A stretch of 64,000 bases of DNA from an uncultured Eubacteriales bacterium (lineage in GTDB: Bacteria > Bacillota > Clostridia > Oscillospirales > CAG-272), in contig CAOKER010000004.1 of NCBI GenBank assembly GCA_948467545.1, positions 175,952 through 239,951 on the forward strand. Reading direction: 5' to 3'. A model generated the notes under the pieces. That model worked only from the letters and a program-made list of their open reading frames with translations. It did no database searches and was not told the DNA's origin. Position numbers and translations under genes: made by a program. Below, one piece after another: positions 1-64,000 of this stretch. Numbering within the stretch: position 1 is the first letter of the stretch; every line of letters begins with the position of its first letter.

Positions 1-2
1 CG

Positions 3-701
3 GATAAGAAAGAGGCTGCACGGATTGTATCTCTCGGAGACTGCGCGGTTTTTGAAGAACGGTTTTCATCAATAGGAGAAGCCGTTGTATCAAAGGCGCT
101 TGCAGACCGTTTTACAGCCTTTTCCGTTATTGAAGTCTTTAAAAGAATGTATACAGAAAAAATAAATACGGATTATGATATATATGCGGTTTTTTCTTCA
201 AGAAGCAGAGTCGGCTACAGCACTGCGGCATCTGCCGCTGAAAAGATAAAACCGGACATAGTATTATCGCTTACGGCTGCGGAAATCCGCAGCGAAAGTG
301 ATAAGCTGGCGTCAATTTTTCTGCCGTACAGGGGAACTCGGATTATATATGACAGAACGCTTTTGAGAGAGCTCTCCGATACGGCATATAAAGATATATG
401 CATAAAAAATAAGTGCGGAGAAGAAAACTCGGAAATTCCGGCAGAAGTTAATACCGACGACGTAACAAATAACGGTGCCGATTTAAACATGGCGCGTACC
501 GAAAAGCTTTGCAGTGAAATACCGCAGGCAAACGGCAGAGATGAGGATATACTTTTACAGAGAGTCTGCGGAGGAACACGAATTTGCAGTCTTGCGGCGC
601 CTTGCTCTGCGCCGGACACCGGTTCGGCCGTTATGAAAAAAAGAACAATTTCTGAATATATTTCATTCTTGGTACACGCGCTCTCTAAAGCTCCGCTTTG
701 A
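3..701 (+). CDS. M42 (glutamyl aminopeptidase/cellulase-like) family protein, N-terminus cut by window edge; probably non-catalytic variant
   Basis: Frame 3 is open from base 3 and continuous with the listed 147..701 ORF. ...SKALADRFTAFSVIEVFK...YAVFSSRSRVGYSTAASAAEKIKPDIVLSLTAAE aligns by eye to the M42 core (KALDDR.G ... F.vQEEVGLRGA..AA..i.PDiai.vD.T), but the Glu-Glu pair reads Ser-Arg. Confidence 0.4.
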   Translation, partial: DKKEAARIVSLGDCAVFEERFSSIGEAVVSKALADRFTAFSVIEVFKRMYTEKINTDYDIYAVFSSRSRVGYSTAASAAEKIKPDIVLSLTAAEIRSESDKLASIFLPYRGTRIIYDRTLLRELSDTAYKDICIKNKCGEENSEIPAEVNTDDVTNNGADLNMARTEKLCSEIPQANGRDEDILLQRVCGGTRICSLAAPCSAPDTGSAVMKKRTISEYISFLVHALSKAPL

Positions 702-988
702 AACTGCCTTTCAAATAACTATATGAAAATATAAATGGTATCGCCGCCTTTTAAGTTATGACCTGACAATACAAGAGGACGCATTTGAGGGAGATGCCGC
801 GGATCCGGTGATTCTGTTTGATTCGATTAAAAATTGATATGGTGCTTAAAGAAGCTTATTGATGAGGCGTTCGTTTTAACAGGCATAATAGGCATCGGAT
901 CGGCCTTGCTTTTGTAAGCAGAGTAATTTGTATTCAAATGTACCGAAAATAGGATTTATGCTTTTATTTCATTAGGATGTGTTATAAG

Positions 989-2269
989 ATGTTAATATCA
1001 GATAAAGTTAAAAAACTTGCAGCGGAAGCAGAGTCTGCGCTTTCCGAAAGATTTGCGGAGATAGATAAGGTGTCCGCAATTCGTACCGAACAGGTAATCG
1101 AATCATTTCAGGCTGAGCGCGTTTCCGAGGCTGTATTTATGCCGTCAACGGGTTACGGCTATGACGATCAGGGCAGAGAAAAGCTTGACCGTATATATGC
1201 GTCGGTTTTCGGCACAGATGCGGCATTTGTCAGGCACAGTATTCTGTCTGGAACGCACGCTCTGACCATAGGGCTTTTCGGTCTGCTGCGTCCGGGGGAT
1301 ACACTTCTTGCCGTTACGGGAAAACCATACGATACGCTTGACAGCGTTATCGGAATTTCCGGAAAAAGCGGAGAAGGTTCACTGCGTGATTTCGGAATAA
1401 ATTACAGACAAATTGACCTTCTTCAGACCGAATTTCCGGATGAGTCGCCTGCTCATACGCATAAGGCGTCAGATATTATCGACTTTGATTCAATCAAATC
1501 CGAACTTGCTGCAGATAGAAATATAAAGGTTATATTTATTCAGCGCTCAAAGGGTTATCTTGAACGTCCTACGCTGACCGTTTCTCAAATAAATGAGGTT
1601 ATCGATTTTGTGCGAAATCTTTCCGATGCTTTTGTCGTTGTAGATAACTGCTACGGAGAATTTACCGAGCTCTCCGAACCTAAAGCGGATCTCCTCATAG
1701 GCTCTCTGATCAAGAATCCTGGCGGAGGAATTGCGGAGAGCGGCGGATATTTGGCCGGAAGCAGCAAAGCTATAGAGCTATGCGGCTGCAGATTTTCATG
1801 CCCCGGAATAGGCCTGGAGGGCGGAGCGACGCTTGGTACAACACGCAATATGTATAAGGGATTTTTTATGGCGCCGCACATTGTTGCACAGGCGCTGAAA
1901 ACCGCCTCGCTTGCAGCGCATATATTTTCGTCTCTCGGATGCAGGGCGGAGCCGTCGGCAGACTCTCCGAGAAGCGATATTATACAGCTTCTTCATCTCG
2001 GCTCTGCAGAAAAACTCTGTGCATTTTGCCGCGGGATTCAAAAAGGTTCTGCGGTCGATTCATTCGTTACGCCGGAACCGTATGCAATGCCCGGATACAG
2101 CGATCCTGTGATTATGGCGGCCGGCGCCTTTACACAAGGTTCTTCGATAGAGCTTTCGGCCGACGGTCCTGTAAGGCCTCCGTTCATTGCATATCTTCAG
2201 GGAGGCCTTACATATGAAAGCGGACGGTATGGAATTCTTACCGCAGCTCAATATTTTATAGATGCATAA
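989..2269 (+). CDS. methionine gamma-lyase family PLP-dependent protein (aluminium-resistance/YnbB-like)
   Basis: 430-aa ORF with the family-typical N-terminal block ...FMPSTGYGYDDQGREKLDRIYASVFGTDAAFVRHSILSGTHAL.... ATG at 989 has AGGA about 11 nt upstream; the ATG at 977 abuts the AGG. Confidence 0.8.
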   Translation: MLISDKVKKLAAEAESALSERFAEIDKVSAIRTEQVIESFQAERVSEAVFMPSTGYGYDDQGREKLDRIYASVFGTDAAFVRHSILSGTHALTIGLFGLLRPGDTLLAVTGKPYDTLDSVIGISGKSGEGSLRDFGINYRQIDLLQTEFPDESPAHTHKASDIIDFDSIKSELAADRNIKVIFIQRSKGYLERPTLTVSQINEVIDFVRNLSDAFVVVDNCYGEFTELSEPKADLLIGSLIKNPGGGIAESGGYLAGSSKAIELCGCRFSCPGIGLEGGATLGTTRNMYKGFFMAPHIVAQALKTASLAAHIFSSLGCRAEPSADSPRSDIIQLLHLGSAEKLCAFCRGIQKGSAVDSFVTPEPYAMPGYSDPVIMAAGAFTQGSSIELSADGPVRPPFIAYLQGGLTYESGRYGILTAAQYFIDA

Positions 2270-2573
2270 TCTGTAAATTTTATACTCTGCATGAAATGCA
2301 CTGAGTAACAGTCCATGGCATTATGCCGTCGATTTACCAACAACCAATATTCGAAGAAGAAATTATATTAAAAAGCACTTTTAAGTCGGTAAATATCGGC
2401 GGGCTTATGTATTGGATTTTAGAATAAATATTTTCAAATGTACCAATACGAAATTTTACGCCGTGTAGTGCCGCAATGATATAAAGTTAAGCAAAGTATG
2501 TCCGACACCTCATGTTTGCGGTGAAATGAAAACCGCGTAATAGCCTTAATGCTATTGTCAGGAAAATCAATAA

Positions 2574-2616
2574 CTGCCGCGGATGATTTTATTCATCCGC
2601 GGCAGTCTGCTTTTAC
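2574..2616. terminator. bidirectional rho-independent terminator-like hairpin
   Basis: Perfect 13-bp stem ctgccgcggatga/tcatccgcggcag with 6-nt loop. It is followed by tctgcttttact on + and by ttattgattttcc on -, and lies 63 nt past the stop of the minus-strand PurN-like gene. Confidence 0.6.
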
Positions 2617-2667
2617 TGCTTAAAAAACAAGGTTTGTTTTCTTTATATTATTAAGGAGGAATTTATT

Positions 2668-3345
2668 TTAATTTACATATTTTTTCTCAATGTGATACGC
2701 CCTGATTTTTTTTAACTCTGCACATGCAATTACCTCTATAGCTTTTGGAAGAGTTTCTTCTCCGTAAGCAACACGAATTCTATAATCAAGCGATTCCGGA
2801 GTTTCGTCGCGACGAACCGCAACCGGCTTCTGAAGAACAATTTTATTTTTGTCGTCAGCATCTCCTAAAATATACACTGTAGCCCCGGCTACCTTCGTTC
2901 CATAGTCAAGCACAGCCTTTTGAATGTCGATACCGTGAAGACCTTCTTCATAAAACGCCGGCATCAGAGACGGCTGAACAACAAGAATTCTGCCCTTGTA
3001 ACGCCTGCGGATTTCATCGTCAAGCTTACAGACAAAATTATCGATTACGATAAGACCTATTTCATGCTCATCAAGCAATTCAAGCAGATTTTTTACCGCG
3101 TCGGAATCTTCCGAATAATTGTGTGCAACCACTGCCGTGGCAATTTCCTCAGAAGCCGCAATTGTCAGCGATTTAGCATTATCGTTACATGATATTACAA
3201 TTTCAACATATGCACTTCCGATTTTACCTCTTTTTTGCGCGTCGAGAACGGCGTCCAGACTTGATTCGTCGGGAGACACAAACATAGCTACGGGTATTCT
3301 TCCGTTTTTTATGCGAAATAAAGGTGATATAGGTTCCGAGATCAT
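2668..3345 (-). CDS. PurN-like formyltransferase-fold protein with substituted catalytic Asn/His
   Basis: Aligns by eye to GAR formyltransferase (GRILVVQPSLMPAF vs GRLLNIHPSLLPKY; ...GDADDKNKIVLQKPVAV vs ...DELDGGPVILQAKVPV). Start is set at the ATG at 3345, which has AAGGAGG 4 nt upstream. Confidence 0.7.
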   Translation of the reverse strand: MISEPISPLFRIKNGRIPVAMFVSPDESSLDAVLDAQKRGKIGSAYVEIVISCNDNAKSLTIAASEEIATAVVAHNYSEDSDAVKNLLELLDEHEIGLIVIDNFVCKLDDEIRRRYKGRILVVQPSLMPAFYEEGLHGIDIQKAVLDYGTKVAGATVYILGDADDKNKIVLQKPVAVRRDETPESLDYRIRVAYGEETLPKAIEVIACAELKKIRAYHIEKKYVN

Positions 3346-3612
3346 TTTTCCTCCTTGTAAGGCGCTAAAAATTCTCATCATATAAGCTTCTTTCTGTACT
3401 CCGCCTTTTCGTTGCGGACAGCTTCATTAATTTATATGTAATATATCACAGAAGAGGATAAGAGAATTATTTCATATTAAGACAATTGCGCAACATATTA
3501 ACTAAAAATTTGATTTTTTGCCATTTATTTGAATATTATATAGCACTAATAAACATGATACATTAAAAAAATAGTTTTGTCAAGATTATATACCAAATTT
3601 TATAATTTGTTT

Positions 3613-3861
3613 TCAAAAGCTTTTTTTATTTTTTGAAATAATTTCATCCATTCGTGTTCTTGCCGAGCTGCGTTTTTTTTCAGAAATATTTTTGTCCGCA
3701 GCTACTTTAAAACCTTCATCCGACTTTGTAATCGTAACATAATCTCCCTCGGTAATATTAGGGGCGCAGGAAACGGGAATATTAATTACGGACTTGTCCT
3801 CGGCAACAATAACGATGGTTTTGCTTTCAATACGGTCCACAACACCGTAAACAGTGTTCAT
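3613..3861 (-). CDS. DUF3006 domain protein
   Basis: 82-aa ORF; VVDRIESKTIVIVAEDKSVINIPVSCAPNITEGDYVTI matches the DUF3006 pattern. Its ATG overlaps the stop of the upstream radical SAM gene (ATGA). Confidence 0.65.
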   Translation of the reverse strand: MNTVYGVVDRIESKTIVIVAEDKSVINIPVSCAPNITEGDYVTITKSDEGFKVAADKNISEKKRSSARTRMDEIISKNKKSF

Positions 3862-5507
3862 GCCTGCTTTTCTCCTCTTTTAAAATTTCTTATTCTTACG
3901 GGAAGCCGTCCAACCTCGTGCTTTTCAAAATCCGAAGATATTCTCTCAAAAAGCTCGTCTCTGTCCTTTACAGAGGTTAGTAAATTCATGCCGAAAAAGT
4001 ACAGCTCCTCATATGCGCTTCGCTGAGATAAAGCGCGAACTCCCGCAGGATTATTTCTTTTTATATATTTTGCAATTTCCTCAAAAAGCGCGAACGGAGA
4101 GGATGATTTTTCAAGAAGAAAATTTATCGTATCTTTAAACCGCCCGCTCTCGCCGAATCTTGTTAAAACGTCGGTAACATTCCGAAGAAGCTCAATTTCG
4201 GAATAGCTTATACAGTCCGTTTTCAGCACCGTGTACGGCGGATTATCAGAAAATACACACCCGAAAGACGCCGCTTTTTTTCTGAGATTCGTACCGTAAA
4301 GAAGCTTTAAAAATCCAACCTGAAGCTCGTCGCATTTTCCGTAAACACTGTTGAATGACTGGGCAAAACGAGTGTAGCTTTCGTGGGGAAGACCGACTAT
4401 AAGATCGGCGTGGATTTTGATATTTCCCAGCTTGTAAAGCTTTTCCATCTGACTGATTGTCTTTTCGGCGGACGATGCTCTGCCGCACGCCAAAAGTGTT
4501 TCTCTGTTAGTACTCTGTATACCGATTTCAAACTGAAATTTTCCGTCCGGCACATTTTTCAGGATATCGAGTGCAGTATCGTCTATAAGATCGGCGCAAA
4601 TTTCAAAATGGTATTTTTTCGTATATTTGTCATCTGAAAGTGCCCTCCAGATTTCGTTTGCGCGCTCGCGGTCGAAGTTGAATGTACGGTCAACAAGCTT
4701 TACTATTCTGACATCGGGATATCTTTCAAATTCATATAAACCATTAAGAGAGTTCCTTACGCTTTTTGCCTCTATTACCGTATTTCCCGTATGCTTTATT
4801 CCCGAAACACAGTAGCCGCAGCTGTACGGACAGCCCCTTGACGTTTCATAATATACCATTGCACCGCTATGCGGCGGAAAACGCTCGTAGTGAGTTTTAT
4901 CATTTTCAAACCGGCCATAATGTATGCCGTTTATTTCCCGTTCATTAAGGCCTGTCCTTATAATTGATTCGATTGCCTCTGGTACCGAAATTTCACCGTC
5001 TCCGCGGATTATACAGTCAATGTAGGGATAAGCTTCAAAAAAGTCAGAACCGCGAAAAGAAATCTCCGGTCCGCCGGCTATAATAACAGAGTTCGGAAGT
5101 AACTTCTTTAAATCCGCCGCCTGCTGCATCATGCTCTCTATATTCCATATATAGCATGAGAAAAGAAAAATATCTCCACGTGACTCATATAACTCGGACA
5201 AAACACGGTTTCTTGAATCCGAAACAGTTTTCTCGATTATTTTAACCGTAACGGGAAATCTGTCTCGCTCCTGTATTGTTCCTCTGCTCTCCGCTCCGTA
5301 AATAACAGCAGACAAGTCCGACTCTTCATTTACCTTTCCTCCGTTAATAATGGCATGGCAGTCCAATTTTTTGTAATCAATAATTGCGTCGGCAAGACAC
5401 CTGAGGGAAAGAGACGTGTGAAGATACGAGGCGTTAAGTGTAAACAAAACAATATTTTTAACCGTACATCCGTTTTTTCGGAATACAGTTGAATCAGTAT
5501 CTTTCAT
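3858..5507 (-). CDS. B12-binding-domain radical SAM protein (DUF4080 type)
   Basis: YYETSRGCPYSCGYCVS radical SAM CxxxCxxC motif after an N-terminal B12-binding-like domain. The long ORF (to 5651) is trimmed to MKDTDSTVF... at 5507, because the extension is unconserved-looking and lies in a structured leader. Confidence 0.85.
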   Translation of the reverse strand: MKDTDSTVFRKNGCTVKNIVLFTLNASYLHTSLSLRCLADAIIDYKKLDCHAIINGGKVNEESDLSAVIYGAESRGTIQERDRFPVTVKIIEKTVSDSRNRVLSELYESRGDIFLFSCYIWNIESMMQQAADLKKLLPNSVIIAGGPEISFRGSDFFEAYPYIDCIIRGDGEISVPEAIESIIRTGLNEREINGIHYGRFENDKTHYERFPPHSGAMVYYETSRGCPYSCGYCVSGIKHTGNTVIEAKSVRNSLNGLYEFERYPDVRIVKLVDRTFNFDRERANEIWRALSDDKYTKKYHFEICADLIDDTALDILKNVPDGKFQFEIGIQSTNRETLLACGRASSAEKTISQMEKLYKLGNIKIHADLIVGLPHESYTRFAQSFNSVYGKCDELQVGFLKLLYGTNLRKKAASFGCVFSDNPPYTVLKTDCISYSEIELLRNVTDVLTRFGESGRFKDTINFLLEKSSSPFALFEEIAKYIKRNNPAGVRALSQRSAYEELYFFGMNLLTSVKDRDELFERISSDFEKHEVGRLPVRIRNFKRGEKQA

Positions 5508-5835
5508 ATAAATAAATCCTTTTGGTCTATAAATAGTGTCAGTCAGAATCAGACGCTTCGGCGATAAACAAAACGGGGAAGTTCGGAGCGTACTTTCAGG
5601 GAGGGACCGCGCCCTCCCTGACGAAATCGGAAAATGCTGCCGGTCTAACATAATGCTAACGACATCCGATTATGAAGGACATTCGATTTCGTGTCAGCAG
5701 CGCACCGATAAATTCCTTGAGATTCGATGTGCTGACAAACACGGCGACGAATGTTCCGATACAGTCGGCAACAATCAGAAGTAATCAGTCATAATATGAA
5801 TATTGCCTGTTCTGAAGATACCCACTCAAGTTATC

Positions 5836-6930
5836 TCAGGAAAAAATTTTGCGGATAATCTGCTTGGAAGCTTTATCGACTCCGGTAAAATTCATGGCGG
5901 ACTTGTATATTTTTTCGATTTCAAAGTGATTTTTTCTTACCGACTCAAAAGCAGATGAGACTTCTGTATTCAGTAAGACTTTATACTTTTCAATTCTGTG
6001 CAGCTCGCTTTTAAGGTCAGAAACAGAACCTGAGTAGAGAAAACGGTTCATGTTTACCGAATGAATCGCGGTACCTCCGTCAGGCATTGTCTCCGAAGAA
6101 TCAATCTTATTTGCAAGAGTTATACAGCAGTCTGCGCCCGGAATCATGATGCCGCATTTCCTTTCAAACGGCGCGTCGAGCGCGGCAGTAAAGAATATTC
6201 CGCGTTTTATCAGCAAAGCTGAAATTTCATCAAGCAGCATATGACCTATACCAAGCCTGTCGGTAATACGGTACTGAGTTCCGGAAATCCGCTCGAATGT
6301 CGGAAGATAAGTATATCCGTCCATGCTTACGGCTCCGGTGACGCGTATCTCCGAAGATATATTTATTTCCGGGGAAATATCCGTACGGCTGTGTTTTTTT
6401 TCAGACCTTGAAATACTGTCAGCGATTCTCTGTGCGTAAGCGCAAAGCTTATTTTTATCAACACGCTCCGAGATGCTGTCAAAACGGTCACTTTCAATTT
6501 CACCCATTGCGGAAAGATACTTAAATACCTTTTTATACGCTTTGCTTTTTCTCTTGCCCAAAAGCTCGATGTCCTCGCGCCTGGCGTAGAGCTCGTCGGC
6601 ATTCCAGTACTGACCGAGATTTAAAATTTCATCCTTGGTTCCCGGAAGGGAGGCGTCCATAAGATGAGGGGCTGTTCCGTCTACAATTGCTGTGTCAAGC
6701 GACGGAATAATCACACCGTCGAGAGACGACGGATCAGAGGAACAGAAGATCAATTCCGAATCTATACCGTTTTTTTCCGCCTCGGCCGCAACTTTTCGCA
6801 TAAGCGTTGACTTTCCGGTTCCCGGACCTCCCTTGATTATGTACAAACGGTCTCTTCCGGCAAAAATACTGTCAAAAAAACTGACAAAGCCGCGTGAAGA
6901 GTTTATAGCCGCAAAATATTCTTTTTGCAT
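5836..6930 (-). CDS. P-loop NTPase of unknown function (conserved Firmicutes PRK06851-like ATPase)
   Basis: Walker A IIKGGPGTGKSTLMRKV. Start is trimmed to MQKEYFAAINS at 6930, which has GGAGG 7 nt upstream. Confidence 0.6.
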   Translation of the reverse strand: MQKEYFAAINSSRGFVSFFDSIFAGRDRLYIIKGGPGTGKSTLMRKVAAEAEKNGIDSELIFCSSDPSSLDGVIIPSLDTAIVDGTAPHLMDASLPGTKDEILNLGQYWNADELYARREDIELLGKRKSKAYKKVFKYLSAMGEIESDRFDSISERVDKNKLCAYAQRIADSISRSEKKHSRTDISPEINISSEIRVTGAVSMDGYTYLPTFERISGTQYRITDRLGIGHMLLDEISALLIKRGIFFTAALDAPFERKCGIMIPGADCCITLANKIDSSETMPDGGTAIHSVNMNRFLYSGSVSDLKSELHRIEKYKVLLNTEVSSAFESVRKNHFEIEKIYKSAMNFTGVDKASKQIIRKIFS

Positions 6931-7016
6931 AAATACCTCCGAAATGCATATTTTATATATTTTAATGAATTTTCCTCTCAAATATATAATATGCAGACGG
7001 AAATAAATGTGATAAA

Positions 7017-7880
7017 TCAATTTTGCTTTTTTTCGCGGTTTTGGCGAAGAATTTCGTATGAAAGCACAGCTGCAGCCGACGCCGCGGACAGAGCCTCCGG
7101 AAACGGTCTGCCGTATTCGAGACATACAACCGAATCCGCTTCGTCCGACAGAGCTTTTGATATACCGCGTTTTTCTCCCCCGATAATAAGGAGAAGCGGA
7201 AGCTTGAGAGAGACATCAAATGCCGACACTGAATTTTCGGTCATGTCGGCGCATATCACCTTGAATCCCAGACTCCGGAAAAGTACAGCGGCATCTCTGC
7301 CGTCCGATACCGCAATTTCCGCAAGCTCGGACGCTCCCGCGGAGGAGCGGCATACAACACCCGCGGCGCTCATCCAATTTCGCCTTGACAATATAACGGC
7401 GTCGGCTCCGGCAGAATAAACCGAACGCAGAGCATATCCAAAATTAAAGGGATCTTCGATTCCCTCGATCAAAACGTAAAATCCTGTGCGTTTTGTTCTT
7501 TCAACAAACGAAACATCGAGATTGGGATATTCTCTCTGTGTGCAGAAAGCAATTACTCCTCCGTGGGAGGTTCCGAGCGCAAGCTTATCTATCTCGCATC
7601 TCGGAGGAGTTTCAACTGCAAAACCGTATTTCTTCGCTTCGGCTGTAAGCCATCTGAACTCACGTTTGTTTTTATTCTTACGTTCTCTTGCATATAAAAG
7701 CTTGATAATCCTGCGATTTTTACAGCCGGTATTCAATACGGTGCGAATCGAGATCATTCCCTCGAACATATTGCAGTCCGATTCCTTTTTTTCTTCGCTG
7801 ACACGTGGCTTTGCGGAATTGCAGTCATTTATTTTCCGGTTTTCGATTTTATTATTCATATTAATTTCTTTATTATACAT
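7017..7880 (-). CDS. TrmH/SpoU family RNA 2'-O-methyltransferase
   Basis: C-terminal SpoU methylase blocks (VLIEGIEDPFNFGYALRSVYSAGADAVIL ... LLLIIGGEKRGIS ... LSAASAAAVLSYEI). Start is uncertain: the low-complexity N-terminus may be shorter, with Met38 at 7769 as an alternative. Confidence 0.75.
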   Translation of the reverse strand: MYNKEINMNNKIENRKINDCNSAKPRVSEEKKESDCNMFEGMISIRTVLNTGCKNRRIIKLLYARERKNKNKREFRWLTAEAKKYGFAVETPPRCEIDKLALGTSHGGVIAFCTQREYPNLDVSFVERTKRTGFYVLIEGIEDPFNFGYALRSVYSAGADAVILSRRNWMSAAGVVCRSSAGASELAEIAVSDGRDAAVLFRSLGFKVICADMTENSVSAFDVSLKLPLLLIIGGEKRGISKALSDEADSVVCLEYGRPFPEALSAASAAAVLSYEILRQNREKKQN

Positions 7881-7921
7881 ATCGATTTTAACGCTCTGAA
7901 AGTATTAACCATTCGTAAGCT

Positions 7922-10009
7922 TTATTTTACTGGGATCGGACGAAGACTGTTGCTTGCGTAGGCTTCATTAAACAATACAAGCTGACTGTCGATATCGCCC
8001 TTATTTTCCTCATTTTTATCGGATATTTCGGAAACAGAAACATAATTTCCGTCCGGCATCAGCACGCTTGATTTCACATTGTCGCTAAGCATAATGTCGG
8101 TCATTAAAACAAGCCTGTCGGCAGCTGCACGGTCGAATACGGGGGTAATTATCTCCACTCTTCTTGATGTGTTTCTTGTCATGCAGTCTGCGGAGCCGAT
8201 AAAAACCTGTCTTTTTGCCGGATCTGCTCCGAAAATGAATATTCTTGAATGTTCGAGGTAACGTCCTACGATACTTATGACTGTTATATTATCGGTCTGC
8301 TTTTTCAATCCGGCCTGAAGGCAGCATATTCCTCTGATAATCAAATCAATCTTGACACCCGACTTAGACGCGGAAACAAGCGCGTCGATAATATCTTTAT
8401 CGGTCATGCTGTTCATCTTCATACGGATATATCCGCTCTTGCCTTTGGCACGCTCGGAAGCGATCAAAGAAATAAGCTTATTTTTCATACAATTAGGCGC
8501 TACAAGAAGTGCTTTATAATCATCTGCGTTGACACCGAGAGTTATGTTTCTGAAGAAATCCACAGCGTCCGAGCATATACGGCTGTCGCTTGTGATAATT
8601 CCGACATCCGTATACAAGCGCGCGGTCTTTTCGTTGTAGTTGCCCGTTCCGATATGCGTAATACAGCTTACGCCGTCGTCATTTTTTCTTGTTATCAGGG
8701 TTATTTTGGAATGGGTTTTCAGTCCGTCAACTCCGTAAATGACGTTGCAGCCCGACTCCTCAAGCCGCCTTGACCACCCGATATTGTTGCTTTCGTCAAA
8801 ACGCGCTTTAAGCTCTACCACCGCAGTGACTTCTTTTCCGTTTTCCGCCGCAAGGCAGAGCAGTCTTATAACCTCGGAGGTACTGCTAAGCCTGTAAAGC
8901 GTAATTTTGATTGATACTGTGTCCTCGTCCGTCGCAGCCTCTTCAAGAAGCTTAAGATACGGTCTTATGGTATGGTAGGGAAATGACAGAAGAATATCTC
9001 TCTCATATACAATTTCGGTTATTCTTGCTCTTGCCGGAATATCCGGATAGTTCTGCGGAACAAGAGGAGAATAAAGAAGCTCGGTTTCCTTCGGAAGTTT
9101 TCTTTCGAGAGCGTAAATGTAAGAAGGATCGCAGGGCTTACGGAGCCAGAAACACTGAGGCTCCGTCAACCCGATTTTATGCATAAAATACGAGATCAGT
9201 TTTTTGCTTTTTCCGTACGCGCCGGTGTAGCATTCAAGACGTATAGGAGAAAGCTTTCCGCGCTTTTTTATAATTACATCGACGTAGCTGCGATAATCTA
9301 TGCTGTCGTCCGAAAAATTATCCGCCACCTCAATGTCGGCGTTTCTTGTTACTCTGATTACTGCGCGTGATTTTACATTGTATATCTTGAATATATCCTT
9401 GAGATATTTCATCAGAATATCCTCTATAAGAATATATCTGATTTTGTCGGTATCTTCTGACGGCGGAAAATACATACGTTCAAAGCTCTGTAAAATAGGA
9501 ATTATCCCGTAATAAGTCTTTCCGCCTCTCTCCAGCTCGGAAATCACATAGAGCTTCTTGTTTTCAAGGTGCGGAAACGGATGCTTCGCGTCTATTATCT
9601 GCGGAGAGAGCAGCGGCAGAATTTCATGCTTAAAGTATGACTTCAAAATCTTTGCTTCGCTTTCGGAAAGCATACGCGCGTTTTCACGAATTATTCCTTT
9701 ATCCTCAAGCAATTTTTCGAGCTGCTCAAAAATATTTCCGCATAGCTCACAAAGCGGCTTTACATCTCTGTAAATAGCTTCGAGCTGTTCGCGTGCAGTC
9801 ATTTTTGTCTTGTCATCGCGCATCTCTGCCGATATAAGCGCGCGGTCATGCATGCTTCCGGCGCGAACCATAAAAAATTCATCTAAATTCGATTCAAAAA
9901 TCGCAGTAAATTTCATCCGCTCAAAAAGCGGAACCTCCGGAGCGTCAGCCTGCAAAAGCACACGCTTATTAAATTTCAGCCATGACAGCTCTCTGTTTAT
10001 ATAATACAT
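7922..10009 (-). CDS. ppk1: polyphosphate kinase 1
   Basis: About 695 aa; YINRELSWLKFNKRVLLQA...FESNLDEFFMVR N-terminus and two PLD-like domains are typical of Ppk1. The ATG at 10009 has GGAAGGAAA upstream. Confidence 0.95.
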   Translation of the reverse strand: MYYINRELSWLKFNKRVLLQADAPEVPLFERMKFTAIFESNLDEFFMVRAGSMHDRALISAEMRDDKTKMTAREQLEAIYRDVKPLCELCGNIFEQLEKLLEDKGIIRENARMLSESEAKILKSYFKHEILPLLSPQIIDAKHPFPHLENKKLYVISELERGGKTYYGIIPILQSFERMYFPPSEDTDKIRYILIEDILMKYLKDIFKIYNVKSRAVIRVTRNADIEVADNFSDDSIDYRSYVDVIIKKRGKLSPIRLECYTGAYGKSKKLISYFMHKIGLTEPQCFWLRKPCDPSYIYALERKLPKETELLYSPLVPQNYPDIPARARITEIVYERDILLSFPYHTIRPYLKLLEEAATDEDTVSIKITLYRLSSTSEVIRLLCLAAENGKEVTAVVELKARFDESNNIGWSRRLEESGCNVIYGVDGLKTHSKITLITRKNDDGVSCITHIGTGNYNEKTARLYTDVGIITSDSRICSDAVDFFRNITLGVNADDYKALLVAPNCMKNKLISLIASERAKGKSGYIRMKMNSMTDKDIIDALVSASKSGVKIDLIIRGICCLQAGLKKQTDNITVISIVGRYLEHSRIFIFGADPAKRQVFIGSADCMTRNTSRRVEIITPVFDRAAADRLVLMTDIMLSDNVKSSVLMPDGNYVSVSEISDKNEENKGDIDSQLVLFNEAYASNSLRPIPVK

Positions 10010-10057
10010 TTGTGGATTTCCTTCCAATTTCCGACTGCAGACTTTATGTGGTATTAA

Positions 10058-11101
10058 TTAACATTCGACAGGTGTTTTTGCGGTAAAATTATCTGACAGA
10101 ATACGCAGAAAATATCCCTCGCGCACACCTGCGGTTACAAGTCTAAGCTTACTTATACCGCAGTAATCAAAAATCGCTTTCTGGGCTGCCATCCCCGGTA
10201 TAATGGTATCAAACCTTTCGGGTATAATTGCACGAATATGATTGGCGATTATCCGGTCGCGGTACGCTCTGCTGTAAAAATCAAATACAGTGTCGAATTC
10301 TTCGGTATTAATACTTAGGTTATGTGAAAGGGAAGAGTTGTACCCGGAACGGAAAGGAAATCTTTTTCCGCAAAGAGTTATATATTCTATGTTGCTTTCC
10401 TGTTTTTCGGGGACCTCTATATTTCCGGATGCGAATCCCGCAAGTCTGAATACAGCTCGCGCAGTCCCACCGATCATATACGCCTCACTGTGCTCCGTAA
10501 TAAAACAGGAAGAACTTATGAGCTCGCATATCCTGAGTGCAATAGCTTTACAGTCGTCTGGCGAGGGAAAAGCTTTTTCTTTTTCTCTGAATAAATCTCT
10601 CAAAGTGACACAGCCGGCGGGGATACTGACAGAAGATGATATACAATTTTCCGTAAATGAAATCAGCTCGGTACTGCCGCCGCCCATATCAATCATAAGT
10701 CCAGACGAAGCTTCAGGATACTCGCTTTTCATACCTCCGAAGCTCAAAAGAGCTTCTTCCTCTCCGGTAAGAACAGCTATCGAAATTCCGGTCTTCTTCC
10801 TTACCGCTTCAACGGCGTCCTCGGTATTGGTTACATTTCTGAGTGACGCGGTGGCGAATGCATAAAAATTATCGCAGCCGTTTTCGGCGGAATTAAACTT
10901 ATAACGTCCGAGAACCTCGCATAACGCCCTAATTCCGAAGCTGCTCAGGCATCCGTTTTCTCTCATTCCTCCGAGCCCAAGCGTTATGCTTTCCGCGAAT
11001 ACGGATTTGATACGTCCGTCGGCGGCGCCGGACGTATCGAAAATATTCATTTTAACGGTATTAGAGCCGATGTCGGTTACGCAATAAAGCAATAATATCA
11101 C
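10058..11101 (-). CDS. ppx: Ppx/GppA family phosphatase (exopolyphosphatase)
   Basis: VTDIGSNTVKMNIFD and IDMGGGSTEL ASKHA phosphate-binding motifs, located directly downstream of ppk1. Non-ATG start (GTG at 11101 or TTG at 11095). Confidence 0.85.
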   Translation of the reverse strand: MILLLYCVTDIGSNTVKMNIFDTSGAADGRIKSVFAESITLGLGGMRENGCLSSFGIRALCEVLGRYKFNSAENGCDNFYAFATASLRNVTNTEDAVEAVRKKTGISIAVLTGEEEALLSFGGMKSEYPEASSGLMIDMGGGSTELISFTENCISSSVSIPAGCVTLRDLFREKEKAFPSPDDCKAIALRICELISSSCFITEHSEAYMIGGTARAVFRLAGFASGNIEVPEKQESNIEYITLCGKRFPFRSGYNSSLSHNLSINTEEFDTVFDFYSRAYRDRIIANHIRAIIPERFDTIIPGMAAQKAIFDYCGISKLRLVTAGVREGYFLRILSDNFTAKTPVEC

Positions 11102-11187
11102 CTCATTCCGGATTTCGGTATACTACTCTTTACTACATTATAGTATGGACTGAATTGCTTGTCAAGAACAGCAGACCGTAAAATTTA

Positions 11188-11922
11188 TTACAAGGCAGAG
11201 CGAAGCTTCTGTAAAGCCTTTTTTTCTATACGGCTCACATAAGAACGCGATATACGGAGCATTTCAGCTATTTCTCTTTGAGGAATCGGAGGGTTTCCGT
11301 TCAATCCATAACGAAGAATGATGATATTTCTTTCGCGCGGAGTAAGCAGATGATTGATAGCGGCGTTTGCTTTTTCAAATTTTATCTTGAAATCAATGTC
11401 GTCGGCAATCGTATCCTCACAGCTTATAATGTCCATATATGTAAGCGGATTCCCGTCCTTATCGGTATCAATTGTATCTCCGAGTGACACCTCGCCGGAA
11501 AGTTTTTTTTTCGACCTGAAATGCATCAGAATTTCGTTCTGCAGGCACTTGCTGGCGTATGTTGCAAATTTTGTACCGTTTTCTATGTCGAAAGAATCAA
11601 TCGCTTTGATCAGTCCGATTGTTCCGAGCGACATCAAATCGTCAGTCCCGGTTCCGGATGTTCCGTATTTCTTGATTATATGCGCGACAAGCCTGAGATT
11701 GTGTTCTATCAGGGTTTTACGTGCTTCAACGTCTCCGTTTTTCATTCTGATGAAGCACTCGCGCTCCTGTTCCGGTTCAAGCGGTTCCGGAAAATTTCCC
11801 GAACCTGATACCTTAAGGAAAAGAAACATGAAACGTCCGAATAATAAATTAAATGAAGGGAATACCGGCATACCTGGTACCATACCTTTCTTATACAGAT
11901 ATAGCTGCGGAAATCCAAGCAT
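11188..11922 (-). CDS. sigK: sporulation sigma factor SigK (pro-sigma-K), uninterrupted
   Basis: SGNFPEPL...LIEHNLRLVAHIIKKY...GTIGLIKAIDSF...ISRSYVSRIEKKALQKL matches SigK rather than SigE signatures. It is preceded by a hydrophobic pro-sequence. The exact start Met is uncertain (11922/11883/11871). Confidence 0.85.
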   Translation of the reverse strand: MLGFPQLYLYKKGMVPGMPVFPSFNLLFGRFMFLFLKVSGSGNFPEPLEPEQERECFIRMKNGDVEARKTLIEHNLRLVAHIIKKYGTSGTGTDDLMSLGTIGLIKAIDSFDIENGTKFATYASKCLQNEILMHFRSKKKLSGEVSLGDTIDTDKDGNPLTYMDIISCEDTIADDIDFKIKFEKANAAINHLLTPRERNIIILRYGLNGNPPIPQREIAEMLRISRSYVSRIEKKALQKLRSAL

Positions 11923-12218
11923 TGTTTTTCATTTCTTCGCAGACATATGTCATAACAATGGCTTTGATTTTCGTTCAATCTGCATTGTATTCAAAAAAAA
12001 CGAGAAATAATTCTGGAATAAATATCGCTGCAGATTTTATGATGATTTTTATTATTATATGCCGCTTTCGGTCCGATATTTCCTTGTTTAAAAATTATAA
12101 AAGGAAATTTTTATTATTTATTGCAAAAATATTGACAAATGGTATTTTATTATATATAATGATACTGCAATATCGTTTTTTTCGACAGATTGTATCAAAA
12201 AAGAAAGGCGAAACTAAA

Positions 12219-13349
12219 ATGAAAAAAACAATCAGAGCGTTCTCTATAGTACTGTCGTCAATACTTGTATTGACTTCGACATCCGTGTGCCTTTTCGCAT
12301 CCGAAACGGAAAACTCAGAAATACCGATTGAGGACGGATATGTACCGATCGGTAATGAAGATGATTTTATGAAGCATTGGAAGGACAAGGAGGCTGCGGA
12401 AAAAAACAAAAACGTGGTTTTCTCCTATTATGCCGATGCAGAAATGACTGAGCCGCTTGACGGAAGTGCGCTTCCGCTCGGCCAAACGATTTATTACACA
12501 GCTGAAGCGAAAGACGGTTATTTTATAACGCATATTTCCGCGGCAGACGGAGTTTCGTATATTGAAAACGATTCGTTTACTCTGAAAAACGAGGAAAAAC
12601 AGCCGCTTACAGCAGACGTGTGTTTGGCGGGGGACACCAACAGCGACGGTAAAGTAAGCAGTGTCGATATTGTCAGAGCCATGAAATTCGTATTGGGAAA
12701 TATTTGGCAGTCAGAGTTTGACGGAATAAACATTGCCGCAGCTGACACAAACCGTGACGGTAAAATCAATACTCTTGATATTGTAAGAATAATGAAGCTG
12801 GTTTCAGGCCGTGCCGTCGATATTCCGGAAAAATACTCCGCCGGCAAGAATGCCGGTGCATCTTCGGAAACATATTATACTCTCACCGAATATTCTTCGG
12901 ATAATTACGCTCCTGAGCTTCGGTTAATTAATTCTGTTCGGGAGCTTGAGGAATATCTCGCCTCCGTAACGGAAAAATATGATACCGAAACCACCTTTGA
13001 AGACCGAAGAACAGAAGCGGGTGCCGCAAGCTCGATTCCGGAAATACTCGACGACTGTCTTTTGAACACCGACAAGCTTATACAAACGTATGACGAGATA
13101 TATTTTAAAGAAAATACTCTTGTTGTATACAGTTATTTTTGTGACAGTCCCGATCCATATATTCCGACCTTTGTTGAGTACAGAGGAAATAATCTTGCGC
13201 TGTGCTTTGATTATATCTCTCAACAGGTTCCGACAGAAGGCGGACCTGTATATGCTCATGAATATTGTACGATTGAAAAAACCGGAATATCCGAAGCTTT
13301 TGTAAAAGTTGAAATTATCGATAAAAGTGTCGCTAACTGGCTGAAATGA
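12219..13349 (+). CDS. secreted dockerin type I repeat protein, flanking domains unknown
   Basis: Signal peptide MKKTIRAFSIVLSSILVLTSTSVCLFA. Duplicated Ca-binding dockerin segments GDTNSDGKVSSVDIVRAMKFVLG and ADTNRDGKINTLDIVRIMKLVSG lie at about 12630-12815. The listed ORF start at 11853 overlaps sigK and is rejected. Confidence 0.8.
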   Translation: MKKTIRAFSIVLSSILVLTSTSVCLFASETENSEIPIEDGYVPIGNEDDFMKHWKDKEAAEKNKNVVFSYYADAEMTEPLDGSALPLGQTIYYTAEAKDGYFITHISAADGVSYIENDSFTLKNEEKQPLTADVCLAGDTNSDGKVSSVDIVRAMKFVLGNIWQSEFDGINIAAADTNRDGKINTLDIVRIMKLVSGRAVDIPEKYSAGKNAGASSETYYTLTEYSSDNYAPELRLINSVRELEEYLASVTEKYDTETTFEDRRTEAGAASSIPEILDDCLLNTDKLIQTYDEIYFKENTLVVYSYFCDSPDPYIPTFVEYRGNNLALCFDYISQQVPTEGGPVYAHEYCTIEKTGISEAFVKVEIIDKSVANWLK

Positions 13350-13379
13350 CAAACCGATAACAACAAATAAAATCAAAAC

Positions 13380-13422
13380 CGGAACGGAAGCTCTTTTGAC
13401 TTCCGTTCCGATATTTTTTTTC
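13380..13422 (+). terminator. rho-independent terminator of the dockerin gene
   Basis: 11-bp stem cggaacggaag/cttccgttccg, 9-nt loop, then atattttttttc. Confidence 0.85.
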
Positions 13423-13464
13423 GGATATTTTTAATATTCCTTTAGGCGGTTAAGAGCAAAGAAT

Positions 13465-13506
13465 GAAAAAAACACCGAAAAAAACCGCCCGTTTGACGAG
13501 CGGTTT
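13465..13506 (-). terminator. rho-independent terminator of the suf-like operon
   Basis: On the minus strand, stem AAACCGC/GCGGTTT is followed by a T-run (plus-strand A-run at 13475-13484). Confidence 0.55.
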
Positions 13507-13556
13507 GAATTCAATCTTCATTTAGATACATATAAATACATACTGCATAAAAAATA

Positions 13557-14495
13557 CTATTTAAGAAATCCGTTTACGATCTGTTCTTCGGCTTCTTTTT
13601 CGGTAAGTCCCAACGTCATAAGCTTGATAAGCTGTTCTCCGGCAATTTTTCCGATTGCCGCCTCATGAATAAGACTGGCGTCGACACATCCTGCCGTAAT
13701 CTCAGGGACGGCGCTTACACTTGCGTTGTCCATAATGATTGCATCGCATTCGGTATGACCTGTGCACTTGGAATTTCCGTTTATTCTTGAAATGAAAAGC
13801 TGATGGGAATCGTCTTTTGCAACAGAACGAGAAACAACGTTCGCACTGCAGTCATCTCCGTCGAGATCAACGGTAAAATCCGCTTTTGCGTATTGTTTGC
13901 CGTGCGTCATTATTTTATCGTGAATAACCAAAACCGCTTTAGCAGCAAGCTTTGCTTTTGTAGTACGTATTGCCGAATCCACACCCTTAATCTGAAGAGT
14001 ATCAAGATCCATATACGCGCCCTCGTCCAAAACAATTTCGGTGGAGGGATTCATTATACGTTCGCCGTTTCCGTCGCCTTCGGCATAATGCTTTTCAACG
14101 TATTTTACACGTGAGTTTTTTCCCACAAAAAAACGATGAACACCGCTGTGCTCCGAGGTACTGCTTCCGTCATTGTGAATGCCGCACCCGGCTACAATTA
14201 CAATGTCGCAGTCATCCCCTACGTAAAAATCATTGTATACGGTCTCCTTAAGACCGCTTTCGCTGAGAATAACCGGAATGTGCACGCTTTCGTGCTTTGT
14301 TCCGGGTTTTATTATTATATCTATACCCGGTTTGTCATTTTTAGTGACAATATCTATATTGGCTGTTGTACCGCGCACAGCTGATTTCCCGTTTGCTCTT
14401 ATGTTATAAGCTCCCTCCGGAGTTTCATGCAGACCAGATACCTCCTGAAGCAGTTTTTTCTGTATAGAATCCATATTTTTATCGTACCCGGACAT
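13557..14495 (-). CDS. SufB/SufD family Fe-S cluster assembly protein
   Basis: Beta-helix-type repeats and C-terminal ...LIHEAAIGKIAGEQLIKLMTLGLTEKEAEEQIVNGFL are typical of SufB/SufD. Located downstream of the SufC-like ATPase. Confidence 0.8.
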   Translation of the reverse strand: MSGYDKNMDSIQKKLLQEVSGLHETPEGAYNIRANGKSAVRGTTANIDIVTKNDKPGIDIIIKPGTKHESVHIPVILSESGLKETVYNDFYVGDDCDIVIVAGCGIHNDGSSTSEHSGVHRFFVGKNSRVKYVEKHYAEGDGNGERIMNPSTEIVLDEGAYMDLDTLQIKGVDSAIRTTKAKLAAKAVLVIHDKIMTHGKQYAKADFTVDLDGDDCSANVVSRSVAKDDSHQLFISRINGNSKCTGHTECDAIIMDNASVSAVPEITAGCVDASLIHEAAIGKIAGEQLIKLMTLGLTEKEAEEQIVNGFLK

Positions 14496-14538
14496 GCAAA
14501 GAAGGGTACTCTCCCGTCCTTTCCCTATGATTTATACA

Positions 14539-15273
14539 TTATACAAGTTTTTCGGTAAGTGTCCTGCAGGTTCCCGATTGAGCGACTGAGCCTAAAAGCT
14601 CAGGCAGAATCTCTTCTCTTGTACCGGAATTTTGTATCTCTCCGTCCGCTATAATAATAATTCTGTCCGCTATACTGAGAATTCTCTCCTGATGCGAAAT
14701 TATCAAAATGCTTCCGTTGATTTTTTTATACATATTTTCAAAGACTGCGATAAGATTTCCGAAGCTCCAAAGATCGATTCCCGCTTCCGGCTCGTCAAAA
14801 ATCGACAGAGCCGTACTTCGTGCGAGAATCGTAGCAATTTCAATGCGTTTCAGTTCTCCGCCGGAAAGGGAAGAATCGACCTCACGGTTTATATAATCCC
14901 TGGCGCAGAGACCGACCTCTGAAAGATAGCCGCAGGCTTCGCTTATTCCGATTTTCTTTCCTGACGCAAGGGTAATGAGGTCCTTTACGGTAATTCCCTT
15001 AAAGCGCACCGGCTGCTGAAAAGCAAAGCTTATGCCTCTCTTTGCGCGCTCGGTAACCGAGAGTGCTGTAATATTTTCTCCGTCAAGAAAAATTTCTCCC
15101 TCGGTCGGAGCTGTTATACCTGCGATGACCTTGGCGAGAGTGGACTTTCCGCCTCCGTTAGGTCCTGTAAACGCAACAAAACGCTCATCGATTTTCAAAT
15201 TGATATTTTTTAAGATTTCACGCTTGGAGTCACCTGTCAAAGCGTTAAAAGAAATATTTTTTAATTCGAGCAT
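14539..15273 (-). CDS. sufC: SufC-like ABC ATPase
   Basis: GPNGGGKSTL Walker A, LSGGELKRIEI signature, SIFDEPEAGID Walker B. Start set at MLELKNISF (15273); Met at 15312 is an alternative. Confidence 0.8.
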   Translation of the reverse strand: MLELKNISFNALTGDSKREILKNINLKIDERFVAFTGPNGGGKSTLAKVIAGITAPTEGEIFLDGENITALSVTERAKRGISFAFQQPVRFKGITVKDLITLASGKKIGISEACGYLSEVGLCARDYINREVDSSLSGGELKRIEIATILARSTALSIFDEPEAGIDLWSFGNLIAVFENMYKKINGSILIISHQERILSIADRIIIIADGEIQNSGTREEILPELLGSVAQSGTCRTLTEKLV

Positions 15274-15516
15274 GAGATTATGCGTATCTCCTTTTTTCTG
15301 ACTAACAGACATTTTGACAGAAAACAAAAATTCGGATTTTCCTGATATTCGGAAAAAACAATAAATCTTTTGTGTCAAATATGCCAAACAAGTCTCTTGT
15401 AATATTGCCGTACACGCGAAAAATATATTTCACCTGTTCCTTGTGATTTTCATATCATATATTGTAGCATTGTGCAATCTGAAAATCAACACTAAAACAA
15501 AAAGTTTTTTATTTAT

Positions 15517-16416
15517 CTATTCGTTAAGAAGCATTCTTGCTTTCTTACGGTATTGGTGAGGGGTCGTTCCGATAGCTTTCCTGAAGGTCTTAATAAAATA
15601 GCTGATCTCATTAAATCCGCAGTTCAGTCCGATATCAGTTATACTCATTTCCGTTGAAAGAAGCTGCTCGCACGCCCGTTCGATTCTATAGTTATTTACA
15701 TACTCTATCGGAGTTTTCCTTGTCATGCCGTAAAAAAACGAGCAAAAATACTTCGGCGTCATTCCGGCTGTTTTGGCAAGATCAGCAAGCATTATCTTCT
15801 GTGCGTAATTGCGCTCGATGTATGAAACGACACGTTTGAAAGGAACAAGCTGTCCGGTACTGCGTTTGTCTGCAATTTTTTCATCGGTGAAAAGCTTATG
15901 TTTAATAATAAATCCGAGAAACTCGGTTATCAGTCCCTGAACAAGCAGTTCAGATCCGCGTTCTTCATCGGATACGGCCGATACCAATCGATCCGAGATG
16001 GATTTCAGCTCCTCGCATTGAGGCATAACGGGTATAATTACATCACGGTGATCAATAATATTGGTTATCAGCGCATTGCATACCTGATTCCTTGACAGCA
16101 GACACCGCATATCAAAAACAATGGATTCGTACACCGCGTCGTACGGAACGGCACTGTGAACAACACCGTCATTGACAAAAAATATATCTCCCTCCGCAGC
16201 CGTATACTCCTTTCCGTCAAGCGTGAGATCGAGCTTTCCGCTAAGTACAATGATGATTTCCTGCTCTATATGCCAATGATGCATCATACGATAACGGGGG
16301 TGGTCCTTTGTAACGTGATAATGCGCAATCGGATAATTGAATGTTCCGTGCTGTATTTTTTCAAAATAGTCAAAATATTTCAAATTTGTGACCATACCTT
16401 TCATATAAAAATTCAA
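15517..16416 (-). CDS. AraC family transcriptional regulator (cupin sensor plus HTH)
   Basis: N-terminal cupin-like HWHIEQEIIIVLSGKLDL and C-terminal AraC HTH (...ITDIGLNCGFNEISYFIKTFRKAIGTTPHQYR). Divergent from fucI. Confidence 0.85.
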   Translation of the reverse strand: MNFYMKGMVTNLKYFDYFEKIQHGTFNYPIAHYHVTKDHPRYRMMHHWHIEQEIIIVLSGKLDLTLDGKEYTAAEGDIFFVNDGVVHSAVPYDAVYESIVFDMRCLLSRNQVCNALITNIIDHRDVIIPVMPQCEELKSISDRLVSAVSDEERGSELLVQGLITEFLGFIIKHKLFTDEKIADKRSTGQLVPFKRVVSYIERNYAQKIMLADLAKTAGMTPKYFCSFFYGMTRKTPIEYVNNYRIERACEQLLSTEMSITDIGLNCGFNEISYFIKTFRKAIGTTPHQYRKKARMLLNE

Positions 16417-16661
16417 ATTTAGGCTTGTTAATTATGTTTCAAACTTATATCTTCATCGGCTCAGCCGCAGGGATGCAGTCCGAAACGCCATTGATGTATT
16501 CTATGAAATACCGTTGTCGAAGAAAAAGCTTCTGCGGCTGAATATTATCATATTTTTTATCTATTATAGCACAAGACGGGCGTTTTTGTCAATGATATAA
16601 TGATAGCAATATTAAGTATACCTTTATATCTGCAAATTTATTTGAAAGGAAGTTGTATACT

Positions 16662-18464
16662 ATGGCTGAAAATCGTTATATAGGAGAATACCCCGTAATC
16701 GGAATACGTCCGATAATCGACGGACGCCGCGGACCTCTTAAGGTACGTGAGAGTCTTGAAGATCAAACAATGGCAATGGCGGTTGCCGCCAAAAAGCTTT
16801 TTGAGGAAAATCTTTGCTACTCAAACGGAGAACCGGTGAAGGTTGTTATCTCAAACACTTCTATCGGACGGGTGGCAGAAGCTGCCGCTTGTGAAGCTCA
16901 GTTTAAAAAGGAAGGCGTTTCTATAACCCTTTCCGTAACGCCGTGCTGGTGCTACGGTGCCGAGACTATGGACATGGATCCGAATACGATCAAAGGAGTT
17001 TGGGGCTTCAACGGAACAGAGCGTCCCGGAGCAGTATACCTTGCTTCTGTTCTTGCAACTCACGCTCAGAAAGGACTGCCCGCATTTGGTATTTACGGTC
17101 ACGATGTTCAGAATCTTGACGAGGTTACAAACATTCCGTGCGACGTAAAGGAAAAGCTTCTTCGCTTTGCACGCGCTGCTGTTGCCGTTGCAACAATGCG
17201 CGGAAAATCTTATCTGCAGATTGGCTCCGTCACAATGGGAATCGGCGGATCAATCATTGATACTGATTTCTTTGAAGACTATCTCGGCATGCGGGTAGAG
17301 TCTGTTGACGAGGTGGAAATAATCCGACGTATGTCAGAGGGCATCTACAACGAGGAAGAATATCAGAAAGCTTTGGCGTGGACAAAAGAACACTGCAAAG
17401 AGGGTTGGGATAAGAACCCGGATTTTGTAAAAGCGTCTGACGAAAAGAAAAAAGAGCAGTGGGAATTCACTGTTAAAATGTACTGCATTATAAAAGACCT
17501 CATGAACGGCAATCCGAAGCTCCCCGAAGGACGCGAAGAGGAAATGGTAGGACACAATGCCATTGCCGCCGGTTTTCAGGGACAGCGTCAGTGGACTGAT
17601 TTTTACCCTAACTGTGACTATCCGGAGGCTATTTTCAACTCATCGTTCGACTATACAGGAGCGCGTGAGCCGTATATTTTGGCTACCGAAAACGATACTT
17701 TGAACGGTGTCAGCATGCTATTCATGAAGCTGCTTACCAATCGCGCCCAAATATTCGCCGACGTCCGCACATATTGGTCTCCCGAAGCCTGCAAGCGTGC
17801 TTCCGGTTACGATGTTACAGGCGTCGCAAAGGAGAACGGCGGATTTATTCATCTTATAAATTCCGGTGCAGCCTGCCTTGACGCATGCGGAGAGTGTACC
17901 GATGAAAACGGAAACCCCATAATGAAAAAGTGGTGGGAAGTCACCGAACAGGATATTCAGAAAATGACGGCTGCAACATCGTGGTGTGCCGCGGATAACG
18001 GATATTTCAGGGGCGGCGGATTTTCGAGCCATTTTATCACCCGTGCCGAAATGCCTGCCACAATGATTCGCCTTAACCTTGTCAAGGGATTAGGGCCGGT
18101 ACTTCAGATTGCGGAGGGCTGGACAGTAAAGCTGCCGGACGAAGTTACGGATACCCTTATGAAGCGTACCGATCCGACATGGCCTTGCACTTGGTTCACG
18201 CCGCGCTGTGACGGAGTTGACGGCAGTCCTTTCAAATCCGCTTATGATGTGATGAACAACTGGGGTGCAAATCATGGCGCTATATCCTACGGTCATATCG
18301 GTGCGGACCTTATAACTCTCTGCTCAATGCTTCGCATACCTGTATGCATGCATAATGTACCTGAGAAAGATATTTTCCGTCCCGCTGCATGGAATGCTTT
18401 CGGTATGGACCGCGAAGGCCAGGATTTCCGCGCCTGCCAGAATTACGGTCCGATGTATAAATAA
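16662..18464 (+). CDS. fucI: L-fucose isomerase
   Basis: About 600 aa; N-terminus [36 protein letters not shown] and overall length are typical of FucI. AAAGGAAG lies 9 nt upstream of the ATG at 16662. Confidence 0.9.
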
Positions 18465-18529
18465 GCTTCGGCAAGAGCAAAAACTTTTACGGATTTAATT
18501 TTGAACTGACATTTTAATTTTACGCGCTA

Positions 18530-18570
18530 TGCCGTACTGACAAATTTTAATTGTCGGTACGGCATTTTTT
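18530..18570 (+). terminator. rho-independent terminator of fucI
   Basis: 13-bp stem tgccgtactgaca/tgtcggtacggca (one G-U) followed by tttttt. Confidence 0.85.
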
Positions 18571-18694
18571 AAGGTGAAATTATTTTCCATATTTTTACAT
18601 ATAATCGTTTTTTTACTTATTGTTATCAGCGTATGCTCCAGTTTTACTCTTTATTTCAAAGAAAAAAATGTTAAATTATAAAGGTCGAATTCTA

Positions 18695-18723
18695 TTGATA
18701 ATTCTCTTAAAATATGTTATAAT
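18695..18723 (+). promoter_or_regulatory. sigma-A type promoter upstream of the mdh-like gene
   Basis: TTGATA, then a 17-nt spacer, then TATAAT. It lies about 350 nt upstream of the start codon at 19073. Confidence 0.6.
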
Positions 18724-19072
18724 GTTCTCTGATATGAATAAGCGCCGTGTATAAAGCGGCTTTGAATCAAAGCACGGAAAAGGTACGGCGGAATTCATAT
18801 CTGCAGAAAATAACAGAGCATCTTTGGCAAAAAAATATATACCTGGGCCGCCTGCTCCATGTAGCTCTCTCCATGCGGCTTTCAATAATGCAGACTGAAA
18901 GCCTTAAACGGCAAAATGACCGCAGGAAACGGCGCTCACATCAAATTTCTATATTTTACAAATATGCACCGTATACTTCTGCAAATACGGCGCAGCCGAA
19001 AATACGGCCGATTTTACAGCATAATGCTTTATTTGAGTCCGGGAGCTTCGGCAGAAAGGAATGGTCGTAAAC

Positions 19073-20020
19073 ATGAACAAAATTACTATCATCGGAACCG
19101 GAAGCGTAGGAGCCACAATCGCATATACACTTGCGGTAAGGGGTATAGCCTCTGAGATCGTAATGGTCGATATCAACCATGAAAAATCGCTTGGAGAAGC
19201 CCTTGACATTAGGCAGGGAATACCTTTCTGCGATACACCGGTATCGATTTACGCCGGAAGCTACCGCGATGCTGTCGGCTCGGACATTGTAATCATCACT
19301 TCTGGAATCGCACGAAAACCGGGTCAGTCGAGAATCGATCTTGCGCAGACAAATGTAAATATAACAAAAAGCATAATACCGGAAATTACAAGATATGCCG
19401 GGGATGCTATGTATATAATTGTAAGCAATCCGGTTGATATTCTGACATATGTATTCTGCAAATGTTCGGGACTTGAGGAAAGACAGATTTTAGGTTCCGG
19501 AACAAGCCTTGACACAGCAAGACTGCGCTCAAGAATTTCGGAATATTACAACATAAATCAGAAAAATGTTCACGCATATGTTTTCGGCGAACACGGAGAC
19601 ACCTCTTTTGTTCCGTGGTCTCTCGCAAATATCTCGAATATTCCGGTTGACATGTATCAGGATGCGCTTGTTCAGAAGGACTGTATGGTTCCCTCCCTCA
19701 GCCACGAAGAGGTTGAGGTTTATATGAGAAAGTCCGGAGGAAGGGTCATCGCGCGCAAGGGAGCGACTTTCTATGCGATTTCAATTTCGGTATGCTATAT
19801 CTGCAAGTGTCTGCTTTCAAGCATAAACACCACAACGACAGTATCTACAATGATGCACGGCGAATACGGGATTGATGATGTTTGTCTCAGCACGCTGAAT
19901 ATCATCGGACACAGCGGAGTAGTAGGGAAGCTTCTCTCTCCTCTTAACGACGAGGAAACTTTGCTTCTCAGAAAGAGTGCAGACTGCCTTAAAGATGTAA
20001 TTAAAAATTTGGATATTTAA
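19073..20020 (+). CDS. mdh: LDH/MDH-family NAD-dependent 2-hydroxyacid dehydrogenase, predicted malate dehydrogenase
   Basis: IIGTGSVGATIAY Rossmann motif. The substrate loop SGIARKPGQSRIDL has Arg (codon 19313-19315) where lactate dehydrogenases carry Gln (..QKPGETRLDL). The family call is firm; malate specificity is inferred. Start at 19073 (MNKITIIG) or 19061. Confidence 0.8.
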   Translation: MNKITIIGTGSVGATIAYTLAVRGIASEIVMVDINHEKSLGEALDIRQGIPFCDTPVSIYAGSYRDAVGSDIVIITSGIARKPGQSRIDLAQTNVNITKSIIPEITRYAGDAMYIIVSNPVDILTYVFCKCSGLEERQILGSGTSLDTARLRSRISEYYNINQKNVHAYVFGEHGDTSFVPWSLANISNIPVDMYQDALVQKDCMVPSLSHEEVEVYMRKSGGRVIARKGATFYAISISVCYICKCLLSSINTTTTVSTMMHGEYGIDDVCLSTLNIIGHSGVVGKLLSPLNDEETLLLRKSADCLKDVIKNLDI

Positions 20021-20032
20021 ATCAAAGAAAAG

Positions 20033-20070
20033 AAGATTAATCAGTACAAGAAAAAGATTAAACAGTACAA
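20033..20070 (+). repeat. two phased 17-bp direct repeats (AAGATTAAnCAGTACAA), 21-bp period
   Basis: Copies at 20033-20049 and 20054-20070 are 16/17 identical and sit in the mdh-fumC intergenic region. Confidence 0.7.
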
Positions 20071-20189
20071 ATAAGAGCAGGGAAGACTGTTTAGACGAAG
20101 TTTGTGCAAAGCTCGTACAAAACTTGCGCTGTACTATTTGTTGTCCGAGAAAATATAGCAGAGAAACGACAGAAAGGAAAACAACTCAT

Positions 20190-21566
20190 ATGGGATATCG
20201 TATCGAACATGATTCTATGGGAGAAGTAAAGGTTCCTGAAGATAGATACTGGGCAGCTCAAACGGAACGAAGCCGCGGAAATTTTAAAATAGGTATCGGA
20301 ACAGAGACGATGCCGAGAGAAATTACTCATGCTTTCGGAATACTGAAAAAAGCTGCTGCAATTGCAAATGCGGCCATAAAGCCTGAGAGAATGACTGAAG
20401 AGAAACTGACTGCAATCAGCGCGGCGTGCGACGAAGTAATTTCCGGAAAGCTCAACGAGCACTTTCCGCTTGTTGTCTGGCAGACAGGATCAGGCACACA
20501 GTCGAACATGAATGCCAATGAAGTAATTGCCAACCGCGGAAATGAAATTGCCGGGAAAAAGCTTCTGCATCCGAACGACGATATAAACATGAGTCAGTCC
20601 TCTAACGATACATTTCCTACAGCTATGCATATTTCCGCTGTCATAGCAATCGAGGATAAGCTTTTTCCGGCTCTCGACATGCTTATAAATACATTTAAAC
20701 GGCTTGAATCCGAAAATGATGACGTTGTAAAAAGCGGACGTACTCATCTTCAGGATGCCACACCGATTAAATTTTCTCAGGAGATCAGCGGATGGCGTAG
20801 TTCTCTTGAACGTGACAGAGAGCTTCTCGAGCTTGCGCTTCCCAAGCTCCATGAGCTTGCGCTCGGAGGTACTGCCGTCGGTACCGGGCTGAATGCCCCG
20901 TCCGGATTTGACAGGAAGGTTGCTAAGGCTGTTTCGGAAATAACAGGAAAACATTTTGTAACAGCGCCGAACAAATTTCACGCGCTTACTTCAAAGGATG
21001 AGCTGGTTTTTGCGCACGGAGCTCTTAAAGCACTTGCCGCAGATCTGATGAAAATCGCAAACGATGTTCGCTGGCTCGCATCGGGCCCGCGCGACGGACT
21101 CGGAGAAATCAGAATTCCCGAAAACGAGCCCGGTTCTTCAATTATGCCCGGAAAGGTAAATCCGACACAGTGCGAGGCGGTAACAATGATTGCCGTGCAG
21201 GTAATGGGAAATGACGTCGCCGTAGGTATGGCTGCTTCCCAGGGAAACTTTGAGCTGAATGTGTTTATGCCGGTGTGTATATATAACTTTCTTCAATCTG
21301 TGAGACTCCTTGCTGAGGTTATTGTTTCATTTAACAATAACTGCGCGGTCGGAATAACCGCAAACCGCGAAAAGATGCATCATAATCTTCATAATTCTCT
21401 CATGCTTGTAACCGCGCTCAATCCGTATATAGGATATGAAAATGCCGCAAAAACAGCAAAAAAAGCTTATAAGGAAAATATCTCTTTAAAGCAGGCTTGC
21501 GTCGAGCTCGGTTTTCTTACCGAAGAAAAATTCGATGAGGTATTTCATCCTGAAAAGATGGTTTGA
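20190..21566 (+). CDS. fumC: class II fumarate hydratase
   Basis: MGYRIEHDSMGEVKVPEDRYWAAQTERS N-terminus and GSSIMPGKVNPTQCEA signature loop. AAAGGAAAA lies upstream of the ATG at 20190; the listed ORF start at 20124 is rejected. Confidence 0.95.
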   Translation: MGYRIEHDSMGEVKVPEDRYWAAQTERSRGNFKIGIGTETMPREITHAFGILKKAAAIANAAIKPERMTEEKLTAISAACDEVISGKLNEHFPLVVWQTGSGTQSNMNANEVIANRGNEIAGKKLLHPNDDINMSQSSNDTFPTAMHISAVIAIEDKLFPALDMLINTFKRLESENDDVVKSGRTHLQDATPIKFSQEISGWRSSLERDRELLELALPKLHELALGGTAVGTGLNAPSGFDRKVAKAVSEITGKHFVTAPNKFHALTSKDELVFAHGALKALAADLMKIANDVRWLASGPRDGLGEIRIPENEPGSSIMPGKVNPTQCEAVTMIAVQVMGNDVAVGMAASQGNFELNVFMPVCIYNFLQSVRLLAEVIVSFNNNCAVGITANREKMHHNLHNSLMLVTALNPYIGYENAAKTAKKAYKENISLKQACVELGFLTEEKFDEVFHPEKMV

Positions 21567-21772
21567 CTTATATATTTTTATATTTAAAAAAATCCGCATG
21601 AGATGTTCGGCAAAATATATCTGTAAAAGTGCAAGAGAGTTTTGATAAAAAACACTTAATAATTTTTTAATTCTGATTTTTACTCTTACAAAACGTACAC
21701 TCATGCTGTACTGAAGCTTCGTCGCGAAATATGGTTGACTTGCTTCGCGGCGGGAAGGAATGGTTATAGAAT

Positions 21773-22567
21773 ATGGTTTACAGTTATTATCCGGGCTGTA
21801 CTCTGAAAACAAAGGCCAAAGACCTTGACAGATATGCCCGTTTATGTGCGGAAAAGCTTGGCGCTCCGCTTTGTGAGCTTGAGGAATGGCAATGCTGCGG
21901 AGGTGCCTTTACTACTGCGTCGGATGAAGTTGCAACCAAGCTTGCTTCTGTTCGCGCATTAGCGGCGGCTAAAGAAAAAGGAGGCATTCTTGTCACAGTC
22001 TGTTCCGCATGTCATAACGTCCTGAAGCAGACGAACAAGGCAATTCGGGAAAATTCCGAATTTGCATCAAAGGTAACAAACTATATGAAGCCGGAAAATC
22101 CGTATTCCGGAGAAACACGTGTTATTCACTTTCTTGAGCTTCTGAGAGACGAAATAGGCTTTGACAAGCTTGCGGAAGCTGTTACGAATCCTCTTACAGG
22201 AAGAAAGATTGCAGCATATTACGGATGTCTTTTGCTGCGCCCGTCATCCGCACTTGCGATGGACGATCCGGAAAATCCGACAATCATCGAGGATTTTATA
22301 AAGGCCCTCGGCGCCGAGCCGGTTATATATCCCATGCGCAACGAATGCTGCGGCGGATATATAACGCTTGAGGATAAGGCTTCCGCCGAAAAGAAAAGCA
22401 GCGCGGTTGTACGCAGCTGCGAGGAGTTCGGAGCAGATACGGTAATTACGGCATGTCCGCTATGTCTTTACAATCTGAAAAAAAATTCCGGAGCAGATAT
22501 TCCGATAGTGTATTTTACCGAGCTGCTTGCGGAAGCTCTCGGTATTAAGGACGGAGGGAACACATAA
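21773..22567 (+). CDS. hdrB: heterodisulfide reductase subunit B-like protein (two CCG domains)
   Basis: Two copies of the C..CCG..C..C cysteine-rich motif: YYPGC...WQCCGG...CSACHN and YYGC...NECCGG...CPLCLYN. Confidence 0.85.
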   Translation: MVYSYYPGCTLKTKAKDLDRYARLCAEKLGAPLCELEEWQCCGGAFTTASDEVATKLASVRALAAAKEKGGILVTVCSACHNVLKQTNKAIRENSEFASKVTNYMKPENPYSGETRVIHFLELLRDEIGFDKLAEAVTNPLTGRKIAAYYGCLLLRPSSALAMDDPENPTIIEDFIKALGAEPVIYPMRNECCGGYITLEDKASAEKKSSAVVRSCEEFGADTVITACPLCLYNLKKNSGADIPIVYFTELLAEALGIKDGGNT

Positions 22568-22956
22568 TGAAGGATAATAAAAAGCTTAAAGAGCAGATAC
22601 TTCGCTCAAGCGGAGTGAACGTACTTAAATGTATGAGATGCGGTAAATGCTCTGCAACATGTCCTTCGTATGACGAGATGGAGTATCATCCTCATCAATT
22701 CGTAAACATGATTGATAACGGCGAAATTGAACCGCTTCTGAAATCAAAATCTATTTATAAATGTCTTACATGTTTTGCCTGTGTCGAACGGTGTCCGAGA
22801 AATGTAAAGCCGGCATACCTTGTCGAAGCGGTCAGGCTCGCGGTAATTCGTGAAAAGGGAGAAAATCATCTACATCCTGACGATATTCCGGAGCTGCTGG
22901 ACGAGGATCTGCCTCAGCAGGCAATTGTAACAGCGTTTCGCAAATACGCAAAATAA
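22567..22956 (+). CDS. hdrC: heterodisulfide reductase subunit C-like 4Fe-4S dicluster protein
   Basis: CMRCGKCSATCP and CLTCFACVERCP motifs. The ATG overlaps the hdrB stop (TAATG). Confidence 0.85.
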   Translation: MKDNKKLKEQILRSSGVNVLKCMRCGKCSATCPSYDEMEYHPHQFVNMIDNGEIEPLLKSKSIYKCLTCFACVERCPRNVKPAYLVEAVRLAVIREKGENHLHPDDIPELLDEDLPQQAIVTAFRKYAK

Positions 22957-22982
22957 CAGAGTTTTTAAGGAATGGTCGAAAT

Positions 22983-24974
22983 ATGCAGAAAATTGGTGTA
23001 TTTGTTTGTCACTGCGGTACAAATATCGCGGCTACGGTAGATGTACAAAAGGTTGCACAAACATTGAAAAACGAACCCGGCGTTGTATTTTCCACCGACT
23101 ATCAGTACATGTGTTCTGAGTCGGGGCAGGACATTATAAAGAATGCCATTGCCGAATATAAACTGACCGGTGTTGTAATATGTTCCTGCTCTCCGCGTAT
23201 GCATGAGGCGACTTTCCGCCGCGCGGCAGAGAAAGCGGGACTTAACCCCTATATGGTTGAGATCGCCAATATACGCGAGCAGTGCTCGTGGATACACAAG
23301 GAGATGCAGACCGCGACCGAAAAGGCTGTAATTCTCGGTCGTGCTGCAATAGCCAAGGTTCATCTCAATGCTCCTCTTACGGCAGGAGAAAGCCCTGTAA
23401 CTAAAAGAGCTCTTGTAATCGGAGGAGGTATTGCCGGAATACAGACCGCTCTCGATATAGCAGATGCGGGCTTTAACGTCGATATTGTTGAAAAGAAGCC
23501 GACAATCGGCGGCAAGATGGCACAGATAGATAAAACGTTCCCGACGCTCGACTGTGCGGCGTGTATTCTTACGCCTAAAATGGTCGATTGTGCGCAGAAT
23601 GACAAGATAAATATATACGCTTACAGCGAGGTTGAGGACATAAGCGGATTTGTCGGTAATTTTTCTGTAAAAATCAGAAAAAAGGCACGCTATGTCGATG
23701 AAACAAAGTGCACGGGCTGCGGACTGTGTACCGAAAAATGTCCTCAGAAAAATGTTCCGAATGAATTCAATCTCGGCTTTGACAATCGTCGCGCAATATA
23801 TATTCCGTTTGCACAGGCAGTACCGAAAAAAGCAACTATTGATCCCGATTACTGTACGATGCTTAAAACGGGAAAATGCGGTGTTTGTTCTAAGCTGTGT
23901 ACAGCCGGAGCAATCGACTACAAGCAAAAGGATCAGATTATAGAGGAAAAATACGGAGCAATTATTGTTGCGACAGGCTTCGAGCCCATAAAGGTCGATA
24001 AATACGACGAATTTGCGTATTCACAGAGCAAGGACGTTGTTACGTCACTGGAGCTTGAACGCCTGATGAATGCGGCAGGTCCGACAAAGGGAACGCTTCT
24101 CCGTCCCTCCGACGGTACGCATCCTCATACAATTGTATTTGTGCAGTGCGTCGGTTCAAGGTGCGAAGATGAAAAAGGAAAGCCATACTGTTCAAAGGTA
24201 TGCTGCATGTATACCGCAAAGCATGCAATGCTGATAAGGGAGAAATATCCCGATACTGAGGTATATGTATTTTATATTGACGTACGTACTCCCGGAAAGA
24301 ACTTTGATGAGTTTTACCGCCGTGCGGTCGAGCAATACGGCGTTCACTATATAAAGGGAATGGTCGGAAAGGTAATGCCGCGTGCAGACGGAAAGCTTGA
24401 GGTACGCGCATCCGATTTGCTTCTCGGCAAACAACTTCATATCGATGCCGATATGGTTGTTTTGGCAGTCGCAATCGAGCCTGACAAAACGGCAAGACCT
24501 CTCGCTACCATGCTTACCGCAAGCATGGACACTAATGATTTCTTTACCGAAGCTCATCCAAAGCTTCGTCCGGTGGAAAGTCCTACAGCCGGGATATTCC
24601 TTTCAGGTATGTGCCAAGGGCCGAAGGATATTCCCGAAACTGTTGCGCAGGCAAGCGCTGCTGCGGCAAAGGCGATCGGACTGCTTTGCAAAGATAAGCT
24701 TACCTGTAATCCTTGTGTGGCGCACTCCGATGAAATGATGTGCAACGGATGCTCATTGTGCGCAAATGTCTGCCCTTACGGTGCTATAACATATGTGGAT
24801 AAAGAATTCCGTATGCCGAACAGAACCACCGCGATACGCAGAGTATCATCCGTCAATCCCGCTGTTTGCCAGGGCTGCGGAGCATGTACAGTTGCATGTC
24901 CTTCCGGAGCAATGGATTTGTCGGGATTCTCAAACAGACAGATTATGTCGGAGGTTGACGCGATATGCAAGTGA
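22983..24974 (+). CDS. hdrA: heterodisulfide reductase subunit A-like FAD/poly-FeS flavoprotein
   Basis: N-terminal VFVCHCGTNIA, dinucleotide fold ALVIGGGIAGIQTALDIADAG, internal CTGCGLCTEKCP, and C-terminal CNGCSLCANVCP / CQGCGACTVACP ferredoxin domain. The 663-aa length is typical of HdrA. Confidence 0.9.
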   Translation: MQKIGVFVCHCGTNIAATVDVQKVAQTLKNEPGVVFSTDYQYMCSESGQDIIKNAIAEYKLTGVVICSCSPRMHEATFRRAAEKAGLNPYMVEIANIREQCSWIHKEMQTATEKAVILGRAAIAKVHLNAPLTAGESPVTKRALVIGGGIAGIQTALDIADAGFNVDIVEKKPTIGGKMAQIDKTFPTLDCAACILTPKMVDCAQNDKINIYAYSEVEDISGFVGNFSVKIRKKARYVDETKCTGCGLCTEKCPQKNVPNEFNLGFDNRRAIYIPFAQAVPKKATIDPDYCTMLKTGKCGVCSKLCTAGAIDYKQKDQIIEEKYGAIIVATGFEPIKVDKYDEFAYSQSKDVVTSLELERLMNAAGPTKGTLLRPSDGTHPHTIVFVQCVGSRCEDEKGKPYCSKVCCMYTAKHAMLIREKYPDTEVYVFYIDVRTPGKNFDEFYRRAVEQYGVHYIKGMVGKVMPRADGKLEVRASDLLLGKQLHIDADMVVLAVAIEPDKTARPLATMLTASMDTNDFFTEAHPKLRPVESPTAGIFLSGMCQGPKDIPETVAQASAAAAKAIGLLCKDKLTCNPCVAHSDEMMCNGCSLCANVCPYGAITYVDKEFRMPNRTTAIRRVSSVNPAVCQGCGACTVACPSGAMDLSGFSNRQIMSEVDAICK

Positions 24975-25429
24975 ATAATACGACTGAAAATATAACCGAA
25001 AATACAAGCTTTAAGCCCTTGATAGTTGCATTTTGCTGTAACTGGTGCTCATATGCAGGCGCGGACCTCGCCGGAACAAACCGTCTTACCTATCCGGCGG
25101 ACGTTAAAATAATCCGTGTTCCGTGTTCCTGCCGCGTAAATCCCATGTTTATTCTCAGAGCATTTCAGAGAGGAGCTGACGGCGTAATTCTCTGCGGATG
25201 TCATCCCGGAGACTGCCATTATACTACAGGAAATTACTATGCAAGACGAAGAATGACGCTTCTGTTTTCAATGCTTGACTATTTCGGCATAGAAAAGGAA
25301 AGAACACGCGTTGAGTGGGTATCGGCTGCCGAAGGCGCGAAATTCGCTGCGACGATGAACGATTTTGCGGAAACCGTAACCCGTCTCGGCAGAAATAAGA
25401 GACTGGAGGATCTGAGATGCAGGAAGTAA
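24965..25429 (+). CDS. mvhD: MvhD/FlxD-like (methyl-viologen-reducing hydrogenase delta subunit family) protein
   Basis: IVAFCCNWCSYAGADLAG...IRVPCSCRVNP...GADGVILCGCHPGDCHY is the MvhD/FlpD signature. It overlaps the hdrA 3' end by 10 nt. Confidence 0.9.
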   Translation: MQVNNTTENITENTSFKPLIVAFCCNWCSYAGADLAGTNRLTYPADVKIIRVPCSCRVNPMFILRAFQRGADGVILCGCHPGDCHYTTGNYYARRRMTLLFSMLDYFGIEKERTRVEWVSAAEGAKFAATMNDFAETVTRLGRNKRLEDLRCRK

Positions 25430-26388
25430 TGATAAAAAAAGCCGCAGAGCTTCTTGAAAACGGAACCGTAAACCGCGTAATGGGATGGAAAGCGGGCGAG
25501 TTTATCTACGATGTAACCCCTGCTGTTTTTGAGACCGCGGAAGAGCTGAAAGACTTTGTATACGGAGATTTCTGCGCTCCGAATCTTTCCAAATACATGG
25601 TAGCCGAGTCTAAAAAGGACGGCAAGATACTTGTTTTTCTCAAGCCGTGCGACACATACAGTTTTAACGAACTTCTATGTGAGCACCGTATAAATCGCGA
25701 CGGTGTATACGTAGTCGGAATACCGTGCGACGGTAAAACAGATATAGAAAAAATAAAGGCTCTTGCGGGACCGGGAATTATAGATATAAAGCGTGAGGGC
25801 GATAATCTCAAGGTTCAAACCGCATATGGATCAAGCGAGCTTTCACGAGATGACGTAAAGCTCGACAGATGTCTTGTCTGTAAGAGTCATAAGCACGTGG
25901 CATACGACGAGCTTATAGGAGAAGACGGAGAAATCCGTGAATCCAAACGGTTCGACGAGGTTGAAAGGCTTGAACATATGACGCCTGAGGAAAGATTTTC
26001 CTTCTGGCGCGGCGAGCTTTCAAAATGTATAAGATGCAACGCATGCCGTAATGTATGTCCGGCGTGTACCTGCGAAAAATGTGTTTTTGACAATCCTGCT
26101 TCCGGTGTTGAAAACAAAGCCGCATCGACAAGCTTCGAGGAGAATATGTTCCATATAATCCGAGCTTTCCATGTTGCGGGACGGTGTACCGACTGCGGCG
26201 AATGTTCCCGCGTATGTCCTCAGCATATACCGCTGCATTTGCTTAACCGTAAATTCATCAAGGATATAAACGAGCTGTACGGCGAGTATCAAGCAGGCGC
26301 AGATCCCGAAAGTCGCTCCCCGGTTGTTGACTTTACTAAAAACGATGCGGAACCGGGAATCATATACGAAAGGGGAGGTAACGAATGA
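25417..26388 (+). CDS. FlxC-type 4Fe-4S dicluster protein
   Basis: CIRCNACRNVCPACTC and CTDCGECSRVCP motifs. GGAGGA lies 6 nt upstream, and the gene overlaps the mvhD 3' end. Its position between the mvhD-like and FlxB-like genes mirrors flxD-C-B-A. Confidence 0.7.
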   Translation: MQEVMIKKAAELLENGTVNRVMGWKAGEFIYDVTPAVFETAEELKDFVYGDFCAPNLSKYMVAESKKDGKILVFLKPCDTYSFNELLCEHRINRDGVYVVGIPCDGKTDIEKIKALAGPGIIDIKREGDNLKVQTAYGSSELSRDDVKLDRCLVCKSHKHVAYDELIGEDGEIRESKRFDEVERLEHMTPEERFSFWRGELSKCIRCNACRNVCPACTCEKCVFDNPASGVENKAASTSFEENMFHIIRAFHVAGRCTDCGECSRVCPQHIPLHLLNRKFIKDINELYGEYQAGADPESRSPVVDFTKNDAEPGIIYERGGNE

Positions 26389-27425
26389 CGTATAAGCTTT
26401 TTCTTGACAAACTCTATGACTTTTTCGATAAAATTGCAGGGAAAGAGATTCTGTATATTCCGTCGGATGATTCTGACGGTTCGGCTCGTTTTAAAAAATA
26501 TGAGACCGGCGTTACTCTTTCCGAGTCCGGCAACACAGTTCGTTCTGCCAAGGATTTTTTCTTTCCTCAAACAGAAAGTCTTGTGGACTTTAAGGTAGAC
26601 GGACAAAAGATAGAGGTAATCGATCCGCGAACCGAAACCGAGGATTTCGTAATATTCGGCGTAAGATCATGCGATGCGCGAAGCTTTAAAATTCTTGATA
26701 AGGTGTTTATCGATCAGGAGCCTGCCGATTCTTACTATCTTAACAGGCGCAGTCACGGAACAGTGATTACACTTGCCTGTACTGCACCGGTGGAAACATG
26801 CTTCTGTAAAACCTTCGGTATTGATCCTACTGAATCTGCCGACGGAGACATTACCGCATGGAAAACTTCAAACGCTCTGATGCTGAAGGCTGTGAGCGAA
26901 AAGGGAAGAGCTTTGCTCGAATCACTCGGAGAGATAATCGATAAGGCGGACAGTGAAGATGAAAAAGCAGTCGAAGCTCAGAAAAAGCAGACAAATGTTA
27001 TTTATGACAAGCTTCCGCTTCATAATTTAAGTACAGAAAAATTTGACGGCAGAAGCATGATGGATACTTTTTTTTCCGAAAAGTGGAAAGAGCTTTCTGA
27101 GGCTTGCCTCGGATGCGGAACATGCACTTTTGTCTGCCCGACATGCCAGTGCTATGATATAAAGGAATTTGATACCGGTCACGGAATTAAGCGTTTCAGA
27201 TGTTGGGATTCCTGCATGTATTCCGATTTTACAAAAATGGCGGGAGGACAGCCGAGGCTTACACAGCTCGAACGTTTCCGTCAGCGTTTTATGCATAAGC
27301 TTATTTACTTTCCGATGAATAACGACGGTGAATACGGATGTGTCGGATGCGGAAGATGCCTTGCAAAATGTCCGATTCATATGAATATAGTAAAGGTTAT
27401 GAAATCAATAGGGGAGGACGAATAA
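26385..27425 (+). CDS. FlxB-type iron-sulfur protein (AsrA / sulfhydrogenase beta-like)
   Basis: LGCGTCTFVCPTCQCYDI and CVGCGRCLAKCP motifs. ATGA overlap with the upstream gene. Confidence 0.7.
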   Translation: MTYKLFLDKLYDFFDKIAGKEILYIPSDDSDGSARFKKYETGVTLSESGNTVRSAKDFFFPQTESLVDFKVDGQKIEVIDPRTETEDFVIFGVRSCDARSFKILDKVFIDQEPADSYYLNRRSHGTVITLACTAPVETCFCKTFGIDPTESADGDITAWKTSNALMLKAVSEKGRALLESLGEIIDKADSEDEKAVEAQKKQTNVIYDKLPLHNLSTEKFDGRSMMDTFFSEKWKELSEACLGCGTCTFVCPTCQCYDIKEFDTGHGIKRFRCWDSCMYSDFTKMAGGQPRLTQLERFRQRFMHKLIYFPMNNDGEYGCVGCGRCLAKCPIHMNIVKVMKSIGEDE

Positions 27426-28252
27426 TGACAGAAGAAATGCTCATTCCCAAAATCGGCGTTGTCACAGACATCAGACAGGACACTCCGGATGTTAAAACCT
27501 TTCGGGTACTTACCCCTGATGGGACAAAGCCTTTTGATCACATGCCGGGACAATGTGCAATGGTGTCAATTCCCGGCGTAGGTGAAGCTATGTTTTCAAT
27601 AACCTCATCTCCGACAAATACCGAATTTATGGAGTTCAGCATAAAGAAATGCGGATGTCTCACGGAATGGCTGCATATGATTGAGCCGGGACAGCAGATT
27701 ACCGTGCGCGGACCGTACGGCAACGCATTTCCGGTAGAAAGTGATCTTCTCGGAAAAGATCTTGTATTTATAGCGGGAGGAATCGGTCTTGCTCCGCTTC
27801 GCTCAGTAATCAATTACGTACGTGATAACAGAAGCAGGTACGGCTCGGTTCAGATTATTTACGGTTCGAGATCCAAGGACGACCTTGTTGATTATCAGGA
27901 AATAATCGACGAATGGATGACAGCTCCCGATTTTGAGGTAGATCTTACAATTGACCGTGAACAATCCGGATGGGACGGTCACGTCGGCTTTGTACCGAAT
28001 TATGTAAAAGAACTGTCTCCGGACGTTTCAAAAACGGTTCTTATGTGCGGCCCTCCGATTATGATAAAGTTTTCGCTCGCTGCGCTAAAGGAGCTTGGAT
28101 TTAAAGATACTCAGATATATACGACAATGGAGCTCCGCATGAAATGCGGAATCGGCAAGTGCGGACGCTGCAACATCGGAAATAAGTACGTATGTAAGGA
28201 CGGACCGGTATTCCGCTTTGACGAGCTCGGTGAGCTTCCGGATGAGTATTAA
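27425..28252 (+). CDS. FlxA-type FAD/NAD(P)H-binding oxidoreductase with C-terminal 2Fe-2S (AsrB/HydG/PyrK-like)
   Basis: FNR-like fold (FIAGGIGLAPLRSV) and C-terminal MKCGIGKCGRCNIGNKYVCKDGPVF cluster motif. TAATG overlap with the upstream gene and GGGGAGG RBS. The listed start at 27338 is rejected. Confidence 0.8.
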   Translation: MTEEMLIPKIGVVTDIRQDTPDVKTFRVLTPDGTKPFDHMPGQCAMVSIPGVGEAMFSITSSPTNTEFMEFSIKKCGCLTEWLHMIEPGQQITVRGPYGNAFPVESDLLGKDLVFIAGGIGLAPLRSVINYVRDNRSRYGSVQIIYGSRSKDDLVDYQEIIDEWMTAPDFEVDLTIDREQSGWDGHVGFVPNYVKELSPDVSKTVLMCGPPIMIKFSLAALKELGFKDTQIYTTMELRMKCGIGKCGRCNIGNKYVCKDGPVFRFDELGELPDEY

Positions 28253-28330
28253 TTAATACCGAAGAAATCAAAACCGATTTATTTGGTTTAGAATCCGTGA
28301 GAAAGGAATAAACCCTGCCGGGCGCAGGGG

Positions 28331-29017
28331 ATGGAAATCAATATGGAAAATATGGTTAATATCTATTTGTTCGGTAAGAAATATTCGGTACCGGCAAGTC
28401 TCACAATTATGACCGCAATGGAATATGCCGGATACCAGCTTAAACGCGGATGCGGATGCCGCAACGGTTTTTGCGGTGCATGCGCTACAATCTACAGAAT
28501 TAAGGGCAAACAGGAGCTTCAGGTATGTCTTGCATGTCAGACTCAGGTTGAGGAAGGTATGTATATTGCGACGCTTCCTTTCTTCCCGCTTGTCAAACAG
28601 ATTTATGATATTGAGAAAATTAAACCCACAGAGCAGATAATGATGCAGCTTTATCCGGAGATATATGCCTGCATAGGATGTAATGCCTGCACCAAAAGCT
28701 GTACACAGGGACTCAATGTTATGCAGTATATTGCTTATGCGCAGCGCGGAGAATATGAAAAGTGTGCAGAAGAATCCTTTGACTGTGTAATGTGTGGAGT
28801 ATGCTCGTCCCGCTGTCCTGCCGGAATCTCGCATCCGCAGGTTGCGATGCTTGCGCGCAGGCTAAACGGAAAATATCTTGCTCCGAAATGCGGACATCTT
28901 GAAAACCGTGTAAAGGAAATCAAGGACGGTAGCTTCGAGGAGCTCCTGCAAAATCTGATGCAAAAGCCAATCGAAGAGATGAAAGAGCTTTATAATAACA
29001 GAGAAATAGAGAAATAA
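28331..29017 (+). CDS. SdhB/FrdB-like iron-sulfur subunit (2Fe-2S plus 4Fe-4S motifs), no CCG domain
   Basis: GCGCRNGFCGACAT (2Fe-2S-like), CIGCNACTKSC and CVMCGVCSSRCP. Start is ambiguous among ATGs at 28331, 28343 and 28352. Confidence 0.75.
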   Translation: MEINMENMVNIYLFGKKYSVPASLTIMTAMEYAGYQLKRGCGCRNGFCGACATIYRIKGKQELQVCLACQTQVEEGMYIATLPFFPLVKQIYDIEKIKPTEQIMMQLYPEIYACIGCNACTKSCTQGLNVMQYIAYAQRGEYEKCAEESFDCVMCGVCSSRCPAGISHPQVAMLARRLNGKYLAPKCGHLENRVKEIKDGSFEELLQNLMQKPIEEMKELYNNREIEK

Positions 29018-29032
29018 GGGAGGGTAGAATCA

Positions 29033-30634
29033 ATGTACAACGAAGAGATGCTTGAATCAATTAAAAAAGTTGAAGCTAACCGAGCTGCCAATACCGCGCT
29101 TGAACCGAGAAGAATGACAGCCGATGAAAAGGACGCTCTCCTTTCAGAATATCATCCTGACTATAAAAAAGGCGAATTTGCAGAACTCAAAATCGGACCG
29201 AACAAGGGAGAAAAGGTTCCAAAGGAGCTTGCTGAGCTTCTTCAGGCAAACAGTCGTCTTAAGGATCATAAGCCGAATTTGGAGAATCCTGATTATGATG
29301 TTGACGTGCTTATAATCGGAGGAGGAGGAGCAGGTGCTTCCGCCGCAATTGAAGCAGACAATGCCGGTGCAAAGGTCATGGTCGTTACCAAGCTGCGAAT
29401 CGGAGATGCCAACACAATGATGGCAGAGGGTGGAATTCAAGCTGCCGATAAGGAAAACGATTCTCCTGCTCAGCATTATCTTGACGCTTTCGGCGGCGGT
29501 CACTTTGCAGCTAAGCCGGAACTGCTCCGTAAGCTTGTAAGTGAAGCTCCCGAAGCGATTGAATGGCTAAGCAATCTCGGCGTCGAATTCGATAAAATGC
29601 CCGACGGAACCATGATTACAACCCATGGCGGAGGAACTTCCAGAAAAAGAATGCATGCCGCGAAGGATTATTCAGGCGCTGAAATCATGAGAACACTTCG
29701 CGACGAAGTGCTTAACCGACAGATTCCTGTTGTTGATTTTACGGCGGCAGTCGAACTTATTCTCGATGAAACCGGACGGGCGTCCGGTGCAGTACTTCTG
29801 AATATGGAGACCGATGAACTCCTCGTTGCCAAAGCCAAAACAGTAATTATTGCTACGGGAGGCGCGGGAAGACTTCATTACCAGGGATTTCCTACTTCAA
29901 ATCACTATGGTGCGACTGCGGACGGACTTGTACTGTCTTACAGAGTCGGAGCAAAGCTTCTTTATGCGGATACACTTCAATATCATCCCACAGGCGCCGC
30001 TTACCCGGAACAGATTTTTGGAGCCCTTGTCACCGAAAAAGTGCGTTCGCTCGGCGCAAAGCTAATTAACTCCGACGGAGAAGTATTTATGCACCCGCTC
30101 GAAACACGCGATGTTTCGGCTGCATCCATTATTCGTGAATGCAGTGCAAGAGATAAGGGAATACACACCGCCTCAGGTGTGGGAGTCTGGCTCGATACTC
30201 CGATGATTGAGCTGAAAAACGGAGAAGGAACTATCGAAAGCAGAATTCCGGCGATGCTCCGTATGTTCGGAAAATACGGCATTGATATTAGACGCGAACC
30301 TATTCTTGTATATCCGACGCTGCATTATCAGAACGGTGGTATAGACATCTCAGACAACGGTGAATCCGGAGTTCAGAATCTTTTCGTTGCCGGAGAAGCA
30401 GTCGGAGGGATTCATGGCAGAAACCGTCTTATGGGTAACTCACTCCTTGATATTATAGTCTTCGGACGCAATGCGGGAAAACAGGCGGCAGCTCGTTCTA
30501 AGGATACGAAAACCGGAAAACTTACACTTGAGCATATTGACCGCTTTTCGGCAGAGATGACAGCTGCTAATATCAAGACAGATGTCGTTTCTCCCAAATT
30601 GCTTCCTAATTATGCCCGTAAAAGTTCTAAATGA
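29033..30634 (+). CDS. fumarate reductase/succinate dehydrogenase/L-aspartate oxidase family flavoprotein (FrdA-like) with ~88-aa N-terminal extension
   Basis: DVLIIGGGGAGASAA FAD fold, QYHPTG, HYQNGGI and RLMGNSLLD family blocks. GGGAGGG RBS lies 8 nt upstream. Confidence 0.85.
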   Translation: MYNEEMLESIKKVEANRAANTALEPRRMTADEKDALLSEYHPDYKKGEFAELKIGPNKGEKVPKELAELLQANSRLKDHKPNLENPDYDVDVLIIGGGGAGASAAIEADNAGAKVMVVTKLRIGDANTMMAEGGIQAADKENDSPAQHYLDAFGGGHFAAKPELLRKLVSEAPEAIEWLSNLGVEFDKMPDGTMITTHGGGTSRKRMHAAKDYSGAEIMRTLRDEVLNRQIPVVDFTAAVELILDETGRASGAVLLNMETDELLVAKAKTVIIATGGAGRLHYQGFPTSNHYGATADGLVLSYRVGAKLLYADTLQYHPTGAAYPEQIFGALVTEKVRSLGAKLINSDGEVFMHPLETRDVSAASIIRECSARDKGIHTASGVGVWLDTPMIELKNGEGTIESRIPAMLRMFGKYGIDIRREPILVYPTLHYQNGGIDISDNGESGVQNLFVAGEAVGGIHGRNRLMGNSLLDIIVFGRNAGKQAAARSKDTKTGKLTLEHIDRFSAEMTAANIKTDVVSPKLLPNYARKSSK

Positions 30635-30648
30635 TTGGAGTTGACTAA

Positions 30649-31884
30649 ATGTCTTTGTTCGGAGGAGTAATTCCTGTCACCGGAATTACATTTCTAATTT
30701 TCAGTGTATTTGCCATTTCTGCAATCGGATATGCTTTGGGACGCATAACAATAAAAGGTGTCTCTCTCGGTACAGCTGGCGTCTTTATTATAGCTCTTGT
30801 CTATGGATGCTTGTTCTACAAGCAGCTTGATGCACAGCTGGTTGATTATACAAAAAATGCGTTAAAGATTATAGAGAATATGGGACTGATTCTTTTTGTA
30901 ACATCTGTCGGATTTATAGCGGGACCGAAATTTTTCAGCAATATGAAGAAAAATTTCAAATCCTATGTTTGTCTCGGCCTTATAATCATAATTGCAGGAG
31001 GTCTCGCCGCAATCGGATGCATAATGTTCGGAAGAACAGTAGGAGGAGAAACGGATTTTGACAGACTTACGGCCATGATAGTAGGGCTTTTATCGGGTTC
31101 TCTCACCTCAACGCCGGCATTTTCGGCGGCAAAAGCTACCGTTGCGCCGGCATATGAGGACATAGTATCTGTCGGACACGGCATTGCGTATATCTTCGGA
31201 GTGATCGGAGTAGTGCTTTTTGTGCAGCTTATTCCTAAGCTTACTAAAGCAAATATGGAAGAAGAGCGCAGAAAGCTTATAATTGCGGACGACGGTTCGA
31301 GCAAAAAGAAAAAAGGCGCAAAAAAACTGATAGATATGGATCCATTCGGAATAATGGTTTTTGCATTGGCGGCTATTATAGGTATTTTTGTCGGAATGAT
31401 AAAAATTCCGCTTTCCTCAAATGGTCTTTCCGGAACTGCATTTTCGCTTACAACAACAGGTGGATGTCTTCTGATTTCTCTTTTATTCGGTCATTTTGGA
31501 AAATGCGGAAGAATAAACCTCATGCCTGAAGAATCTACTTTGAAAGTATTTAGAGAACTTGGACTTATGCTGTTCCTAATTGGTGCAGGAGTTGCCGGAG
31601 GCGCAAGCTTTATCGAAAACTTCCAGCCAATATACTTTATTTACGGCGTAGTAATGACGCTTGTTCCGATGATTATTGGCTATATATTTGCTAAATACGT
31701 TCTCAGGCTCAGTCTGCTTAATAATCTCGGCTCCATAACCGGAGGAATGACAAGTACTCCTGCGCTCGGTACACTTATCAGTGTTGCCGGTACAGAAAAT
31801 GTTGCGGCCGCATATGCAGCAACATATCCTGTAGCTTTAATATCGGTTGTGCTTTTGTCACAATTTTTGATATTGTTATTCTGA
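30649..31884 (+). CDS. AAE (aspartate:alanine exchanger / YidE-YbjL / SucE-like) family transporter, short form without TrkA-C domains
   Basis: Two homologous polytopic halves are joined by a short charged linker (EEERRKLIIADDGSSKKKKGAKK). N-terminal ...AIGYALGRITIKGVSLGTAGVF is typical of the family. Confidence 0.7.
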   Translation: MSLFGGVIPVTGITFLIFSVFAISAIGYALGRITIKGVSLGTAGVFIIALVYGCLFYKQLDAQLVDYTKNALKIIENMGLILFVTSVGFIAGPKFFSNMKKNFKSYVCLGLIIIIAGGLAAIGCIMFGRTVGGETDFDRLTAMIVGLLSGSLTSTPAFSAAKATVAPAYEDIVSVGHGIAYIFGVIGVVLFVQLIPKLTKANMEEERRKLIIADDGSSKKKKGAKKLIDMDPFGIMVFALAAIIGIFVGMIKIPLSSNGLSGTAFSLTTTGGCLLISLLFGHFGKCGRINLMPEESTLKVFRELGLMLFLIGAGVAGGASFIENFQPIYFIYGVVMTLVPMIIGYIFAKYVLRLSLLNNLGSITGGMTSTPALGTLISVAGTENVAAAYAATYPVALISVVLLSQFLILLF

Positions 31885-31895
31885 TAAAATAACTT

Positions 31896-31920
31896 CCTGT
31901 CTCATTTTATATGAGACAGG
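31896..31920 (+). terminator. hairpin after the transporter gene (weak terminator candidate)
   Basis: Perfect 10-bp stem cctgtctcat/atgagacagg with a 5-nt loop, but no clear downstream T-run on +. Confidence 0.4.
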
Positions 31921-32088
31921 AATATAATAGTGTATGACGGGAAGATAAATTACCTACCGTCTTACTTTAGTAAAAGGTATCGGCTTGTTTCATATCGATA
32001 TCGTCGTAAGAATATTACCGCCGGGCTTTTGCCCCTATTAAAACAATGCCGGGTTTCCGGGGGAAAGAAGGGAAATTATTACCGCATT

Positions 32089-32334
32089 ATGAAAGTTGTA
32101 GTATGCATAGGAAGCTCATGCCATCTCAAAGGTTCTCATCAGGTTGTAAGCTGTATTAAAAAACTTATTGAAAAGTATAATCTTGATGATCGTATAGAAC
32201 TTTCCGGTACTTTTTGTATGGGAAATTGTCAAAACGATGTTTGTGTCTCGGTTGACGGTGAAATTTTTTCCGTAGTTCCCGAAGAAACAACAAACTTTTT
32301 TGAAAATAACATTCTTAAAAAAGTATTAAATTGA
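32089..32334 (+). CDS. thioredoxin-like [2Fe-2S] ferredoxin domain protein
   Basis: MKVVVCIGSSCHLKGS...GTFCMGNCQNDVCVSVDG shows a four-Cys pattern. The listed start at 31930 is trimmed to the Met preceding the conserved domain. Confidence 0.6.
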   Translation: MKVVVCIGSSCHLKGSHQVVSCIKKLIEKYNLDDRIELSGTFCMGNCQNDVCVSVDGEIFSVVPEETTNFFENNILKKVLN

Positions 32335-32371
32335 TCTCCAAAAAGAAAGAATAACAAGGGGAATTATTTTT

Positions 32372-32944
32372 TTGAATTTATCTGATAATCTTGGAGTTGC
32401 TTACGAAAACAAACGTCCGGAATGTTGTTCTGACGAAAGCTCTATAGTTAATATTATGGTTGGTCCTCCGTCAAATGATTGTGTTATTAATAGCATGATG
32501 TCAGAATTTTTTTCTTCTAAAGGCAAACATATAATTTGTGGGGGAACGACTGCAATATTAGCTTCAAGATATCTTGATACAGAGCTTATAGTAGACTTGA
32601 ATTACGTTGACTGTAAAATACCTCCGTCAGGGCAGATTGAAGGAGTTGATATTGTTACAGAAGGTGTAATTACGCTTGGAATGGTTCTTGAGCGTGCAAA
32701 ACTTTTTATAAACGGCAGCGATGTTCTTTTTCGATCCGAGCGTTATTCGGATTCTGTATCGAAAATTTGTCGAATGCTTTTTGACGAATCAAAAAAAATC
32801 AATTTTTTTATAGGCCAAGCAATCAACGAAGCGCATCAAGTACCCGGAAGTCCCATTAGCTTTGAATACAAGATGAATATTATTAAACAGCTAATAGATT
32901 ATCTTCGCAAAATGGAAAAGATAGTTACATCAAAATATTATTAA
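32372..32944 (+). CDS. hypothetical protein
   Basis: 190-aa ORF with a TTG start and no family recognised by eye. It follows the small ferredoxin gene on the same strand. Confidence 0.45.
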   Translation: MNLSDNLGVAYENKRPECCSDESSIVNIMVGPPSNDCVINSMMSEFFSSKGKHIICGGTTAILASRYLDTELIVDLNYVDCKIPPSGQIEGVDIVTEGVITLGMVLERAKLFINGSDVLFRSERYSDSVSKICRMLFDESKKINFFIGQAINEAHQVPGSPISFEYKMNIIKQLIDYLRKMEKIVTSKYY

Positions 32945-32980
32945 AAACACAGTCATATATTTTTATACGGCTGTGTTTTT
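32943..32980. terminator. bidirectional terminator between convergent genes
   Basis: Stem aaaaacacag/ctgtgttttt has an A-run and a T-run built into its arms. It lies between the 32944 (+) stop and the 33030 (-) stop. Confidence 0.6.
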
Positions 32981-33029
32981 AATAATAATTGTTACTAATT
33001 GTTACGATATGCTTTCTCTATGTTTAAAT

Positions 33030-33509
33030 TCATCTTTTTCTTTTCAACATTTCTGCGCGGAGGGAAGCGGCAGAACGTTTTTTATGCTTGCGTTTTCTAC
33101 CCAAAAATGATCCAATAATAACAGTTAGAAATGAAATCACAATTAATATAATTTTTTTTCCAAACCCCGACGGATCATCAAAAGGACCGCCCAATCCGGC
33201 AATAATAAGCGATATTATAAGAATAAAACATATGTACATGCAACCTGCAATAGCTGCAGACACGGTATTACCGCCGGACATAACAGAACATATTATTCCG
33301 CAGAATAATGCGCCGCCTATTAGAGCTATGATCGCTGAAATATCTGTAACAGAAGAAGGATCTTCAAGTTTTACAGCGACAATCGCGGCGACTAACATTA
33401 TTATCATAGATATTACTAATGAAATAACAGTTGCGTAAACAGAACTTAAAATTGTTTTTTTCAAAACTAATTTCACCGCCTTTATTTTTGATTTATTAAA
33501 ATAACTCAT
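33030..33509 (-). CDS. small polytopic membrane protein (YrzE/TIGR04086-like)
   Basis: Four hydrophobic helices and a basic C-terminal tail. Assignment is by general resemblance only. Confidence 0.6.
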   Translation of the reverse strand: MSYFNKSKIKAVKLVLKKTILSSVYATVISLVISMIIMLVAAIVAVKLEDPSSVTDISAIIALIGGALFCGIICSVMSGGNTVSAAIAGCMYICFILIISLIIAGLGGPFDDPSGFGKKIILIVISFLTVIIGSFLGRKRKHKKRSAASLRAEMLKRKR

Positions 33510-33737
33510 TAGTACAAGTATATGGATTAAGAATCAACTGTATTCCAATTTTCAACTTGCTTCTATTCAACAAATTTTATAAATATAGAAGACGGGCAGA
33601 GCTTATAATAAGTTTAAATCTAAAGTATGTAACGGGAAGCACAGATTCATTAATTTAAAATAAATATATAACAAATTAAATTATGTAAAATGCAAATTTT
33701 ACATAATTTAGGGAAGTATATCAAATGAAAACCATGA

Positions 33738-33776
33738 AAATGAAATACCATCCGCTTTGTGGATGGTATTTCATTT
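33738..33776 (-). terminator. 16-bp perfect hairpin downstream of the decayed peptidase gene
   Basis: aaatgaaataccatcc / ggatggtatttcattt with a 7-nt loop. The minus strand continues tcatggttttcattt. Confidence 0.45.
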
Positions 33777-33910
33777 GAGATATAAGCATCACTCAATTAT
33801 TCTATCTATGTGTATACTCTCTATGCGCAGGCAACAGATAGATTACCATTGCCTAACATCGATCTGACTGCCGCCATAGTGACTGTGACATTCTCATTTT
33901 TATATATTAA

Positions 33911-35704
33911 TTATATAGGTTTTCTTATCGGCAAAATCTTTGCAATATTCCTCATGGTTTTTATAATTTTTAAAACCATAACGGTTGTTCCAAAATCAAT
34001 AATTAATTTTTCAGTATCATGAGGACCGACGATTCCGAGTAACTCCTCCAATGTTTTTTCGTCTGGCTCGATAACCGGATCATCCGGAGGTTCGCTTGTT
34101 TTTATAATAGCTACAGCCTGTTTTCCAAGCAGACTGTATGCTTCTAATACCTTTGATTTCGAAAATCCATTGAATTCTTTTCTCATCGGATCATTGAAAT
34201 AATAGTTATTTTCATCATATCCCACTAAAAGCAGACAATGAAGCTTGTTGTTGTACTGAACAGCTGTGCCATCATATGCTGACCAGTATCGGTATTCAAA
34301 ATAATCGGTCATATCAACAGTCGCCCAAATAAGAACGGGAGTACCTTTATCAATATATGTACTGCACAGAGTTTACAACGTCTGCCCGGTTAAATTGTTG
34401 ACGTGAAAGCTGTACTGCCCGGAAATTTTATTCAACGCGTTGACAATAACAGGAGCATAGCATCCCCATCCGCCTGTTGAACGCGGATCTCCGACAAATA
34501 CAGCATTCGGATCAGAGCCTATTCCACCCGCAGGCGCATTTCCCATGTCTAAATAATTTGTGACAAATTGCTCAGGAGAAAGCGAAATACCTATATATTG
34601 CAGCGCCATTACAGCACTTACACTTTCACAACCGTTGGGCATCCCCATATCATACTGATTTATGTATGGCGCATTAATAATTACTGCATTTTCCGACGGA
34701 ATTGGATCAAGTGAAGCACGTTCATATATGTGTATTTCCATTGCTTCTATTTTTTCGTTTTTTGACCATCCCGCATATGTCGATTTATCGTCAAGCTCTC
34801 ATCCCCTGCCGTTAACCTTTACACGGTACATAACTATATAATCATCATAAATTCTCCGCCCGTCCTGAAGAAACACCTGAATTTCCAGCTGAGACATGCT
34901 TATGCCGTACCACCCGGCGTAGTCATCTTCTTCGCTTGTAACAAATGGACGGTAATTGTCTTTTCCGACATCCTTTGTATGATATTGCAGGTAGTACGGT
35001 TTTCGGGTTGATTGAATACGAACGCCGTCTATATGGTCAAGAACATCCGTTCTTCCGTAAAAATCAGTCCAAGCGGTTCCTACGCAGTACTGAAAAGATA
35101 TTCCATCCGCTTCTTTAAATGAGCAATTTTCGGAATATGTGGAATATAGAACTAAATCTCTGTTATCTTCGATTGATTCCTGAGAGTTCTCGGAACTTTT
35201 TTCACGAAATTTATCTGCTTCTGTTATGAGAATATTATCATCGGCTTCATAGTGTTCGATTATTTGAACGTCTCCGGTTTCATGTATGTCAGCGCCCTCA
35301 TTTTTATCAAATGAACCATCGTCAAATACATCGGCAGCTTCTGTTTTATCGCTTTTGCCTTTGTTTTGATCGGAATTTTCCGACATATCCGTTTGCTCAT
35401 ATATTGTTATACCGATTTCGGATGTTTCTTCAGATGTATCTTCGATCGTATCTTGGGATTTCGCAGTTTCATCCAAATTTGGAGATATTTCTTGTTCATC
35501 AGATTCAGAGGACTTGAAAACGGGCTTCTTGGGTTCCGCAGATTTTGAAGCTATATCCTCATTATTCAAACGATTCTGACCTCGATCATCTGAATATTCG
35601 ATCCCCGCTGCACAGACAACGACGGATGACGATGTAATTGCAATAACGGCAGACAGAACAGCCGCTGTAATTTTTGCATACCGTCTCATTTTTTGTGACA
35701 ACAT
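33911..35704 (-). pseudogene. secreted C39-like (papain-fold) cysteine peptidase gene interrupted by two in-frame stop codons
   Basis: ORFs 34799..35704, 34373..34741 and 33911..34312 are all in one frame (offsets 963 and 429 nt, both multiples of 3). They are separated only by TGA (34799-34801) and TAA (34373-34375), and the sequence reads through as ...VNGRG*ELDDKSTYAGW... and ...LTGQTL*TLCSTYIDKGTPVLIWATVDM.... Signal peptide at the N-terminus; Cys motif MPNGCESVSAVMAL and His motif HCLLLVGYD lie in the distal parts. Confidence 0.7.
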
Positions 35705-35742
35705 CCTTTCCTATATATTGTCGGAAAAGCTAATAGGAATTT

Positions 35743-36855
35743 TCAAACCGGCTTAGCTTTTCGAAAAATTATGCTGAAAAACTTTAACCTCAATTTATGT
35801 ACTGCAAAATATAAAATGTTGATTGCAGCGGACAGAAGAAGAGAACAAACAAAAACCGCCGAAACCATGATAATATAATACTCCAAGCGATGCTGCATTT
35901 CCGGAACCTTTTCTATAAATATGGGATAAAATTTGTTGTCAAAAATATAAGACAGGAGATAAGCACCGAGCGAAAGATCCGAAATCAGTTTCAATGGTTT
36001 TTGAAGTATTGCAGGAATTTTTATGTTGAGAAGCAGTCCGAAAACCAATACAGCCATTATTACATTGAACAACGAACCATACTCCTGCCAAAGTCCCCAC
36101 TCAAATGGCCCCTCTTTACAGCGTATAAAATTGTAAGAGCCAAAAATAAATACTGCCGCCAATATCAAAAATATATTTTTGCCCCTGCTTATCGAAAAAC
36201 CGTACTCTTTCAGGTAGCATCCTATAAAATAATAGGTTAGAGGATAAACGGATACCCAGTATACCGGAAGAATTTTCTGATAAATTTCGGGGTTTACAGG
36301 ATCCATGATTAGTATGTGAAAGATATTTGTAATCATCGGAAAAGATGTCAGCAGCAGAAATGTAAATATCAGCAGCTGCTTCTGCCTTTTCGTTTTCAAA
36401 CCGTTATATATCAAATTTATAAAAGGTATCATCAAAAACAATCCCAAATACATTTCGATATACCACGAGTAATTTGCGGCGCTGAAGTTCAATATACTTA
36501 GTATAGAATTTCTTACATTATAGGTTCCCGGAAAAACAGTATTTTTATATAATATACAAAAGATCGAGGCAAACAAATATACAAACAGAGTTTTTGATAT
36601 GCCTGTGTAATATTTTCTGCTCAAGACCTTGGAAGACATCAGGTATCCGGTTAAAATCATAAACAGCGGCACGCATATCATGAAAAATGTACGCATAAGA
36701 ACCATTAAATACATTCGCTTTCCGGCTACGGGATGACCGTAAAAACCGTTATGCATAAAGAAATGAACCGAAATTACCGAAAAAAGTGCAAAAATCCTTA
36801 TAATATCAAGAGATGAGTTTCTTTTCAGTCTTTCCATTTTGAAGCCTGCTTTCAA
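35743..36855 (-). CDS. acyltransferase family 3 membrane O-acyltransferase
   Basis: RNSSLDIIRIFALFSVISVHFF N-terminal motif and about 10 TM helices. Confidence 0.85.
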   Translation of the reverse strand: MKAGFKMERLKRNSSLDIIRIFALFSVISVHFFMHNGFYGHPVAGKRMYLMVLMRTFFMICVPLFMILTGYLMSSKVLSRKYYTGISKTLFVYLFASIFCILYKNTVFPGTYNVRNSILSILNFSAANYSWYIEMYLGLFLMIPFINLIYNGLKTKRQKQLLIFTFLLLTSFPMITNIFHILIMDPVNPEIYQKILPVYWVSVYPLTYYFIGCYLKEYGFSISRGKNIFLILAAVFIFGSYNFIRCKEGPFEWGLWQEYGSLFNVIMAVLVFGLLLNIKIPAILQKPLKLISDLSLGAYLLSYIFDNKFYPIFIEKVPEMQHRLEYYIIMVSAVFVCSLLLSAAINILYFAVHKLRLKFFSIIFRKAKPV

Positions 36856-37055
36856 TTAGTGTATAAGATTTTTATTAAATGATATAGACATAATAATTTA
36901 ATAAATCAACAAACAATAATAAATAGTTTTTACAATTATATCATATAATGTCGAATAATGCAACTATATATTAAATTTTATCAAATGTTTTTTGCATAAA
37001 TGTCTGGATGTATTTTACACCAAAATTAAAAGCTGCTTATAATATAATAAGATAC

Positions 37056-37097
37056 AAAAAACGGTTGTCCATATTTATGTATGGACAACCGTTTTTT
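37056..37097 (-). terminator. rho-independent (bidirectional) terminator of larA
   Basis: 12-bp stem acggttgtccat/atggacaaccgt is flanked by aaaaa and ttttt, and begins 4 nt past the larA stop. Confidence 0.8.
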
Positions 37098-37100
37098 GCT

Positions 37101-38378
37101 CTATTTTTTCACTATAACCGAAACTCCGTCGGGAATTGCGGTAATTTTTATATCATCTATTCCGAGAATTTTTTTTGCCTTTCCGATTGCATCTTTAATG
37201 GAATGAGCAGGTATCATATGCATTTTTTCTACAATGTCATCTGGGATTTCCGAAATATAGATTACTTTTGCATGCATAAGAATTCTTATAAAAATTTGTG
37301 ATTGCCATTGATCTGGAACAGTCTGCCGTCTGTTTCTTTTCATAAATGCTGCCATAGTTTTGGAGATGTCTGTTTCGTCTGCAAGCTGATGATAAAAATG
37401 ATCTCCGCCTATGCCGTCATTTGATGCTGCAAGCATTATAATTACTCCGCCCTTTCTAACGGTAGCTTCGGCAGCTGTCATTCCCTTTACCGCCTGATAA
37501 ACATTCTGATCAAGAGGATATCCGCCGTTTGTGGTAATCACAACATCGGATTCGACCGCACTGACGCTGCAAAGAGATGATATAAAATCTGTGCCTTGTC
37601 TATGTGCTGCTTCGCAATCTCCCGCTGCAGCAAAAATTACCTTTTTTTCAGAATTTAGGACGACATTGACGATAAATTTTAAATGAGCAGCTTTAGCCGC
37701 CCACAGCATATCTCTATGTATTGGATTATCCTTAAGAATACCGGTTCTTGAATTGGGATTATCTATAAATTCAGAGCAATGGTTGGAAAGTACGGTTGTT
37801 CTTCCTGCCACACCCGGCAAGACGCTTTTTCTTCCCCCGGAAAACCCGGCAAAGAAATGAGGTTCGATAAAACCTTCCGAAACCAGAAGATCTGCATTAT
37901 ATGCAAGTGAATTAATTTCACAATCTCCACCCGATGGCAGCTTTCCGATGTTTACCATCCTTTCATTATCGTCACAATTGTGAACACAAATATGTTCGTT
38001 TGCTACAATTTTCTCTCCGAACTTTTCGATAAGCTCAGCATTTGTAATATCGCGATGACATCCTGTAGCAATAAGTATTGTAATATTTGCATCATAATTT
38101 GTGCTTCTTATTTCTCTAAGCATCGCAGGTATAATAAGTTTACTGGGAACAGGTCTGGTATGATCGCTTGCAATTATCACAATATTTTTCTTTCCCTTTG
38201 CAAGCTCATTTAAGCGTTTGCAGCCTACAGGATTTTTTATCGCCTCTTCTATCAGTTCTGATTCGTCTAATCCCGGTAAATAATTGTTTATTGATGATTC
38301 AAGCGAATCTGCAAGTTCTTCATCCTTAAACCGATAGCTTAATTTTTCTTTACCGTACGGAAATAATACTTCTTTCAT
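37101..38378 (-). CDS. larA: LarA family nickel-pincer-dependent 2-hydroxyacid racemase/epimerase
   Basis: MKEVLFPYGKEKLSY...KNIVIIASDHTRPVPSK...GFIEPHFFAGFSGGRKS are LarA/DUF2088 blocks. The listed start at 38510 is trimmed to 38378. Confidence 0.85.
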   Translation of the reverse strand: MKEVLFPYGKEKLSYRFKDEELADSLESSINNYLPGLDESELIEEAIKNPVGCKRLNELAKGKKNIVIIASDHTRPVPSKLIIPAMLREIRSTNYDANITILIATGCHRDITNAELIEKFGEKIVANEHICVHNCDDNERMVNIGKLPSGGDCEINSLAYNADLLVSEGFIEPHFFAGFSGGRKSVLPGVAGRTTVLSNHCSEFIDNPNSRTGILKDNPIHRDMLWAAKAAHLKFIVNVVLNSEKKVIFAAAGDCEAAHRQGTDFISSLCSVSAVESDVVITTNGGYPLDQNVYQAVKGMTAAEATVRKGGVIIMLAASNDGIGGDHFYHQLADETDISKTMAAFMKRNRRQTVPDQWQSQIFIRILMHAKVIYISEIPDDIVEKMHMIPAHSIKDAIGKAKKILGIDDIKITAIPDGVSVIVKK

Positions 38379-38766
38379 TTTACACACCGCCTGTTCAATA
38401 AGGAGCTCCTTGTATATAATATCATAAAAAAGGCACGCTGCTCCCCGTTTAGGAGGTCGATGCAATCGCGCACATATCGTAATCCGACAAATGTCATGGA
38501 ACCCATTCACGTAATCCCTTCCCTATAGACTTATTATAAGCAAAATTTTGCAAACAGTCAATATTAACAATAATATTTTAAATTTATATTATAATATATT
38601 GCTTAAATTGTCATTGACAATTTTAAAATTTATCGGACTTTACTGTATTAATACCGAACAAACAAACGACATGGTAAAATCCATACAATTGCAGGAATAA
38701 TGCAAAGAATATAAATGTCTACACCGTCATCTTCGCAAATCAAAATATATAACGATTCGATCGAAA

Positions 38767-41514
38767 TCACTCCGCATTTTTAAGCGCTTCGTCGAGCGGA
38801 ATTTTTTTAATGCGCCTAAAATCAAATGCCATAACAATAAGGTATCCGACCAACACGAACAGAAACATTTTAAGATAACCAATCGGATTCATTTTAAATG
38901 CATACCATCCGCTGTAACTGAACATAATCGTTCTCCACGCCGCACTCATAACAAAAGCGCCGAGGAAAACGCCGACAGCATCCGCAATAACAAGAACGAT
39001 AGTGGTTGAAAACAGATACAGCCTTGCGATTTCACCGTTTTCATAGCCGAGGATTTTAGTCATGGAGATGGCGTTCTCATTTTTCTCGATGATAATCTTT
39101 GTCAACAGATATATCATAACCGCCGAAAGCAAAATACACAAAACTTGAAAATACTGCATATACGAACCCATAGAATGATCGAGCTGATCACACACTTTTG
39201 TAATGTCGCGCTCGGTAATTACTGTAGAAATATTGTCATAGCTTATATCAGTAATTTTAGTATCGGATAAATATCCCGTAAATTCATCCTCTCCCAAATC
39301 AAAAGTAAGGCAAAACTGTTCAATCGGCATATAAGCCGAAATACTCAGCGACTTGCTGTAGAAACCTGCTACCTTAAAATTGTATCGTTTATTTTCATAC
39401 TTTTCGTCAAGCGTTACCGTATCTCCGACCGATATGCCGTATTTATCACGGAATGAGTCGGAAATATAAATCTCGCCCTGTTTCAAACCGTTCAGACCGT
39501 CGATTTGAACATAAAGGCTTTCGTCCGAAATACCGTAAACCGATATATCCTCGTTGATTGCTTCACTTTTTCTCTGTAAAGACTTCATGCCGAACTCCTC
39601 GGCAGTTTCATTTTCCATGACAATTCGATTTCCATCCTCATCATAGCAGGATTTAAGCAGATACTGATAATCCGCAAACATCATTGCGCCTGTATTTTTC
39701 TTGTAATAATCCAGCGTATCCGGCATGCCGATAGCCATAGCCAGCATAACCATTACGAAAAAAATACCGAAAAATAATATGAGATAATTCGGAATATTCT
39801 GAAAAATGATACGCATACGGAAACGGCTGAAAAATTTCCAACTCGGCAGACGAATCGCCTTTTTGCGTCCGTTTTTTTTCAAGTCCTGCCGCAGAAATTC
39901 GAGCGGTGTATGCTTCATTTTTCCCGCAATAACAACAAGATTGACAACAAACATCAGTGCAAGGGGAATAAGCGTAGTCTTGCAGAAAGCAGATGGATTC
40001 CATATCGTCTTATATACAGGAAGACTGTAACTGTTATAGTACATGGAAACTACTACATTCTTGAATACCGTATAGCCGAGAATGTTTCCGACCGCGGCAG
40101 CAATCAGCGTAACAATTACCGGAACAGTGAGATAATGCCGTACAAGCTCGCCGCGGGTATATCCGGAAGCGCGCAATGTGCCGATTGTTTTTGATTCCTT
40201 TGAAATGGTATTACTGATAGTTACGGCAAAAATAAAGGCAATAATAACTATCAGTATATCTAAAAGCACTCCGCCCATCGCTTTGTCAGAGCCCATATCG
40301 TCGGTGGCAAAATGGATTGCCTGATTTGCATACGCAGGGAGATAATCTTCAATCTCGTTATCCCAAACAACGGTTTGTGTAAGAAGTGCTTTCAAAAAAT
40401 CATCGGCAAGTTTCTTTTCCTCTTTTTCATTTTCAGGGGTGTTTTCATACTGCCATGCATAAGAATAATGAACAGGCTTTTCAAGACAGGAAAAGCCTTC
40501 TTCCGTGACCATTGCCACATTGAATTTCAGAGCGTCAAACATTAAATCGGTATTTTTTTCATGAAGTGTGGAATAGCTGACATATGCAATCAAACCGACA
40601 ACCCTCCATCTCCTTCCGCCGACGGTAATACTGTCTCCAACCTTTATGCCGGCATTGTCCGCATGCATACGGTCAACGGCAATTTCATCCGCACTGTCCG
40701 GAAAACGTCCGTCCATGAGACACGCTAAGTTTATGGCGTCCGTTTTTGCATAGACACGGACGAAACCGTCTGCTGTACCGTCGTTATTATTATCCTCTTC
40801 CTCGTTCCGATAAAAATTTTCATGAATTTTTGCCGGAACAGTTCGAAATTCGGGATCGTTCAGCTGATATTTTTCTTCCGCATCCTCGTATTTCTCATCG
40901 ATTTCTCCAAGGATTTTATTCCAAGCCTCGTCGTATGCCTCTTTATACGCTTCGTCATAAGCGGAGCTGTACGCCTCACCGTATGCAGCGTCGTATGCCT
41001 CATAGTAAGATCCGCTCTGCTTTGCCTGCTCTACTGCCGACGACAGCACGGCGTCGGCTGCGGCTTCATCCATTCCCTGAGACAAAAGCGATTTTTTAAC
41101 CTGATCTTCAAAAGACCGTTCAAAATTATCTTTAAACTTCAAGTCAAATTCTCTTGTGAATTCCTCATCGAATTTACTTTGGAATTTTTCATCAAGGTCT
41201 TCCTTTGCATTCTCCAAATAGTATTCTTTAACATCAGCCTTTTCTCCGGAGGCAACTGCGGAAAGTAATTTTTCATCAGCCTTTTCGATAAGCTCGAAAT
41301 GCCCGTCCTCCAGCTTATATGTCTCTGAACCTTCGTCTGCCGCCGTCAACATGCTCTCGTTAGCTACATACATACCGGAAACAAAACCTATAGTAAGAAT
41401 CATAAACAGGCTAACAACAAGGTATTTCCGCCAGTCACCTAAAAGTTCCCTCGGAATCCTCCTCAAAAGCGGATTTTTTATTTTATGTTTCATACCTTCA
41501 ACGCTCCTTACCAT
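38767..41514 (-). CDS. FtsX/MacB-type ABC transporter permease with large extracytoplasmic regions
   Basis: 915 aa with two FtsX-like 4-TM modules and a low-complexity acidic/Tyr-rich N-terminal loop (AYDAAYGEAYSSAYDEAYKEAYDEAW). It overlaps the ATPase gene stop. Confidence 0.85.
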   Translation of the reverse strand: MVRSVEGMKHKIKNPLLRRIPRELLGDWRKYLVVSLFMILTIGFVSGMYVANESMLTAADEGSETYKLEDGHFELIEKADEKLLSAVASGEKADVKEYYLENAKEDLDEKFQSKFDEEFTREFDLKFKDNFERSFEDQVKKSLLSQGMDEAAADAVLSSAVEQAKQSGSYYEAYDAAYGEAYSSAYDEAYKEAYDEAWNKILGEIDEKYEDAEEKYQLNDPEFRTVPAKIHENFYRNEEEDNNNDGTADGFVRVYAKTDAINLACLMDGRFPDSADEIAVDRMHADNAGIKVGDSITVGGRRWRVVGLIAYVSYSTLHEKNTDLMFDALKFNVAMVTEEGFSCLEKPVHYSYAWQYENTPENEKEEKKLADDFLKALLTQTVVWDNEIEDYLPAYANQAIHFATDDMGSDKAMGGVLLDILIVIIAFIFAVTISNTISKESKTIGTLRASGYTRGELVRHYLTVPVIVTLIAAAVGNILGYTVFKNVVVSMYYNSYSLPVYKTIWNPSAFCKTTLIPLALMFVVNLVVIAGKMKHTPLEFLRQDLKKNGRKKAIRLPSWKFFSRFRMRIIFQNIPNYLILFFGIFFVMVMLAMAIGMPDTLDYYKKNTGAMMFADYQYLLKSCYDEDGNRIVMENETAEEFGMKSLQRKSEAINEDISVYGISDESLYVQIDGLNGLKQGEIYISDSFRDKYGISVGDTVTLDEKYENKRYNFKVAGFYSKSLSISAYMPIEQFCLTFDLGEDEFTGYLSDTKITDISYDNISTVITERDITKVCDQLDHSMGSYMQYFQVLCILLSAVMIYLLTKIIIEKNENAISMTKILGYENGEIARLYLFSTTIVLVIADAVGVFLGAFVMSAAWRTIMFSYSGWYAFKMNPIGYLKMFLFVLVGYLIVMAFDFRRIKKIPLDEALKNAE

Positions 41515-42224
41515 TCCAGCTCAGAGGCGGAGATCTTATGAGCGTTAAGTTCATCTAACCGAACCTTACCGTCTCTCAATTTTACAATATGATCCGCCAT
41601 TTCCTTAATTGCTTCGTTATGTGTAACCATAATGACGGTATTTTTATATTTAACGTTAATTTCCTCAATCAGCCTGAGAATTTCCTTTGATGTGGTATAA
41701 TCCAATGCGCCCGTGGGCTCGTCGCACAGCAGAATATCGGGATTTTTGACAATGGCTCTGCCGATGGAAACCCGTTGCTGCTGTCCTCCGGAAAGCTGAT
41801 TCGGCAGTTTATGCCTATGCTCATACAGACCAAGAGTGCGAAGCAACTCGTCGATGTCCAAAGGATTGTCCGACAAATATGCGCCAACCTCTACATTTTC
41901 CTTTACATTAAGATTTCCGATGAGGTTGTACATCTGAAAAACATATCCGAGATGCTTCCGGCGATACTGGGTCAGCCGCCTCTCACCTAAATCCTCAAGT
42001 TTGTCGCCGCCTATAGATATGTCTCCGGAATCGGCGCTGTCAATACCGCCGATTATATTAAGCAGTGTGGATTTGCCGGAACCGGACGGACCGAGCAGTA
42101 CGCAGAATTCCCCTTTTGCTACCGAAAGATTCATTCCGCGGAGAACCTCCTGTTTTGTATCTCCGCTACCGAAAGATTTTTTCAAATCTATTATCTTCAA
42201 AAAATTCTTTTCCTGATCTGACAT
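41508..42224 (-). CDS. MacB/LolD-type ABC transporter ATP-binding protein
   Basis: [37 protein letters not shown]. Start MSDQEK at 42224 has AGGAGAG upstream. Confidence 0.9.
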
Positions 42225-42308
42225 AACATCATTCTCTCCTTTATTATAAATTACTGAACTTTTTTGCCTCGGCACAAGTCAACTTGAGTGTATCTCGTAA
42301 ATATCATT

Positions 42309-42624
42309 TTAGATCACGTTAAAGTCGTTTTTTCTTAAAATATTCAGATCTTCCTCAGTCAACAGTCCGTCACGCCTGATAACACGATTTTAACTTTGCA
42401 TGTTTTATCATTTCCGCTGAAAAATCCGTTGCATCAAGCAGTTTTACGCTTCCGGCGAGCTGCATCTACAAAAATCCTGTTCCTCAAGCCGACTCAAGTA
42501 CCGTCATATCTCGATTCAGCGAATTTTTTCTCCGGATTACTTCTCCGTAAACCCTGCGGTTACCTGCCGTAAAATTGTCATACCGCTTTGCCCATCTTTC
42601 CCAAAAGATCTTGTTGTCAGTCAC
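42309..42624 (-). pseudogene. remnant of a class I SAM-dependent methyltransferase
   Basis: The minus-strand reading is (V)TDNKIFWERWAKRYDNFTAG...DMTVLESA*GTGFL*MQLAGSVKLLDATDFSAEMIKHAK.... A TGA sits where the motif I Cys/Gly (E.xCGTG) is expected, further stops follow, and the C-terminal part is truncated or frameshifted. Confidence 0.5.
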
Positions 42625-42647
42625 ACAGTATCACCTCATGAATCTTT

Positions 42648-42673
42648 CATAAGTTAGCATGAGCTAACTTATG
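42648..42673. promoter_or_regulatory. palindromic operator candidate (GTTAGC-N4-GCTAAC), copy 1
   Basis: cataagttagc-atga-gctaacttatg has 11-bp perfect arms. It lies between the predicted promoter and the start of the methyltransferase remnant. Confidence 0.55.
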
Positions 42674-42693
42674 TTAAAAAAAACAACCTCTTT

Positions 42694-42711
42694 AGTTAGC
42701 TATTGCTAACT
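42694..42711. promoter_or_regulatory. palindromic operator candidate (GTTAGC-N4-GCTAAC), copy 2
   Basis: agttagc-tatt-gctaact lies about 10 nt downstream of the predicted -10. Confidence 0.55.
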
Positions 42712-42720
42712 CAATTTCAT

Positions 42721-42750
42721 AGTATATCACAGAAATTTTATGTTTGTCAA
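42721..42750 (-). promoter_or_regulatory. sigma-A type promoter of the methyltransferase remnant
   Basis: Minus strand reads TTGACA (42745-42750), an 18-nt spacer, then TATACT (42721-42726). Confidence 0.5.
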
Positions 42751-42783
42751 GATACTTAGAAAAATTTTATATAAAAGCTCTGC

Positions 42784-42817
42784 AAAAAACAGAGCCGTCT
42801 GTATCTGAGCGGCTCTG
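42784..42817 (-). terminator. rho-independent terminator of the TetR-ABC operon
   Basis: Minus strand has stem CAGAGCCG/CGGCTCTG followed by tttttt, starting 16 nt past the ABC gene stop. Confidence 0.75.
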
Positions 42818-42832
42818 CCGAATATTTTTCTT

Positions 42833-44566
42833 TTATCCTATCGACCAGTTCTGACTTTCCGTCTGTAATTTTACCATTCGAGTATAGATACCGTTTTGTC
42901 CGAGAAGCTTTTTGGGATCTCCCTGCTCTGCTACCGTACCCTGCGACAGCACAATCACCTTGTCCGCACCGGCAACCGTACGCATTCGATGCGCGATCAA
43001 AAGTACCGTTTTATCTTTAATCAACTTGGAAAGTGCAGACTGAATTGCCGTTTCGTTTTCCACATCAAGAGAAGCGGTTGCTTCGTCAAGCAGGATAATC
43101 GGAGCATCTTTCAAAAAAGCGCGCGCGATGGAAATTCGCTGCCGTTCGCCTCCTGAAAGAGCGCTGCCGTTTTCACCGATATTGCTGTTCCACTTTTTCG
43201 GCAGTTTTTCCACAAATTCATCGCAGTTTGCCAGTCTTGCCGCTTCCATGACTTCCTCGTCCGTTGCATTCTTTCTTCCGATACGGATATTTTCCATTAC
43301 AGTATTATTAAAAAGCGTGACATCCTGAAAGACGATTGAAAACGCCGTCAGAAGCTGTTCGGGATCAACGGTTTTAACATCAATTCCCCCGACTGTTATT
43401 TTTCCCTTATCGGTATCCCAAAATCTTGCCGCAAGCTTTGCTGCCGTTGACTTACCGCCGCCCGACGGTCCGATGAGCGCTGTAATCTCTCCCTGCTTAG
43501 CTGTAAAGGATACATTTTGAAGTACCGTTTCATTGTCAGTATATGCAAATCCAACGTTTTCAAATATAATATCATAGCCATTCGGTTTAAATTCCCCTTT
43601 TCCGACCTGCTCCATACAGTTCTCAATTTCATTCATACGGTCGATATTGATTTGCAGGGAATTAATCGCCGCCAAATTCTGAAGAGAGAAGGACATTGGC
43701 TCGTAGATTCTTGAAACAACCAGCATAAACATAAAGAAAGTAATAAGCGTAATCGTACCGTTAATAAGGAGCGAGCTTCCCACAAGAGCCACCGTCGCAA
43801 TACCAAGCTTAAGAATCATCTGCGCGGGAACCACAAACATGGCGATCCCAAGTTCGCTTTTCATGTGTCGGCTTTCCAAAACGTCAATCTTTCGGTATAA
43901 CTCATTCATATATTCTTCTTCCGCATTGTTGCTTTTCAGGTCGCGCATGGTTTCAAGGCATTCCTGCACGCCGTCTTGAACAGCAATTTGCGCCGCATTC
44001 TGTTTGCGGATGAAATAATTCTGCACCCTTTTTGAAAGTCTGACTATCAAAAGTGTGATCGGCAAAACCCAAAGAGCGGCAAGCGCGAGATGCCAGTCGT
44101 AAAAGAACAGGCTAACCGCGATCAGACAGGTGGAAATAACAGACGCATAAAACTGCGGAACATAATGGGAAAACATCTGCTCGGTTGTAGCTACATCACC
44201 TAACATAGTATTTGTCAGATCCGCCAAATCCTTTTTTCCGAAAAAGGAAAGAGGAAGACGGCGGAGCTTTTCGGCAAGACGTATTCTGCATCTGCCCGAT
44301 TCACGATATGTAGAAAAATACGTTGCGTTGTATTTCCAAAGCTCCGAAAGGAAAATCAGAATAAGAGCAGCGGCAATGCCGGCACCGTACAGCGCATAAT
44401 GATTTTCCGGAACAATACCCTCAAGAAAATCGCTTACTAAAAAATATAAAAGCCCAATCGGAAACATTACTACTAAATCGCCGACAGTACACGCCGCAAC
44501 GGCCCTCACAAGTCCTATCGCGCCTTCACGGGAGAGCGCAAACCGTTTCTTTATTCTGTTTATCAT
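42833..44566 (-). CDS. ABC exporter, fused permease-ATPase half-transporter (heterodimeric multidrug type)
   Basis: 6-TM domain plus GPSGGGKST, LSGGERQRISIARA, ILLDEATASLD. Start MINRIKKRF at 44566 overlaps the upstream stop (ATGA). Confidence 0.9.
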   Translation of the reverse strand: MINRIKKRFALSREGAIGLVRAVAACTVGDLVVMFPIGLLYFLVSDFLEGIVPENHYALYGAGIAAALILIFLSELWKYNATYFSTYRESGRCRIRLAEKLRRLPLSFFGKKDLADLTNTMLGDVATTEQMFSHYVPQFYASVISTCLIAVSLFFYDWHLALAALWVLPITLLIVRLSKRVQNYFIRKQNAAQIAVQDGVQECLETMRDLKSNNAEEEYMNELYRKIDVLESRHMKSELGIAMFVVPAQMILKLGIATVALVGSSLLINGTITLITFFMFMLVVSRIYEPMSFSLQNLAAINSLQINIDRMNEIENCMEQVGKGEFKPNGYDIIFENVGFAYTDNETVLQNVSFTAKQGEITALIGPSGGGKSTAAKLAARFWDTDKGKITVGGIDVKTVDPEQLLTAFSIVFQDVTLFNNTVMENIRIGRKNATDEEVMEAARLANCDEFVEKLPKKWNSNIGENGSALSGGERQRISIARAFLKDAPIILLDEATASLDVENETAIQSALSKLIKDKTVLLIAHRMRTVAGADKVIVLSQGTVAEQGDPKKLLGQNGIYTRMVKLQTESQNWSIG

Positions 44567-46338
44567 CTTGCGCCACCAACCTTCCAACTGATCGAAGTCT
44601 GATAATCCTTCCACATCTTAGAATACAAACCGCCGCTTTCCGCAAGTCCGTTGTGCGTTCCGGATTCTTCGATCCCACCGTCCTTCAGAACAAAAATTCT
44701 GTCCGCATTTCTTACCGTAGTCAAACGATGAGCAATCATGATTACTGTCTTATCTTTTGCCAGTTCTTCAAAGGCGCGCTGTACAAGGAACTCGTTTTCG
44801 GGATCGGCAAAGGCTGTTGCCTCATCCAGCACAATTATAGGCGCGTTTTTCAGTATAACACGGGCAATTGCTATACGCTGCTGCTCTCCTCCCGACAAAT
44901 ATACGCCTTTAGTACCGATCACCGTATTGATTCCGTCGTGAAGCTTTGCTATAATATTATCGCATTGAGCCTTATGCAATGCAATTTCAACCTCTTTACG
45001 TGAAGCATCCGGTTTTGCCATTCTAACATTCTCCAAAATCGAGGTCTTCACCAACCTGCTGTCCTGAAAAACATATGAAACGGTCTTCATCAATTCGGAT
45101 TTTTTAATATGCTTTACATTAACACCCCCTATTATAATCTCACCGTTATTTACATCCCAAAAGCGGGAAATAAGTTCTGCTGCCGTTGTTTTTCCTCCGC
45201 CCGACGGTCCCACCAAAGCAACAGTTTCTCCGGGCGCAACAGTGAAGGAAATATCCCGAAGCGCATCTGACTTCGCTCCGCGGTATCGAAAGTAAACGTT
45301 CTTGAATTCCACCGAGTTATCCTTCGGCAATTCGGGTACCCGAGAATCCGGCAATGGTTTCATATCAAGAATCGAATGAATCCTGGCAAGAGCGTCGGTT
45401 ACAATCATTCCGTTCTCACTCATGAACAGTACCTTAGTCATGGAAGTAGAGATTACGGGAGTAAAAATCACATAGAAAACAAGACTGAGCAAAACAGACT
45501 GCGTTACCGCTTCACCGCCTGCTATAATCAGTGCAAGCGTAATTAAAAAAGCAAATGAACTGTTTATAAAAACTGTATACAAAAGCATCGGCATGCGGCA
45601 TTTTTTGCAATAGGCGATGCAGAATTTGTAATAGCTGTCTATCGAACCCTTAAAGCGTTTAAAGGTATATACCGTCTGACCAAAAGTTTTGACTACAGGT
45701 ATGCCGCGCACATATTCCACAGCCTCATTGTTCATATCGGCAAGAGCGTTCTGATAGTTTTTCATATCCTCCGCCATTTTCGGACCCGCCATTTTGAACA
45801 TAGCTGCAAATCCGAGAACAACCGGCAAAAGACATATCAGCCCAAAGCGCCAGTCAAACAAAAACAGCATTACAATCATACCGAACGGCGTGGCGATTGC
45901 CCCTGCCATATCCGGAAGCTGATGCGCAAGATAGGTTTCGGTAGCGGCGCTGCTTTCGTTTACAATACGTCTAATTTTACCGCTGCCCATTTCTCCGATA
46001 AAGCCGGGCGGCAGTTCTGCTATATGCGCCATCAACGTTTTTCGCAGATTTCCTGCGATATGAAAAGCGGACTTATGAGAACACATAAGCGAGCCCACAT
46101 AAATTACGATGGAAATCAATGCAAACAATACAGCCATCCAACCGTTTCTGACAATTTTCACCGCCTCCGAATAATGCGGAGCAACATTTATAATTTCTTT
46201 AATAATAAAGAAAATAAAAACGAATGGCAATAAAGCAAAAACTGCACTTACGACCGATAATACAAGCGACAGATAAGTAAGATGCCGGTAATTGCCCGCA
46301 TAACTTATCAGCTCTGAAAAATTTTTATTCTTTTTCAC
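44563..46338 (-). CDS. ABC exporter, fused permease-ATPase half-transporter (partner subunit)
   Basis: GPSGGGKTT, LSGGEQQRIAIARV, IVLDEATAFAD. GTG at 46338 lies 7 nt after AGGAGG; the listed TTG at 46344 is too close to the RBS. Confidence 0.9.
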   Translation of the reverse strand: MKKNKNFSELISYAGNYRHLTYLSLVLSVVSAVFALLPFVFIFFIIKEIINVAPHYSEAVKIVRNGWMAVLFALISIVIYVGSLMCSHKSAFHIAGNLRKTLMAHIAELPPGFIGEMGSGKIRRIVNESSAATETYLAHQLPDMAGAIATPFGMIVMLFLFDWRFGLICLLPVVLGFAAMFKMAGPKMAEDMKNYQNALADMNNEAVEYVRGIPVVKTFGQTVYTFKRFKGSIDSYYKFCIAYCKKCRMPMLLYTVFINSSFAFLITLALIIAGGEAVTQSVLLSLVFYVIFTPVISTSMTKVLFMSENGMIVTDALARIHSILDMKPLPDSRVPELPKDNSVEFKNVYFRYRGAKSDALRDISFTVAPGETVALVGPSGGGKTTAAELISRFWDVNNGEIIIGGVNVKHIKKSELMKTVSYVFQDSRLVKTSILENVRMAKPDASRKEVEIALHKAQCDNIIAKLHDGINTVIGTKGVYLSGGEQQRIAIARVILKNAPIIVLDEATAFADPENEFLVQRAFEELAKDKTVIMIAHRLTTVRNADRIFVLKDGGIEESGTHNGLAESGGLYSKMWKDYQTSISWKVGGAR

Positions 46339-46410
46339 TTTCAATCCTCCTTGTGATAATTATTTATGATACAGAAAACTGCTTAAGCAGATTCAGGTAT
46401 CCGATTTTTG

Positions 46411-46426
46411 GTTAGCATATGCTAAC
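46411..46426. promoter_or_regulatory. palindromic operator candidate (GTTAGC-N4-GCTAAC), copy 3
   Basis: gttagcatatgctaac is a 16-bp perfect palindrome. It lies in the 112-nt gap between tetR and the first ABC gene, 13 nt downstream of a TATAAT. Confidence 0.6.
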
Positions 46427-46450
46427 TCATGGGCAAAAAATTATAGGACT

Positions 46451-47068
46451 TTACTGCCCCATAATTTTCATCCATCCCGCAGTATAAAACTCACGAAGCC
46501 GAGAAATAAAAATTTTAGCCTGCTCTTTAGGCATATCATGACGAATAACTTCAAAAACGCCTTCAAACATACCGTCTGCAATCATATGGCAAAGCTCCCG
46601 TCCAATCTCCGGTACTTCCCTGCCGAGATTTTTCAGAACTTCAATATATCGAAAGGTATATTCAACTTCAACCTCTACCATCGAATCTATGAAATGTTCA
46701 TACGAAGTACCGTCACCGCAGCATATCAGAATTTTGAAATCTTCATAATGGTCATACATATAATCAATCATCCAATCCACACATTCGGCAGATTCTCTTC
46801 CCATGTGCTCCGGCTGCTCTTCTTCAGGCAGCTCCGCAAATTCTGTCTGCGCTGTCATGAATCTGCCCATAACCGCAGCGGCGTGGGGTTCCACAACAGA
46901 GGCAAAAAGAGCTTCTTTGCTGGAAAAATATCCATAAAAGGCACCTGTTGTAACACCCGCCGTCTTAACGATATTCCTAAGTGAGGCAGATTTAAATCCC
47001 TTGCATAAAAATTCCTGCCGTGCCGCCGCATGAATTCTCTCAAGCGTTGTCTGTTCCTTCTGGCCCAT
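46451..47068 (-). CDS. TetR/AcrR family transcriptional regulator
   Basis: N-terminal HTH ...FKSASLRNIVKTAGVTTGAFYGYFSSKEALF. AGGAGA lies 7 nt upstream of the ATG. Confidence 0.9.
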   Translation of the reverse strand: MGQKEQTTLERIHAAARQEFLCKGFKSASLRNIVKTAGVTTGAFYGYFSSKEALFASVVEPHAAAVMGRFMTAQTEFAELPEEEQPEHMGRESAECVDWMIDYMYDHYEDFKILICCGDGTSYEHFIDSMVEVEVEYTFRYIEVLKNLGREVPEIGRELCHMIADGMFEGVFEVIRHDMPKEQAKIFISRLREFYTAGWMKIMGQ

Positions 47069-48041
47069 TTTACTGTCTCCTTATAACAACGTTATATATC
47101 ACTGTTATATTATATTCTCGGCTTTTCATTTTGTCAAGAGTTTTTTAGGATTATAATTATGAAAATTTCTTGCCGAGATAATAAATTATATCTTTCTTAT
47201 AAAATGACCGATTAGAAACTCGACTCAATGCAGAATATAGAATGTATAATTTGCAGTGACAAAAATAAAAAGCGTACCTGAAAAGCTACATAAATACTGA
47301 TTTTTATAAAGAAAACACTATTGCATTCAACCCCATAGGGGTTCAAATTGCAGTGGTGCTTTCAAAAAAGATATTTTCGGCGGTTTCTTGTAGGAGTTTG
47401 AACTCTCACTAGGCAAGGCCCTCGAACGAAACAAATTGGTATTTACCTTAAAGCAAGCGGCTAAGTTGAGTATCAGCAAACAGACTAATGAGTTTGCAAA
47501 CTTTGTTTTTCATTTCTTTTGTTTTAAAATTTGCACTTTTCCTTTTCTGTGTCAAAATATAAAAAGAAGAAAATGACTTTAAAAAGCTATATCAATAATG
47601 GATTTATAGTGAAAGACACTTCATAATCCAAATAATGGAAGGCCGAATTGTAATAGCATTCTCATGTTAATCTGCCTTTTATTTCATTGAATTCTGTCTT
47701 CATAGTCACTACAAGCACGGAATACTACTTTTTGATTATCCGATAAAACAAGCAACCATTATTCCTTCCAACCATTGTATAATCGTATTTTTTCTTTTAT
47801 ATCTTTGTTAAAATAATACTTTATAGCTTGATCCATACATATTATCCTCTTACTCAAAAAACAGTGATTTTGTTATCTGTAATCATAACATTTTTATCGC
47901 GAGAATTTAAGTCATGACGCTAAGGAAATTTGCCCATTTTGCATCTACGATTTTGACCCTCGAAAAATCGCCGCCTGAAACGGCGAAAGCCCCGATTTTA
48001 TCGGGGCTTTCCGGGACAATATCTTTTTTATTGTCTCCCTT

Positions 48042-48123
48042 TGGTGCGGATGACAGGATTTGAACCTGCACCCTCTCGGATCGGTTTCTAAGACCGACAT
48101 GTCTGCCATTCCATCACATCCGC
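48042..48123 (-). tRNA. tRNA-Leu (anticodon UAG), CCA encoded
   Basis: The reverse complement folds as a cloverleaf. Acceptor is GCGGATG/CATCCGC, anticodon arm TCGGT-CTTAGAA-ACCGA (anticodon TAG), 11-nt variable arm, T arm GCAGG-TTCAAAT-CCTGT, discriminator A plus CCA. Confidence 0.9.
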
Positions 48124-48331
48124 ATATATACCAAAACTTTTATGTTCTTTATATTTATATTAGCATAAAAATATAGGTTTGTCAATGATTAAAATGACTG
48201 AGCGGAAACAAAATAGCATTTGAGTATTAAATGACAAAATTTATTGCAGGTTTTAAATATCAAAATTTTTAAATCGGTTGCAAACTTTACATTAATATGA
48301 TATAATTAATTATTATCAATTCAAGAAAAAC

Positions 48332-49483
48332 TTATTTTTCACGGCTTTGTTGCCTTACGCTGTTCTTATCTTTTTCAGCATCGTAAGATGGACTGAAAAA
48401 AGTATTCTTTATAATCAGAACTATCATAGGCAGAAAAATTAGACCGGCAAATCCTGCAACCCGAAATCCGGCATACATACATATAAGGGTCAAAAGCGGC
48501 GAAAGTCCCGTGGTTTCGGATACAATCTTAGGCTGCAGTACTTGCCTGAGAACTTCTATAACAACAAGAATCAACAGAAGACCGATACCCTGATAGCTTC
48601 TTCCCTGCAGAATCAGAACGAGCGCCCACGGAACCATAATCATTCCGACGCCGATAACCGGAAGCATATCGGCAAAAGCGATAATCATTGCCGCAATTGC
48701 CGCGTATCTGATTCCGATTATTAAAAAACCTGTCAGAAGCTCCGCAAATGTTATCAGCATTATAAACAGGTAAGCACGCATGTAAGAAAGGCCCGTGTAT
48801 TTCATATTTCCGTATATACTGTAAAAAAACGACTTTGCTTTATCGGGAATAAAAGATACAAGCTTCTTGTTGATTTTCCCAAGATCTGCGCTAATATAAT
48901 ACGATGACATTACAAGCATAACCGTAAAAAACATGATGCCGGGCAGTTTAGAAGCAACAGCGGCCGCCGCCATCGGCAGTTTGGATGAAATTGTATTAAC
49001 CGTACTCTGAACCATTCCCAGACCTGCCTCTATAACAGCGTCGACATCCGCCACAGCATTCCCGTTATGCGACGGAAGCCGTGCTGCAATCCACTCGGCT
49101 ATACCCATAACCTTGGATTCAATTGCATCATAGTTGTCAATAAGCGCGCCGAGAGCGTTTCCTGCCTCGAAAATCAGTCTTTGAATTACCCAGAAAATCG
49201 CCGCTCCCGCAATCAGGAAGAATACGGCAAGGGCAAGTACGCACAGCAGCCGATGGGGAAGTCCCGTCTTCTTTCTTATATTGATTAAAAGCGGTCGAAG
49301 CAGCATAGATACAAACCATGCAAGAACAAAAGGAAGAAAAAAATCAAAAGTGCATTTTACAGCTGCAAATATCAATACAATTCCGATAAGAATATAGAAT
49401 GATATAACCGCGATTCTCTTATATCCTTTTTCGGGAAGGTACACAAACTGACCATTTTCCGCTTCTTCTTTTTTGAATTCCAT
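48332..49483 (-). CDS. AI-2E family transporter / sporulation membrane protein YtvI-like
   Basis: About 8 TM helices; FFLPFVLAWFVSMLLRPLL and C-terminal GLSPLLTLICMYAGFRVAGFAGLIFLP blocks are typical of UPF0118/PerM. Confidence 0.8.
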   Translation of the reverse strand: MEFKKEEAENGQFVYLPEKGYKRIAVISFYILIGIVLIFAAVKCTFDFFLPFVLAWFVSMLLRPLLINIRKKTGLPHRLLCVLALAVFFLIAGAAIFWVIQRLIFEAGNALGALIDNYDAIESKVMGIAEWIAARLPSHNGNAVADVDAVIEAGLGMVQSTVNTISSKLPMAAAAVASKLPGIMFFTVMLVMSSYYISADLGKINKKLVSFIPDKAKSFFYSIYGNMKYTGLSYMRAYLFIMLITFAELLTGFLIIGIRYAAIAAMIIAFADMLPVIGVGMIMVPWALVLILQGRSYQGIGLLLILVVIEVLRQVLQPKIVSETTGLSPLLTLICMYAGFRVAGFAGLIFLPMIVLIIKNTFFSPSYDAEKDKNSVRQQSREK

Positions 49484-49736
49484 TTTTATGACCGTTCCTT
49501 TTGTTGATACTCAGATCTTTATTCGTTTCGGAGCTGTCCAAGTTCCGGTTTCTGTGACGGGTACAAGTTTTTGTTATGCCGTATGGAAAAAGTATGAAAG
49601 ATTTTCCTTAAGACATCATACCGACTTTTTATATATGCTTTTACACATAGTCATAAATATTATTTCCGATTTTTTACACTGTTAGACTGGCAGTTAAAAA
49701 ATATATTAATTATGTAAACCGAAAGGATATTAAATT

Positions 49737-50237
49737 ATGATAAGATTTGAAATGCAGAACGGAAATATAATTGATATAGAGCTTTGCAAAGAGGAAGCGC
49801 CTATTACAGCCGCAAACTTTGAAAAGCTTGCAAAAGAAGGATTTTTCGACGGAACACATTTTCACAGAATAATTCCCGGATTTGTTATACAGGGAGGAGA
49901 TCCTACCGGAACAGGAACCGGCGGTTCAAACGAAACAATTCGAGGAGAATTTCGAGCCAACGGTATAGACAATAAGCTTTCCCACAGAAAGGGCGTTATT
50001 TCGATGGCGAGAAGCGGCAGCTATACATCCGGATTTGATACGGCGTCATCACAGTTTTTTATATGTCTTGATGACAGCTGTAAATCACTTGACGGATACT
50101 ATGCTCCGTTCGGTTACGTGAAAAACGGGATTGACATTGTAGATAGCATTGCGTCCGTTCCGACTGACGCGGGCGATTATCCGCGTGTGATTTCCGATGA
50201 TGTTATAATCAAAAAATGTTCTGTGATTTCCGAATAA
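49737..50237 (+). CDS. ppiB: cyclophilin-type peptidyl-prolyl cis-trans isomerase
   Basis: FHRIIPGFVIQGGDPTGTGTGG and SMARSG...SQFFI motifs. Confidence 0.95.
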   Translation: MIRFEMQNGNIIDIELCKEEAPITAANFEKLAKEGFFDGTHFHRIIPGFVIQGGDPTGTGTGGSNETIRGEFRANGIDNKLSHRKGVISMARSGSYTSGFDTASSQFFICLDDSCKSLDGYYAPFGYVKNGIDIVDSIASVPTDAGDYPRVISDDVIIKKCSVISE

Positions 50238-50251
50238 AAAAACTCTGAAAC

Positions 50252-50791
50252 TCAGGAGGTTGTTTCCGGAGTTCCCTGTCCTCCCGAAAGTCCGTGAGTA
50301 AATCCGGAAGAATCCGCTGTACAAATATCGCCTGCAATTACTTTACCGCGGTATACAAGAATATTTGCATAAATAACTCCCGTATAATCAGGGTAATTAG
50401 TAACTACATATGTATACCTTGTAACCTTTTTACGTTTGTACTTTTCAAGATTAAGCCCCTGTTGTTTCTGAAGCTCGTTATATGATGACATAACTCTGTC
50501 AAATTCCGAGGGAATCGTTACCTCCGCCTCTTCGGCAGGTTCTGATTCAACCGTCCATCCGAACTGGGAAAGAAATTTTATGCGATCTTCATTGGTCTTA
50601 ACACCGCTGTAGGTAATATTTTCTCCGTCTTTGAATGCTTCCTCGGCGGAGTCATAGGTCGGAATAAGTGTAATAAGTACAATCAGTGTAATCACAGAAA
50701 GCGCCAGTACACTGAAGAATTTTACTGTAGATGCGCGAACTGAATAAATAAACATGGTTGAAAACCGGTCCTTTCCAAATACCTTCGGCAT
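50252..50791 (-). CDS. DUF4830 domain protein (membrane-anchored)
   Basis: N-terminal TM segment, then ...DRIKFLSQFGWTVESEPAEEAEVTIPSEFDRVMSSYNELQKQQGLNLEKYKRKKVTRYTY, which is typical of DUF4830. Confidence 0.7.
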   Translation of the reverse strand: MPKVFGKDRFSTMFIYSVRASTVKFFSVLALSVITLIVLITLIPTYDSAEEAFKDGENITYSGVKTNEDRIKFLSQFGWTVESEPAEEAEVTIPSEFDRVMSSYNELQKQQGLNLEKYKRKKVTRYTYVVTNYPDYTGVIYANILVYRGKVIAGDICTADSSGFTHGLSGGQGTPETTS

Positions 50792-51011
50792 ACGCCGATG
50801 TGGTTTTGTTATTGTACAACAACATTATGCAGTTAAAACGGATTTTATGACCGAAAACGAATATCCGTCCGCAGTAAAATCTGCCATAACATAAAGCATA
50901 AGTCTCACAGATTGACATGCCGTACATATAAATATCTTGGCTGCAATCAGATAGTTTAAGTGAGGACTTATAATATAAAAAACATAAAAAACGGCATGGA
51001 GATTTACAAAA

Positions 51012-52160
51012 TTGAAAAAAGCAACTACCGATCCAATTATTATAAAAAGAGGCTGCACTGCCGACGCTATTCGGTATCTGTCCGAAAAATTCGGAGATAA
51101 TTACGCAGTTGTGTGCAGTGAAAAGACAAGACTTCTTGCCGAAAAAGCATTTCCCGGCAAACCCAAAATCGTTTTTCCGTCAGGCAGTCATGCAACAGAA
51201 ATCAATGCCGATGTTCTGCTTAATGAACTTGCAAAAAACAATTATAATGCGCTTGTCGCATGTGATTCGGGTTCGGTTCACGATATAACAAGATATGCCT
51301 GTCATGAGACAAAAAAGGCTTTTGTATCGTTTCCCACCGCACCGAGCGTAGACGGTTTTGTATCAGGAATTGCCGCAATGACTATCCGCGGCAGAAAAAT
51401 TTCATATCCATCGACGCCGCCTGTCGCTCTTTTTGCCGATGCCGACATATACGAAACGGCTCCGCCGGAGCTTATAGCATCGGGAATCGGAGATATTGTC
51501 GGCAAATACGTTTCGCTTTTTGACTGGAAATTTACTTCGCTTATAACAGACGAAAATGTGGAAGAAGATATATATAACCTTGAGCGGGACGCGCTTGAAA
51601 GAGTTATGAACTCAAATCCCTCCGAAACAAATTTTACGGAATCGGTAATGGAGTGCCTTATAAAATCAGGTATCGCGATTCAGCTCAAGGGCAGCTCACG
51701 CCCGGCCTCCGGAGCAGAACATCACCTTTCTCATCTGTGGGAAATGAATTGTATTAACAAAGAGACAGACGCGCTTCACGGTGAAAAAGTCGGCGTCTCT
51801 ACCCTGCTTGTTCTAAAAAAATACAAAAGCTGCAAAAATCCTGTATATATACCTAAATCTTTCGAATCTGATTTTCTTCGTCCTGTTTACGGAAATCTTA
51901 CAGAGGGAATCATCGAAGAAAACTCTCCCGATCCGCTTTCGGAAATTACTCAAAAAGGTCTGGACGCAGCGTCGGACAAAATCGGCAGGCTTATAGACGA
52001 GCTTCCAAATCCGAAAAAAATCAAAAGTTTTCTTTTGTCAGTAAATGCAAAAACAACACTCGGAGAACTTGGATTGCCGGACACTTCGGATTTTGCCGAA
52101 AAAAGCTTAAAGTATGCTCCGTATGTAAGAAGACGATTGACAATGTTAAAGATTATCTGA
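51012..52160 (+). CDS. sn-glycerol-1-phosphate dehydrogenase-like (AraM/EgsA family, iron-ADH superfamily)
   Basis: ...FPTAPSVDGFVSGIAAM..., IASGIGDIVGKYVSLFDWKF and SGAEHHLSHLWEM...HGEKVG blocks. TTG start has GGAGA 9 nt upstream. Confidence 0.7.
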   Translation: MKKATTDPIIIKRGCTADAIRYLSEKFGDNYAVVCSEKTRLLAEKAFPGKPKIVFPSGSHATEINADVLLNELAKNNYNALVACDSGSVHDITRYACHETKKAFVSFPTAPSVDGFVSGIAAMTIRGRKISYPSTPPVALFADADIYETAPPELIASGIGDIVGKYVSLFDWKFTSLITDENVEEDIYNLERDALERVMNSNPSETNFTESVMECLIKSGIAIQLKGSSRPASGAEHHLSHLWEMNCINKETDALHGEKVGVSTLLVLKKYKSCKNPVYIPKSFESDFLRPVYGNLTEGIIEENSPDPLSEITQKGLDAASDKIGRLIDELPNPKKIKSFLLSVNAKTTLGELGLPDTSDFAEKSLKYAPYVRRRLTMLKII

Positions 52161-52205
52161 TGGAATAAATTATCGGACAGAATAAGGAAAGGTTGTAGAC
52201 AAAAT

Positions 52206-53333
52206 ATGATAAAGGTACTTCATGCGGCCGATATACATCTTGACGTTCCGTTCAATATCGGAGATATCGACAAGGCAAACATCAGACGTTCTGAACACCG
52301 CGGATCTTTTTCTTCTCTGATGACCTTCGCAAGAATTGAAAAATTTGATATTGTACTTATCGCGGGAGATATGTTCGACAGCAGCTTTGTAACACCGGAT
52401 ACCGCAGCGCTTGTGACACGTGAGTTTTCAGCATGTCATGACTGCAGAATAATTATTTCGCCGGGAAATCATGATCCTTATACTCCCGACAGTATATGGG
52501 CCAAAACCGAATTTCCCGAAAACGTATATATATTCGAATCGCCCGAACTCAACTGCTTCCGCTTTGACGATATAGGTGTAAACGTATACGGATATGCTTT
52601 TACCGAAAACCATATGGATGTATGCCCGTTTTCTGATCCGCCGGAGCTTGATACGGATAAAATCAATATTCTCTGCGCTCATGGAGATCTTTTGGATGCA
52701 AACTCTCGGTATTGCCCAATACGTATGGATGAAATTGTACGCAGCGGCTTTGACTATATCGCACTCGGTCATATTCATAACAGCGACGGAATTCACCGCG
52801 GAGGAAACATGTGGTACGGATACAGCGGATGTCTCGACGGACACGACTTTGGAGAAAGCGGATATAAGGGCGCTGTCAGCATAGCCATGTCCAAGGAAAA
52901 CGGCATTTTTGATGCAGCTGTCAAGGGAAAGCGTTTTTCAAAAAGGCGGTTTGAAACCGCAGTTGTAGACCTTACCGGTTCAAGATCGGATGAAGAAGTC
53001 CTTAAGAGAATAGACGAAAGACTTGAAGCGGAAAATTACGGAGAGGACACTGCTCTCAAGCTGATTCTTGACGGAAGTATATCTCCGGAGGTAACTATAT
53101 CCGACAGAGCGATATCAGATCATATATCGGGAAAGCTGTTTTACTTGGAAATTGCAAACAGAACCGATTCTTTATATAACTATGAAATGCTGAAAAACGA
53201 TCCTACCGTAAGGGGCGCATTTTTTAATGCGCTTTTCCCGGAGCTGTCATCGGATGACGAGGAAGAACGTCAAAGGGCCTCGGAGGCTCTTCGTTACGGT
53301 CTTTCCGCTCTGCGCGGAAATGACATTTTCTAA
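52206..53333 (+). CDS. SbcD/Mre11-like metallophosphoesterase (YhaO-like)
   Basis: VLHAADIHLD, IAGDMFD, SPGNHD, CAHGDL and LGHIHN calcineurin-like motifs. Confidence 0.85.
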   Translation: MIKVLHAADIHLDVPFNIGDIDKANIRRSEHRGSFSSLMTFARIEKFDIVLIAGDMFDSSFVTPDTAALVTREFSACHDCRIIISPGNHDPYTPDSIWAKTEFPENVYIFESPELNCFRFDDIGVNVYGYAFTENHMDVCPFSDPPELDTDKINILCAHGDLLDANSRYCPIRMDEIVRSGFDYIALGHIHNSDGIHRGGNMWYGYSGCLDGHDFGESGYKGAVSIAMSKENGIFDAAVKGKRFSKRRFETAVVDLTGSRSDEEVLKRIDERLEAENYGEDTALKLILDGSISPEVTISDRAISDHISGKLFYLEIANRTDSLYNYEMLKNDPTVRGAFFNALFPELSSDDEEERQRASEALRYGLSALRGNDIF

Positions 53334-53483
53334 ATTATCGAGACTGTCATCTTTGTATGGGATTCAATAAAACCGAACAGCTCTTTACAACCGAACAATC
53401 CTTTAAATATTTGTGAAAGGCACGAGCTATAGCTTCTGAATTTTTTCAGAGATATAATATACAAAAGGTAAAGTTATAAAAAC

Positions 53484-55184
53484 ATGAAATACGATATAAT
53501 ACTTCTTGACGCGGACGAAACTCTGTTCGACTTTGATCAGTCGGAATACAATGCTCTTGAATACTGCTTTAAAAGCCGCTCTCTTGAATTCAGTGATGAA
53601 ATTTATAATGAATATCATAATATAAACAAAAACCTGTGGAAAGATTTTGAAAAAGGAAAAATTGAAAAGCCAAAGCTCGTAACCGAACGCTTTAGAATTC
53701 TGCTTTCCGAGCTCGGTCACAAGATAGATCCGGCAGATTTTAATCTAAGCTACGGAGAAGCTCTGAGCAGACAAAGCATTCTTTTTCCCGGCGCTCTTCG
53801 GCTTTGCAGAAGGCTGGCGCAAAGCGCAAAACTGTATATAGTTACAAACGGCATAAAAGCAACACAGCTGCGTCGTTTTTCGGACTCTCCGTTACCTCCT
53901 TATATAGAAGACATATTTGTATCGGAAGAAGTAGGGTCGCAGAAACCCAGCAAGCAGTATTTCGATGCTGTATTTTCAAGAATTCCTGATTTTGCTCCGC
54001 TGCGCGCAATTATTATCGGAGATTCACTTTCCAGCGATATAAAAGGCGGAATGAATTCCGGGATAGCCTCCTGTTGGTATAATCCTCATTTTCTGCCCAA
54101 TACGACGGACATTGTTCCGACATATACCGCACAGAATTATGACGATATCGAAAGAATTGTTTGCGGAGGCGGCAAACGTCCGGTTCCGCAAGGAATAGTT
54201 TCGGTTAGGTACGAACATACAAATAAAAAAGCTCTTGTTCTTTTTCCTGCCGACGAGAAAATCCGAAAAAATATGTATGATGCCGCTCCGGATTTTAATT
54301 TGATTTTTACAGATCCGAAAAATGAAGCTATGCCGGAGCTCGCTTCAGAATGTGAAGTTATAATCGGTCAAGCTCCTGTCAAATATCTGCAGATGTCGGA
54401 AAAGCTTCGTTTCGTTCAGCTCTGTGTTGCAGGAACGGAACCGTATTCGTCACCAGGAATACTTCCGGAGCGTGTACATCTGACAAATGCGACCGGAGCG
54501 TTTGGACTTGCCGTATCGGAACATATGCTCGCCTCCCTGCTATGCCTGTACAAAAAATTGCATTTATACCGTGATAATATGAATGATGGAAGCTGGATTG
54601 ACCGCGGAGAGGTAAAAACACTGAAAGGAGCTGCTGTTCTGATTCTCGGGCTCGGGGACATCGGTTCCAGCTTTGCAAAAATGGTATACAATCTCGGTGC
54701 ATATACGATAGGTATCAAAAGAACCGCCGCAGAAAAGCCGGAATATCTTGATGAGCTTGTATCGGTGTCAAGTCTTGACGAAGTGCTTCCGAAAGCGGAT
54801 GTAGTCGCAATGGCCCTTCCCTCAACAAAAGAAACCGTCGGAATCATGTCTAAAAAAAGAATTTTCAGCATGAAAGACGGATCGGTACTTATCAATGCCG
54901 GCAGAGGAAATGCACTTGACAGCGATGCACTTGCTGACGCTTTAATATACGGAAAGCTCGGAGCGGCGTCACTTGACGTTACAGATCCGGAGCCACTCCC
55001 GAAGGAGCATCCTCTTTGGAAATGTGAAAATGCGCTTATTACGCCGCATGTCTCGGGATACTATCACCTGAAGAATACACTTGACAGTATTGCGGAAATC
55101 TGTACCGAAAATCTGCGGAGATATGCAAACGGAGAAAAGCTCAAAAATATCGTAAATAAAGAAACCGGATATGCCGAAAAATAA
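53484..55184 (+). CDS. fusion protein: YjjG-type HAD nucleotidase domain plus D-isomer-specific 2-hydroxyacid dehydrogenase domain
   Basis: N-terminal MKYDIILLDADETLFDFDQSE...INKNLWKDFEKGKI...IIGDSLSSDIKGG is HAD of YjjG type. C-terminal ...ILGLGDIGSSFAKMV...LINAGRGNALD...ITPHVSGY is the 2-hydroxyacid dehydrogenase NAD domain. Confidence 0.8.
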   Translation: MKYDIILLDADETLFDFDQSEYNALEYCFKSRSLEFSDEIYNEYHNINKNLWKDFEKGKIEKPKLVTERFRILLSELGHKIDPADFNLSYGEALSRQSILFPGALRLCRRLAQSAKLYIVTNGIKATQLRRFSDSPLPPYIEDIFVSEEVGSQKPSKQYFDAVFSRIPDFAPLRAIIIGDSLSSDIKGGMNSGIASCWYNPHFLPNTTDIVPTYTAQNYDDIERIVCGGGKRPVPQGIVSVRYEHTNKKALVLFPADEKIRKNMYDAAPDFNLIFTDPKNEAMPELASECEVIIGQAPVKYLQMSEKLRFVQLCVAGTEPYSSPGILPERVHLTNATGAFGLAVSEHMLASLLCLYKKLHLYRDNMNDGSWIDRGEVKTLKGAAVLILGLGDIGSSFAKMVYNLGAYTIGIKRTAAEKPEYLDELVSVSSLDEVLPKADVVAMALPSTKETVGIMSKKRIFSMKDGSVLINAGRGNALDSDALADALIYGKLGAASLDVTDPEPLPKEHPLWKCENALITPHVSGYYHLKNTLDSIAEICTENLRRYANGEKLKNIVNKETGYAEK

Positions 55185-55374
55185 AATAGCACTGTAAAAA
55201 ACTAAACAAAAGCCGTTATCCGCGGGCACATTTTCCATCGTAAAATATTTACCGACCGAAGTATTATCGTCTGGCGAATGCGTTTCGGCATCTTTATTCG
55301 GTTGCATTATTGCTTATTATTTCCTCTGCAATATTGTTTATTATTTCCTATGTACGAAAGGTTTTGCAATAACT

Positions 55375-57741
55375 ATGATTATTACAGAGATACAAATCGA
55401 TTCCTTCGGAGGCCTTTGCGGCAAACATCTTTTTCTTAAAGAAGGCATCAATATTATATACGGAAATAACGAATCCGGAAAATCGACGGTAAGTGATTTT
55501 ATCCGTTTTATTTTCTATGGAGTAACCAACAGAACCGAAGCGGAGCATTATCCGTCTCTTTCAACGGGAAAAGCCTCCGGATATATTACAATAAGTCTAT
55601 CCGAAAACGAAATTGCCGAAAAGAATACGAAGACAAGCCTTCTTCCGAGTTCTGTCAGGATAGAGCGAGAATATATACGCAAGGTTACGGATAAGGTAAG
55701 AATTCTCAATGCCGAAAGCGGAACTGAAATTCTGCGGGGGATAATACCGGGAGAATACTTTTTCGGTATATCCGCCGATATATTCAGCTCCACAGCATAT
55801 GTCAGCCAAATCGGAGGACGTTCGGTTTCGGGACGGGATCTCGGCGACGCGGTCGAAAATATTCTTTTTTCTGCCGATGAAACAATTGACACAGCAAAAG
55901 CTATAGACCGCCTTGACTCCGCAAGAGCGAAGCTTATGCATAAAAATTCCAAAGGAGGAATAATCCCTGATTTGCGCGGACAAAAAGAAGCTCTCATAAG
56001 CCGCGTCGAATCCGCAAAGGAAGCACATAAGAAACTATCGTCGGCAGAGTCGGAACTAGAGAGCTGTGAAAAAAAACTTGAAGAAAACATATTGAAGCTT
56101 AGCGAAGCGGAAAAGCGCGTTGAATATTATGAAGCTTCGATTGAGCTTATCAGCGCAAGCAAGGCACAGCAGATAAAAGAAAAAAGAGAAACGCTGCTAA
56201 GGGAAAAAAAGCTGATACGCCGAAACGCTTCGTATGAAGGATTTTTGCCTAACGACGCATATATAGAAAGACTTCAGGAGATAGACGGTCTTTTAAAAGA
56301 AAAAAACAAAAAAGAAGATACCGGCAATATTAATGTCAAAGAACCCGATGAAGAACTCGCAAGGCTTCGGTCAAAAATCGAAAAGGCCGGAGGAATACAC
56401 GAAATCGAGCTTCGAGCTGAAGACAGTCTAACTAAACGAAAGGCGTACGCATTTCTTTCATTTATTCTGATCGCGGTCTTTACCGCATCCGTATGTATAG
56501 GTCTTTACCTCCTGATCGGAAACGAAAAAAAAGGTATTATACCTGTTATAATCGGTCTGACCGCTCTCGCAGGCGCTGTTATTACAATTATTTCGCGAAG
56601 ACAGTCGATTACAGAGTATTATGAAATTCTAAACCTTGCCGGGGCTTTGGATATTGAAGATTTATACAGGATTCTCGATGAAATAGATCAGATTCCAAAT
56701 CCGGAAATTTCAGAAACAAGCAATCAAAATTCTGCTGAATCGTATCGCGAAAAAGAAAATTCCCGCGCTGAGCTTGAAGCAGAACTGTCTGAACTTTTAG
56801 CATACTGGAATATGGAAAGCGTAGAACAGGCTGTAAGCAGCTATTCACGCTTTAACATACGTCTCGGCGAAATAGAATCCGAAATAGCCCATCAGACAGA
56901 GCTTATTGAGACTGCAGATACCGGAGCAGACGAGAAACGCAGGCAGCAGCTCAGAAAGACTGTCGCCGAAAATTCATATCTGATTAATTCGGCAAAAGAG
57001 ATGTATAATTCAGATAATTCAGGTAATTCAGATAATTCAGAAATTTCTCTTTCTCCGGAAAGCCGAAAAAAACTTGCGGCGGGGCTTGAAGGAGCGCGCA
57101 GAGAATATAACTTCATCAAAGGTGCAAATGAAGCCCTGTTAAAAAAGAAGCACAAAATAGAGCTCTCAGCGGTTGAACTCAAAGCCAAAACAGAACCGAT
57201 TGCACCTTTGTGCGAACAACTCGGAAGTGTGGAAAAAAGGCTGTACGAATATGAACATATGCACGCCGCACTCGTTCTCGCTACAGACAGGCTCCGCATG
57301 GCAAGCAATGCTTTGCACGGAAGAATTGCACCGGCTCTGACAAGGCGCGTCAGCGAAATTGTCGGAAACCTTACCGAGCATAAATATACAAACGTTGGAA
57401 TCGGAAACGATTTTTCGATGAACTTTTCTAAAAATACAGACGAAAACAACTCCGGAATACACACTCTCGAAACAAGTTTTATGAGCGGTGGAACTAAGGA
57501 TACAGCTTATATTGCGCTGCGAATTGCTCTTACCGAAATATTGTGTAAAAGCTGTCCTCCTCCCATCGTTCTTGACGAAAGCTTTTGTCACATCGACAGC
57601 GAACGTCTTTCTAAAATGCTCTCTTTTCTTAGTGAAGAAGCGGAAAACCATAACCTTCAGTCCATTATTCTTTCAAGTCACCGACGGGAAGCAAAAATAA
57701 TGGATTCGATGAACTATTCTTTCAATCTGTCAGAACTTTAA
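55375..57741 (+). CDS. SbcC/Rad50-like AAA ATPase with central membrane hairpin (YhaN-like)
   Basis: N-terminal IIYGNNESGKSTVSDFI Walker A, long coiled-coil-like Glu/Lys-rich regions, two hydrophobic helices at about 56446-56602, and C-terminal MSGGTKDTAYIALRIAL...PPIVLDESFCHID signature/Walker B. Confidence 0.8.
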   Translation: MIITEIQIDSFGGLCGKHLFLKEGINIIYGNNESGKSTVSDFIRFIFYGVTNRTEAEHYPSLSTGKASGYITISLSENEIAEKNTKTSLLPSSVRIEREYIRKVTDKVRILNAESGTEILRGIIPGEYFFGISADIFSSTAYVSQIGGRSVSGRDLGDAVENILFSADETIDTAKAIDRLDSARAKLMHKNSKGGIIPDLRGQKEALISRVESAKEAHKKLSSAESELESCEKKLEENILKLSEAEKRVEYYEASIELISASKAQQIKEKRETLLREKKLIRRNASYEGFLPNDAYIERLQEIDGLLKEKNKKEDTGNINVKEPDEELARLRSKIEKAGGIHEIELRAEDSLTKRKAYAFLSFILIAVFTASVCIGLYLLIGNEKKGIIPVIIGLTALAGAVITIISRRQSITEYYEILNLAGALDIEDLYRILDEIDQIPNPEISETSNQNSAESYREKENSRAELEAELSELLAYWNMESVEQAVSSYSRFNIRLGEIESEIAHQTELIETADTGADEKRRQQLRKTVAENSYLINSAKEMYNSDNSGNSDNSEISLSPESRKKLAAGLEGARREYNFIKGANEALLKKKHKIELSAVELKAKTEPIAPLCEQLGSVEKRLYEYEHMHAALVLATDRLRMASNALHGRIAPALTRRVSEIVGNLTEHKYTNVGIGNDFSMNFSKNTDENNSGIHTLETSFMSGGTKDTAYIALRIALTEILCKSCPPPIVLDESFCHIDSERLSKMLSFLSEEAENHNLQSIILSSHRREAKIMDSMNYSFNLSEL
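57007..57042 (+). repeat. in-frame 9-nt tandem repeat (AATTCAGRT x4) inside the YhaN-like gene
   Basis: aattcagat aattcaggt aattcagat aattcagaa encodes NSD-NSG-NSD-NSE. Confidence 0.8.
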
Positions 57742-57762
57742 GAACTGTCAGAACTTTAAGAA
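57727..57762 (+). repeat. perfect 18-bp tandem duplication spanning the YhaN-like stop codon
   Basis: ctgtcagaactttaagaa occurs twice back to back (57727-57744 and 57745-57762). The first copy contains the TAA stop. Confidence 0.85.
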
Positions 57763-57916
57763 CAAAATAAGAAATTGTTCATATTGGCGCAAAAAAGCAC
57801 GAATAATATATATTCATATGCTGGATTCATTGCAAAAAAATAGAAAATAATAACGATGCTTTGATATCCCAAAACGCGGTGAGAAGAATTTACAGAGGAA
57901 AGAGTTTTGTTATTTT

Positions 57917-60451
57917 ATGAAACGATTTAAAAGAACGGAAGAAAACAAAACAAAGAAAATAAACTCAGAAGTATCCGAAAATAACAGGGTTATCAGCCGT
58001 AACCCAAGCGACGGAAATAAAGACTCTCAAAATATCACAAAACGTTATGATATACCTCAGCGTCCCATGACAGATCCGTCATTCGGATTGTCCGCCCAGC
58101 AGGTTGCAGAACGGATGGAGCTGGGAGAAGTCAACACTCCGGTTAAAAGTCCTGTAAAAACCGTAAAACAAATTATTATCGGAAACACATGCACATATTT
58201 TAATTTTATCTTTGTGACCATAGCAGTTGCACTTATTGCATGCCGTTCTTACAATCACTTGATGTTTCTTCCGATAATTGCGGCCAATACCGTAATCGGA
58301 ATCGTACAGGAACTACGAAGCAAGAAAGTGCTCGATAATCTTACTCTGCTGAGCGCCCCGCGCTCCTCGGTAATACGTGACGGGCAGGTCTGTGATATTC
58401 CGACAGAAGAGCTTGTACTTGACGACATTGTAATTCTTAGCGCAGGAAACCAAATTGCCGCCGACGGAGTTGTTGCCGACGGAGAAATTACTGTAAATGA
58501 AGCACTCGTTACAGGCGAAGCCGATGAAATAACAAAGCGTCAGGGAGATCCTCTTTTATCAGGAAGCTTTGTAATATCCGGAAACTGCGCCGCGCAGCTT
58601 ACCCAAGTGGGAAGCGAATCCTTTGCTTCAAAGCTTACTCTTGAAGCAAAGCGTTCAAAACGCCGTACCAAAGCGGGAATGATGCGTTCGCTTACAACCC
58701 TGATAGGTGTCATAGGAGTCGTCATTATTCCTATGGCAGCGCTCCTGATATACCGTCAGCACGGCAACCTCGGAATGTCTCTTACCGATTCGATTGTAAG
58801 CACCGCCGCCGCAATATTGGGAATGATTCCGGACGGTTTATATTTACTTGTAAGCGTTGCTCTCGCCGTAAGCGTAATAAGACTGTCTAAAAAAAGAACG
58901 CTTGTCCGCGAGCTTAAATCAATAGAAACGCTTGCGCGTACAGATGTGATATGCGTAGACAAAACGGGAACCATAACCGAAAACAAAATGGAAGTGACCG
59001 GAGTACGCCCAATCCCCGGAAATGAAGATTTTTCTCCGGAAAAGGCAACTGTGCATCTGACAGATTTTGCGTCAGCGATGTCTTCGGATAATAATACGAT
59101 GGAGGCAATCAAGGAATGTTTTTCGGGGCAGAGCAGCATCTCGGTTAAGACAGTTCTTCCCTTTTCCTCGAAATACAAATACAGCGGTGCGGTATTTGAA
59201 AACGGTGAGGGCTATATTCTCGGCGCACCTGAATTTATACTAAACAGCCGTTATGAAAATTATTCTCAGTATTTCGAAAAGCTCTCCGCCAAAGGCAGCC
59301 GTGTCCTGCTCTTCGCTCGGTGCGATAATGCCTGCGGTGAATTCAACTCATCTGAAGTATATCCGTTGTATGCCGTTCTTCTTTCAAATAAAATCAGAAA
59401 AAGGGCTAAGGAAACCTTTGAATATTTCGCAGCTCAGGGAGTAGAAATAAAAGTAATATCGGGCGACAATCCGATAACAGCTTCAAGCGCCGCAGGAGAC
59501 GCCGGAATTCCGAATTCCGACAGATACATCGACGCTTCAGCGCTTGACACATATGACAAAGTATATGACGCGGTCAACAAATATACCGTTTTCGGACGAG
59601 TGACGCCGGAACAGAAAAAAACTCTTGTAATTGCATTGAAAAACGCAGGGCATACAGTCGCCATGACAGGAGACGGAGTAAACGACGTCCTTGCCCTTAA
59701 GGAAGCCGACTGCAGTATTGCAATGGCGTCCGGCAGCGACGTCGCTTCGCAGGTGTCTCAGCTTGTGCTTCTTAATTCGGATTTTTCCGCGATGCCTGCC
59801 GTTGTGGCAGAAGGACGGAGAGTAATAAATAATATTGAACGTTCGGCTGCACTTTTTTTAGTAAAAAATATATTTTCATTTTTTCTCGCATGGATTACCA
59901 TTATAGGCACGCTTGCATATCCTGTTACACCTGCTCAGCTTTCTCTTATCAACGCTTTGACAATCGGAATCCCTTCTTTCATTCTTGCGCTTGAACCCAA
60001 TACAAACATAGTGCGCGGAAAATTCCTGCGAAATGTTCTTTACCGTGCAGCTCCTGCGGGAATTACCGATATTCTCGTAATATTCGGAACGATGCTCTTC
60101 TCTGTCGCGTTTTCAATTCCTCAGGAAGAGACCTCGACAATCGCCGCGCTTTTGATTGCAGTTGTAGGATTTGTTATGCTTTACCGCGTTTGTATTCCGT
60201 TTAATCGAATCAGAAAGCTTCTTTTCTCATCAATGCTTGTATTATTTATCGCCGGACTGGCATTTGCAGCTCCGCTTTTCTCAATGGAAAAGCTGTCTTT
60301 CGGAAGCACGCTTGTATTTATTGTCTTTGCACTTTTGGTTTATCCGATTAACCATGCCGTAACACGCGCTTTTGCGGAAGTTCCCAAAAGGCTCAGAAGG
60401 CTTCTGAGAATCTTGACGGTAAAAATCAGAAAAAGCAAACTGCTGAGCTGA
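57917..60451 (+). CDS. cation-translocating P-type ATPase (HAD-IC, P2-like)
   Basis: TGEADE actuator-type motif, CVDKTGTITENKM phosphorylation site, MTGDGVNDVLALKEAD hinge, about 10 TM helices. Confidence 0.9.
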   Translation: MKRFKRTEENKTKKINSEVSENNRVISRNPSDGNKDSQNITKRYDIPQRPMTDPSFGLSAQQVAERMELGEVNTPVKSPVKTVKQIIIGNTCTYFNFIFVTIAVALIACRSYNHLMFLPIIAANTVIGIVQELRSKKVLDNLTLLSAPRSSVIRDGQVCDIPTEELVLDDIVILSAGNQIAADGVVADGEITVNEALVTGEADEITKRQGDPLLSGSFVISGNCAAQLTQVGSESFASKLTLEAKRSKRRTKAGMMRSLTTLIGVIGVVIIPMAALLIYRQHGNLGMSLTDSIVSTAAAILGMIPDGLYLLVSVALAVSVIRLSKKRTLVRELKSIETLARTDVICVDKTGTITENKMEVTGVRPIPGNEDFSPEKATVHLTDFASAMSSDNNTMEAIKECFSGQSSISVKTVLPFSSKYKYSGAVFENGEGYILGAPEFILNSRYENYSQYFEKLSAKGSRVLLFARCDNACGEFNSSEVYPLYAVLLSNKIRKRAKETFEYFAAQGVEIKVISGDNPITASSAAGDAGIPNSDRYIDASALDTYDKVYDAVNKYTVFGRVTPEQKKTLVIALKNAGHTVAMTGDGVNDVLALKEADCSIAMASGSDVASQVSQLVLLNSDFSAMPAVVAEGRRVINNIERSAALFLVKNIFSFFLAWITIIGTLAYPVTPAQLSLINALTIGIPSFILALEPNTNIVRGKFLRNVLYRAAPAGITDILVIFGTMLFSVAFSIPQEETSTIAALLIAVVGFVMLYRVCIPFNRIRKLLFSSMLVLFIAGLAFAAPLFSMEKLSFGSTLVFIVFALLVYPINHAVTRAFAEVPKRLRRLLRILTVKIRKSKLLS

Positions 60452-60490
60452 TAAAACCGCCGAAAAAAGCTTCAAGAAACTTAAAAACTC

Positions 60491-62062
60491 ATGAAAGGCG
60501 TCATCTATATGACTTATCCGAGTCTCATTAATATCGGAATTCAGCAAAAACAGAAAATTTCGGCAGAAGTATTCAAAGACACAAGACTTTCACTGCTTGT
60601 AGACAATGATACTTTAGCCGTTATGCAAAATCCGTGCGGTAATACAGATATAGCCGAACGTCAAAGGCTGTTTTCCGCACTGCTCGGCGACAGTCCGAAC
60701 AGCGGCACAGAAGCTTCCGACACCGAATTGCTTACCGCCTTTGTAGCTCTGCGAAAAACCGCCGATTACATCAATTCGCTGTACGCCGACTACTCAAACT
60801 CGATAAACCGGGAAGAAAAAGCCCTTCTCTGCACTCTCATATTGCAAAACTTTGTTAAATTTTCCATCTCAGCCTCCGAACTAACAAACAGCACTACGCT
60901 GTGCAAACGCTTCTCGGAAAGCTTCAGGAAATTTTGCCAAAGCGAAGCTTTTTCTGAATTTAAAGATGAGCTCGAAAAAGTAATTCCTGTGCTCGATGAA
61001 CTTCGCTCATATATCTGCCGTATATCGGGAAATATGCACTACCTTTCGCTCCCCGAAAATGACACAAGCTTTGGAGCAAAAAACAAAGCCGAGATAAAAA
61101 CGGATTCGGAAGCAAGCAGCGGCTATCTTTCCCGTCTGCTCAGCTGCGCAAAAAAATTCGGTCTCGGTGAGATCACACCCGAAGCCATAATACCGCGCCG
61201 TCTTACCGCCGGACTCACATATGCGGCGTCAAAGCTGCATCCGCAGGAATTTAAATTAATATTAATTTTCGCGGAAAAATACCGCCATATTATAGAACCG
61301 GAATTTCTTGAATACCGTGCTCAACTCGGTTTTTACATTTCCATATGCCGTTTAATTCAAAGAATAAGAAAAGCAGGTATTCCCGTATGTTATCCGATCA
61401 TATCCGAAAAAAGGCAGATTATCCTGCGCGAAGCCTTTGACATTACTCTGCTCGAAAAGGGAGAAAAAAATATAATTCCAAACAATGCGGATTTTACAGA
61501 AAATGAACCGTTTTTCTTTCTTACCGGGGCAAACGGAGGCGGTAAAACGACATATCTGCGCACCGTCGGAATTTCGGTACTGCTGTTTCTCTCCGGAGCT
61601 CCGGTTCCCTGCAAATCTGCCGATATTTCTCCGCTGTACAGCGTCTTTACTCATTTTCCCCACGATGAACGGTTTGAACTTTCCGGCCGCTTTGTCGATG
61701 AACAGGCCAGGGTAAACGATATTCTTCTTGAAGTTAGAGAAGGATGTCTTGTACTTTTGAATGAAACATACTCGACAACAAGCGAGCAGAAAGCTCTCCG
61801 ATGTACCTCTGAGCTTGCGGAAAAGCTATACAAAAAAGGAATTTTCGGAGTTTATGTTACACATCATAAAATCGACGGAACGTATGAAACTTCCGTAAAA
61901 GGCCTTAGAATTCCCATGCTGAACGTACTGCTCGACAAGGACGGAACCAAACGCACCTACAAAATTGCACGCCGTACCGAAACTGAAAGCTCCCACGCGC
62001 AGGACATATTAAAAAAGTACAGGCTCGATTTTAATTCACTCAAGGAAAGGTTCGGAGACTGA
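60491..62062 (+). CDS. MutS domain V-like ATPase of unknown function (paralog 1)
   Basis: C-terminal FFFLTGANGGGKTTYLRTVG (Walker A), LVLLNETYSTTS (Walker B region), YVTHH. The N-terminal ~330 aa are not recognisable as mismatch-binding, connector or clamp domains. Alternative start Met at 60509. Confidence 0.7.
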   Translation: MKGVIYMTYPSLINIGIQQKQKISAEVFKDTRLSLLVDNDTLAVMQNPCGNTDIAERQRLFSALLGDSPNSGTEASDTELLTAFVALRKTADYINSLYADYSNSINREEKALLCTLILQNFVKFSISASELTNSTTLCKRFSESFRKFCQSEAFSEFKDELEKVIPVLDELRSYICRISGNMHYLSLPENDTSFGAKNKAEIKTDSEASSGYLSRLLSCAKKFGLGEITPEAIIPRRLTAGLTYAASKLHPQEFKLILIFAEKYRHIIEPEFLEYRAQLGFYISICRLIQRIRKAGIPVCYPIISEKRQIILREAFDITLLEKGEKNIIPNNADFTENEPFFFLTGANGGGKTTYLRTVGISVLLFLSGAPVPCKSADISPLYSVFTHFPHDERFELSGRFVDEQARVNDILLEVREGCLVLLNETYSTTSEQKALRCTSELAEKLYKKGIFGVYVTHHKIDGTYETSVKGLRIPMLNVLLDKDGTKRTYKIARRTETESSHAQDILKKYRLDFNSLKERFGD

Positions 62063-62087
62063 ATTTTAAAATCAGTCTATTAAATAA

Positions 62088-63698
62088 ATGAAAATCAGTT
62101 TATTATACAAAAACGAGGAAAAAGGTGAGGCTACCGACGCCATCTATAATCTGTCTATAGACAGATGCGCAGGTGTATTCTGTCCCGATTCCGCGAGGTA
62201 TGACAAATTTATCAGCATATTGTCAAGACCGCTTACCGATCCGGAAAACATCTTGTACAGGCAAGCTGTCCTGAATGATTTTATAAAGAATCCGTCCTTA
62301 TTTGAAGAACTGAAAACGATTTTTCTTCGGTATGACAAAATTAAGGCAGACTGGATAGAGCTGCGTTCGGGCGCACATATAAATGAGGAAGGAAGCAGCG
62401 AAGCTGTTCTGTCGCAGACATATTCTTCTCTTAAGGTAACATCTGTTTTTCCAAGAACAATAATGTCCTTTTTTACCTCTATATCCGATACTCTTTCCTC
62501 ATATAAAATAAGTTCTTCGGGACTTAAATACATTCGTGACTATGCCGGACGTATGCTTTCCGACAACAATCTTGAGGAAATCGGGAAAATTTCAGCCCTG
62601 TTTGTATATAACGAAGCTGAGGACTACAATTATGAGGTTGCACTAAAGCTGTCGGATGATTTTAAAATTATCGGCTGTGAGCTTACAAATATTGAACCGA
62701 AACCCAAAAAACAGCTGCTCGAAAAGCAGTACAAGCAATATGAAAAACAGCTGCGGCAGATATACGAGGAACAGCAGGCTGCGGAAAATCCCGAAAATGC
62801 AGAAAGAAAGGAAAGCAGGCTGTCACGACTAATCTCCGGTTTATCGACAAAAACAAAGGAAAAACCGAATTCAGAGACGGTAATAGACCGCGGGTCTTTC
62901 GATACTGTAATGTACATTCTTACTGCGGCATTGTCTGTAATTGACACTGCTCTGACAAAAATCACCGGCGATATATACGAAATTTTTCACGGTCTCTCGT
63001 CCGAAATGCAATTTTACGATGCCGCTATAAAATACTGCGAATTTGTATCCTCCGCAGGTGTTCCGCTCTGTACTCCAAAAATCCTGCCAATGGAAAGCGA
63101 GCTTACGAATTTGACTGGTCTCCGAGATTTATTTCTAATCTGTGAGGGAATGACTAACGAGCAGATAATTCCAAACGATCTCGATCTTCAGCCAAAACTT
63201 GACGGAATGCTTATACGCGGCTCAAACAATACCGGAAAAACGGTTTTTCTCCGTTCGGTAGGAATTGCTCAGATTTTTGCACAGTCCGGTCTTCCGGTAT
63301 GCGCCGACAATGCGGCCGTCTCTGTCAAGAGCGGCATATATTCTCATTTTTCAGCAGCGGAAGAGGACTTTACATCAGGAGACACGGCAGGAAGATTTGA
63401 AGGTGAGGTACGCTGTATAGCAAATATTCTCGATAATCTTAAGCCTCATTCGCTGCTTCTGCTGAATGAAACCTTTCAAACCACAGCTTACAGCGAGGGC
63501 GCTAACGGAATGTATGATATACTTTCAATTTTACCGAAATTGAAAACTAAATATATTTTTGTAACCCATCTTCTCGACCTGTACGAAAGGTTCGATCCCA
63601 AAAAAACATTGCTTACTCAGACGATATTGACATCGGAGGAGGGCGTATCCGGAAGCGATATTTCAGGAAAGCGATACACTTTAACAAAGATAAAATAA
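62088..63698 (+). CDS. MutS domain V-like ATPase of unknown function (paralog 2)
   Basis: MLIRGSNNTGKTVFLRSVG (Walker A), LLLLNETFQTTA, FVTHL. The N-terminal region is unrelated by eye to canonical MutS domains I-IV, and there is no Smr domain. Confidence 0.7.
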   Translation: MKISLLYKNEEKGEATDAIYNLSIDRCAGVFCPDSARYDKFISILSRPLTDPENILYRQAVLNDFIKNPSLFEELKTIFLRYDKIKADWIELRSGAHINEEGSSEAVLSQTYSSLKVTSVFPRTIMSFFTSISDTLSSYKISSSGLKYIRDYAGRMLSDNNLEEIGKISALFVYNEAEDYNYEVALKLSDDFKIIGCELTNIEPKPKKQLLEKQYKQYEKQLRQIYEEQQAAENPENAERKESRLSRLISGLSTKTKEKPNSETVIDRGSFDTVMYILTAALSVIDTALTKITGDIYEIFHGLSSEMQFYDAAIKYCEFVSSAGVPLCTPKILPMESELTNLTGLRDLFLICEGMTNEQIIPNDLDLQPKLDGMLIRGSNNTGKTVFLRSVGIAQIFAQSGLPVCADNAAVSVKSGIYSHFSAAEEDFTSGDTAGRFEGEVRCIANILDNLKPHSLLLLNETFQTTAYSEGANGMYDILSILPKLKTKYIFVTHLLDLYERFDPKKTLLTQTILTSEEGVSGSDISGKRYTLTKIK

Positions 63699-63699
63699 A

Positions 63700-63737
63700 A
63701 CACAGCAGACATCGGTATTTTTTGATGTCCGCTGTGT
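63700..63737. terminator. hairpin between convergent genes
   Basis: 14-bp stem acacagcagacatc/gatgtccgctgtgt (one mismatch) with a T-rich loop. Confidence 0.5.
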
Positions 63738-63808
63738 AATCGGAAAAATCAGAATACTTTTCTTCGAAAAACTCCAATACGACAGATCTTGTAGGCAATG
63801 ATAATAAT

Positions 63809-64000
63809 TTAGACGTCGATTTTCATATCCCCTGTTTTAACAAGACCTATTTTGCGCAGAATTTCATTAAATATAAAGGATAAAACCGCGGGCAGTATAA
63901 AGCAGCATACAAGAATACCGATCCACATCATAGCAGTATTTTTCGTAGACATAACTACCCCGATCGGGCCGACAAGACCGCATGTTCCCATTCCTGCATT
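63809..64000 (-). CDS. C-terminal part of a polytopic membrane protein (possibly PTS EIIC_2-like), 5' end outside window
   Basis: The frame stays open to base 64000 (...NAGMGTCGLVGPIGVV...). It is hydrophobic with a C-terminal ...LVKTGDMKIDV. The family call is tentative. Confidence 0.45.
   Translation of the reverse strand, partial: NAGMGTCGLVGPIGVVMSTKNTAMMWIGILVCCFILPAVLSFIFNEILRKIGLVKTGDMKIDV

Follow-up and report, generated by a model that had tools for sequence, protein, structure and literature searches.

Conversion of oxaloacetate to succinate, the reductive C4 branch, appears to be encoded by one locus (19073-31884, + strand) in the stretch of DNA analysed here (the window), and its last step would be catalysed by a soluble multi-subunit enzyme, a quinone-independent fumarate reductase that is linked to an Hdr-Flx module and bifurcates electrons. 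From the 64 kb of genome seen, we put the probability of this reading at roughly 55%; a canonical QFR or menaquinone synthesis may be encoded elsewhere in the genome. The operon type is abundant in gut Oscillospirales, and the hypothesis that it bifurcates electrons is not new, having been published in 2019-2020.

Organization of the locus

The window belongs to an uncultured gut Clostridia MAG; the link to succinate-forming ruminococci drawn in the initial annotation is conjectural. All open reading frames of the locus were found, twelve same-strand genes in the order LDH-family mdh, fumC, hdrB, hdrC, hdrA, mvhD/flxD, flxC, flxB, flxA, FrdB-like, FrdA-like and AAE transporter. Families were called with Pfam and NCBIfam profiles, and matches to CCG, FlpD, FAD_binding_2 and Asp-Al_Ex bore out the gene identifications and gene order of the initial annotation. 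From hdrB on, where gaps of 0-80 nt or overlaps had been described, neighbouring genes overlap by 1, 10, 13, 4 and 1 nt or are separated by 26, 78, 15 and 14 nt; the 78-nt flxA-frdB gap, the longest within the core, contains a small GC hairpin. The cluster indeed has no frdC/D-type anchor gene, nor any other membrane protein gene except that of the transporter. Against a bifurcating role, the cluster has no conserved gene for a ferredoxin, Rnf or a hydrogenase, and a [2Fe-2S] gene downstream of it is not conserved.

On the left, a terminator-like hairpin (18529..18565, +; 15-bp stem with 7 GC pairs, then a T-run) closes the upstream fucose isomerase unit (gene at 16653-18464) and marks the border of the locus. 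The best promoter candidate upstream of mdh, by consensus match only, is a sigma-70-like motif at 18695..18723 (+; TTGATA-17-TATAAT with TG, 11/12 matches); the leader of about 340 nt running from it to mdh is weakly structured (z = -2.0) and has no Rfam match. On the right, a palindromic 12-bp hairpin just 3' of the transporter gene (31894..31922) is a possible border of the unit; termination of the + transcript there is uncertain, because only on its minus-strand side does the hairpin have a T-run. No Rex box was found near the operon within the 64-kb window.

Fumarate would be provided by the first two gene products. The LDH-family protein (19073..20020, +; Pfam Ldh_1_N/C; alternative start 19061) has the malate-type arginine reported for it, R85 (GIARKPGQSR; position 102 in LDH numbering), which is invariant in 47/47 orthologues. 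Because the L-LDH models of NCBIfam score highest, and would name it L-LDH, its putative assignment as the NAD-dependent malate dehydrogenase that converts oxaloacetate to malate rests on R85 and gene context. FumC, a class II fumarate hydratase (20187..21566, +; Pfam Lyase_1 and FumaraseC_C) that would convert malate to fumarate, scores 716 bits on TIGR00979, above the 665-bit cut-off. Among relatives, mdh is found upstream of the core in 44/48 cases, and fumC is present in 46/48. The AAE-family transporter (30649..31884, +; Pfam Asp-Al_Ex 7.3e-58 in two stretches; YidE/YbjL duplication domain), which has no TrkA_C domains and lies directly 3' of the core in 40/64 relatives, is presumed to move dicarboxylates, by succinate export or C4-dicarboxylate exchange.

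Catalytic pair and electron-transfer subunits

The FrdA-like flavoprotein (29033..30634, +; 533 aa; FAD_binding_2 2.8e-68) has an FAD domain and a capping domain of the fumarate reductase type and an 85-aa N-terminal extension, without Succ_DH_flav_C, the C-terminal helical domain. Among NCBIfam models, TfrA comes closest (341 bits, under the 718-bit cut-off); SdhA/FrdA models gave 273 bits and NadB models 271 bits, all NadB scores being below cut-off. Some database entries call its relatives 'L-aspartate oxidase'. The AF2 model (pLDDT 95) has a fumarate reductase fold, with E. coli FrdA (1kf6_A) as the top Foldseek match (E 8e-37, TM 0.72). The QYHPTG, HYQNGGI and RLMGNSL motifs seen earlier are invariant in 81/81 relatives, and so are the fumarate-site residues H318, T320, E335, R338, R359, H431 and R465, which correspond to H232/T234, E245/R248, R287, H355 and R390 of E. 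coli FrdA. N127 stands in place of the FAD-linking histidine in 80/81 relatives, and the FAD is predicted to be non-covalent; asparagine at this position fits a reductase, not a succinate dehydrogenase.

The label of the FrdB-like FeS subunit (28331..29017, +; Fer2_4, Fer4_7/9; alternative start 28343) rests on its architecture, a plant-type [2Fe-2S] motif followed by two complete CxxCxxCxxxC motifs, since sequence similarity is weak to SdhB/FrdB in the PDB (E about 1e-4) as well as to the TfrB N-terminus (3.9e-9). Cys 41, 43, 48, 51, 69, 114-124 and 152-162 are kept in all 78 sequences, Cys 66 in 77 of them. As both four-cysteine motifs are full, no [3Fe-4S] cluster is predicted, and the quinone-proximal [3Fe-4S] would be replaced, as described for TfrB and type E enzymes. 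Pfam and NCBIfam detect no CCG domain in this subunit; in methanogen TfrB, according to partial matches in NCBIfam, an FrdB-like module is naturally fused to a CCG module, which speaks for a contact between FrdB and HdrB.

NAD(P)H would be oxidised by the FlxA-type FAD/[2Fe-2S] entry subunit (27425..28252, +; start codon from the public gene call; FAD_binding_6, NAD_binding_1 and DHODB_Fe-S_bind), a homologue of sulfhydrogenase I gamma (9nez_C, 1.5e-57). The P. furiosus homologues of FlxAB take NADPH, so the donor here may be either NADH or NADPH. Electrons would then pass through the FlxB-type FeS protein (26385..27425, +; Fer4_22 1.9e-30; ShyB/HydB/AsrA models), homologous to sulfhydrogenase I beta (9nez_B, 2.8e-39), the FlxC-type poly-FeS protein (25417..26388, +; Fer4 dicluster families; 15 Cys kept in 66/66 sequences) and the MvhD/FlxD [2Fe-2S] adaptor (24965..25429, +; Pfam FlpD 1.1e-55), which overlaps hdrA by 10 nt and aligns with the C-terminal MvhD part of HdrA2, to reach the FAD of HdrA. 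HdrA itself (22983..24974, +; FAD and about six [4Fe-4S] clusters; HdrA2 model, 818 bits) aligns over its full length with M. wolfeii HdrA (5odc_A; E 2.4e-215, residues 3-660 against 5-648), has about 29 invariant cysteines, four CxxCxxCxxxC motifs included, and is complete with all cluster-binding cysteines in 56/56 sequences; it is presumed to be the bifurcating flavoprotein.

At HdrA the electron pair would be split, the uphill electron passing through its ferredoxin-like domains to ferredoxin and the downhill one through HdrC and the two HdrB clusters to the FrdB-like subunit with its [4Fe-4S]/[4Fe-4S]/[2Fe-2S] chain, and on to the FrdA-like subunit, whose non-covalent FAD would reduce fumarate to succinate. 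The net reaction would be 2 NAD(P)H + fumarate + Fd(ox) -> 2 NAD(P)+ + succinate + Fd(red). HdrC (22567..22956, +; 2x[4Fe-4S] relay; Fer4_8/17 and HdrC models), whose start overlaps the hdrB stop, keeps eight Cys in 55/55 sequences. HdrB (21773..22567, +; Pfam CCG x2) keeps all ten CCG cysteines in 55/55 sequences, and its predicted cofactors are two non-cubane [4Fe-4S] clusters; it matches methanogen HdrB over its full length (8rvv_B, E 1.8e-39) and scores 150 bits on the HdrB model versus 143 bits on that of SdhE, the CCG-type anchor/partner of methylmenaquinol:fumarate reductase. Against the proposed path, the CCG clusters of HdrB are known to form a catalytic site for disulfide reduction and not to serve as a simple relay. 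HdrB is proposed to contact the FrdB-like subunit. We infer that FrdAB and HdrBC bind each other, that electrons move directly between their FeS clusters with no thiol as intermediary, and that bifurcation delivers electrons to ferredoxin; which pyridine nucleotide is the donor is likewise a matter of inference.

Conservation and precedents

The nine-gene core hdrBCA-mvhD-flxCBA-frdBA is colinear, with never an inserted gene, in 54/54 species-level related genomes holding enough DNA, so that the frdAB-like genes proved syntenic with hdr-flx throughout. A distant lineage (FrdA 56% identical, HdrA 47%) has the order korDABC-hdrA-mvhD-hdrC-hdrB-frdB-frdA, and HdrB therefore again adjoins FrdB. 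An FeS partner gene always adjoins the FrdA-like gene in relatives. Among more distant FrdAB relatives, a 48%-identical pair occurs with a single NuoF-like NADH module, and others are an FrdB-FrdA fusion or have no partner nearby, thus the catalytic pair can do without Hdr. Four loci encode GTP-PEPCK 3' of frdA, 19/80 loci have a gene for a Rex-type NADH sensor at the edge of the cluster, and 8/11 near-perfect Rex boxes in 1.3 Mb lie just upstream of mdh or fumC; PEPCK genes and Rex genes or boxes next to the operon in relatives favour fumarate as the acceptor. That inference of the initial annotation gains comparative backing from the 54/54 colinearity, the distant hdrB-frdB-frdA order and the invariant site residues, and because of these, together with the replaced histidine and [3Fe-4S], the bifurcation hypothesis is reasonable.

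Pseudoclostridium thermosuccinogenes has the same operon, described as a 'succinate operon' with a fumarate reductase that is putatively bifurcating; its expression is very high, and the whole set is co-regulated about 4-fold (PMC7282089, citing a 2019 preprint); its gene sizes match (FrdA 1602 nt, 533 aa as here; FrdB 675 nt). For tubeworm symbionts, too, an equivalent mechanism has been proposed in print (PMC6315080, PMC11636981). The novelty implied by the initial annotation was consequently overstated. Its gene identities stood, and its view of fumarate as the acceptor has the comparative backing given above. It was right that no enzyme of such subunit composition had been characterised: a 2026 survey still calls the bifurcating fumarate reductase 'suggested', and biochemical proof for any member of this enzyme kind was not found in literature to 2026.

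Alternative readings

It is unlikely that the complex is a non-bifurcating soluble NAD(P)H:fumarate oxidoreductase in which Flx and Hdr form a mere electron wire and no ferredoxin is reduced. The FrdAB pair on a NuoF-like module hints that the family includes enzymes which simply reduce fumarate with NADH, and a precedent is the five-subunit soluble NADH-dependent fumarate reductase of Hydrogenobacter thermophilus (Miura 2008, as related in the 2026 survey). However, HdrA maintains all its cluster-binding cysteines and can be aligned along its whole length with 5odc_A, an HdrA for which bifurcation is structurally proven, and the wire is unparsimonious, with seven extra genes where one NuoF-like subunit suffices, and would waste about 350 mV in organisms with small energy margins. 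In favour of bifurcation, the span from NAD to fumarate is as large as that for crotonyl-CoA/butyryl-CoA, which drives Bcd-Etf bifurcation. The potentials are +33 mV for fumarate/succinate and -320 mV for NAD (PMC5861303).

Two enzymes may instead communicate through a diffusible thiol/disulfide carrier: Flx-Hdr would reduce a disulfide, much as has been suggested with DsrC in Desulfovibrio, and FrdAB would use thiols to reduce fumarate, as TfrAB does in methanogens. This we find doubtful: FrdAB would have no thiol-oxidising site because its FrdB-like subunit has no CCG domain, HdrB being the sole CCG protein; the cluster has no conserved gene for DsrC-like proteins or other carriers; and synthesis of CoM or CoB is not known from bacteria of this group. 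Such a carrier would nevertheless fit the P. thermosuccinogenes papers, which draw electron flow 'to ferredoxin (and thiols)' (PMC7282089), the TfrA model as nearest to the flavoprotein, and the retention by HdrB of all ten cysteines of the disulfide-reducing site.

Rather improbable is another substrate of the flavoprotein (L-aspartate, mesaconate or another enoate) or a physiological oxidative (confurcating) direction. L-aspartate oxidase has the same catalytic residues, the NadB and SdhA/FrdA scores are close, the database names point the same way and AAE transporters include aspartate:alanine exchangers, but TfrA is the best profile, every NadB model stays under its cut-off, the structural model matches E. 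coli FrdA best, and the genes for FumC and Mdh, joined in some species by PEPCK, share the locus. NadB, moreover, has no FeS partner of the kind always adjacent here, and NAD-linked succinate oxidation is strongly endergonic. Co-location without functional coupling, with an unrelated acceptor for Flx-Hdr and another donor, e.g. reduced ferredoxin, for FrdAB, is very improbable despite the long flxA-frdB gap with its hairpin and the Hdr-free FrdAB relatives, given the uninterrupted colinearity in 54/54 genomes, the recurring adjacency under a different gene order in a distant lineage and the co-regulation of the whole set in P. thermosuccinogenes (PMC7282089).

The operon is thus of a known but uncharacterised kind that merits an enzymological test; if the bifurcating fumarate reductase is true, it would be a quinone-free way to succinate and reduced ferredoxin.

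Organization and conservation of the operon

The twelve open reading frames listed in the initial annotation run in one direction (19061/19073 to 31884), and profile searches assigned each of them to a family. From hdrB onward neighbouring genes either overlap by 1-13 nt or stand 14-78 nt apart. The first gene (19073-20020) encodes a dehydrogenase of the LDH/MDH family. It exceeds the NCBIfam cut-offs of L-lactate dehydrogenase, yet the malate-specific Arg is kept in 47 of 47 orthologues; automatic annotation would likely misname this protein. At the mdh position of two related loci (L007 and L031) another LDH-family gene, 37% identical, was found. The next gene codes for a class II fumarase (TIGR00979, 716 bits, above the cut-off), and the last for a transporter of the AAE (aspartate:alanine exchanger) family with two Asp-Al_Ex permease repeats (PF06826, 7.3e-58, two stretches). 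With 411 aa, where the models have 553-562, the transporter lacks the central TrkA_C domains of long AAE members. Searches of open reading frames and profiles agreed with the earlier claim that the cluster has no membrane-anchor gene, and none was found in the remainder of the 64 kb.

The region 5′ of mdh contains a strong, terminator-like hairpin at 18529-18565 and, at 18695-18723, the best promoter-like site. The leader of about 340 nt that separates this site from the mdh start (18730-19072) folds marginally better than shuffled sequences do (z = -2.0). An Rfam riboswitch search of the leader and the fumC-hdrB gap gave no match, and no Rex operator was detected near the operon in the window at up to 3 mismatches. 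On the 3′ side of the operon lie a gene for a small thioredoxin-like [2Fe-2S] ferredoxin (32089-32334) and an ORF of 190 aa with no family matches (32372-32944); both were rejected as partners, since neither is kept beside the operon in relatives. Elsewhere in the window the dockerin gene noticed earlier proved real (11853-13349; Dockerin_1, 2.5e-10). A polyphosphate kinase 1 gene is paired with one for a Ppx/GppA phosphatase (7922-11101), and one relative (L010) has a PPK2 gene 3′ of the operon. A LarA-type (lactate racemase family) gene on the minus strand (37101-38510) adjoins acyltransferase and ABC/FtsX exporter genes, and two ORFs, of 429 aa (5836-7125, minus strand) and 184 aa (147-701), have no Pfam match.

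The genome scan covered one genome per species and yielded at least 80 distinct loci, on which the counts rest; its figure of 587 denotes pattern matches, not species. Among the matches listed, the relatives are nearly all gut MAGs of Oscillospiraceae, Ruminococcaceae, Acutalibacteraceae and unclassified Clostridia, and the FrdA proteins of these loci (at least 80) are 76-83% identical to that of the window. Proteins with 83% identity occur in the cultured Solibaculum mannosilyticum, [Clostridium] leptum and Anaerotruncus. The proposed linkage of frdAB to hdr-flx held in the relatives, as the core hdrBCA-mvhD-flxCBA-frdBA is colinear in all 54 listed loci with enough DNA. With the same restriction to listed loci with enough DNA, fumC lies upstream in 46 of 48, mdh upstream in 44 of 48 and the AAE transporter gene directly downstream in 40 of 64. 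At four loci (L029, L033, L038 and L014) a GTP-PEPCK gene directly 3′ of frdA replaces the transporter. A gene for a Rex-type NADH/NAD sensor flanks the cluster in 19 of the 80 listed loci. A search of 1.3 Mb of loci for near-perfect Rex operators (TTGTKAANNNNTTMACAA, no more than 1 mismatch) gave 11, of which 8 are placed directly upstream of mdh or fumC, in six relatives (L007, L018, L031, L060, L070 and L079). The PEPCK and Rex neighbours fit an NADH-consuming pathway from PEP to succinate.

Subunits of the Hdr-Flx module and the FrdAB pair

The alignment of HdrA with the bifurcating Methanothermococcus HdrA (5odc_A, E 2.4e-215) extends over the full length, and the protein has the features of an FAD protein with multiple [4Fe-4S] clusters, including about 29 invariant Cys. 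HdrB contains two CCG domains (Pfam) whose ten Cys are kept in 55 of 55 sequences, and HdrC two 4-Cys motifs with all eight Cys kept in the same number (55/55). According to profile searches, an MvhD/FlpD protein and a poly-ferredoxin are encoded after HdrA. The Fer4_22 protein is a homologue of the beta subunit of Pyrococcus sulfhydrogenase I, and the FAD/NAD(P)H/[2Fe-2S] protein of its gamma subunit. Profiles and PDB homologues thus place FlxD (MvhD-like), FlxA, FlxB and FlxC together in one cluster. No DsrC-like gene is present in the locus. HdrB scores almost equally with the SdhE model (143 bits) and the HdrB model (150 bits). SdhE, which partners methylmenaquinol:fumarate reductase and is of the CCG type, sets a precedent for the docking of such a protein onto the FeS subunit of a fumarate reductase; in TfrB, FrdB-like and CCG modules are naturally fused.

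The FrdA-like flavoprotein (29033-30634, 533 aa) is a member of FAD_binding_2 and matches SdhA, FrdA and NadB in PDB at E values of 1e-49 to 1e-59. Its top NCBIfam model is TfrA (NF004900, 341 bits), followed by SdhA/FrdA (273 bits) and NadB; the TfrA match is partial (model positions 6-419 of 546) and lies below the 718-bit equivalog cut-off. Identity with L-aspartate oxidase (NadB) was rejected on the score with TIGR00551 (271 bits against a cut-off of 453), and NadB as a stand-alone flavoprotein because a gene for an FeS partner adjoins in all relatives whose contig reaches that far. A diverse alignment yielded an AlphaFold model of high confidence (pLDDT 95, pTM 0.93), and the closest structure found by Foldseek is E. 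coli FrdA (1kf6_A, E 8e-37, TM 0.72).

The assignment of this flavoprotein as a fumarate reductase required an intact active site, and the dicarboxylate-binding residues H318, T320, R359, H431 and R465 are invariant in 81 sequences. In E. coli FrdA the counterparts of these five are H232/T234 (QYHPTG), R287, H355 and R390, and the residues that match its E245/R248 (TEKVR) are invariant as well; the broad alignment puts the proton-donor Arg, R287 in E. coli, at R359 of the motif LETRD. The His that carries the covalent 8-alpha-FAD is lacking: E. coli FrdA His44 aligns with Asn127, and Asn is found in 80 of 81 relatives. The C-terminal helical domain is also absent (no Succ_DH_flav_C). The protein has instead an N-terminal extension (residues 1-85; 29033-29290) that is mostly helical, bears the conserved motif YHPDY...GPNKGE...P.EL..LL and was modelled confidently as helices and a small hairpin by AlphaFold. 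It is common to the whole FrdA subfamily and, judging from the model, may take over from the missing C-terminal domain the contact with the FeS subunit or with HdrB.

Sequence similarity of the FrdB-like protein (28331/28343-29017) to SdhB/FrdB is weak. Its layout is the same: a plant-type [2Fe-2S] motif comes first and two CxxCxxCxxxC motifs after it. Cys 41, 43, 48, 51, 69, 114-124 and 152-162 are kept in all 78 sequences compared, Cys 66 in 77 of them. Both ferredoxin-type motifs are complete in all 78, so that no [3Fe-4S] motif was found; therefore a second [4Fe-4S] cluster would stand in place of the quinone-proximal [3Fe-4S] cluster of the membrane enzymes. There is no CCG fusion in this protein, as it matches TfrB at positions 18-148 only and the CCG domains sit on HdrB. 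Taken together, the motifs of the FrdA-like and FrdB-like proteins describe a putative soluble, reductase-type, quinone-independent fumarate reductase module.

An exhaustive representative search found only about ten full-length clusters, at 50% identity, of the subfamily with the N-terminal extension. One of them comes from a metagenomic locus (L086, 811-9771) with the order korDABC-hdrA-mvhD-hdrC-hdrB-frdB-frdA, in which kor encodes a four-subunit 2-oxoacid:ferredoxin oxidoreductase. Its FrdA, with the same N-terminal extension, is 56% and its HdrA 47% identical to those of the window. In another context (L083-L085, 9366-12891) a FrdA-like gene (48% identical) lies between genes for a 212-aa FrdB-like protein and a 418-aa NuoF-like protein composed of Complex1_51K, SLBB and NADH_4Fe-4S, in proteobacterial-looking surroundings (cytochrome c, UbiA). 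Such an frdB-frdA-nuoF-like set is a candidate for a three-subunit soluble NADH:fumarate reductase. Another locus (L087, 5250-7433) encodes a natural FrdB-FrdA fusion of 727 aa (P0123), 57% identical in its FrdA part; no hdr genes occur within 5 kb upstream, and the contig stops just downstream. Further members of the subfamily have no obvious partner genes nearby. From these differing contexts FrdAB looks like a portable module that was wired to different soluble donors, and two or more very different lineages have either acquired or retained its link to Hdr.

Comparison with known systems

A 2019 preprint by Koendjbiharie and van Kranenburg reportedly described the same putative Flx-Hdr fumarate reductase in Pseudoclostridium thermosuccinogenes. 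In the 'succinate operon' of this bacterium (CDQ83_RS03365 to RS03315), fumC is accompanied by seven genes for a Flx-Hdr complex, two for a fumarate reductase and one for a putative transporter. The operon has been interpreted as a putative Flx-Hdr-coupled fumarate reductase, and its genes show very high expression and a common regulation of about four-fold (BMC Microbiol 2020, PMC7282089). For P. thermosuccinogenes a CRISPRi tool is available (PMC9044749). The window has the same order of fumC, seven flx/hdr genes, two frd genes and a transporter gene in one co-directional cluster, for which the same mechanistic hypothesis has been put forward. The likeness is one of gene order and of lengths: FrdA (1602 nt) and FrdB (675 nt) agree, HdrB has 783 nt in P. 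thermosuccinogenes and 795 nt in the window, fumC 1365 and 1380 nt, and the five middle genes 5.35 and 5.27 kb. The window differs in the mdh added upstream, in the 411-aa AAE transporter downstream where P. thermosuccinogenes has a 249-nt ORF, and in the host, an uncultured mesophilic gut Clostridia MAG.

In tubeworm symbionts and in Thioflavicoccus mobilis tfrAB is interspersed with flxABCD-hdrABC, and for the rTCA clusters of the symbionts a bifurcating complex has been proposed (Rubin-Blum et al. 2019, PMC6315080; Mitchell et al. 2024, PMC11636981). These clusters share with the window an anchor-less two-subunit fumarate reductase beside Hdr/Flx, with NADH proposed to reduce fumarate and ferredoxin. 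Unlike the window, they belong to an autotrophic rTCA cycle, contain genes for 2-oxoglutarate:ferredoxin oxidoreductase and have another gene order. The metagenomic kor-hdr-frd locus (L086) resembles them by its layout.

FlxABCD-HdrABC of Desulfovibrio vulgaris, reportedly described by Ramos et al. in 2015, has when compared by family all seven subunit types of the window with their cofactor motifs. The gene order in the window is reversed (hdrBCA-flxDCBA), DsrC is not encoded nearby and two fumarate reductase subunits are added to the operon; the proposed acceptor is fumarate instead of a protein disulfide. HdrA, HdrB, HdrC and MvhD of methanogen HdrABC-MvhAGD are full-length homologues, whereas in the window an NAD(P)H module replaces the hydrogenase donor and a fumarate reductase pair the CoM-S-S-CoB acceptor.

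Methanothermobacter TfrAB is likewise soluble and quinone-independent and involves CCG-type clusters, its flavoprotein TfrA is the nearest HMM and its FeS subunit has [2Fe-2S] and two [4Fe-4S] motifs. The CCG domains of TfrB are fused to the FeS subunit whereas those of the window belong to a protein of their own, HdrB; about 130 residues at the C-terminal end of the TfrA model have no counterpart in the FrdA-like protein, and CoM or CoB is not expected in the window organism. Assignment to the TfrAB family was rejected on the sub-threshold TfrA score and the FeS subunit without CCG fusion. E. coli FrdABCD and Wolinella FrdCAB share the flavoprotein fold, the active site and the reaction. The window lacks the C-terminal flavoprotein domain of the membrane QFR, and this canonical assignment was rejected since the anchor subunit, the covalent-FAD His and the [3Fe-4S] motif are all missing.

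The hypothesis of a bifurcating fumarate reductase is thus already published, and the locus itself brings no new idea: it is a genuine, well-preserved member of an operon type described earlier. A genome survey from 2026 still treats the bifurcating tfrAB/flx-hdr complex as a suggestion, and full-text literature searches, which gave no purification, assay or structure, uphold the earlier statement that no enzyme of such composition has been characterised. In view of this locus and its relatives, the P. thermosuccinogenes case appears to be the visible tip of a large and tightly conserved family. The present analysis adds that in gut Oscillospirales the operon is very common and its conservation rigid, that clostridial FrdA and the FrdA of the metagenomic kor-hdr-frd locus form one subfamily with a distinctive architecture, and that Rex and PEPCK recur as neighbours, with the FrdAB module paired elsewhere with a NuoF-like subunit.

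Proposed mechanism and significance

The most economical reading is one single complex. NAD(P)H would enter at FlxA, and FlxB, FlxC and MvhD would carry electrons to the HdrA flavin. There they would bifurcate, one side leading to ferredoxin and the other through HdrC, HdrB and FrdB to the FrdA flavin and fumarate. Gene content, cofactor motifs, active site, fold and synteny are direct findings; the physical association of FrdAB with Hdr, the direct transfer from HdrB to FrdB, bifurcation itself and the nucleotide specificity are what we infer for this complex. With potentials of -320 mV for NAD, +33 mV for fumarate and about -450 mV for ferredoxin, the net bifurcating reaction would be exergonic, and the span from NAD to fumarate is as large as the one exploited by Bcd-Etf. 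An NAD(P)H:fumarate reductase of this composition that does not bifurcate seems unlikely.

We hold the same doubt about two enzymes linked through a thiol carrier; the lack of a CCG domain in FrdB and of a conserved carrier gene in the cluster weakens this reading. A different substrate for the flavoprotein, or operation in the reverse direction, is somewhat less probable still, and that the genes are co-located and nothing else we consider very improbable. We give a probability of about one half to the joint reading, in which the nine proteins form one soluble complex and the non-cubane clusters of HdrB, not reducing a disulfide, feed the FrdB-like subunit. Since electrons would be handed on directly in this way, HdrA-based flavin bifurcation would have in fumarate a high-potential acceptor of a new type, and FrdAB would be plugged into Hdr-Flx here and into Hdr with Kor, or NuoF-like donors, in other phyla.

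If the complex bifurcates, clostridial fumarate reduction would conserve energy without quinones or cytochromes, with reduced ferredoxin passing to Rnf or hydrogenases. This would supply a missing piece in the bioenergetics of those gut and rumen Firmicutes that form succinate, HdrABC-type bifurcating enzymes would gain a new acceptor class, and the redox and ATP balances of very common gut bacteria would have to be rewritten. This bears on bio-succinate production, on how efficiently the reductive TCA cycle runs in symbionts and on gut bioenergetics. Because at least 80 species-level genomes, from gut Oscillospirales and their relatives, carry the operon, the single-complex reading, if true, would make it a major route by which quinone-free gut Firmicutes form succinate, dispose of NADH and conserve energy through ferredoxin.

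What the first reader, a model, noticed from the sequence alone, without database searches (positions are those of the whole stretch)
28331..30634. FrdB/FrdA-like pair looks like a 'split' thiol:fumarate reductase: short FeS subunit without CCG domain, flavoprotein with an ~88-aa N-terminal extension, no membrane anchor
The FeS subunit is 228 aa with 2Fe-2S-like GCGCRNGFCGAC plus two Cys clusters, and it ends without the HdrB-like CCG extension found in methanogen TfrB. The only CCG protein nearby is HdrB, 6 kb upstream in the same transcription direction. The flavoprotein's FAD fold (DVLIIGGGGAG) starts only at residue ~91. The preceding Lys/Glu-rich segment has no counterpart in classical FrdA/SdhA/NadB and could be a docking element. 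The next gene is a transporter, not frdC/D.
Basis: partly seen in the sequence, partly recalled or inferred. Interest (0 to 1): 0.65.

Follow-up and report, generated by a model that had tools for sequence, protein, structure and literature searches.

The report
Hdr-linked soluble fumarate reductase operon
These two genes encode a small, membrane-free fumarate reductase that sits in a conserved "succinate operon" with an NADH-dehydrogenase/heterodisulfide-reductase complex; this layout was already proposed (but never proven) to couple succinate formation to ferredoxin reduction in anaerobic Clostridia.

Summary
A short FrdB-like Fe-S protein (no CCG domain) and a 533-aa FrdA-like flavoprotein with a genuine, conserved ~88-aa N-terminal extension lie at 28331-30634. 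There is no membrane anchor.

They are the last enzymes of one same-strand gene cluster, probably an operon: LDH/MDH-family dehydrogenase, fumC, hdrBCA, flxDCBA, frdBA, AspT/YidE-family transporter. This order is the same in all 80 related Clostridia loci examined, wherever the contig is long enough.

The flavoprotein keeps every fumarate-reducing catalytic residue. It lacks the covalent-FAD histidine and the whole C-terminal SdhA/FrdA domain.

The same layout is published as the "succinate operon" of Pseudoclostridium thermosuccinogenes, proposed in 2019 to be an electron-bifurcating fumarate reductase. So the kind is known as a hypothesis, with no biochemical proof found.

New here:
- Archaeal relatives (Asgard, Bathyarchaeia) place hdrC-hdrB directly upstream of frdBA, with other input modules (Mvh hydrogenase, FrhB-like).
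- Relatives carrying the extension also exist without any Hdr (NuoF-like partner, or none), and one is a natural FrdB-FrdA fusion.

The extension therefore more likely serves the FrdA-FrdB pair than docking to HdrB. "Split thiol:fumarate reductase" fits the architecture. Thiol chemistry itself is unproven, and I think it less likely than direct electron transfer.

The parts
18695..18723 (+). Promoter-like site (TTGATA-17-TATAAT with an upstream TG) ahead of the cluster
   Evidence: Consensus scan, 11 of 12 matches. It follows a strong terminator-like hairpin at 18529-18565 that closes the fucose isomerase gene. Consensus match only; function not shown.
19061..20020 (+). LDH/MDH-family NAD-dependent dehydrogenase, probably malate dehydrogenase
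   Evidence: Pfam Ldh_1_N and Ldh_1_C. NCBIfam scores it as L-LDH just at threshold. The sequence has Arg at the LDH Gln102 specificity position (GIARKPGQSR), which from memory is typical of malate dehydrogenases. Present upstream of fumC in 42 of 80 related loci.
20187..21566 (+). Class II fumarate hydratase (fumC)
   Evidence: TIGR00979, 716 bits against a cut-off of 664.75. Pfam Lyase_1 plus FumaraseC_C.
21773..22567 (+). HdrB-like protein with two CCG domains
   Evidence: Pfam CCG x2. TIGR03288 HdrB 150 bits and MFR SdhE 143 bits, both below their cut-offs. All ten CCG-motif cysteines are conserved in 64 orthologues.
22567..22956 (+). HdrC-like protein with two [4Fe-4S] clusters
   Evidence: Fer4_8 and Fer4_17; TIGR03290 63 bits. 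Its eight cysteines are invariant.
22983..24974 (+). HdrA (flavin and Fe-S; the putative bifurcating subunit)
   Evidence: NF040770 HdrA2, 818 bits over residues 3-662.
24965..25429 (+). MvhD/FlxD [2Fe-2S] connector
   Evidence: Pfam FlpD, E = 1e-55.
25417..26388 (+). FlxC-like Fe-S protein
   Evidence: Fer4_8 and Fer4_9 dicluster domain at residues 200-271.
26385..27425 (+). FlxB-like Fe-S protein (sulfhydrogenase beta / AsrA-like)
   Evidence: Fer4_22; ShyB, HydB and AsrA models at 141-173 bits.
27425..28252 (+). FlxA-like NAD(P)H-binding flavoprotein with a [2Fe-2S] cluster
   Evidence: FAD_binding_6, NAD_binding_1 and DHODB_Fe-S_bind. Sulfhydrogenase gamma / AsrB-like. The start ATG at 27425 overlaps the flxB stop (TAATG), and an AGGGGAGG Shine-Dalgarno sequence lies upstream.
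28313..28329 (.). GC-rich hairpin (CCCTGCCGGGCGCAGGG) between flxA and frdB
   Evidence: Inverted repeat seen. Role unknown.
28331..29017 (+). FrdB-like Fe-S subunit: one [2Fe-2S] and two [4Fe-4S] clusters, no CCG domain; likely true start at 28343
   Evidence: 2Fe-2S ligands are C43, C48, C51 and C69. The dicluster motifs are at 114-124 and 152-162. The second motif has four Cys, so a [4Fe-4S] rather than the [3Fe-4S] of classical SdhB. The C-terminal tail (LY..REIEK) is conserved in the Clostridia and archaeal orthologues.
29033..29296 (+). N-terminal extension of the flavoprotein (residues 1-88)
   Evidence: Shine-Dalgarno sequence GGGAGGG upstream. Invariant residues R17, L37, H41, P42, D43, G55, N57, E65 and L83 in 77 sequences. 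37% identical to the archaeal clade, against 60% for the core. Predicted as helix-helix-hairpin-helix with pLDDT 76-95. No Pfam match.
29033..30634 (+). FrdA-like flavoprotein: FAD and capping domains only, non-covalent FAD, no C-terminal SdhA domain
   Evidence: FAD_binding_2 at 91-471. Residues equivalent to E. coli FrdA: H318 (H232), T334/E335 (T244/E245), R359 (R287), H431 (H355), R465 (R390), all invariant. N127 replaces the covalent-FAD His44. Foldseek best hit is E. coli QFR FrdA, E = 3.5e-29.
30649..31884 (+). AspT/YidE/YbjL (aspartate:alanine exchanger family) transporter, probably the succinate exporter
   Evidence: Pfam Asp-Al_Ex x2; TIGR01625. The family includes a succinate exporter (PMC9527358 abstract). 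Follows frdA in 52 of 80 loci.
31894..31922 (.). 12-bp hairpin just after the transporter gene; possible 3' end of the operon
   Evidence: The T-run lies on the minus-strand side only, so termination of the + strand transcript is uncertain.

Best explanation
frdB and frdA encode the terminal, fumarate-reducing module of a soluble multi-enzyme system encoded by one same-strand gene cluster. Co-transcription is inferred, not shown.

Proposed pathway:
- Oxaloacetate is reduced to malate by the LDH/MDH-family enzyme.
- Malate is dehydrated to fumarate by FumC.
- NADH is oxidised by FlxA.
- Electrons pass through FlxB, FlxC and FlxD to the flavin of HdrA.
- There the electron pair is split. One electron goes to ferredoxin. 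The other goes through the HdrC and HdrB iron-sulfur clusters to FrdB (two [4Fe-4S], one [2Fe-2S]) and on to the non-covalently bound FAD of FrdA.
- FrdA reduces fumarate to succinate.
- Succinate leaves through the adjacent exchanger-family transporter.

The net reaction would be about 2 NADH + oxidised ferredoxin + fumarate -> 2 NAD+ + reduced ferredoxin + succinate.

Shown here:
- gene content and its conservation;
- the cofactor-binding and catalytic residues;
- the absence of a membrane anchor, a CCG domain and the C-terminal SdhA domain.

Inferred:
- that the proteins form one complex;
- that ferredoxin is reduced (bifurcation);
- that electrons pass from Hdr to FrdB directly rather than through a thiol/disulfide carrier.

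The N-terminal extension most likely stabilises or forms the FrdA-FrdB interface in a flavoprotein that has lost the usual C-terminal domain.
For: 1. Gene set. All seven Flx-Hdr components, fumC, an LDH/MDH-family enzyme and a dicarboxylate-type transporter flank frdBA on one strand, with overlapping or closely spaced genes.

2. Synteny. In 80 related genomes (73-83% identity; gut and rumen Clostridia) the order (mdh)-fumC-hdrB-hdrC-hdrA-flxD-flxC-flxB-flxA-frdB-frdA-(transporter) is unchanged wherever the contig is long enough.

3. Catalysis. The fumarate-reductase residues are invariant, and Asn replaces the covalent-FAD His. Covalent FAD is needed for succinate oxidation, not for fumarate reduction (established knowledge).

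4. Structure. The model is confident (pLDDT 82.5, pTM 0.86) and best matches E. coli FrdA.

5. Independent archaeal contexts link frdBA to Hdr through other input modules:
- hdrA-mvhDGA-hycI-hdrC-hdrB-frdB-frdA in an Asgard genome;
- hdrC-hdrB-hdrA-(~1000-aa Fe-S flavoprotein)-mvhD-frhB-like-frdB-frdA;
- hdrC-hdrB-frdB-frdA-hdrA/mvhD;
- CCG-frdB-frdA next to hdrA/mvhD.
A Bathyarchaeota locus has malic enzyme-fumarase alpha/beta-frdB-frdA, which supports fumarate as the substrate.

6. Direct electron input. FrdBA also pairs with a NuoF-like NADH module in marine Gammaproteobacteria. So FrdB can take electrons directly from a protein partner.

7. Subunit pairing. A natural FrdB-FrdA fusion exists (P0243).

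8. Literature. The same gene order is described as the "succinate operon" of P. thermosuccinogenes. It is proposed to couple fumarate reduction to ferredoxin reduction and is about 4-fold up-regulated at low CO2 (PMC7282089).

9. Thermodynamics. Fumarate/succinate is +33 mV and NAD+/NADH is -320 mV, comparable to the crotonyl-CoA system (PMC5861303).
Against: - No biochemical or structural proof of such a complex was found in the searchable literature.
- HdrB keeps all ten cysteines of both non-cubane cluster sites. That is what a true disulfide reductase would need, so a thiol carrier is not excluded.
- Complex formation could not be modelled. Only single chains could be predicted, and the FrdB model failed.
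- FrdBA relatives exist without Hdr, so Hdr coupling is not intrinsic to the pair.
- Orthology to the P. thermosuccinogenes genes rests on matching gene count, order and annotation, not on a sequence comparison.
- Ferredoxin reduction is inferred only from the presence of HdrA.
Confidence: 0.6

Rival explanations
1. True split thiol:fumarate reductase. Flx-HdrABC reduces an unknown disulfide (a small thiol pair or a carrier protein) with NADH. HdrB together with FrdBA re-oxidises the thiols to reduce fumarate, as Mvh-Hdr and TfrAB do in methanogens through CoM-SH and CoB-SH.
For: - The best curated matches are TfrA and the TfrB N-domain.
- HdrB keeps every cysteine of both CCG sites in 64 orthologues.
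- hdrB lies directly upstream of frdB in several archaeal loci, which mimics a split TfrB.
Against: - No candidate thiol carrier gene (for example a DsrC-like one) was seen in the cluster.
- From general knowledge, Clostridia do not make CoM or CoB.
- FrdB has no CCG domain, and the cluster encodes only one hdrB, which would have to serve both half-reactions.
- FrdBA works with a NuoF-like partner and no CCG protein in the same cluster elsewhere, which shows direct protein-to-protein electron input.
Confidence: 0.2
2. Plain, non-bifurcating soluble NADH:fumarate oxidoreductase. The Flx-Hdr proteins act only as a wire from NADH to FrdBA, and no ferredoxin is reduced.
For: - The gammaproteobacterial FrdBA-NuoF-like cluster suggests that a simple NADH-dependent version exists.
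- No ferredoxin gene lies inside the cluster.
Against: - Seven conserved genes, including a full HdrA (818 bits to HdrA2), would be an extravagant wire. In characterised systems HdrA is the bifurcating subunit (PMC5861303; PMC5296606 abstract).
- In P. thermosuccinogenes, H2 addition to the headspace almost abolished succinate production, which is read as fitting ferredoxin coupling (PMC7282089).
Confidence: 0.12
3. The flavoprotein is not a fumarate reductase. It would be an L-aspartate oxidase-like or other enoate or amino-acid oxidoreductase of the FAD_binding_2 superfamily.
For: - Some databases name close homologues L-aspartate oxidase or just FAD-dependent oxidoreductase.
- NadB models score 271 bits.
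- The C-terminal SdhA domain is missing.
- The fumC product also matches an aspartate ammonia-lyase subfamily model just above its cut-off.
Against: - The NadB score is well below its cut-off (271 against 452.75) and below the TfrA score of 341.
- The protein has a dedicated 2Fe-2S / 2x[4Fe-4S] partner and even a natural fusion with it.
- fumC passes the fumarase equivalog cut-off.
- Fumarase also accompanies the pair in Bathyarchaeota.
- The best structural match is E. coli FrdA.
Confidence: 0.05

Closest known systems
"Succinate operon" of Pseudoclostridium (Hungateiclostridium) thermosuccinogenes, CDQ83_RS03365-03315 (Koendjbiharie & van Kranenburg, 2019 preprint, as cited in PMC7282089)
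   Same: The described content and order are the same: fumarate hydratase, seven Flx-Hdr genes, two fumarate reductase genes, one putative succinate transporter. The proposed function is also the same: fumarate reduction coupled to ferredoxin reduction through Flx-Hdr.
   Different: The window adds an LDH/MDH-family gene upstream. The organism is a mesophilic gut-type Clostridia lineage. Sequence-level orthology could not be tested because the sequence and the preprint were not available here. The published proposal is itself untested biochemically.
Thiol:fumarate reductase TfrAB of Methanothermobacter (EC 1.3.4.1)
   Same: It is soluble and has no membrane anchor. Its Fe-S subunit has a [2Fe-2S] and two [4Fe-4S] clusters. 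It is the best curated HMM match for both subunits. A CCG protein takes part in the same system.
   Different: In TfrB the CCG domains are fused to the Fe-S domain; here they are on a separate HdrB. The flavoprotein lacks the TfrA C-terminal third (the match covers model positions 6-419 of 546) and has an extra N-terminal 88 residues. Both subunits score far below the family cut-offs. From general knowledge, Clostridia do not make CoM or CoB.
FlxABCD-HdrABC of Desulfovibrio vulgaris (Ramos et al. 2015, as cited in PMC7282089)
   Same: [quoted passage not shown]
   Different: In Desulfovibrio the proposed acceptor is a disulfide (DsrC, from memory). Here a fumarate reductase pair and fumarase are encoded in the same cluster.
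MvhAGD-HdrABC of methanogens
   Same: It has the same HdrABC core with an MvhD connector. An Asgard relative of this locus has mvhDGA-hdrCB-frdBA.
   Different: The acceptor is CoM-S-S-CoB and the donor is H2. No FrdBA is attached.
E. coli quinol:fumarate reductase FrdABCD (PDB 1KF6 and others)
   Same: It is the best structural match for the flavoprotein (E about 1e-29, TM-score about 0.65 normalised to the query, 30% identity). The catalytic His and Arg residues are identical.
   Different: E. coli has membrane anchors FrdC and FrdD, covalent FAD (His44), a [3Fe-4S] centre, a C-terminal helical domain and no N-terminal extension.
Type E succinate:quinone reductase / methylmenaquinol:fumarate reductase (SdhABEF, MfrABE)
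   Same: A CCG-domain protein (SdhE/MfrE) partners SdhAB. The window HdrB scores 143 bits on the MfrE model. From memory, centre 3 of type E SdhB is also a [4Fe-4S].
   Different: The score is far below the cut-off of 500. HdrB here comes with HdrC, HdrA and Flx. There is no SdhF and no quinone link. MfrA (212 bits against 1100) does not fit.
L-aspartate oxidase NadB
   Same: It is soluble, has non-covalent FAD and belongs to the same superfamily, with shared catalytic residues.
   Different: NadB has no Fe-S partner, keeps a C-terminal helical domain and lacks the extension. The window protein scores below the NadB cut-off.

Membership tests
Thiol:fumarate reductase TfrAB | Flavoprotein passes the TfrA equivalog model (NF004900, cut-off 718 bits) over its full length | tested here: not met
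   341 bits, covering model positions 6-419 of 546; the C-terminal part is absent.
Thiol:fumarate reductase TfrAB | Fe-S subunit fused to an HdrB-like C-terminal half with two CCG domains (NF004898, cut-off 385) | tested here: not met
   35.7 bits, N-domain only (model positions 18-148 of 488). No CCG domain by Pfam. No orthologue recovered from the 80 related loci is longer than 241 aa.
Thiol:fumarate reductase TfrAB | Uses thiols (CoM-SH plus CoB-SH) as electron donors | not testable with these tools
   Needs an enzyme assay.
Flx-Hdr-linked soluble fumarate reductase ("succinate operon" type) | fumarase, then hdrABC and flxABCD (seven genes), then two frd genes, then a putative succinate transporter, in one same-strand cluster | tested here: met
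   Identical order in 80 related loci. Matches the description in PMC7282089.
Flx-Hdr-linked soluble fumarate reductase ("succinate operon" type) | Sequence orthology to the P. thermosuccinogenes CDQ83_RS03320/25 proteins | not tested
   The reference sequence was not retrievable.
Flx-Hdr-linked soluble fumarate reductase ("succinate operon" type) | NADH- and fumarate-dependent ferredoxin reduction | not testable with these tools
   No published assay was found.
FlxABCD-HdrABC complex | Presence of FlxA (NAD/FAD/2Fe-2S), FlxB and FlxC (Fe-S), FlxD (MvhD), HdrA, HdrB (two complete CCG motifs) and HdrC (two [4Fe-4S]) | tested here: met
   Domain hits. Cysteine conservation.
Classical membrane-bound QFR/SQR (types A-D) | Membrane anchor subunit(s) adjacent; covalent FAD histidine; [3Fe-4S] motif in the Fe-S subunit; C-terminal Succ_DH_flav_C domain | tested here: not met
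   No anchor gene. Asn127 in place of the His. The second dicluster motif has four Cys. No Succ_DH_flav_C hit. All SdhA/FrdA and SdhB models score below their cut-offs.
Type E SQR / MFR (SdhABEF, MfrABE) | SdhE/MfrE-type CCG anchor and MfrA/SdhA passing the NF042965 and NF042982 cut-offs | tested here: not met
   HdrB 142.7 bits against a cut-off of 500; flavoprotein 211.5 against 1100.
L-aspartate oxidase NadB | Passes TIGR00551 (cut-off 452.75); stand-alone flavoprotein with a C-terminal helical domain | tested here: not met
   271 bits. It has a dedicated Fe-S partner, and a fusion with that partner exists. No C-terminal domain.

The most novel reading that the evidence does not exclude
FrdBA is the physiological high-potential acceptor module of HdrABC in non-methanogens. 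It would be wired directly to the HdrB/HdrC clusters with no thiol/disulfide intermediate. Such a "thiol-free" HdrABC-type bifurcating fumarate reductase would have interchangeable input modules: Flx/NADH in gut and rumen Clostridia, Mvh/H2 and FrhB-like modules in Asgard and other archaea. The minimal FrdBA core, with its N-terminal extension replacing the lost C-terminal domain, would be a portable unit that also plugs into NuoF-like NADH modules in marine bacteria.
Probability: 0.4. Interest if true: 0.75.

Novelty: new member of a known kind. Interest (0 to 1): 0.5.

Why it matters
- **Fumarate reduction without quinones.** If the proposed mechanism holds, it explains how Clostridia that have no membrane-bound fumarate reductase next to these genes (MAGs labelled Ruminococcus flavefaciens, Christensenella, Yeguia and many uncultured Oscillospirales carry the cluster) make succinate. 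It also explains how they could gain extra reduced ferredoxin, usable for H2 or Rnf-driven ATP, from that step.
- **An acceptor for HdrABC.** It would give a concrete physiological electron acceptor for bacterial and archaeal HdrABC homologues. In the non-methanogen systems I know of, that acceptor is proposed rather than proven.
- **A choice of test organisms.** The comparative data gathered here offer several natural variants for a biochemical test: Asgard and Bathyarchaeia versions with Mvh or FrhB-like inputs, versions without Hdr, and a natural FrdB-FrdA fusion.
- **Annotation.** Homologues of the flavoprotein are named inconsistently (fumarate reductase flavoprotein, L-aspartate oxidase, or just FAD-dependent oxidoreductase). 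This can make pathway calls for succinate formation unreliable.

Tried and rejected
- **FrdB structure, single sequence.** AlphaFold2 gave pLDDT 37 and pTM 0.25, which is unusable, so it was not fold-searched.
- **FrdB structure, with an alignment.** The contacts of the N-terminal extension therefore could not be read.
- **Public sequencing runs.** Only one wastewater DNA run held 9% of the words and there was no RNA run. Transcript boundaries could not be checked.
- **Pfam on the accessory segments.** The extension, the FrdA C-terminal tail and the FrdB tail gave nothing usable.
- **PDB profile search with the FrdB alignment.** Only generic dicluster matches came back, with RnfC best at E = 1e-8, plus one spurious designed-repeat hit. 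No solved close relative exists.
- **Literature searches for a biochemical characterisation.** Terms for bifurcating or ferredoxin-dependent fumarate reductase, Hdr-Frd, and thermosuccinogenes found only the proposal. The 2019 preprint itself is not held.
- **PDB 9LAY.** This weak FrdB match was checked and is an ordinary Chloroflexus menaquinone-reducing SQR, so it is not relevant.
- **NadB reading.** Considered and rejected; see the rival explanations.
- **Extension as an annotation artefact.** Considered and rejected because of the Shine-Dalgarno sequence, its conservation and its predicted order.
- **Extension as an Hdr-specific dock.** Considered and downgraded because it also occurs in relatives without Hdr.


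Full report
**What is at the coordinates.** On the + strand, 28331-29017 encodes a 228-aa protein and 29033-30634 a 533-aa protein. The first has 2Fe-2S ferredoxin-type and 4Fe-4S dicluster Pfam domains and no CCG domain. Its cysteines fall into three groups:
- C43-x4-C48-x2-C51...C69;
- CxxCxxCxxxC at 114-124;
- CxxCxxCxxxCP at 152-162.

These twelve cysteines are invariant in the 79 FrdB sequences aligned from the window and the related loci. C41, C66 and C145 are replaced in archaeal relatives. The second dicluster motif has four cysteines, so the protein should carry one [2Fe-2S] and two [4Fe-4S] clusters, not the [3Fe-4S] of classical SdhB/FrdB. Most orthologues are 224 aa and begin MENMVN. 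The true start is therefore probably the ATG at 28343.

**The flavoprotein.** It has a single FAD_binding_2 domain at residues 91-471 and no Succ_DH_flav_C domain. Alignment to E. coli FrdA and to a family alignment gives these equivalents, all invariant:
- H318 = FrdA His232;
- T334/E335 = Thr244/Glu245;
- R359 (RDV motif) = Arg287, the proton donor;
- H431 = His355;
- R465 = Arg390.

The histidine that carries covalent FAD (His44) is Asn127 here. An AlphaFold2 model built on 77 sequences is confident (pLDDT 82.5, pTM 0.86). Its best PDB matches are E. coli quinol:fumarate reductase FrdA and Mycobacterium Sdh1 SdhA, over about 450 aligned columns.

**The N-terminal extension is real.**
- A GGGAGGG Shine-Dalgarno sequence lies 7 nt upstream of the ATG at 29033.
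- A search with the 88 residues alone recovers hundreds of homologous N-termini at 60-97% identity. Those carrying a Pfam hit show FAD-binding domains of the FAD_binding_2 type, apart from one probably spurious hit.
- The extension aligns in representatives down to about 40% identity, with conserved HPDY, G-x-N-x-G-E and P-x-E-L motifs.
- It is 37% identical between the window protein and an archaeal clade, against 60% for the core.
- It is predicted as ordered helices plus a hairpin with pLDDT 76-95.
- It matches no Pfam family.
- A short C-terminal tail with a conserved LPNY motif is also family-specific.

**Surroundings.** The pair closes a same-strand cluster:

| Gene | Coordinates | Note |
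|---|---|---|
| LDH/MDH-family dehydrogenase | 19061-20020 | Arg at the LDH Gln102 position, so probably malate dehydrogenase (a memory-based criterion) |
| fumC | 20187-21566 | Passes the class II fumarase cut-off |
| hdrB | 21773-22567 | Two CCG domains |
| hdrC | 22567-22956 | |
| hdrA | 22983-24974 | |
| mvhD/flxD | 24965-25429 | |
| flxC | 25417-26388 | |
| flxB | 26385-27425 | |
| flxA | 27425-28252 | |
| frdB | 28331-29017 | |
| frdA | 29033-30634 | |
| AspT/YidE/YbjL transporter | 30649-31884 | |

Many of these genes overlap or are a few bases apart. A promoter-like site (18695-18723) precedes the cluster and a hairpin (31894-31922) follows it. No frdC/D-like anchor gene is present. 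The transporter family includes a known succinate exporter (PMC9527358).

**Conservation.** In the best 80 loci (73-83% identity) the order (mdh)-fumC-hdrB-hdrC-hdrA-flxD-flxC-flxB-flxA-frdB-frdA-(transporter) is unchanged wherever the contig reaches. These loci are gut and rumen Clostridia, including Christensenella tenuis, Yeguia hominis and MAGs labelled Ruminococcus flavefaciens. All ten CCG-motif cysteines of HdrB and the eight of HdrC are conserved.

**Relatives outside Clostridia.** A clade 53-57% identical, with the extension, is archaeal: Bathyarchaeia, Asgard and others. Its contexts are informative.

| Locus (call) | Lineage | Gene order around frdBA |
|---|---|---|
| L082 (31, 33) | Asgard | hdrA-mvhD-mvhG-mvhA-hycI-hdrC-hdrB-frdB-frdA |
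| L084, L085 (60, 61) | Asgard MAG; MAG labelled "Halobacteria archaeon" | hdrC-hdrB-hdrA-(~1000-aa Fe-S flavoprotein)-mvhD-frhB-like-frdB-frdA |
| L086 (62) | archaeal-clade relative (record not named) | hdrC-hdrB-frdB-frdA-hdrA/mvhD fusion |
| L083 (59) | archaeal-clade relative (record not named) | CCG-frdB-frdA beside an hdrA/mvhD fusion |
| L081 (30) | Bathyarchaeota | malic enzyme-fumarase alpha-fumarase beta-frdB-frdA, with a lone CCG gene 7 kb away |

More distant relatives that still carry the extension come from marine Gammaproteobacteria and from Prochlorococcus sp. MIT 1201. There frdBA sits with a NuoF-like NADH-binding subunit or alone, with no Hdr. The FrdB cluster cysteines are still invariant. 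One representative (P0243, 727 aa) is a natural FrdB-FrdA fusion in which FrdB is followed directly by the extension. In the window, frdB and frdA are in the same frame, separated by TAA and five codons.

**Interpretation.** FrdBA is a minimal soluble fumarate reductase core. It has catalytic residues for fumarate, non-covalent FAD and three Fe-S clusters. It has no anchor, no CCG domain and no C-terminal SdhA domain. It recurs with interchangeable electron-input modules.

In this window, the input is the complete FlxABCD-HdrABC set. The most likely mechanism is therefore NADH oxidation by Flx, bifurcation at HdrA, a low-potential electron to ferredoxin, and a high-potential electron through HdrC/HdrB to FrdB, FAD and fumarate. 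The large potential gap makes this energetically plausible by analogy with the crotonyl-CoA system (fumarate/succinate +33 mV, NADH -320 mV; PMC5861303).

What is shown is gene content, conservation, cofactor ligands and catalytic residues. Three things are inferred: complex formation, ferredoxin reduction, and a direct rather than thiol-mediated link.

I favour a direct link for three reasons:
- the cluster holds no carrier gene;
- FrdB has no thiol-oxidising domain;
- the same FrdBA core accepts a NuoF-like partner elsewhere.

The perfectly conserved CCG sites of HdrB keep the thiol-shuttle rival alive.

Because the extension also occurs without Hdr, and because it follows FrdB in the fusion, it more likely supports the FrdA-FrdB pair than docks to HdrB. 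It may compensate for the missing C-terminal domain.

**Comparison with what is known.** The same cluster is described as the "succinate operon" of Pseudoclostridium thermosuccinogenes: fumarate hydratase, seven Flx-Hdr genes, two fumarate reductase genes and a putative succinate transporter. Coupling of fumarate reduction to ferredoxin reduction is proposed there, citing a 2019 preprint. Expression rises about 4-fold at low CO2 (PMC7282089). I found no biochemical or structural validation.

The locus is not a member of several related families, because it fails their cut-offs and defining features:
- TfrAB (341 against 718 bits and 36 against 385 bits; no fused CCG);
- classical QFR/SQR;
- type E SQR/MFR;
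- NadB.

It works most like a TfrAB whose CCG half is the HdrB of an attached bifurcating Hdr complex.

**Verdict.** This is a new member of an already proposed but unverified kind. The added value here is the cross-domain comparative picture and the anatomy of the minimal FrdBA core.

Noticed in passing
window 29015-29035: frdB and frdA are in the same reading frame, separated only by TAA plus five codons. A public protein (P0243, 727 aa) is a natural FrdB-FrdA fusion in which FrdB runs straight into the N-terminal extension.
   Followed up: partly
window 28313-28329: A GC-rich hairpin (CCCTGCCGGGCGCAGGG) lies in the 90-nt gap between flxA and frdB, right against the first ATG of the frdB ORF. 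It could be an mRNA processing or stability element, or a translational element. Its conservation was not checked.
   Followed up: no
window 19061-20020: NCBIfam calls this LDH-family gene L-lactate dehydrogenase, exactly at threshold (339 against 339). It carries Arg at the LDH Gln102 specificity position (GIARKPGQSR), which suggests malate/oxaloacetate specificity. It is a likely mis-annotation trap.
   Followed up: partly
L082 4141-4143: The Asgard hdrA next to mvhDGA-hdrCB-frdBA has a single in-frame stop codon, after which the HdrA sequence continues in the same frame. This could be recoding, a sequencing error or a pseudogene. The position is not an obvious cysteine/selenocysteine site.
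   Followed up: partly
L084 3612-8243 and L085 3820-8287: In two archaeal loci, a ~1000-aa protein (ferredoxin domains plus two Pyr_redox_2 domains), MvhD and an FrhB/FdhB-like protein lie between hdrA and frdB. This may be a third kind of electron-input module for Hdr-FrdBA.
   Followed up: no
L088 7366-10891; L087 8001-10357: FrdBA relatives that carry the extension occur in marine Gammaproteobacteria, next to a NuoF-like (Complex1_51K) subunit. They also occur in Prochlorococcus sp. MIT 1201, in the order frdA-frdB with no obvious partner. Their function in these non-fermenting organisms is unknown.
   Followed up: partly
P0277, P0287, P0309: A subfamily of about 400-415 aa has the same core (36-42% identity to the window protein) but lacks both the N-terminal extension and the C-terminal tail. 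Its partners and contexts were not examined.
   Followed up: no
L006, L058, L070: Contigs carrying the Clostridia-type cluster at 73-83% identity are filed under MAGs labelled Treponema, Bacteroides uniformis and Bacteroidaceae. These are probably binning or labelling errors rather than horizontal transfer.
   Followed up: no
window 33911-34741 (- strand): Two adjacent ORFs (122 aa and 133 aa, 60 nt apart) may be the two halves of one Peptidase_C39_2-like protein, which would make it a frameshifted or split gene. The first ORF matches profile positions 2-80 of 143. The second has no Pfam hit, and I read it by eye as the C-terminal half.
   Followed up: no
window 32001-34000: G+C drops to 0.33 just downstream of the cluster, against about 0.45 inside it. 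The stretch holds a thioredoxin-like [2Fe-2S] ferredoxin ORF (32083-32334) and an unassigned 190-aa ORF (32372-32944).
   Followed up: no
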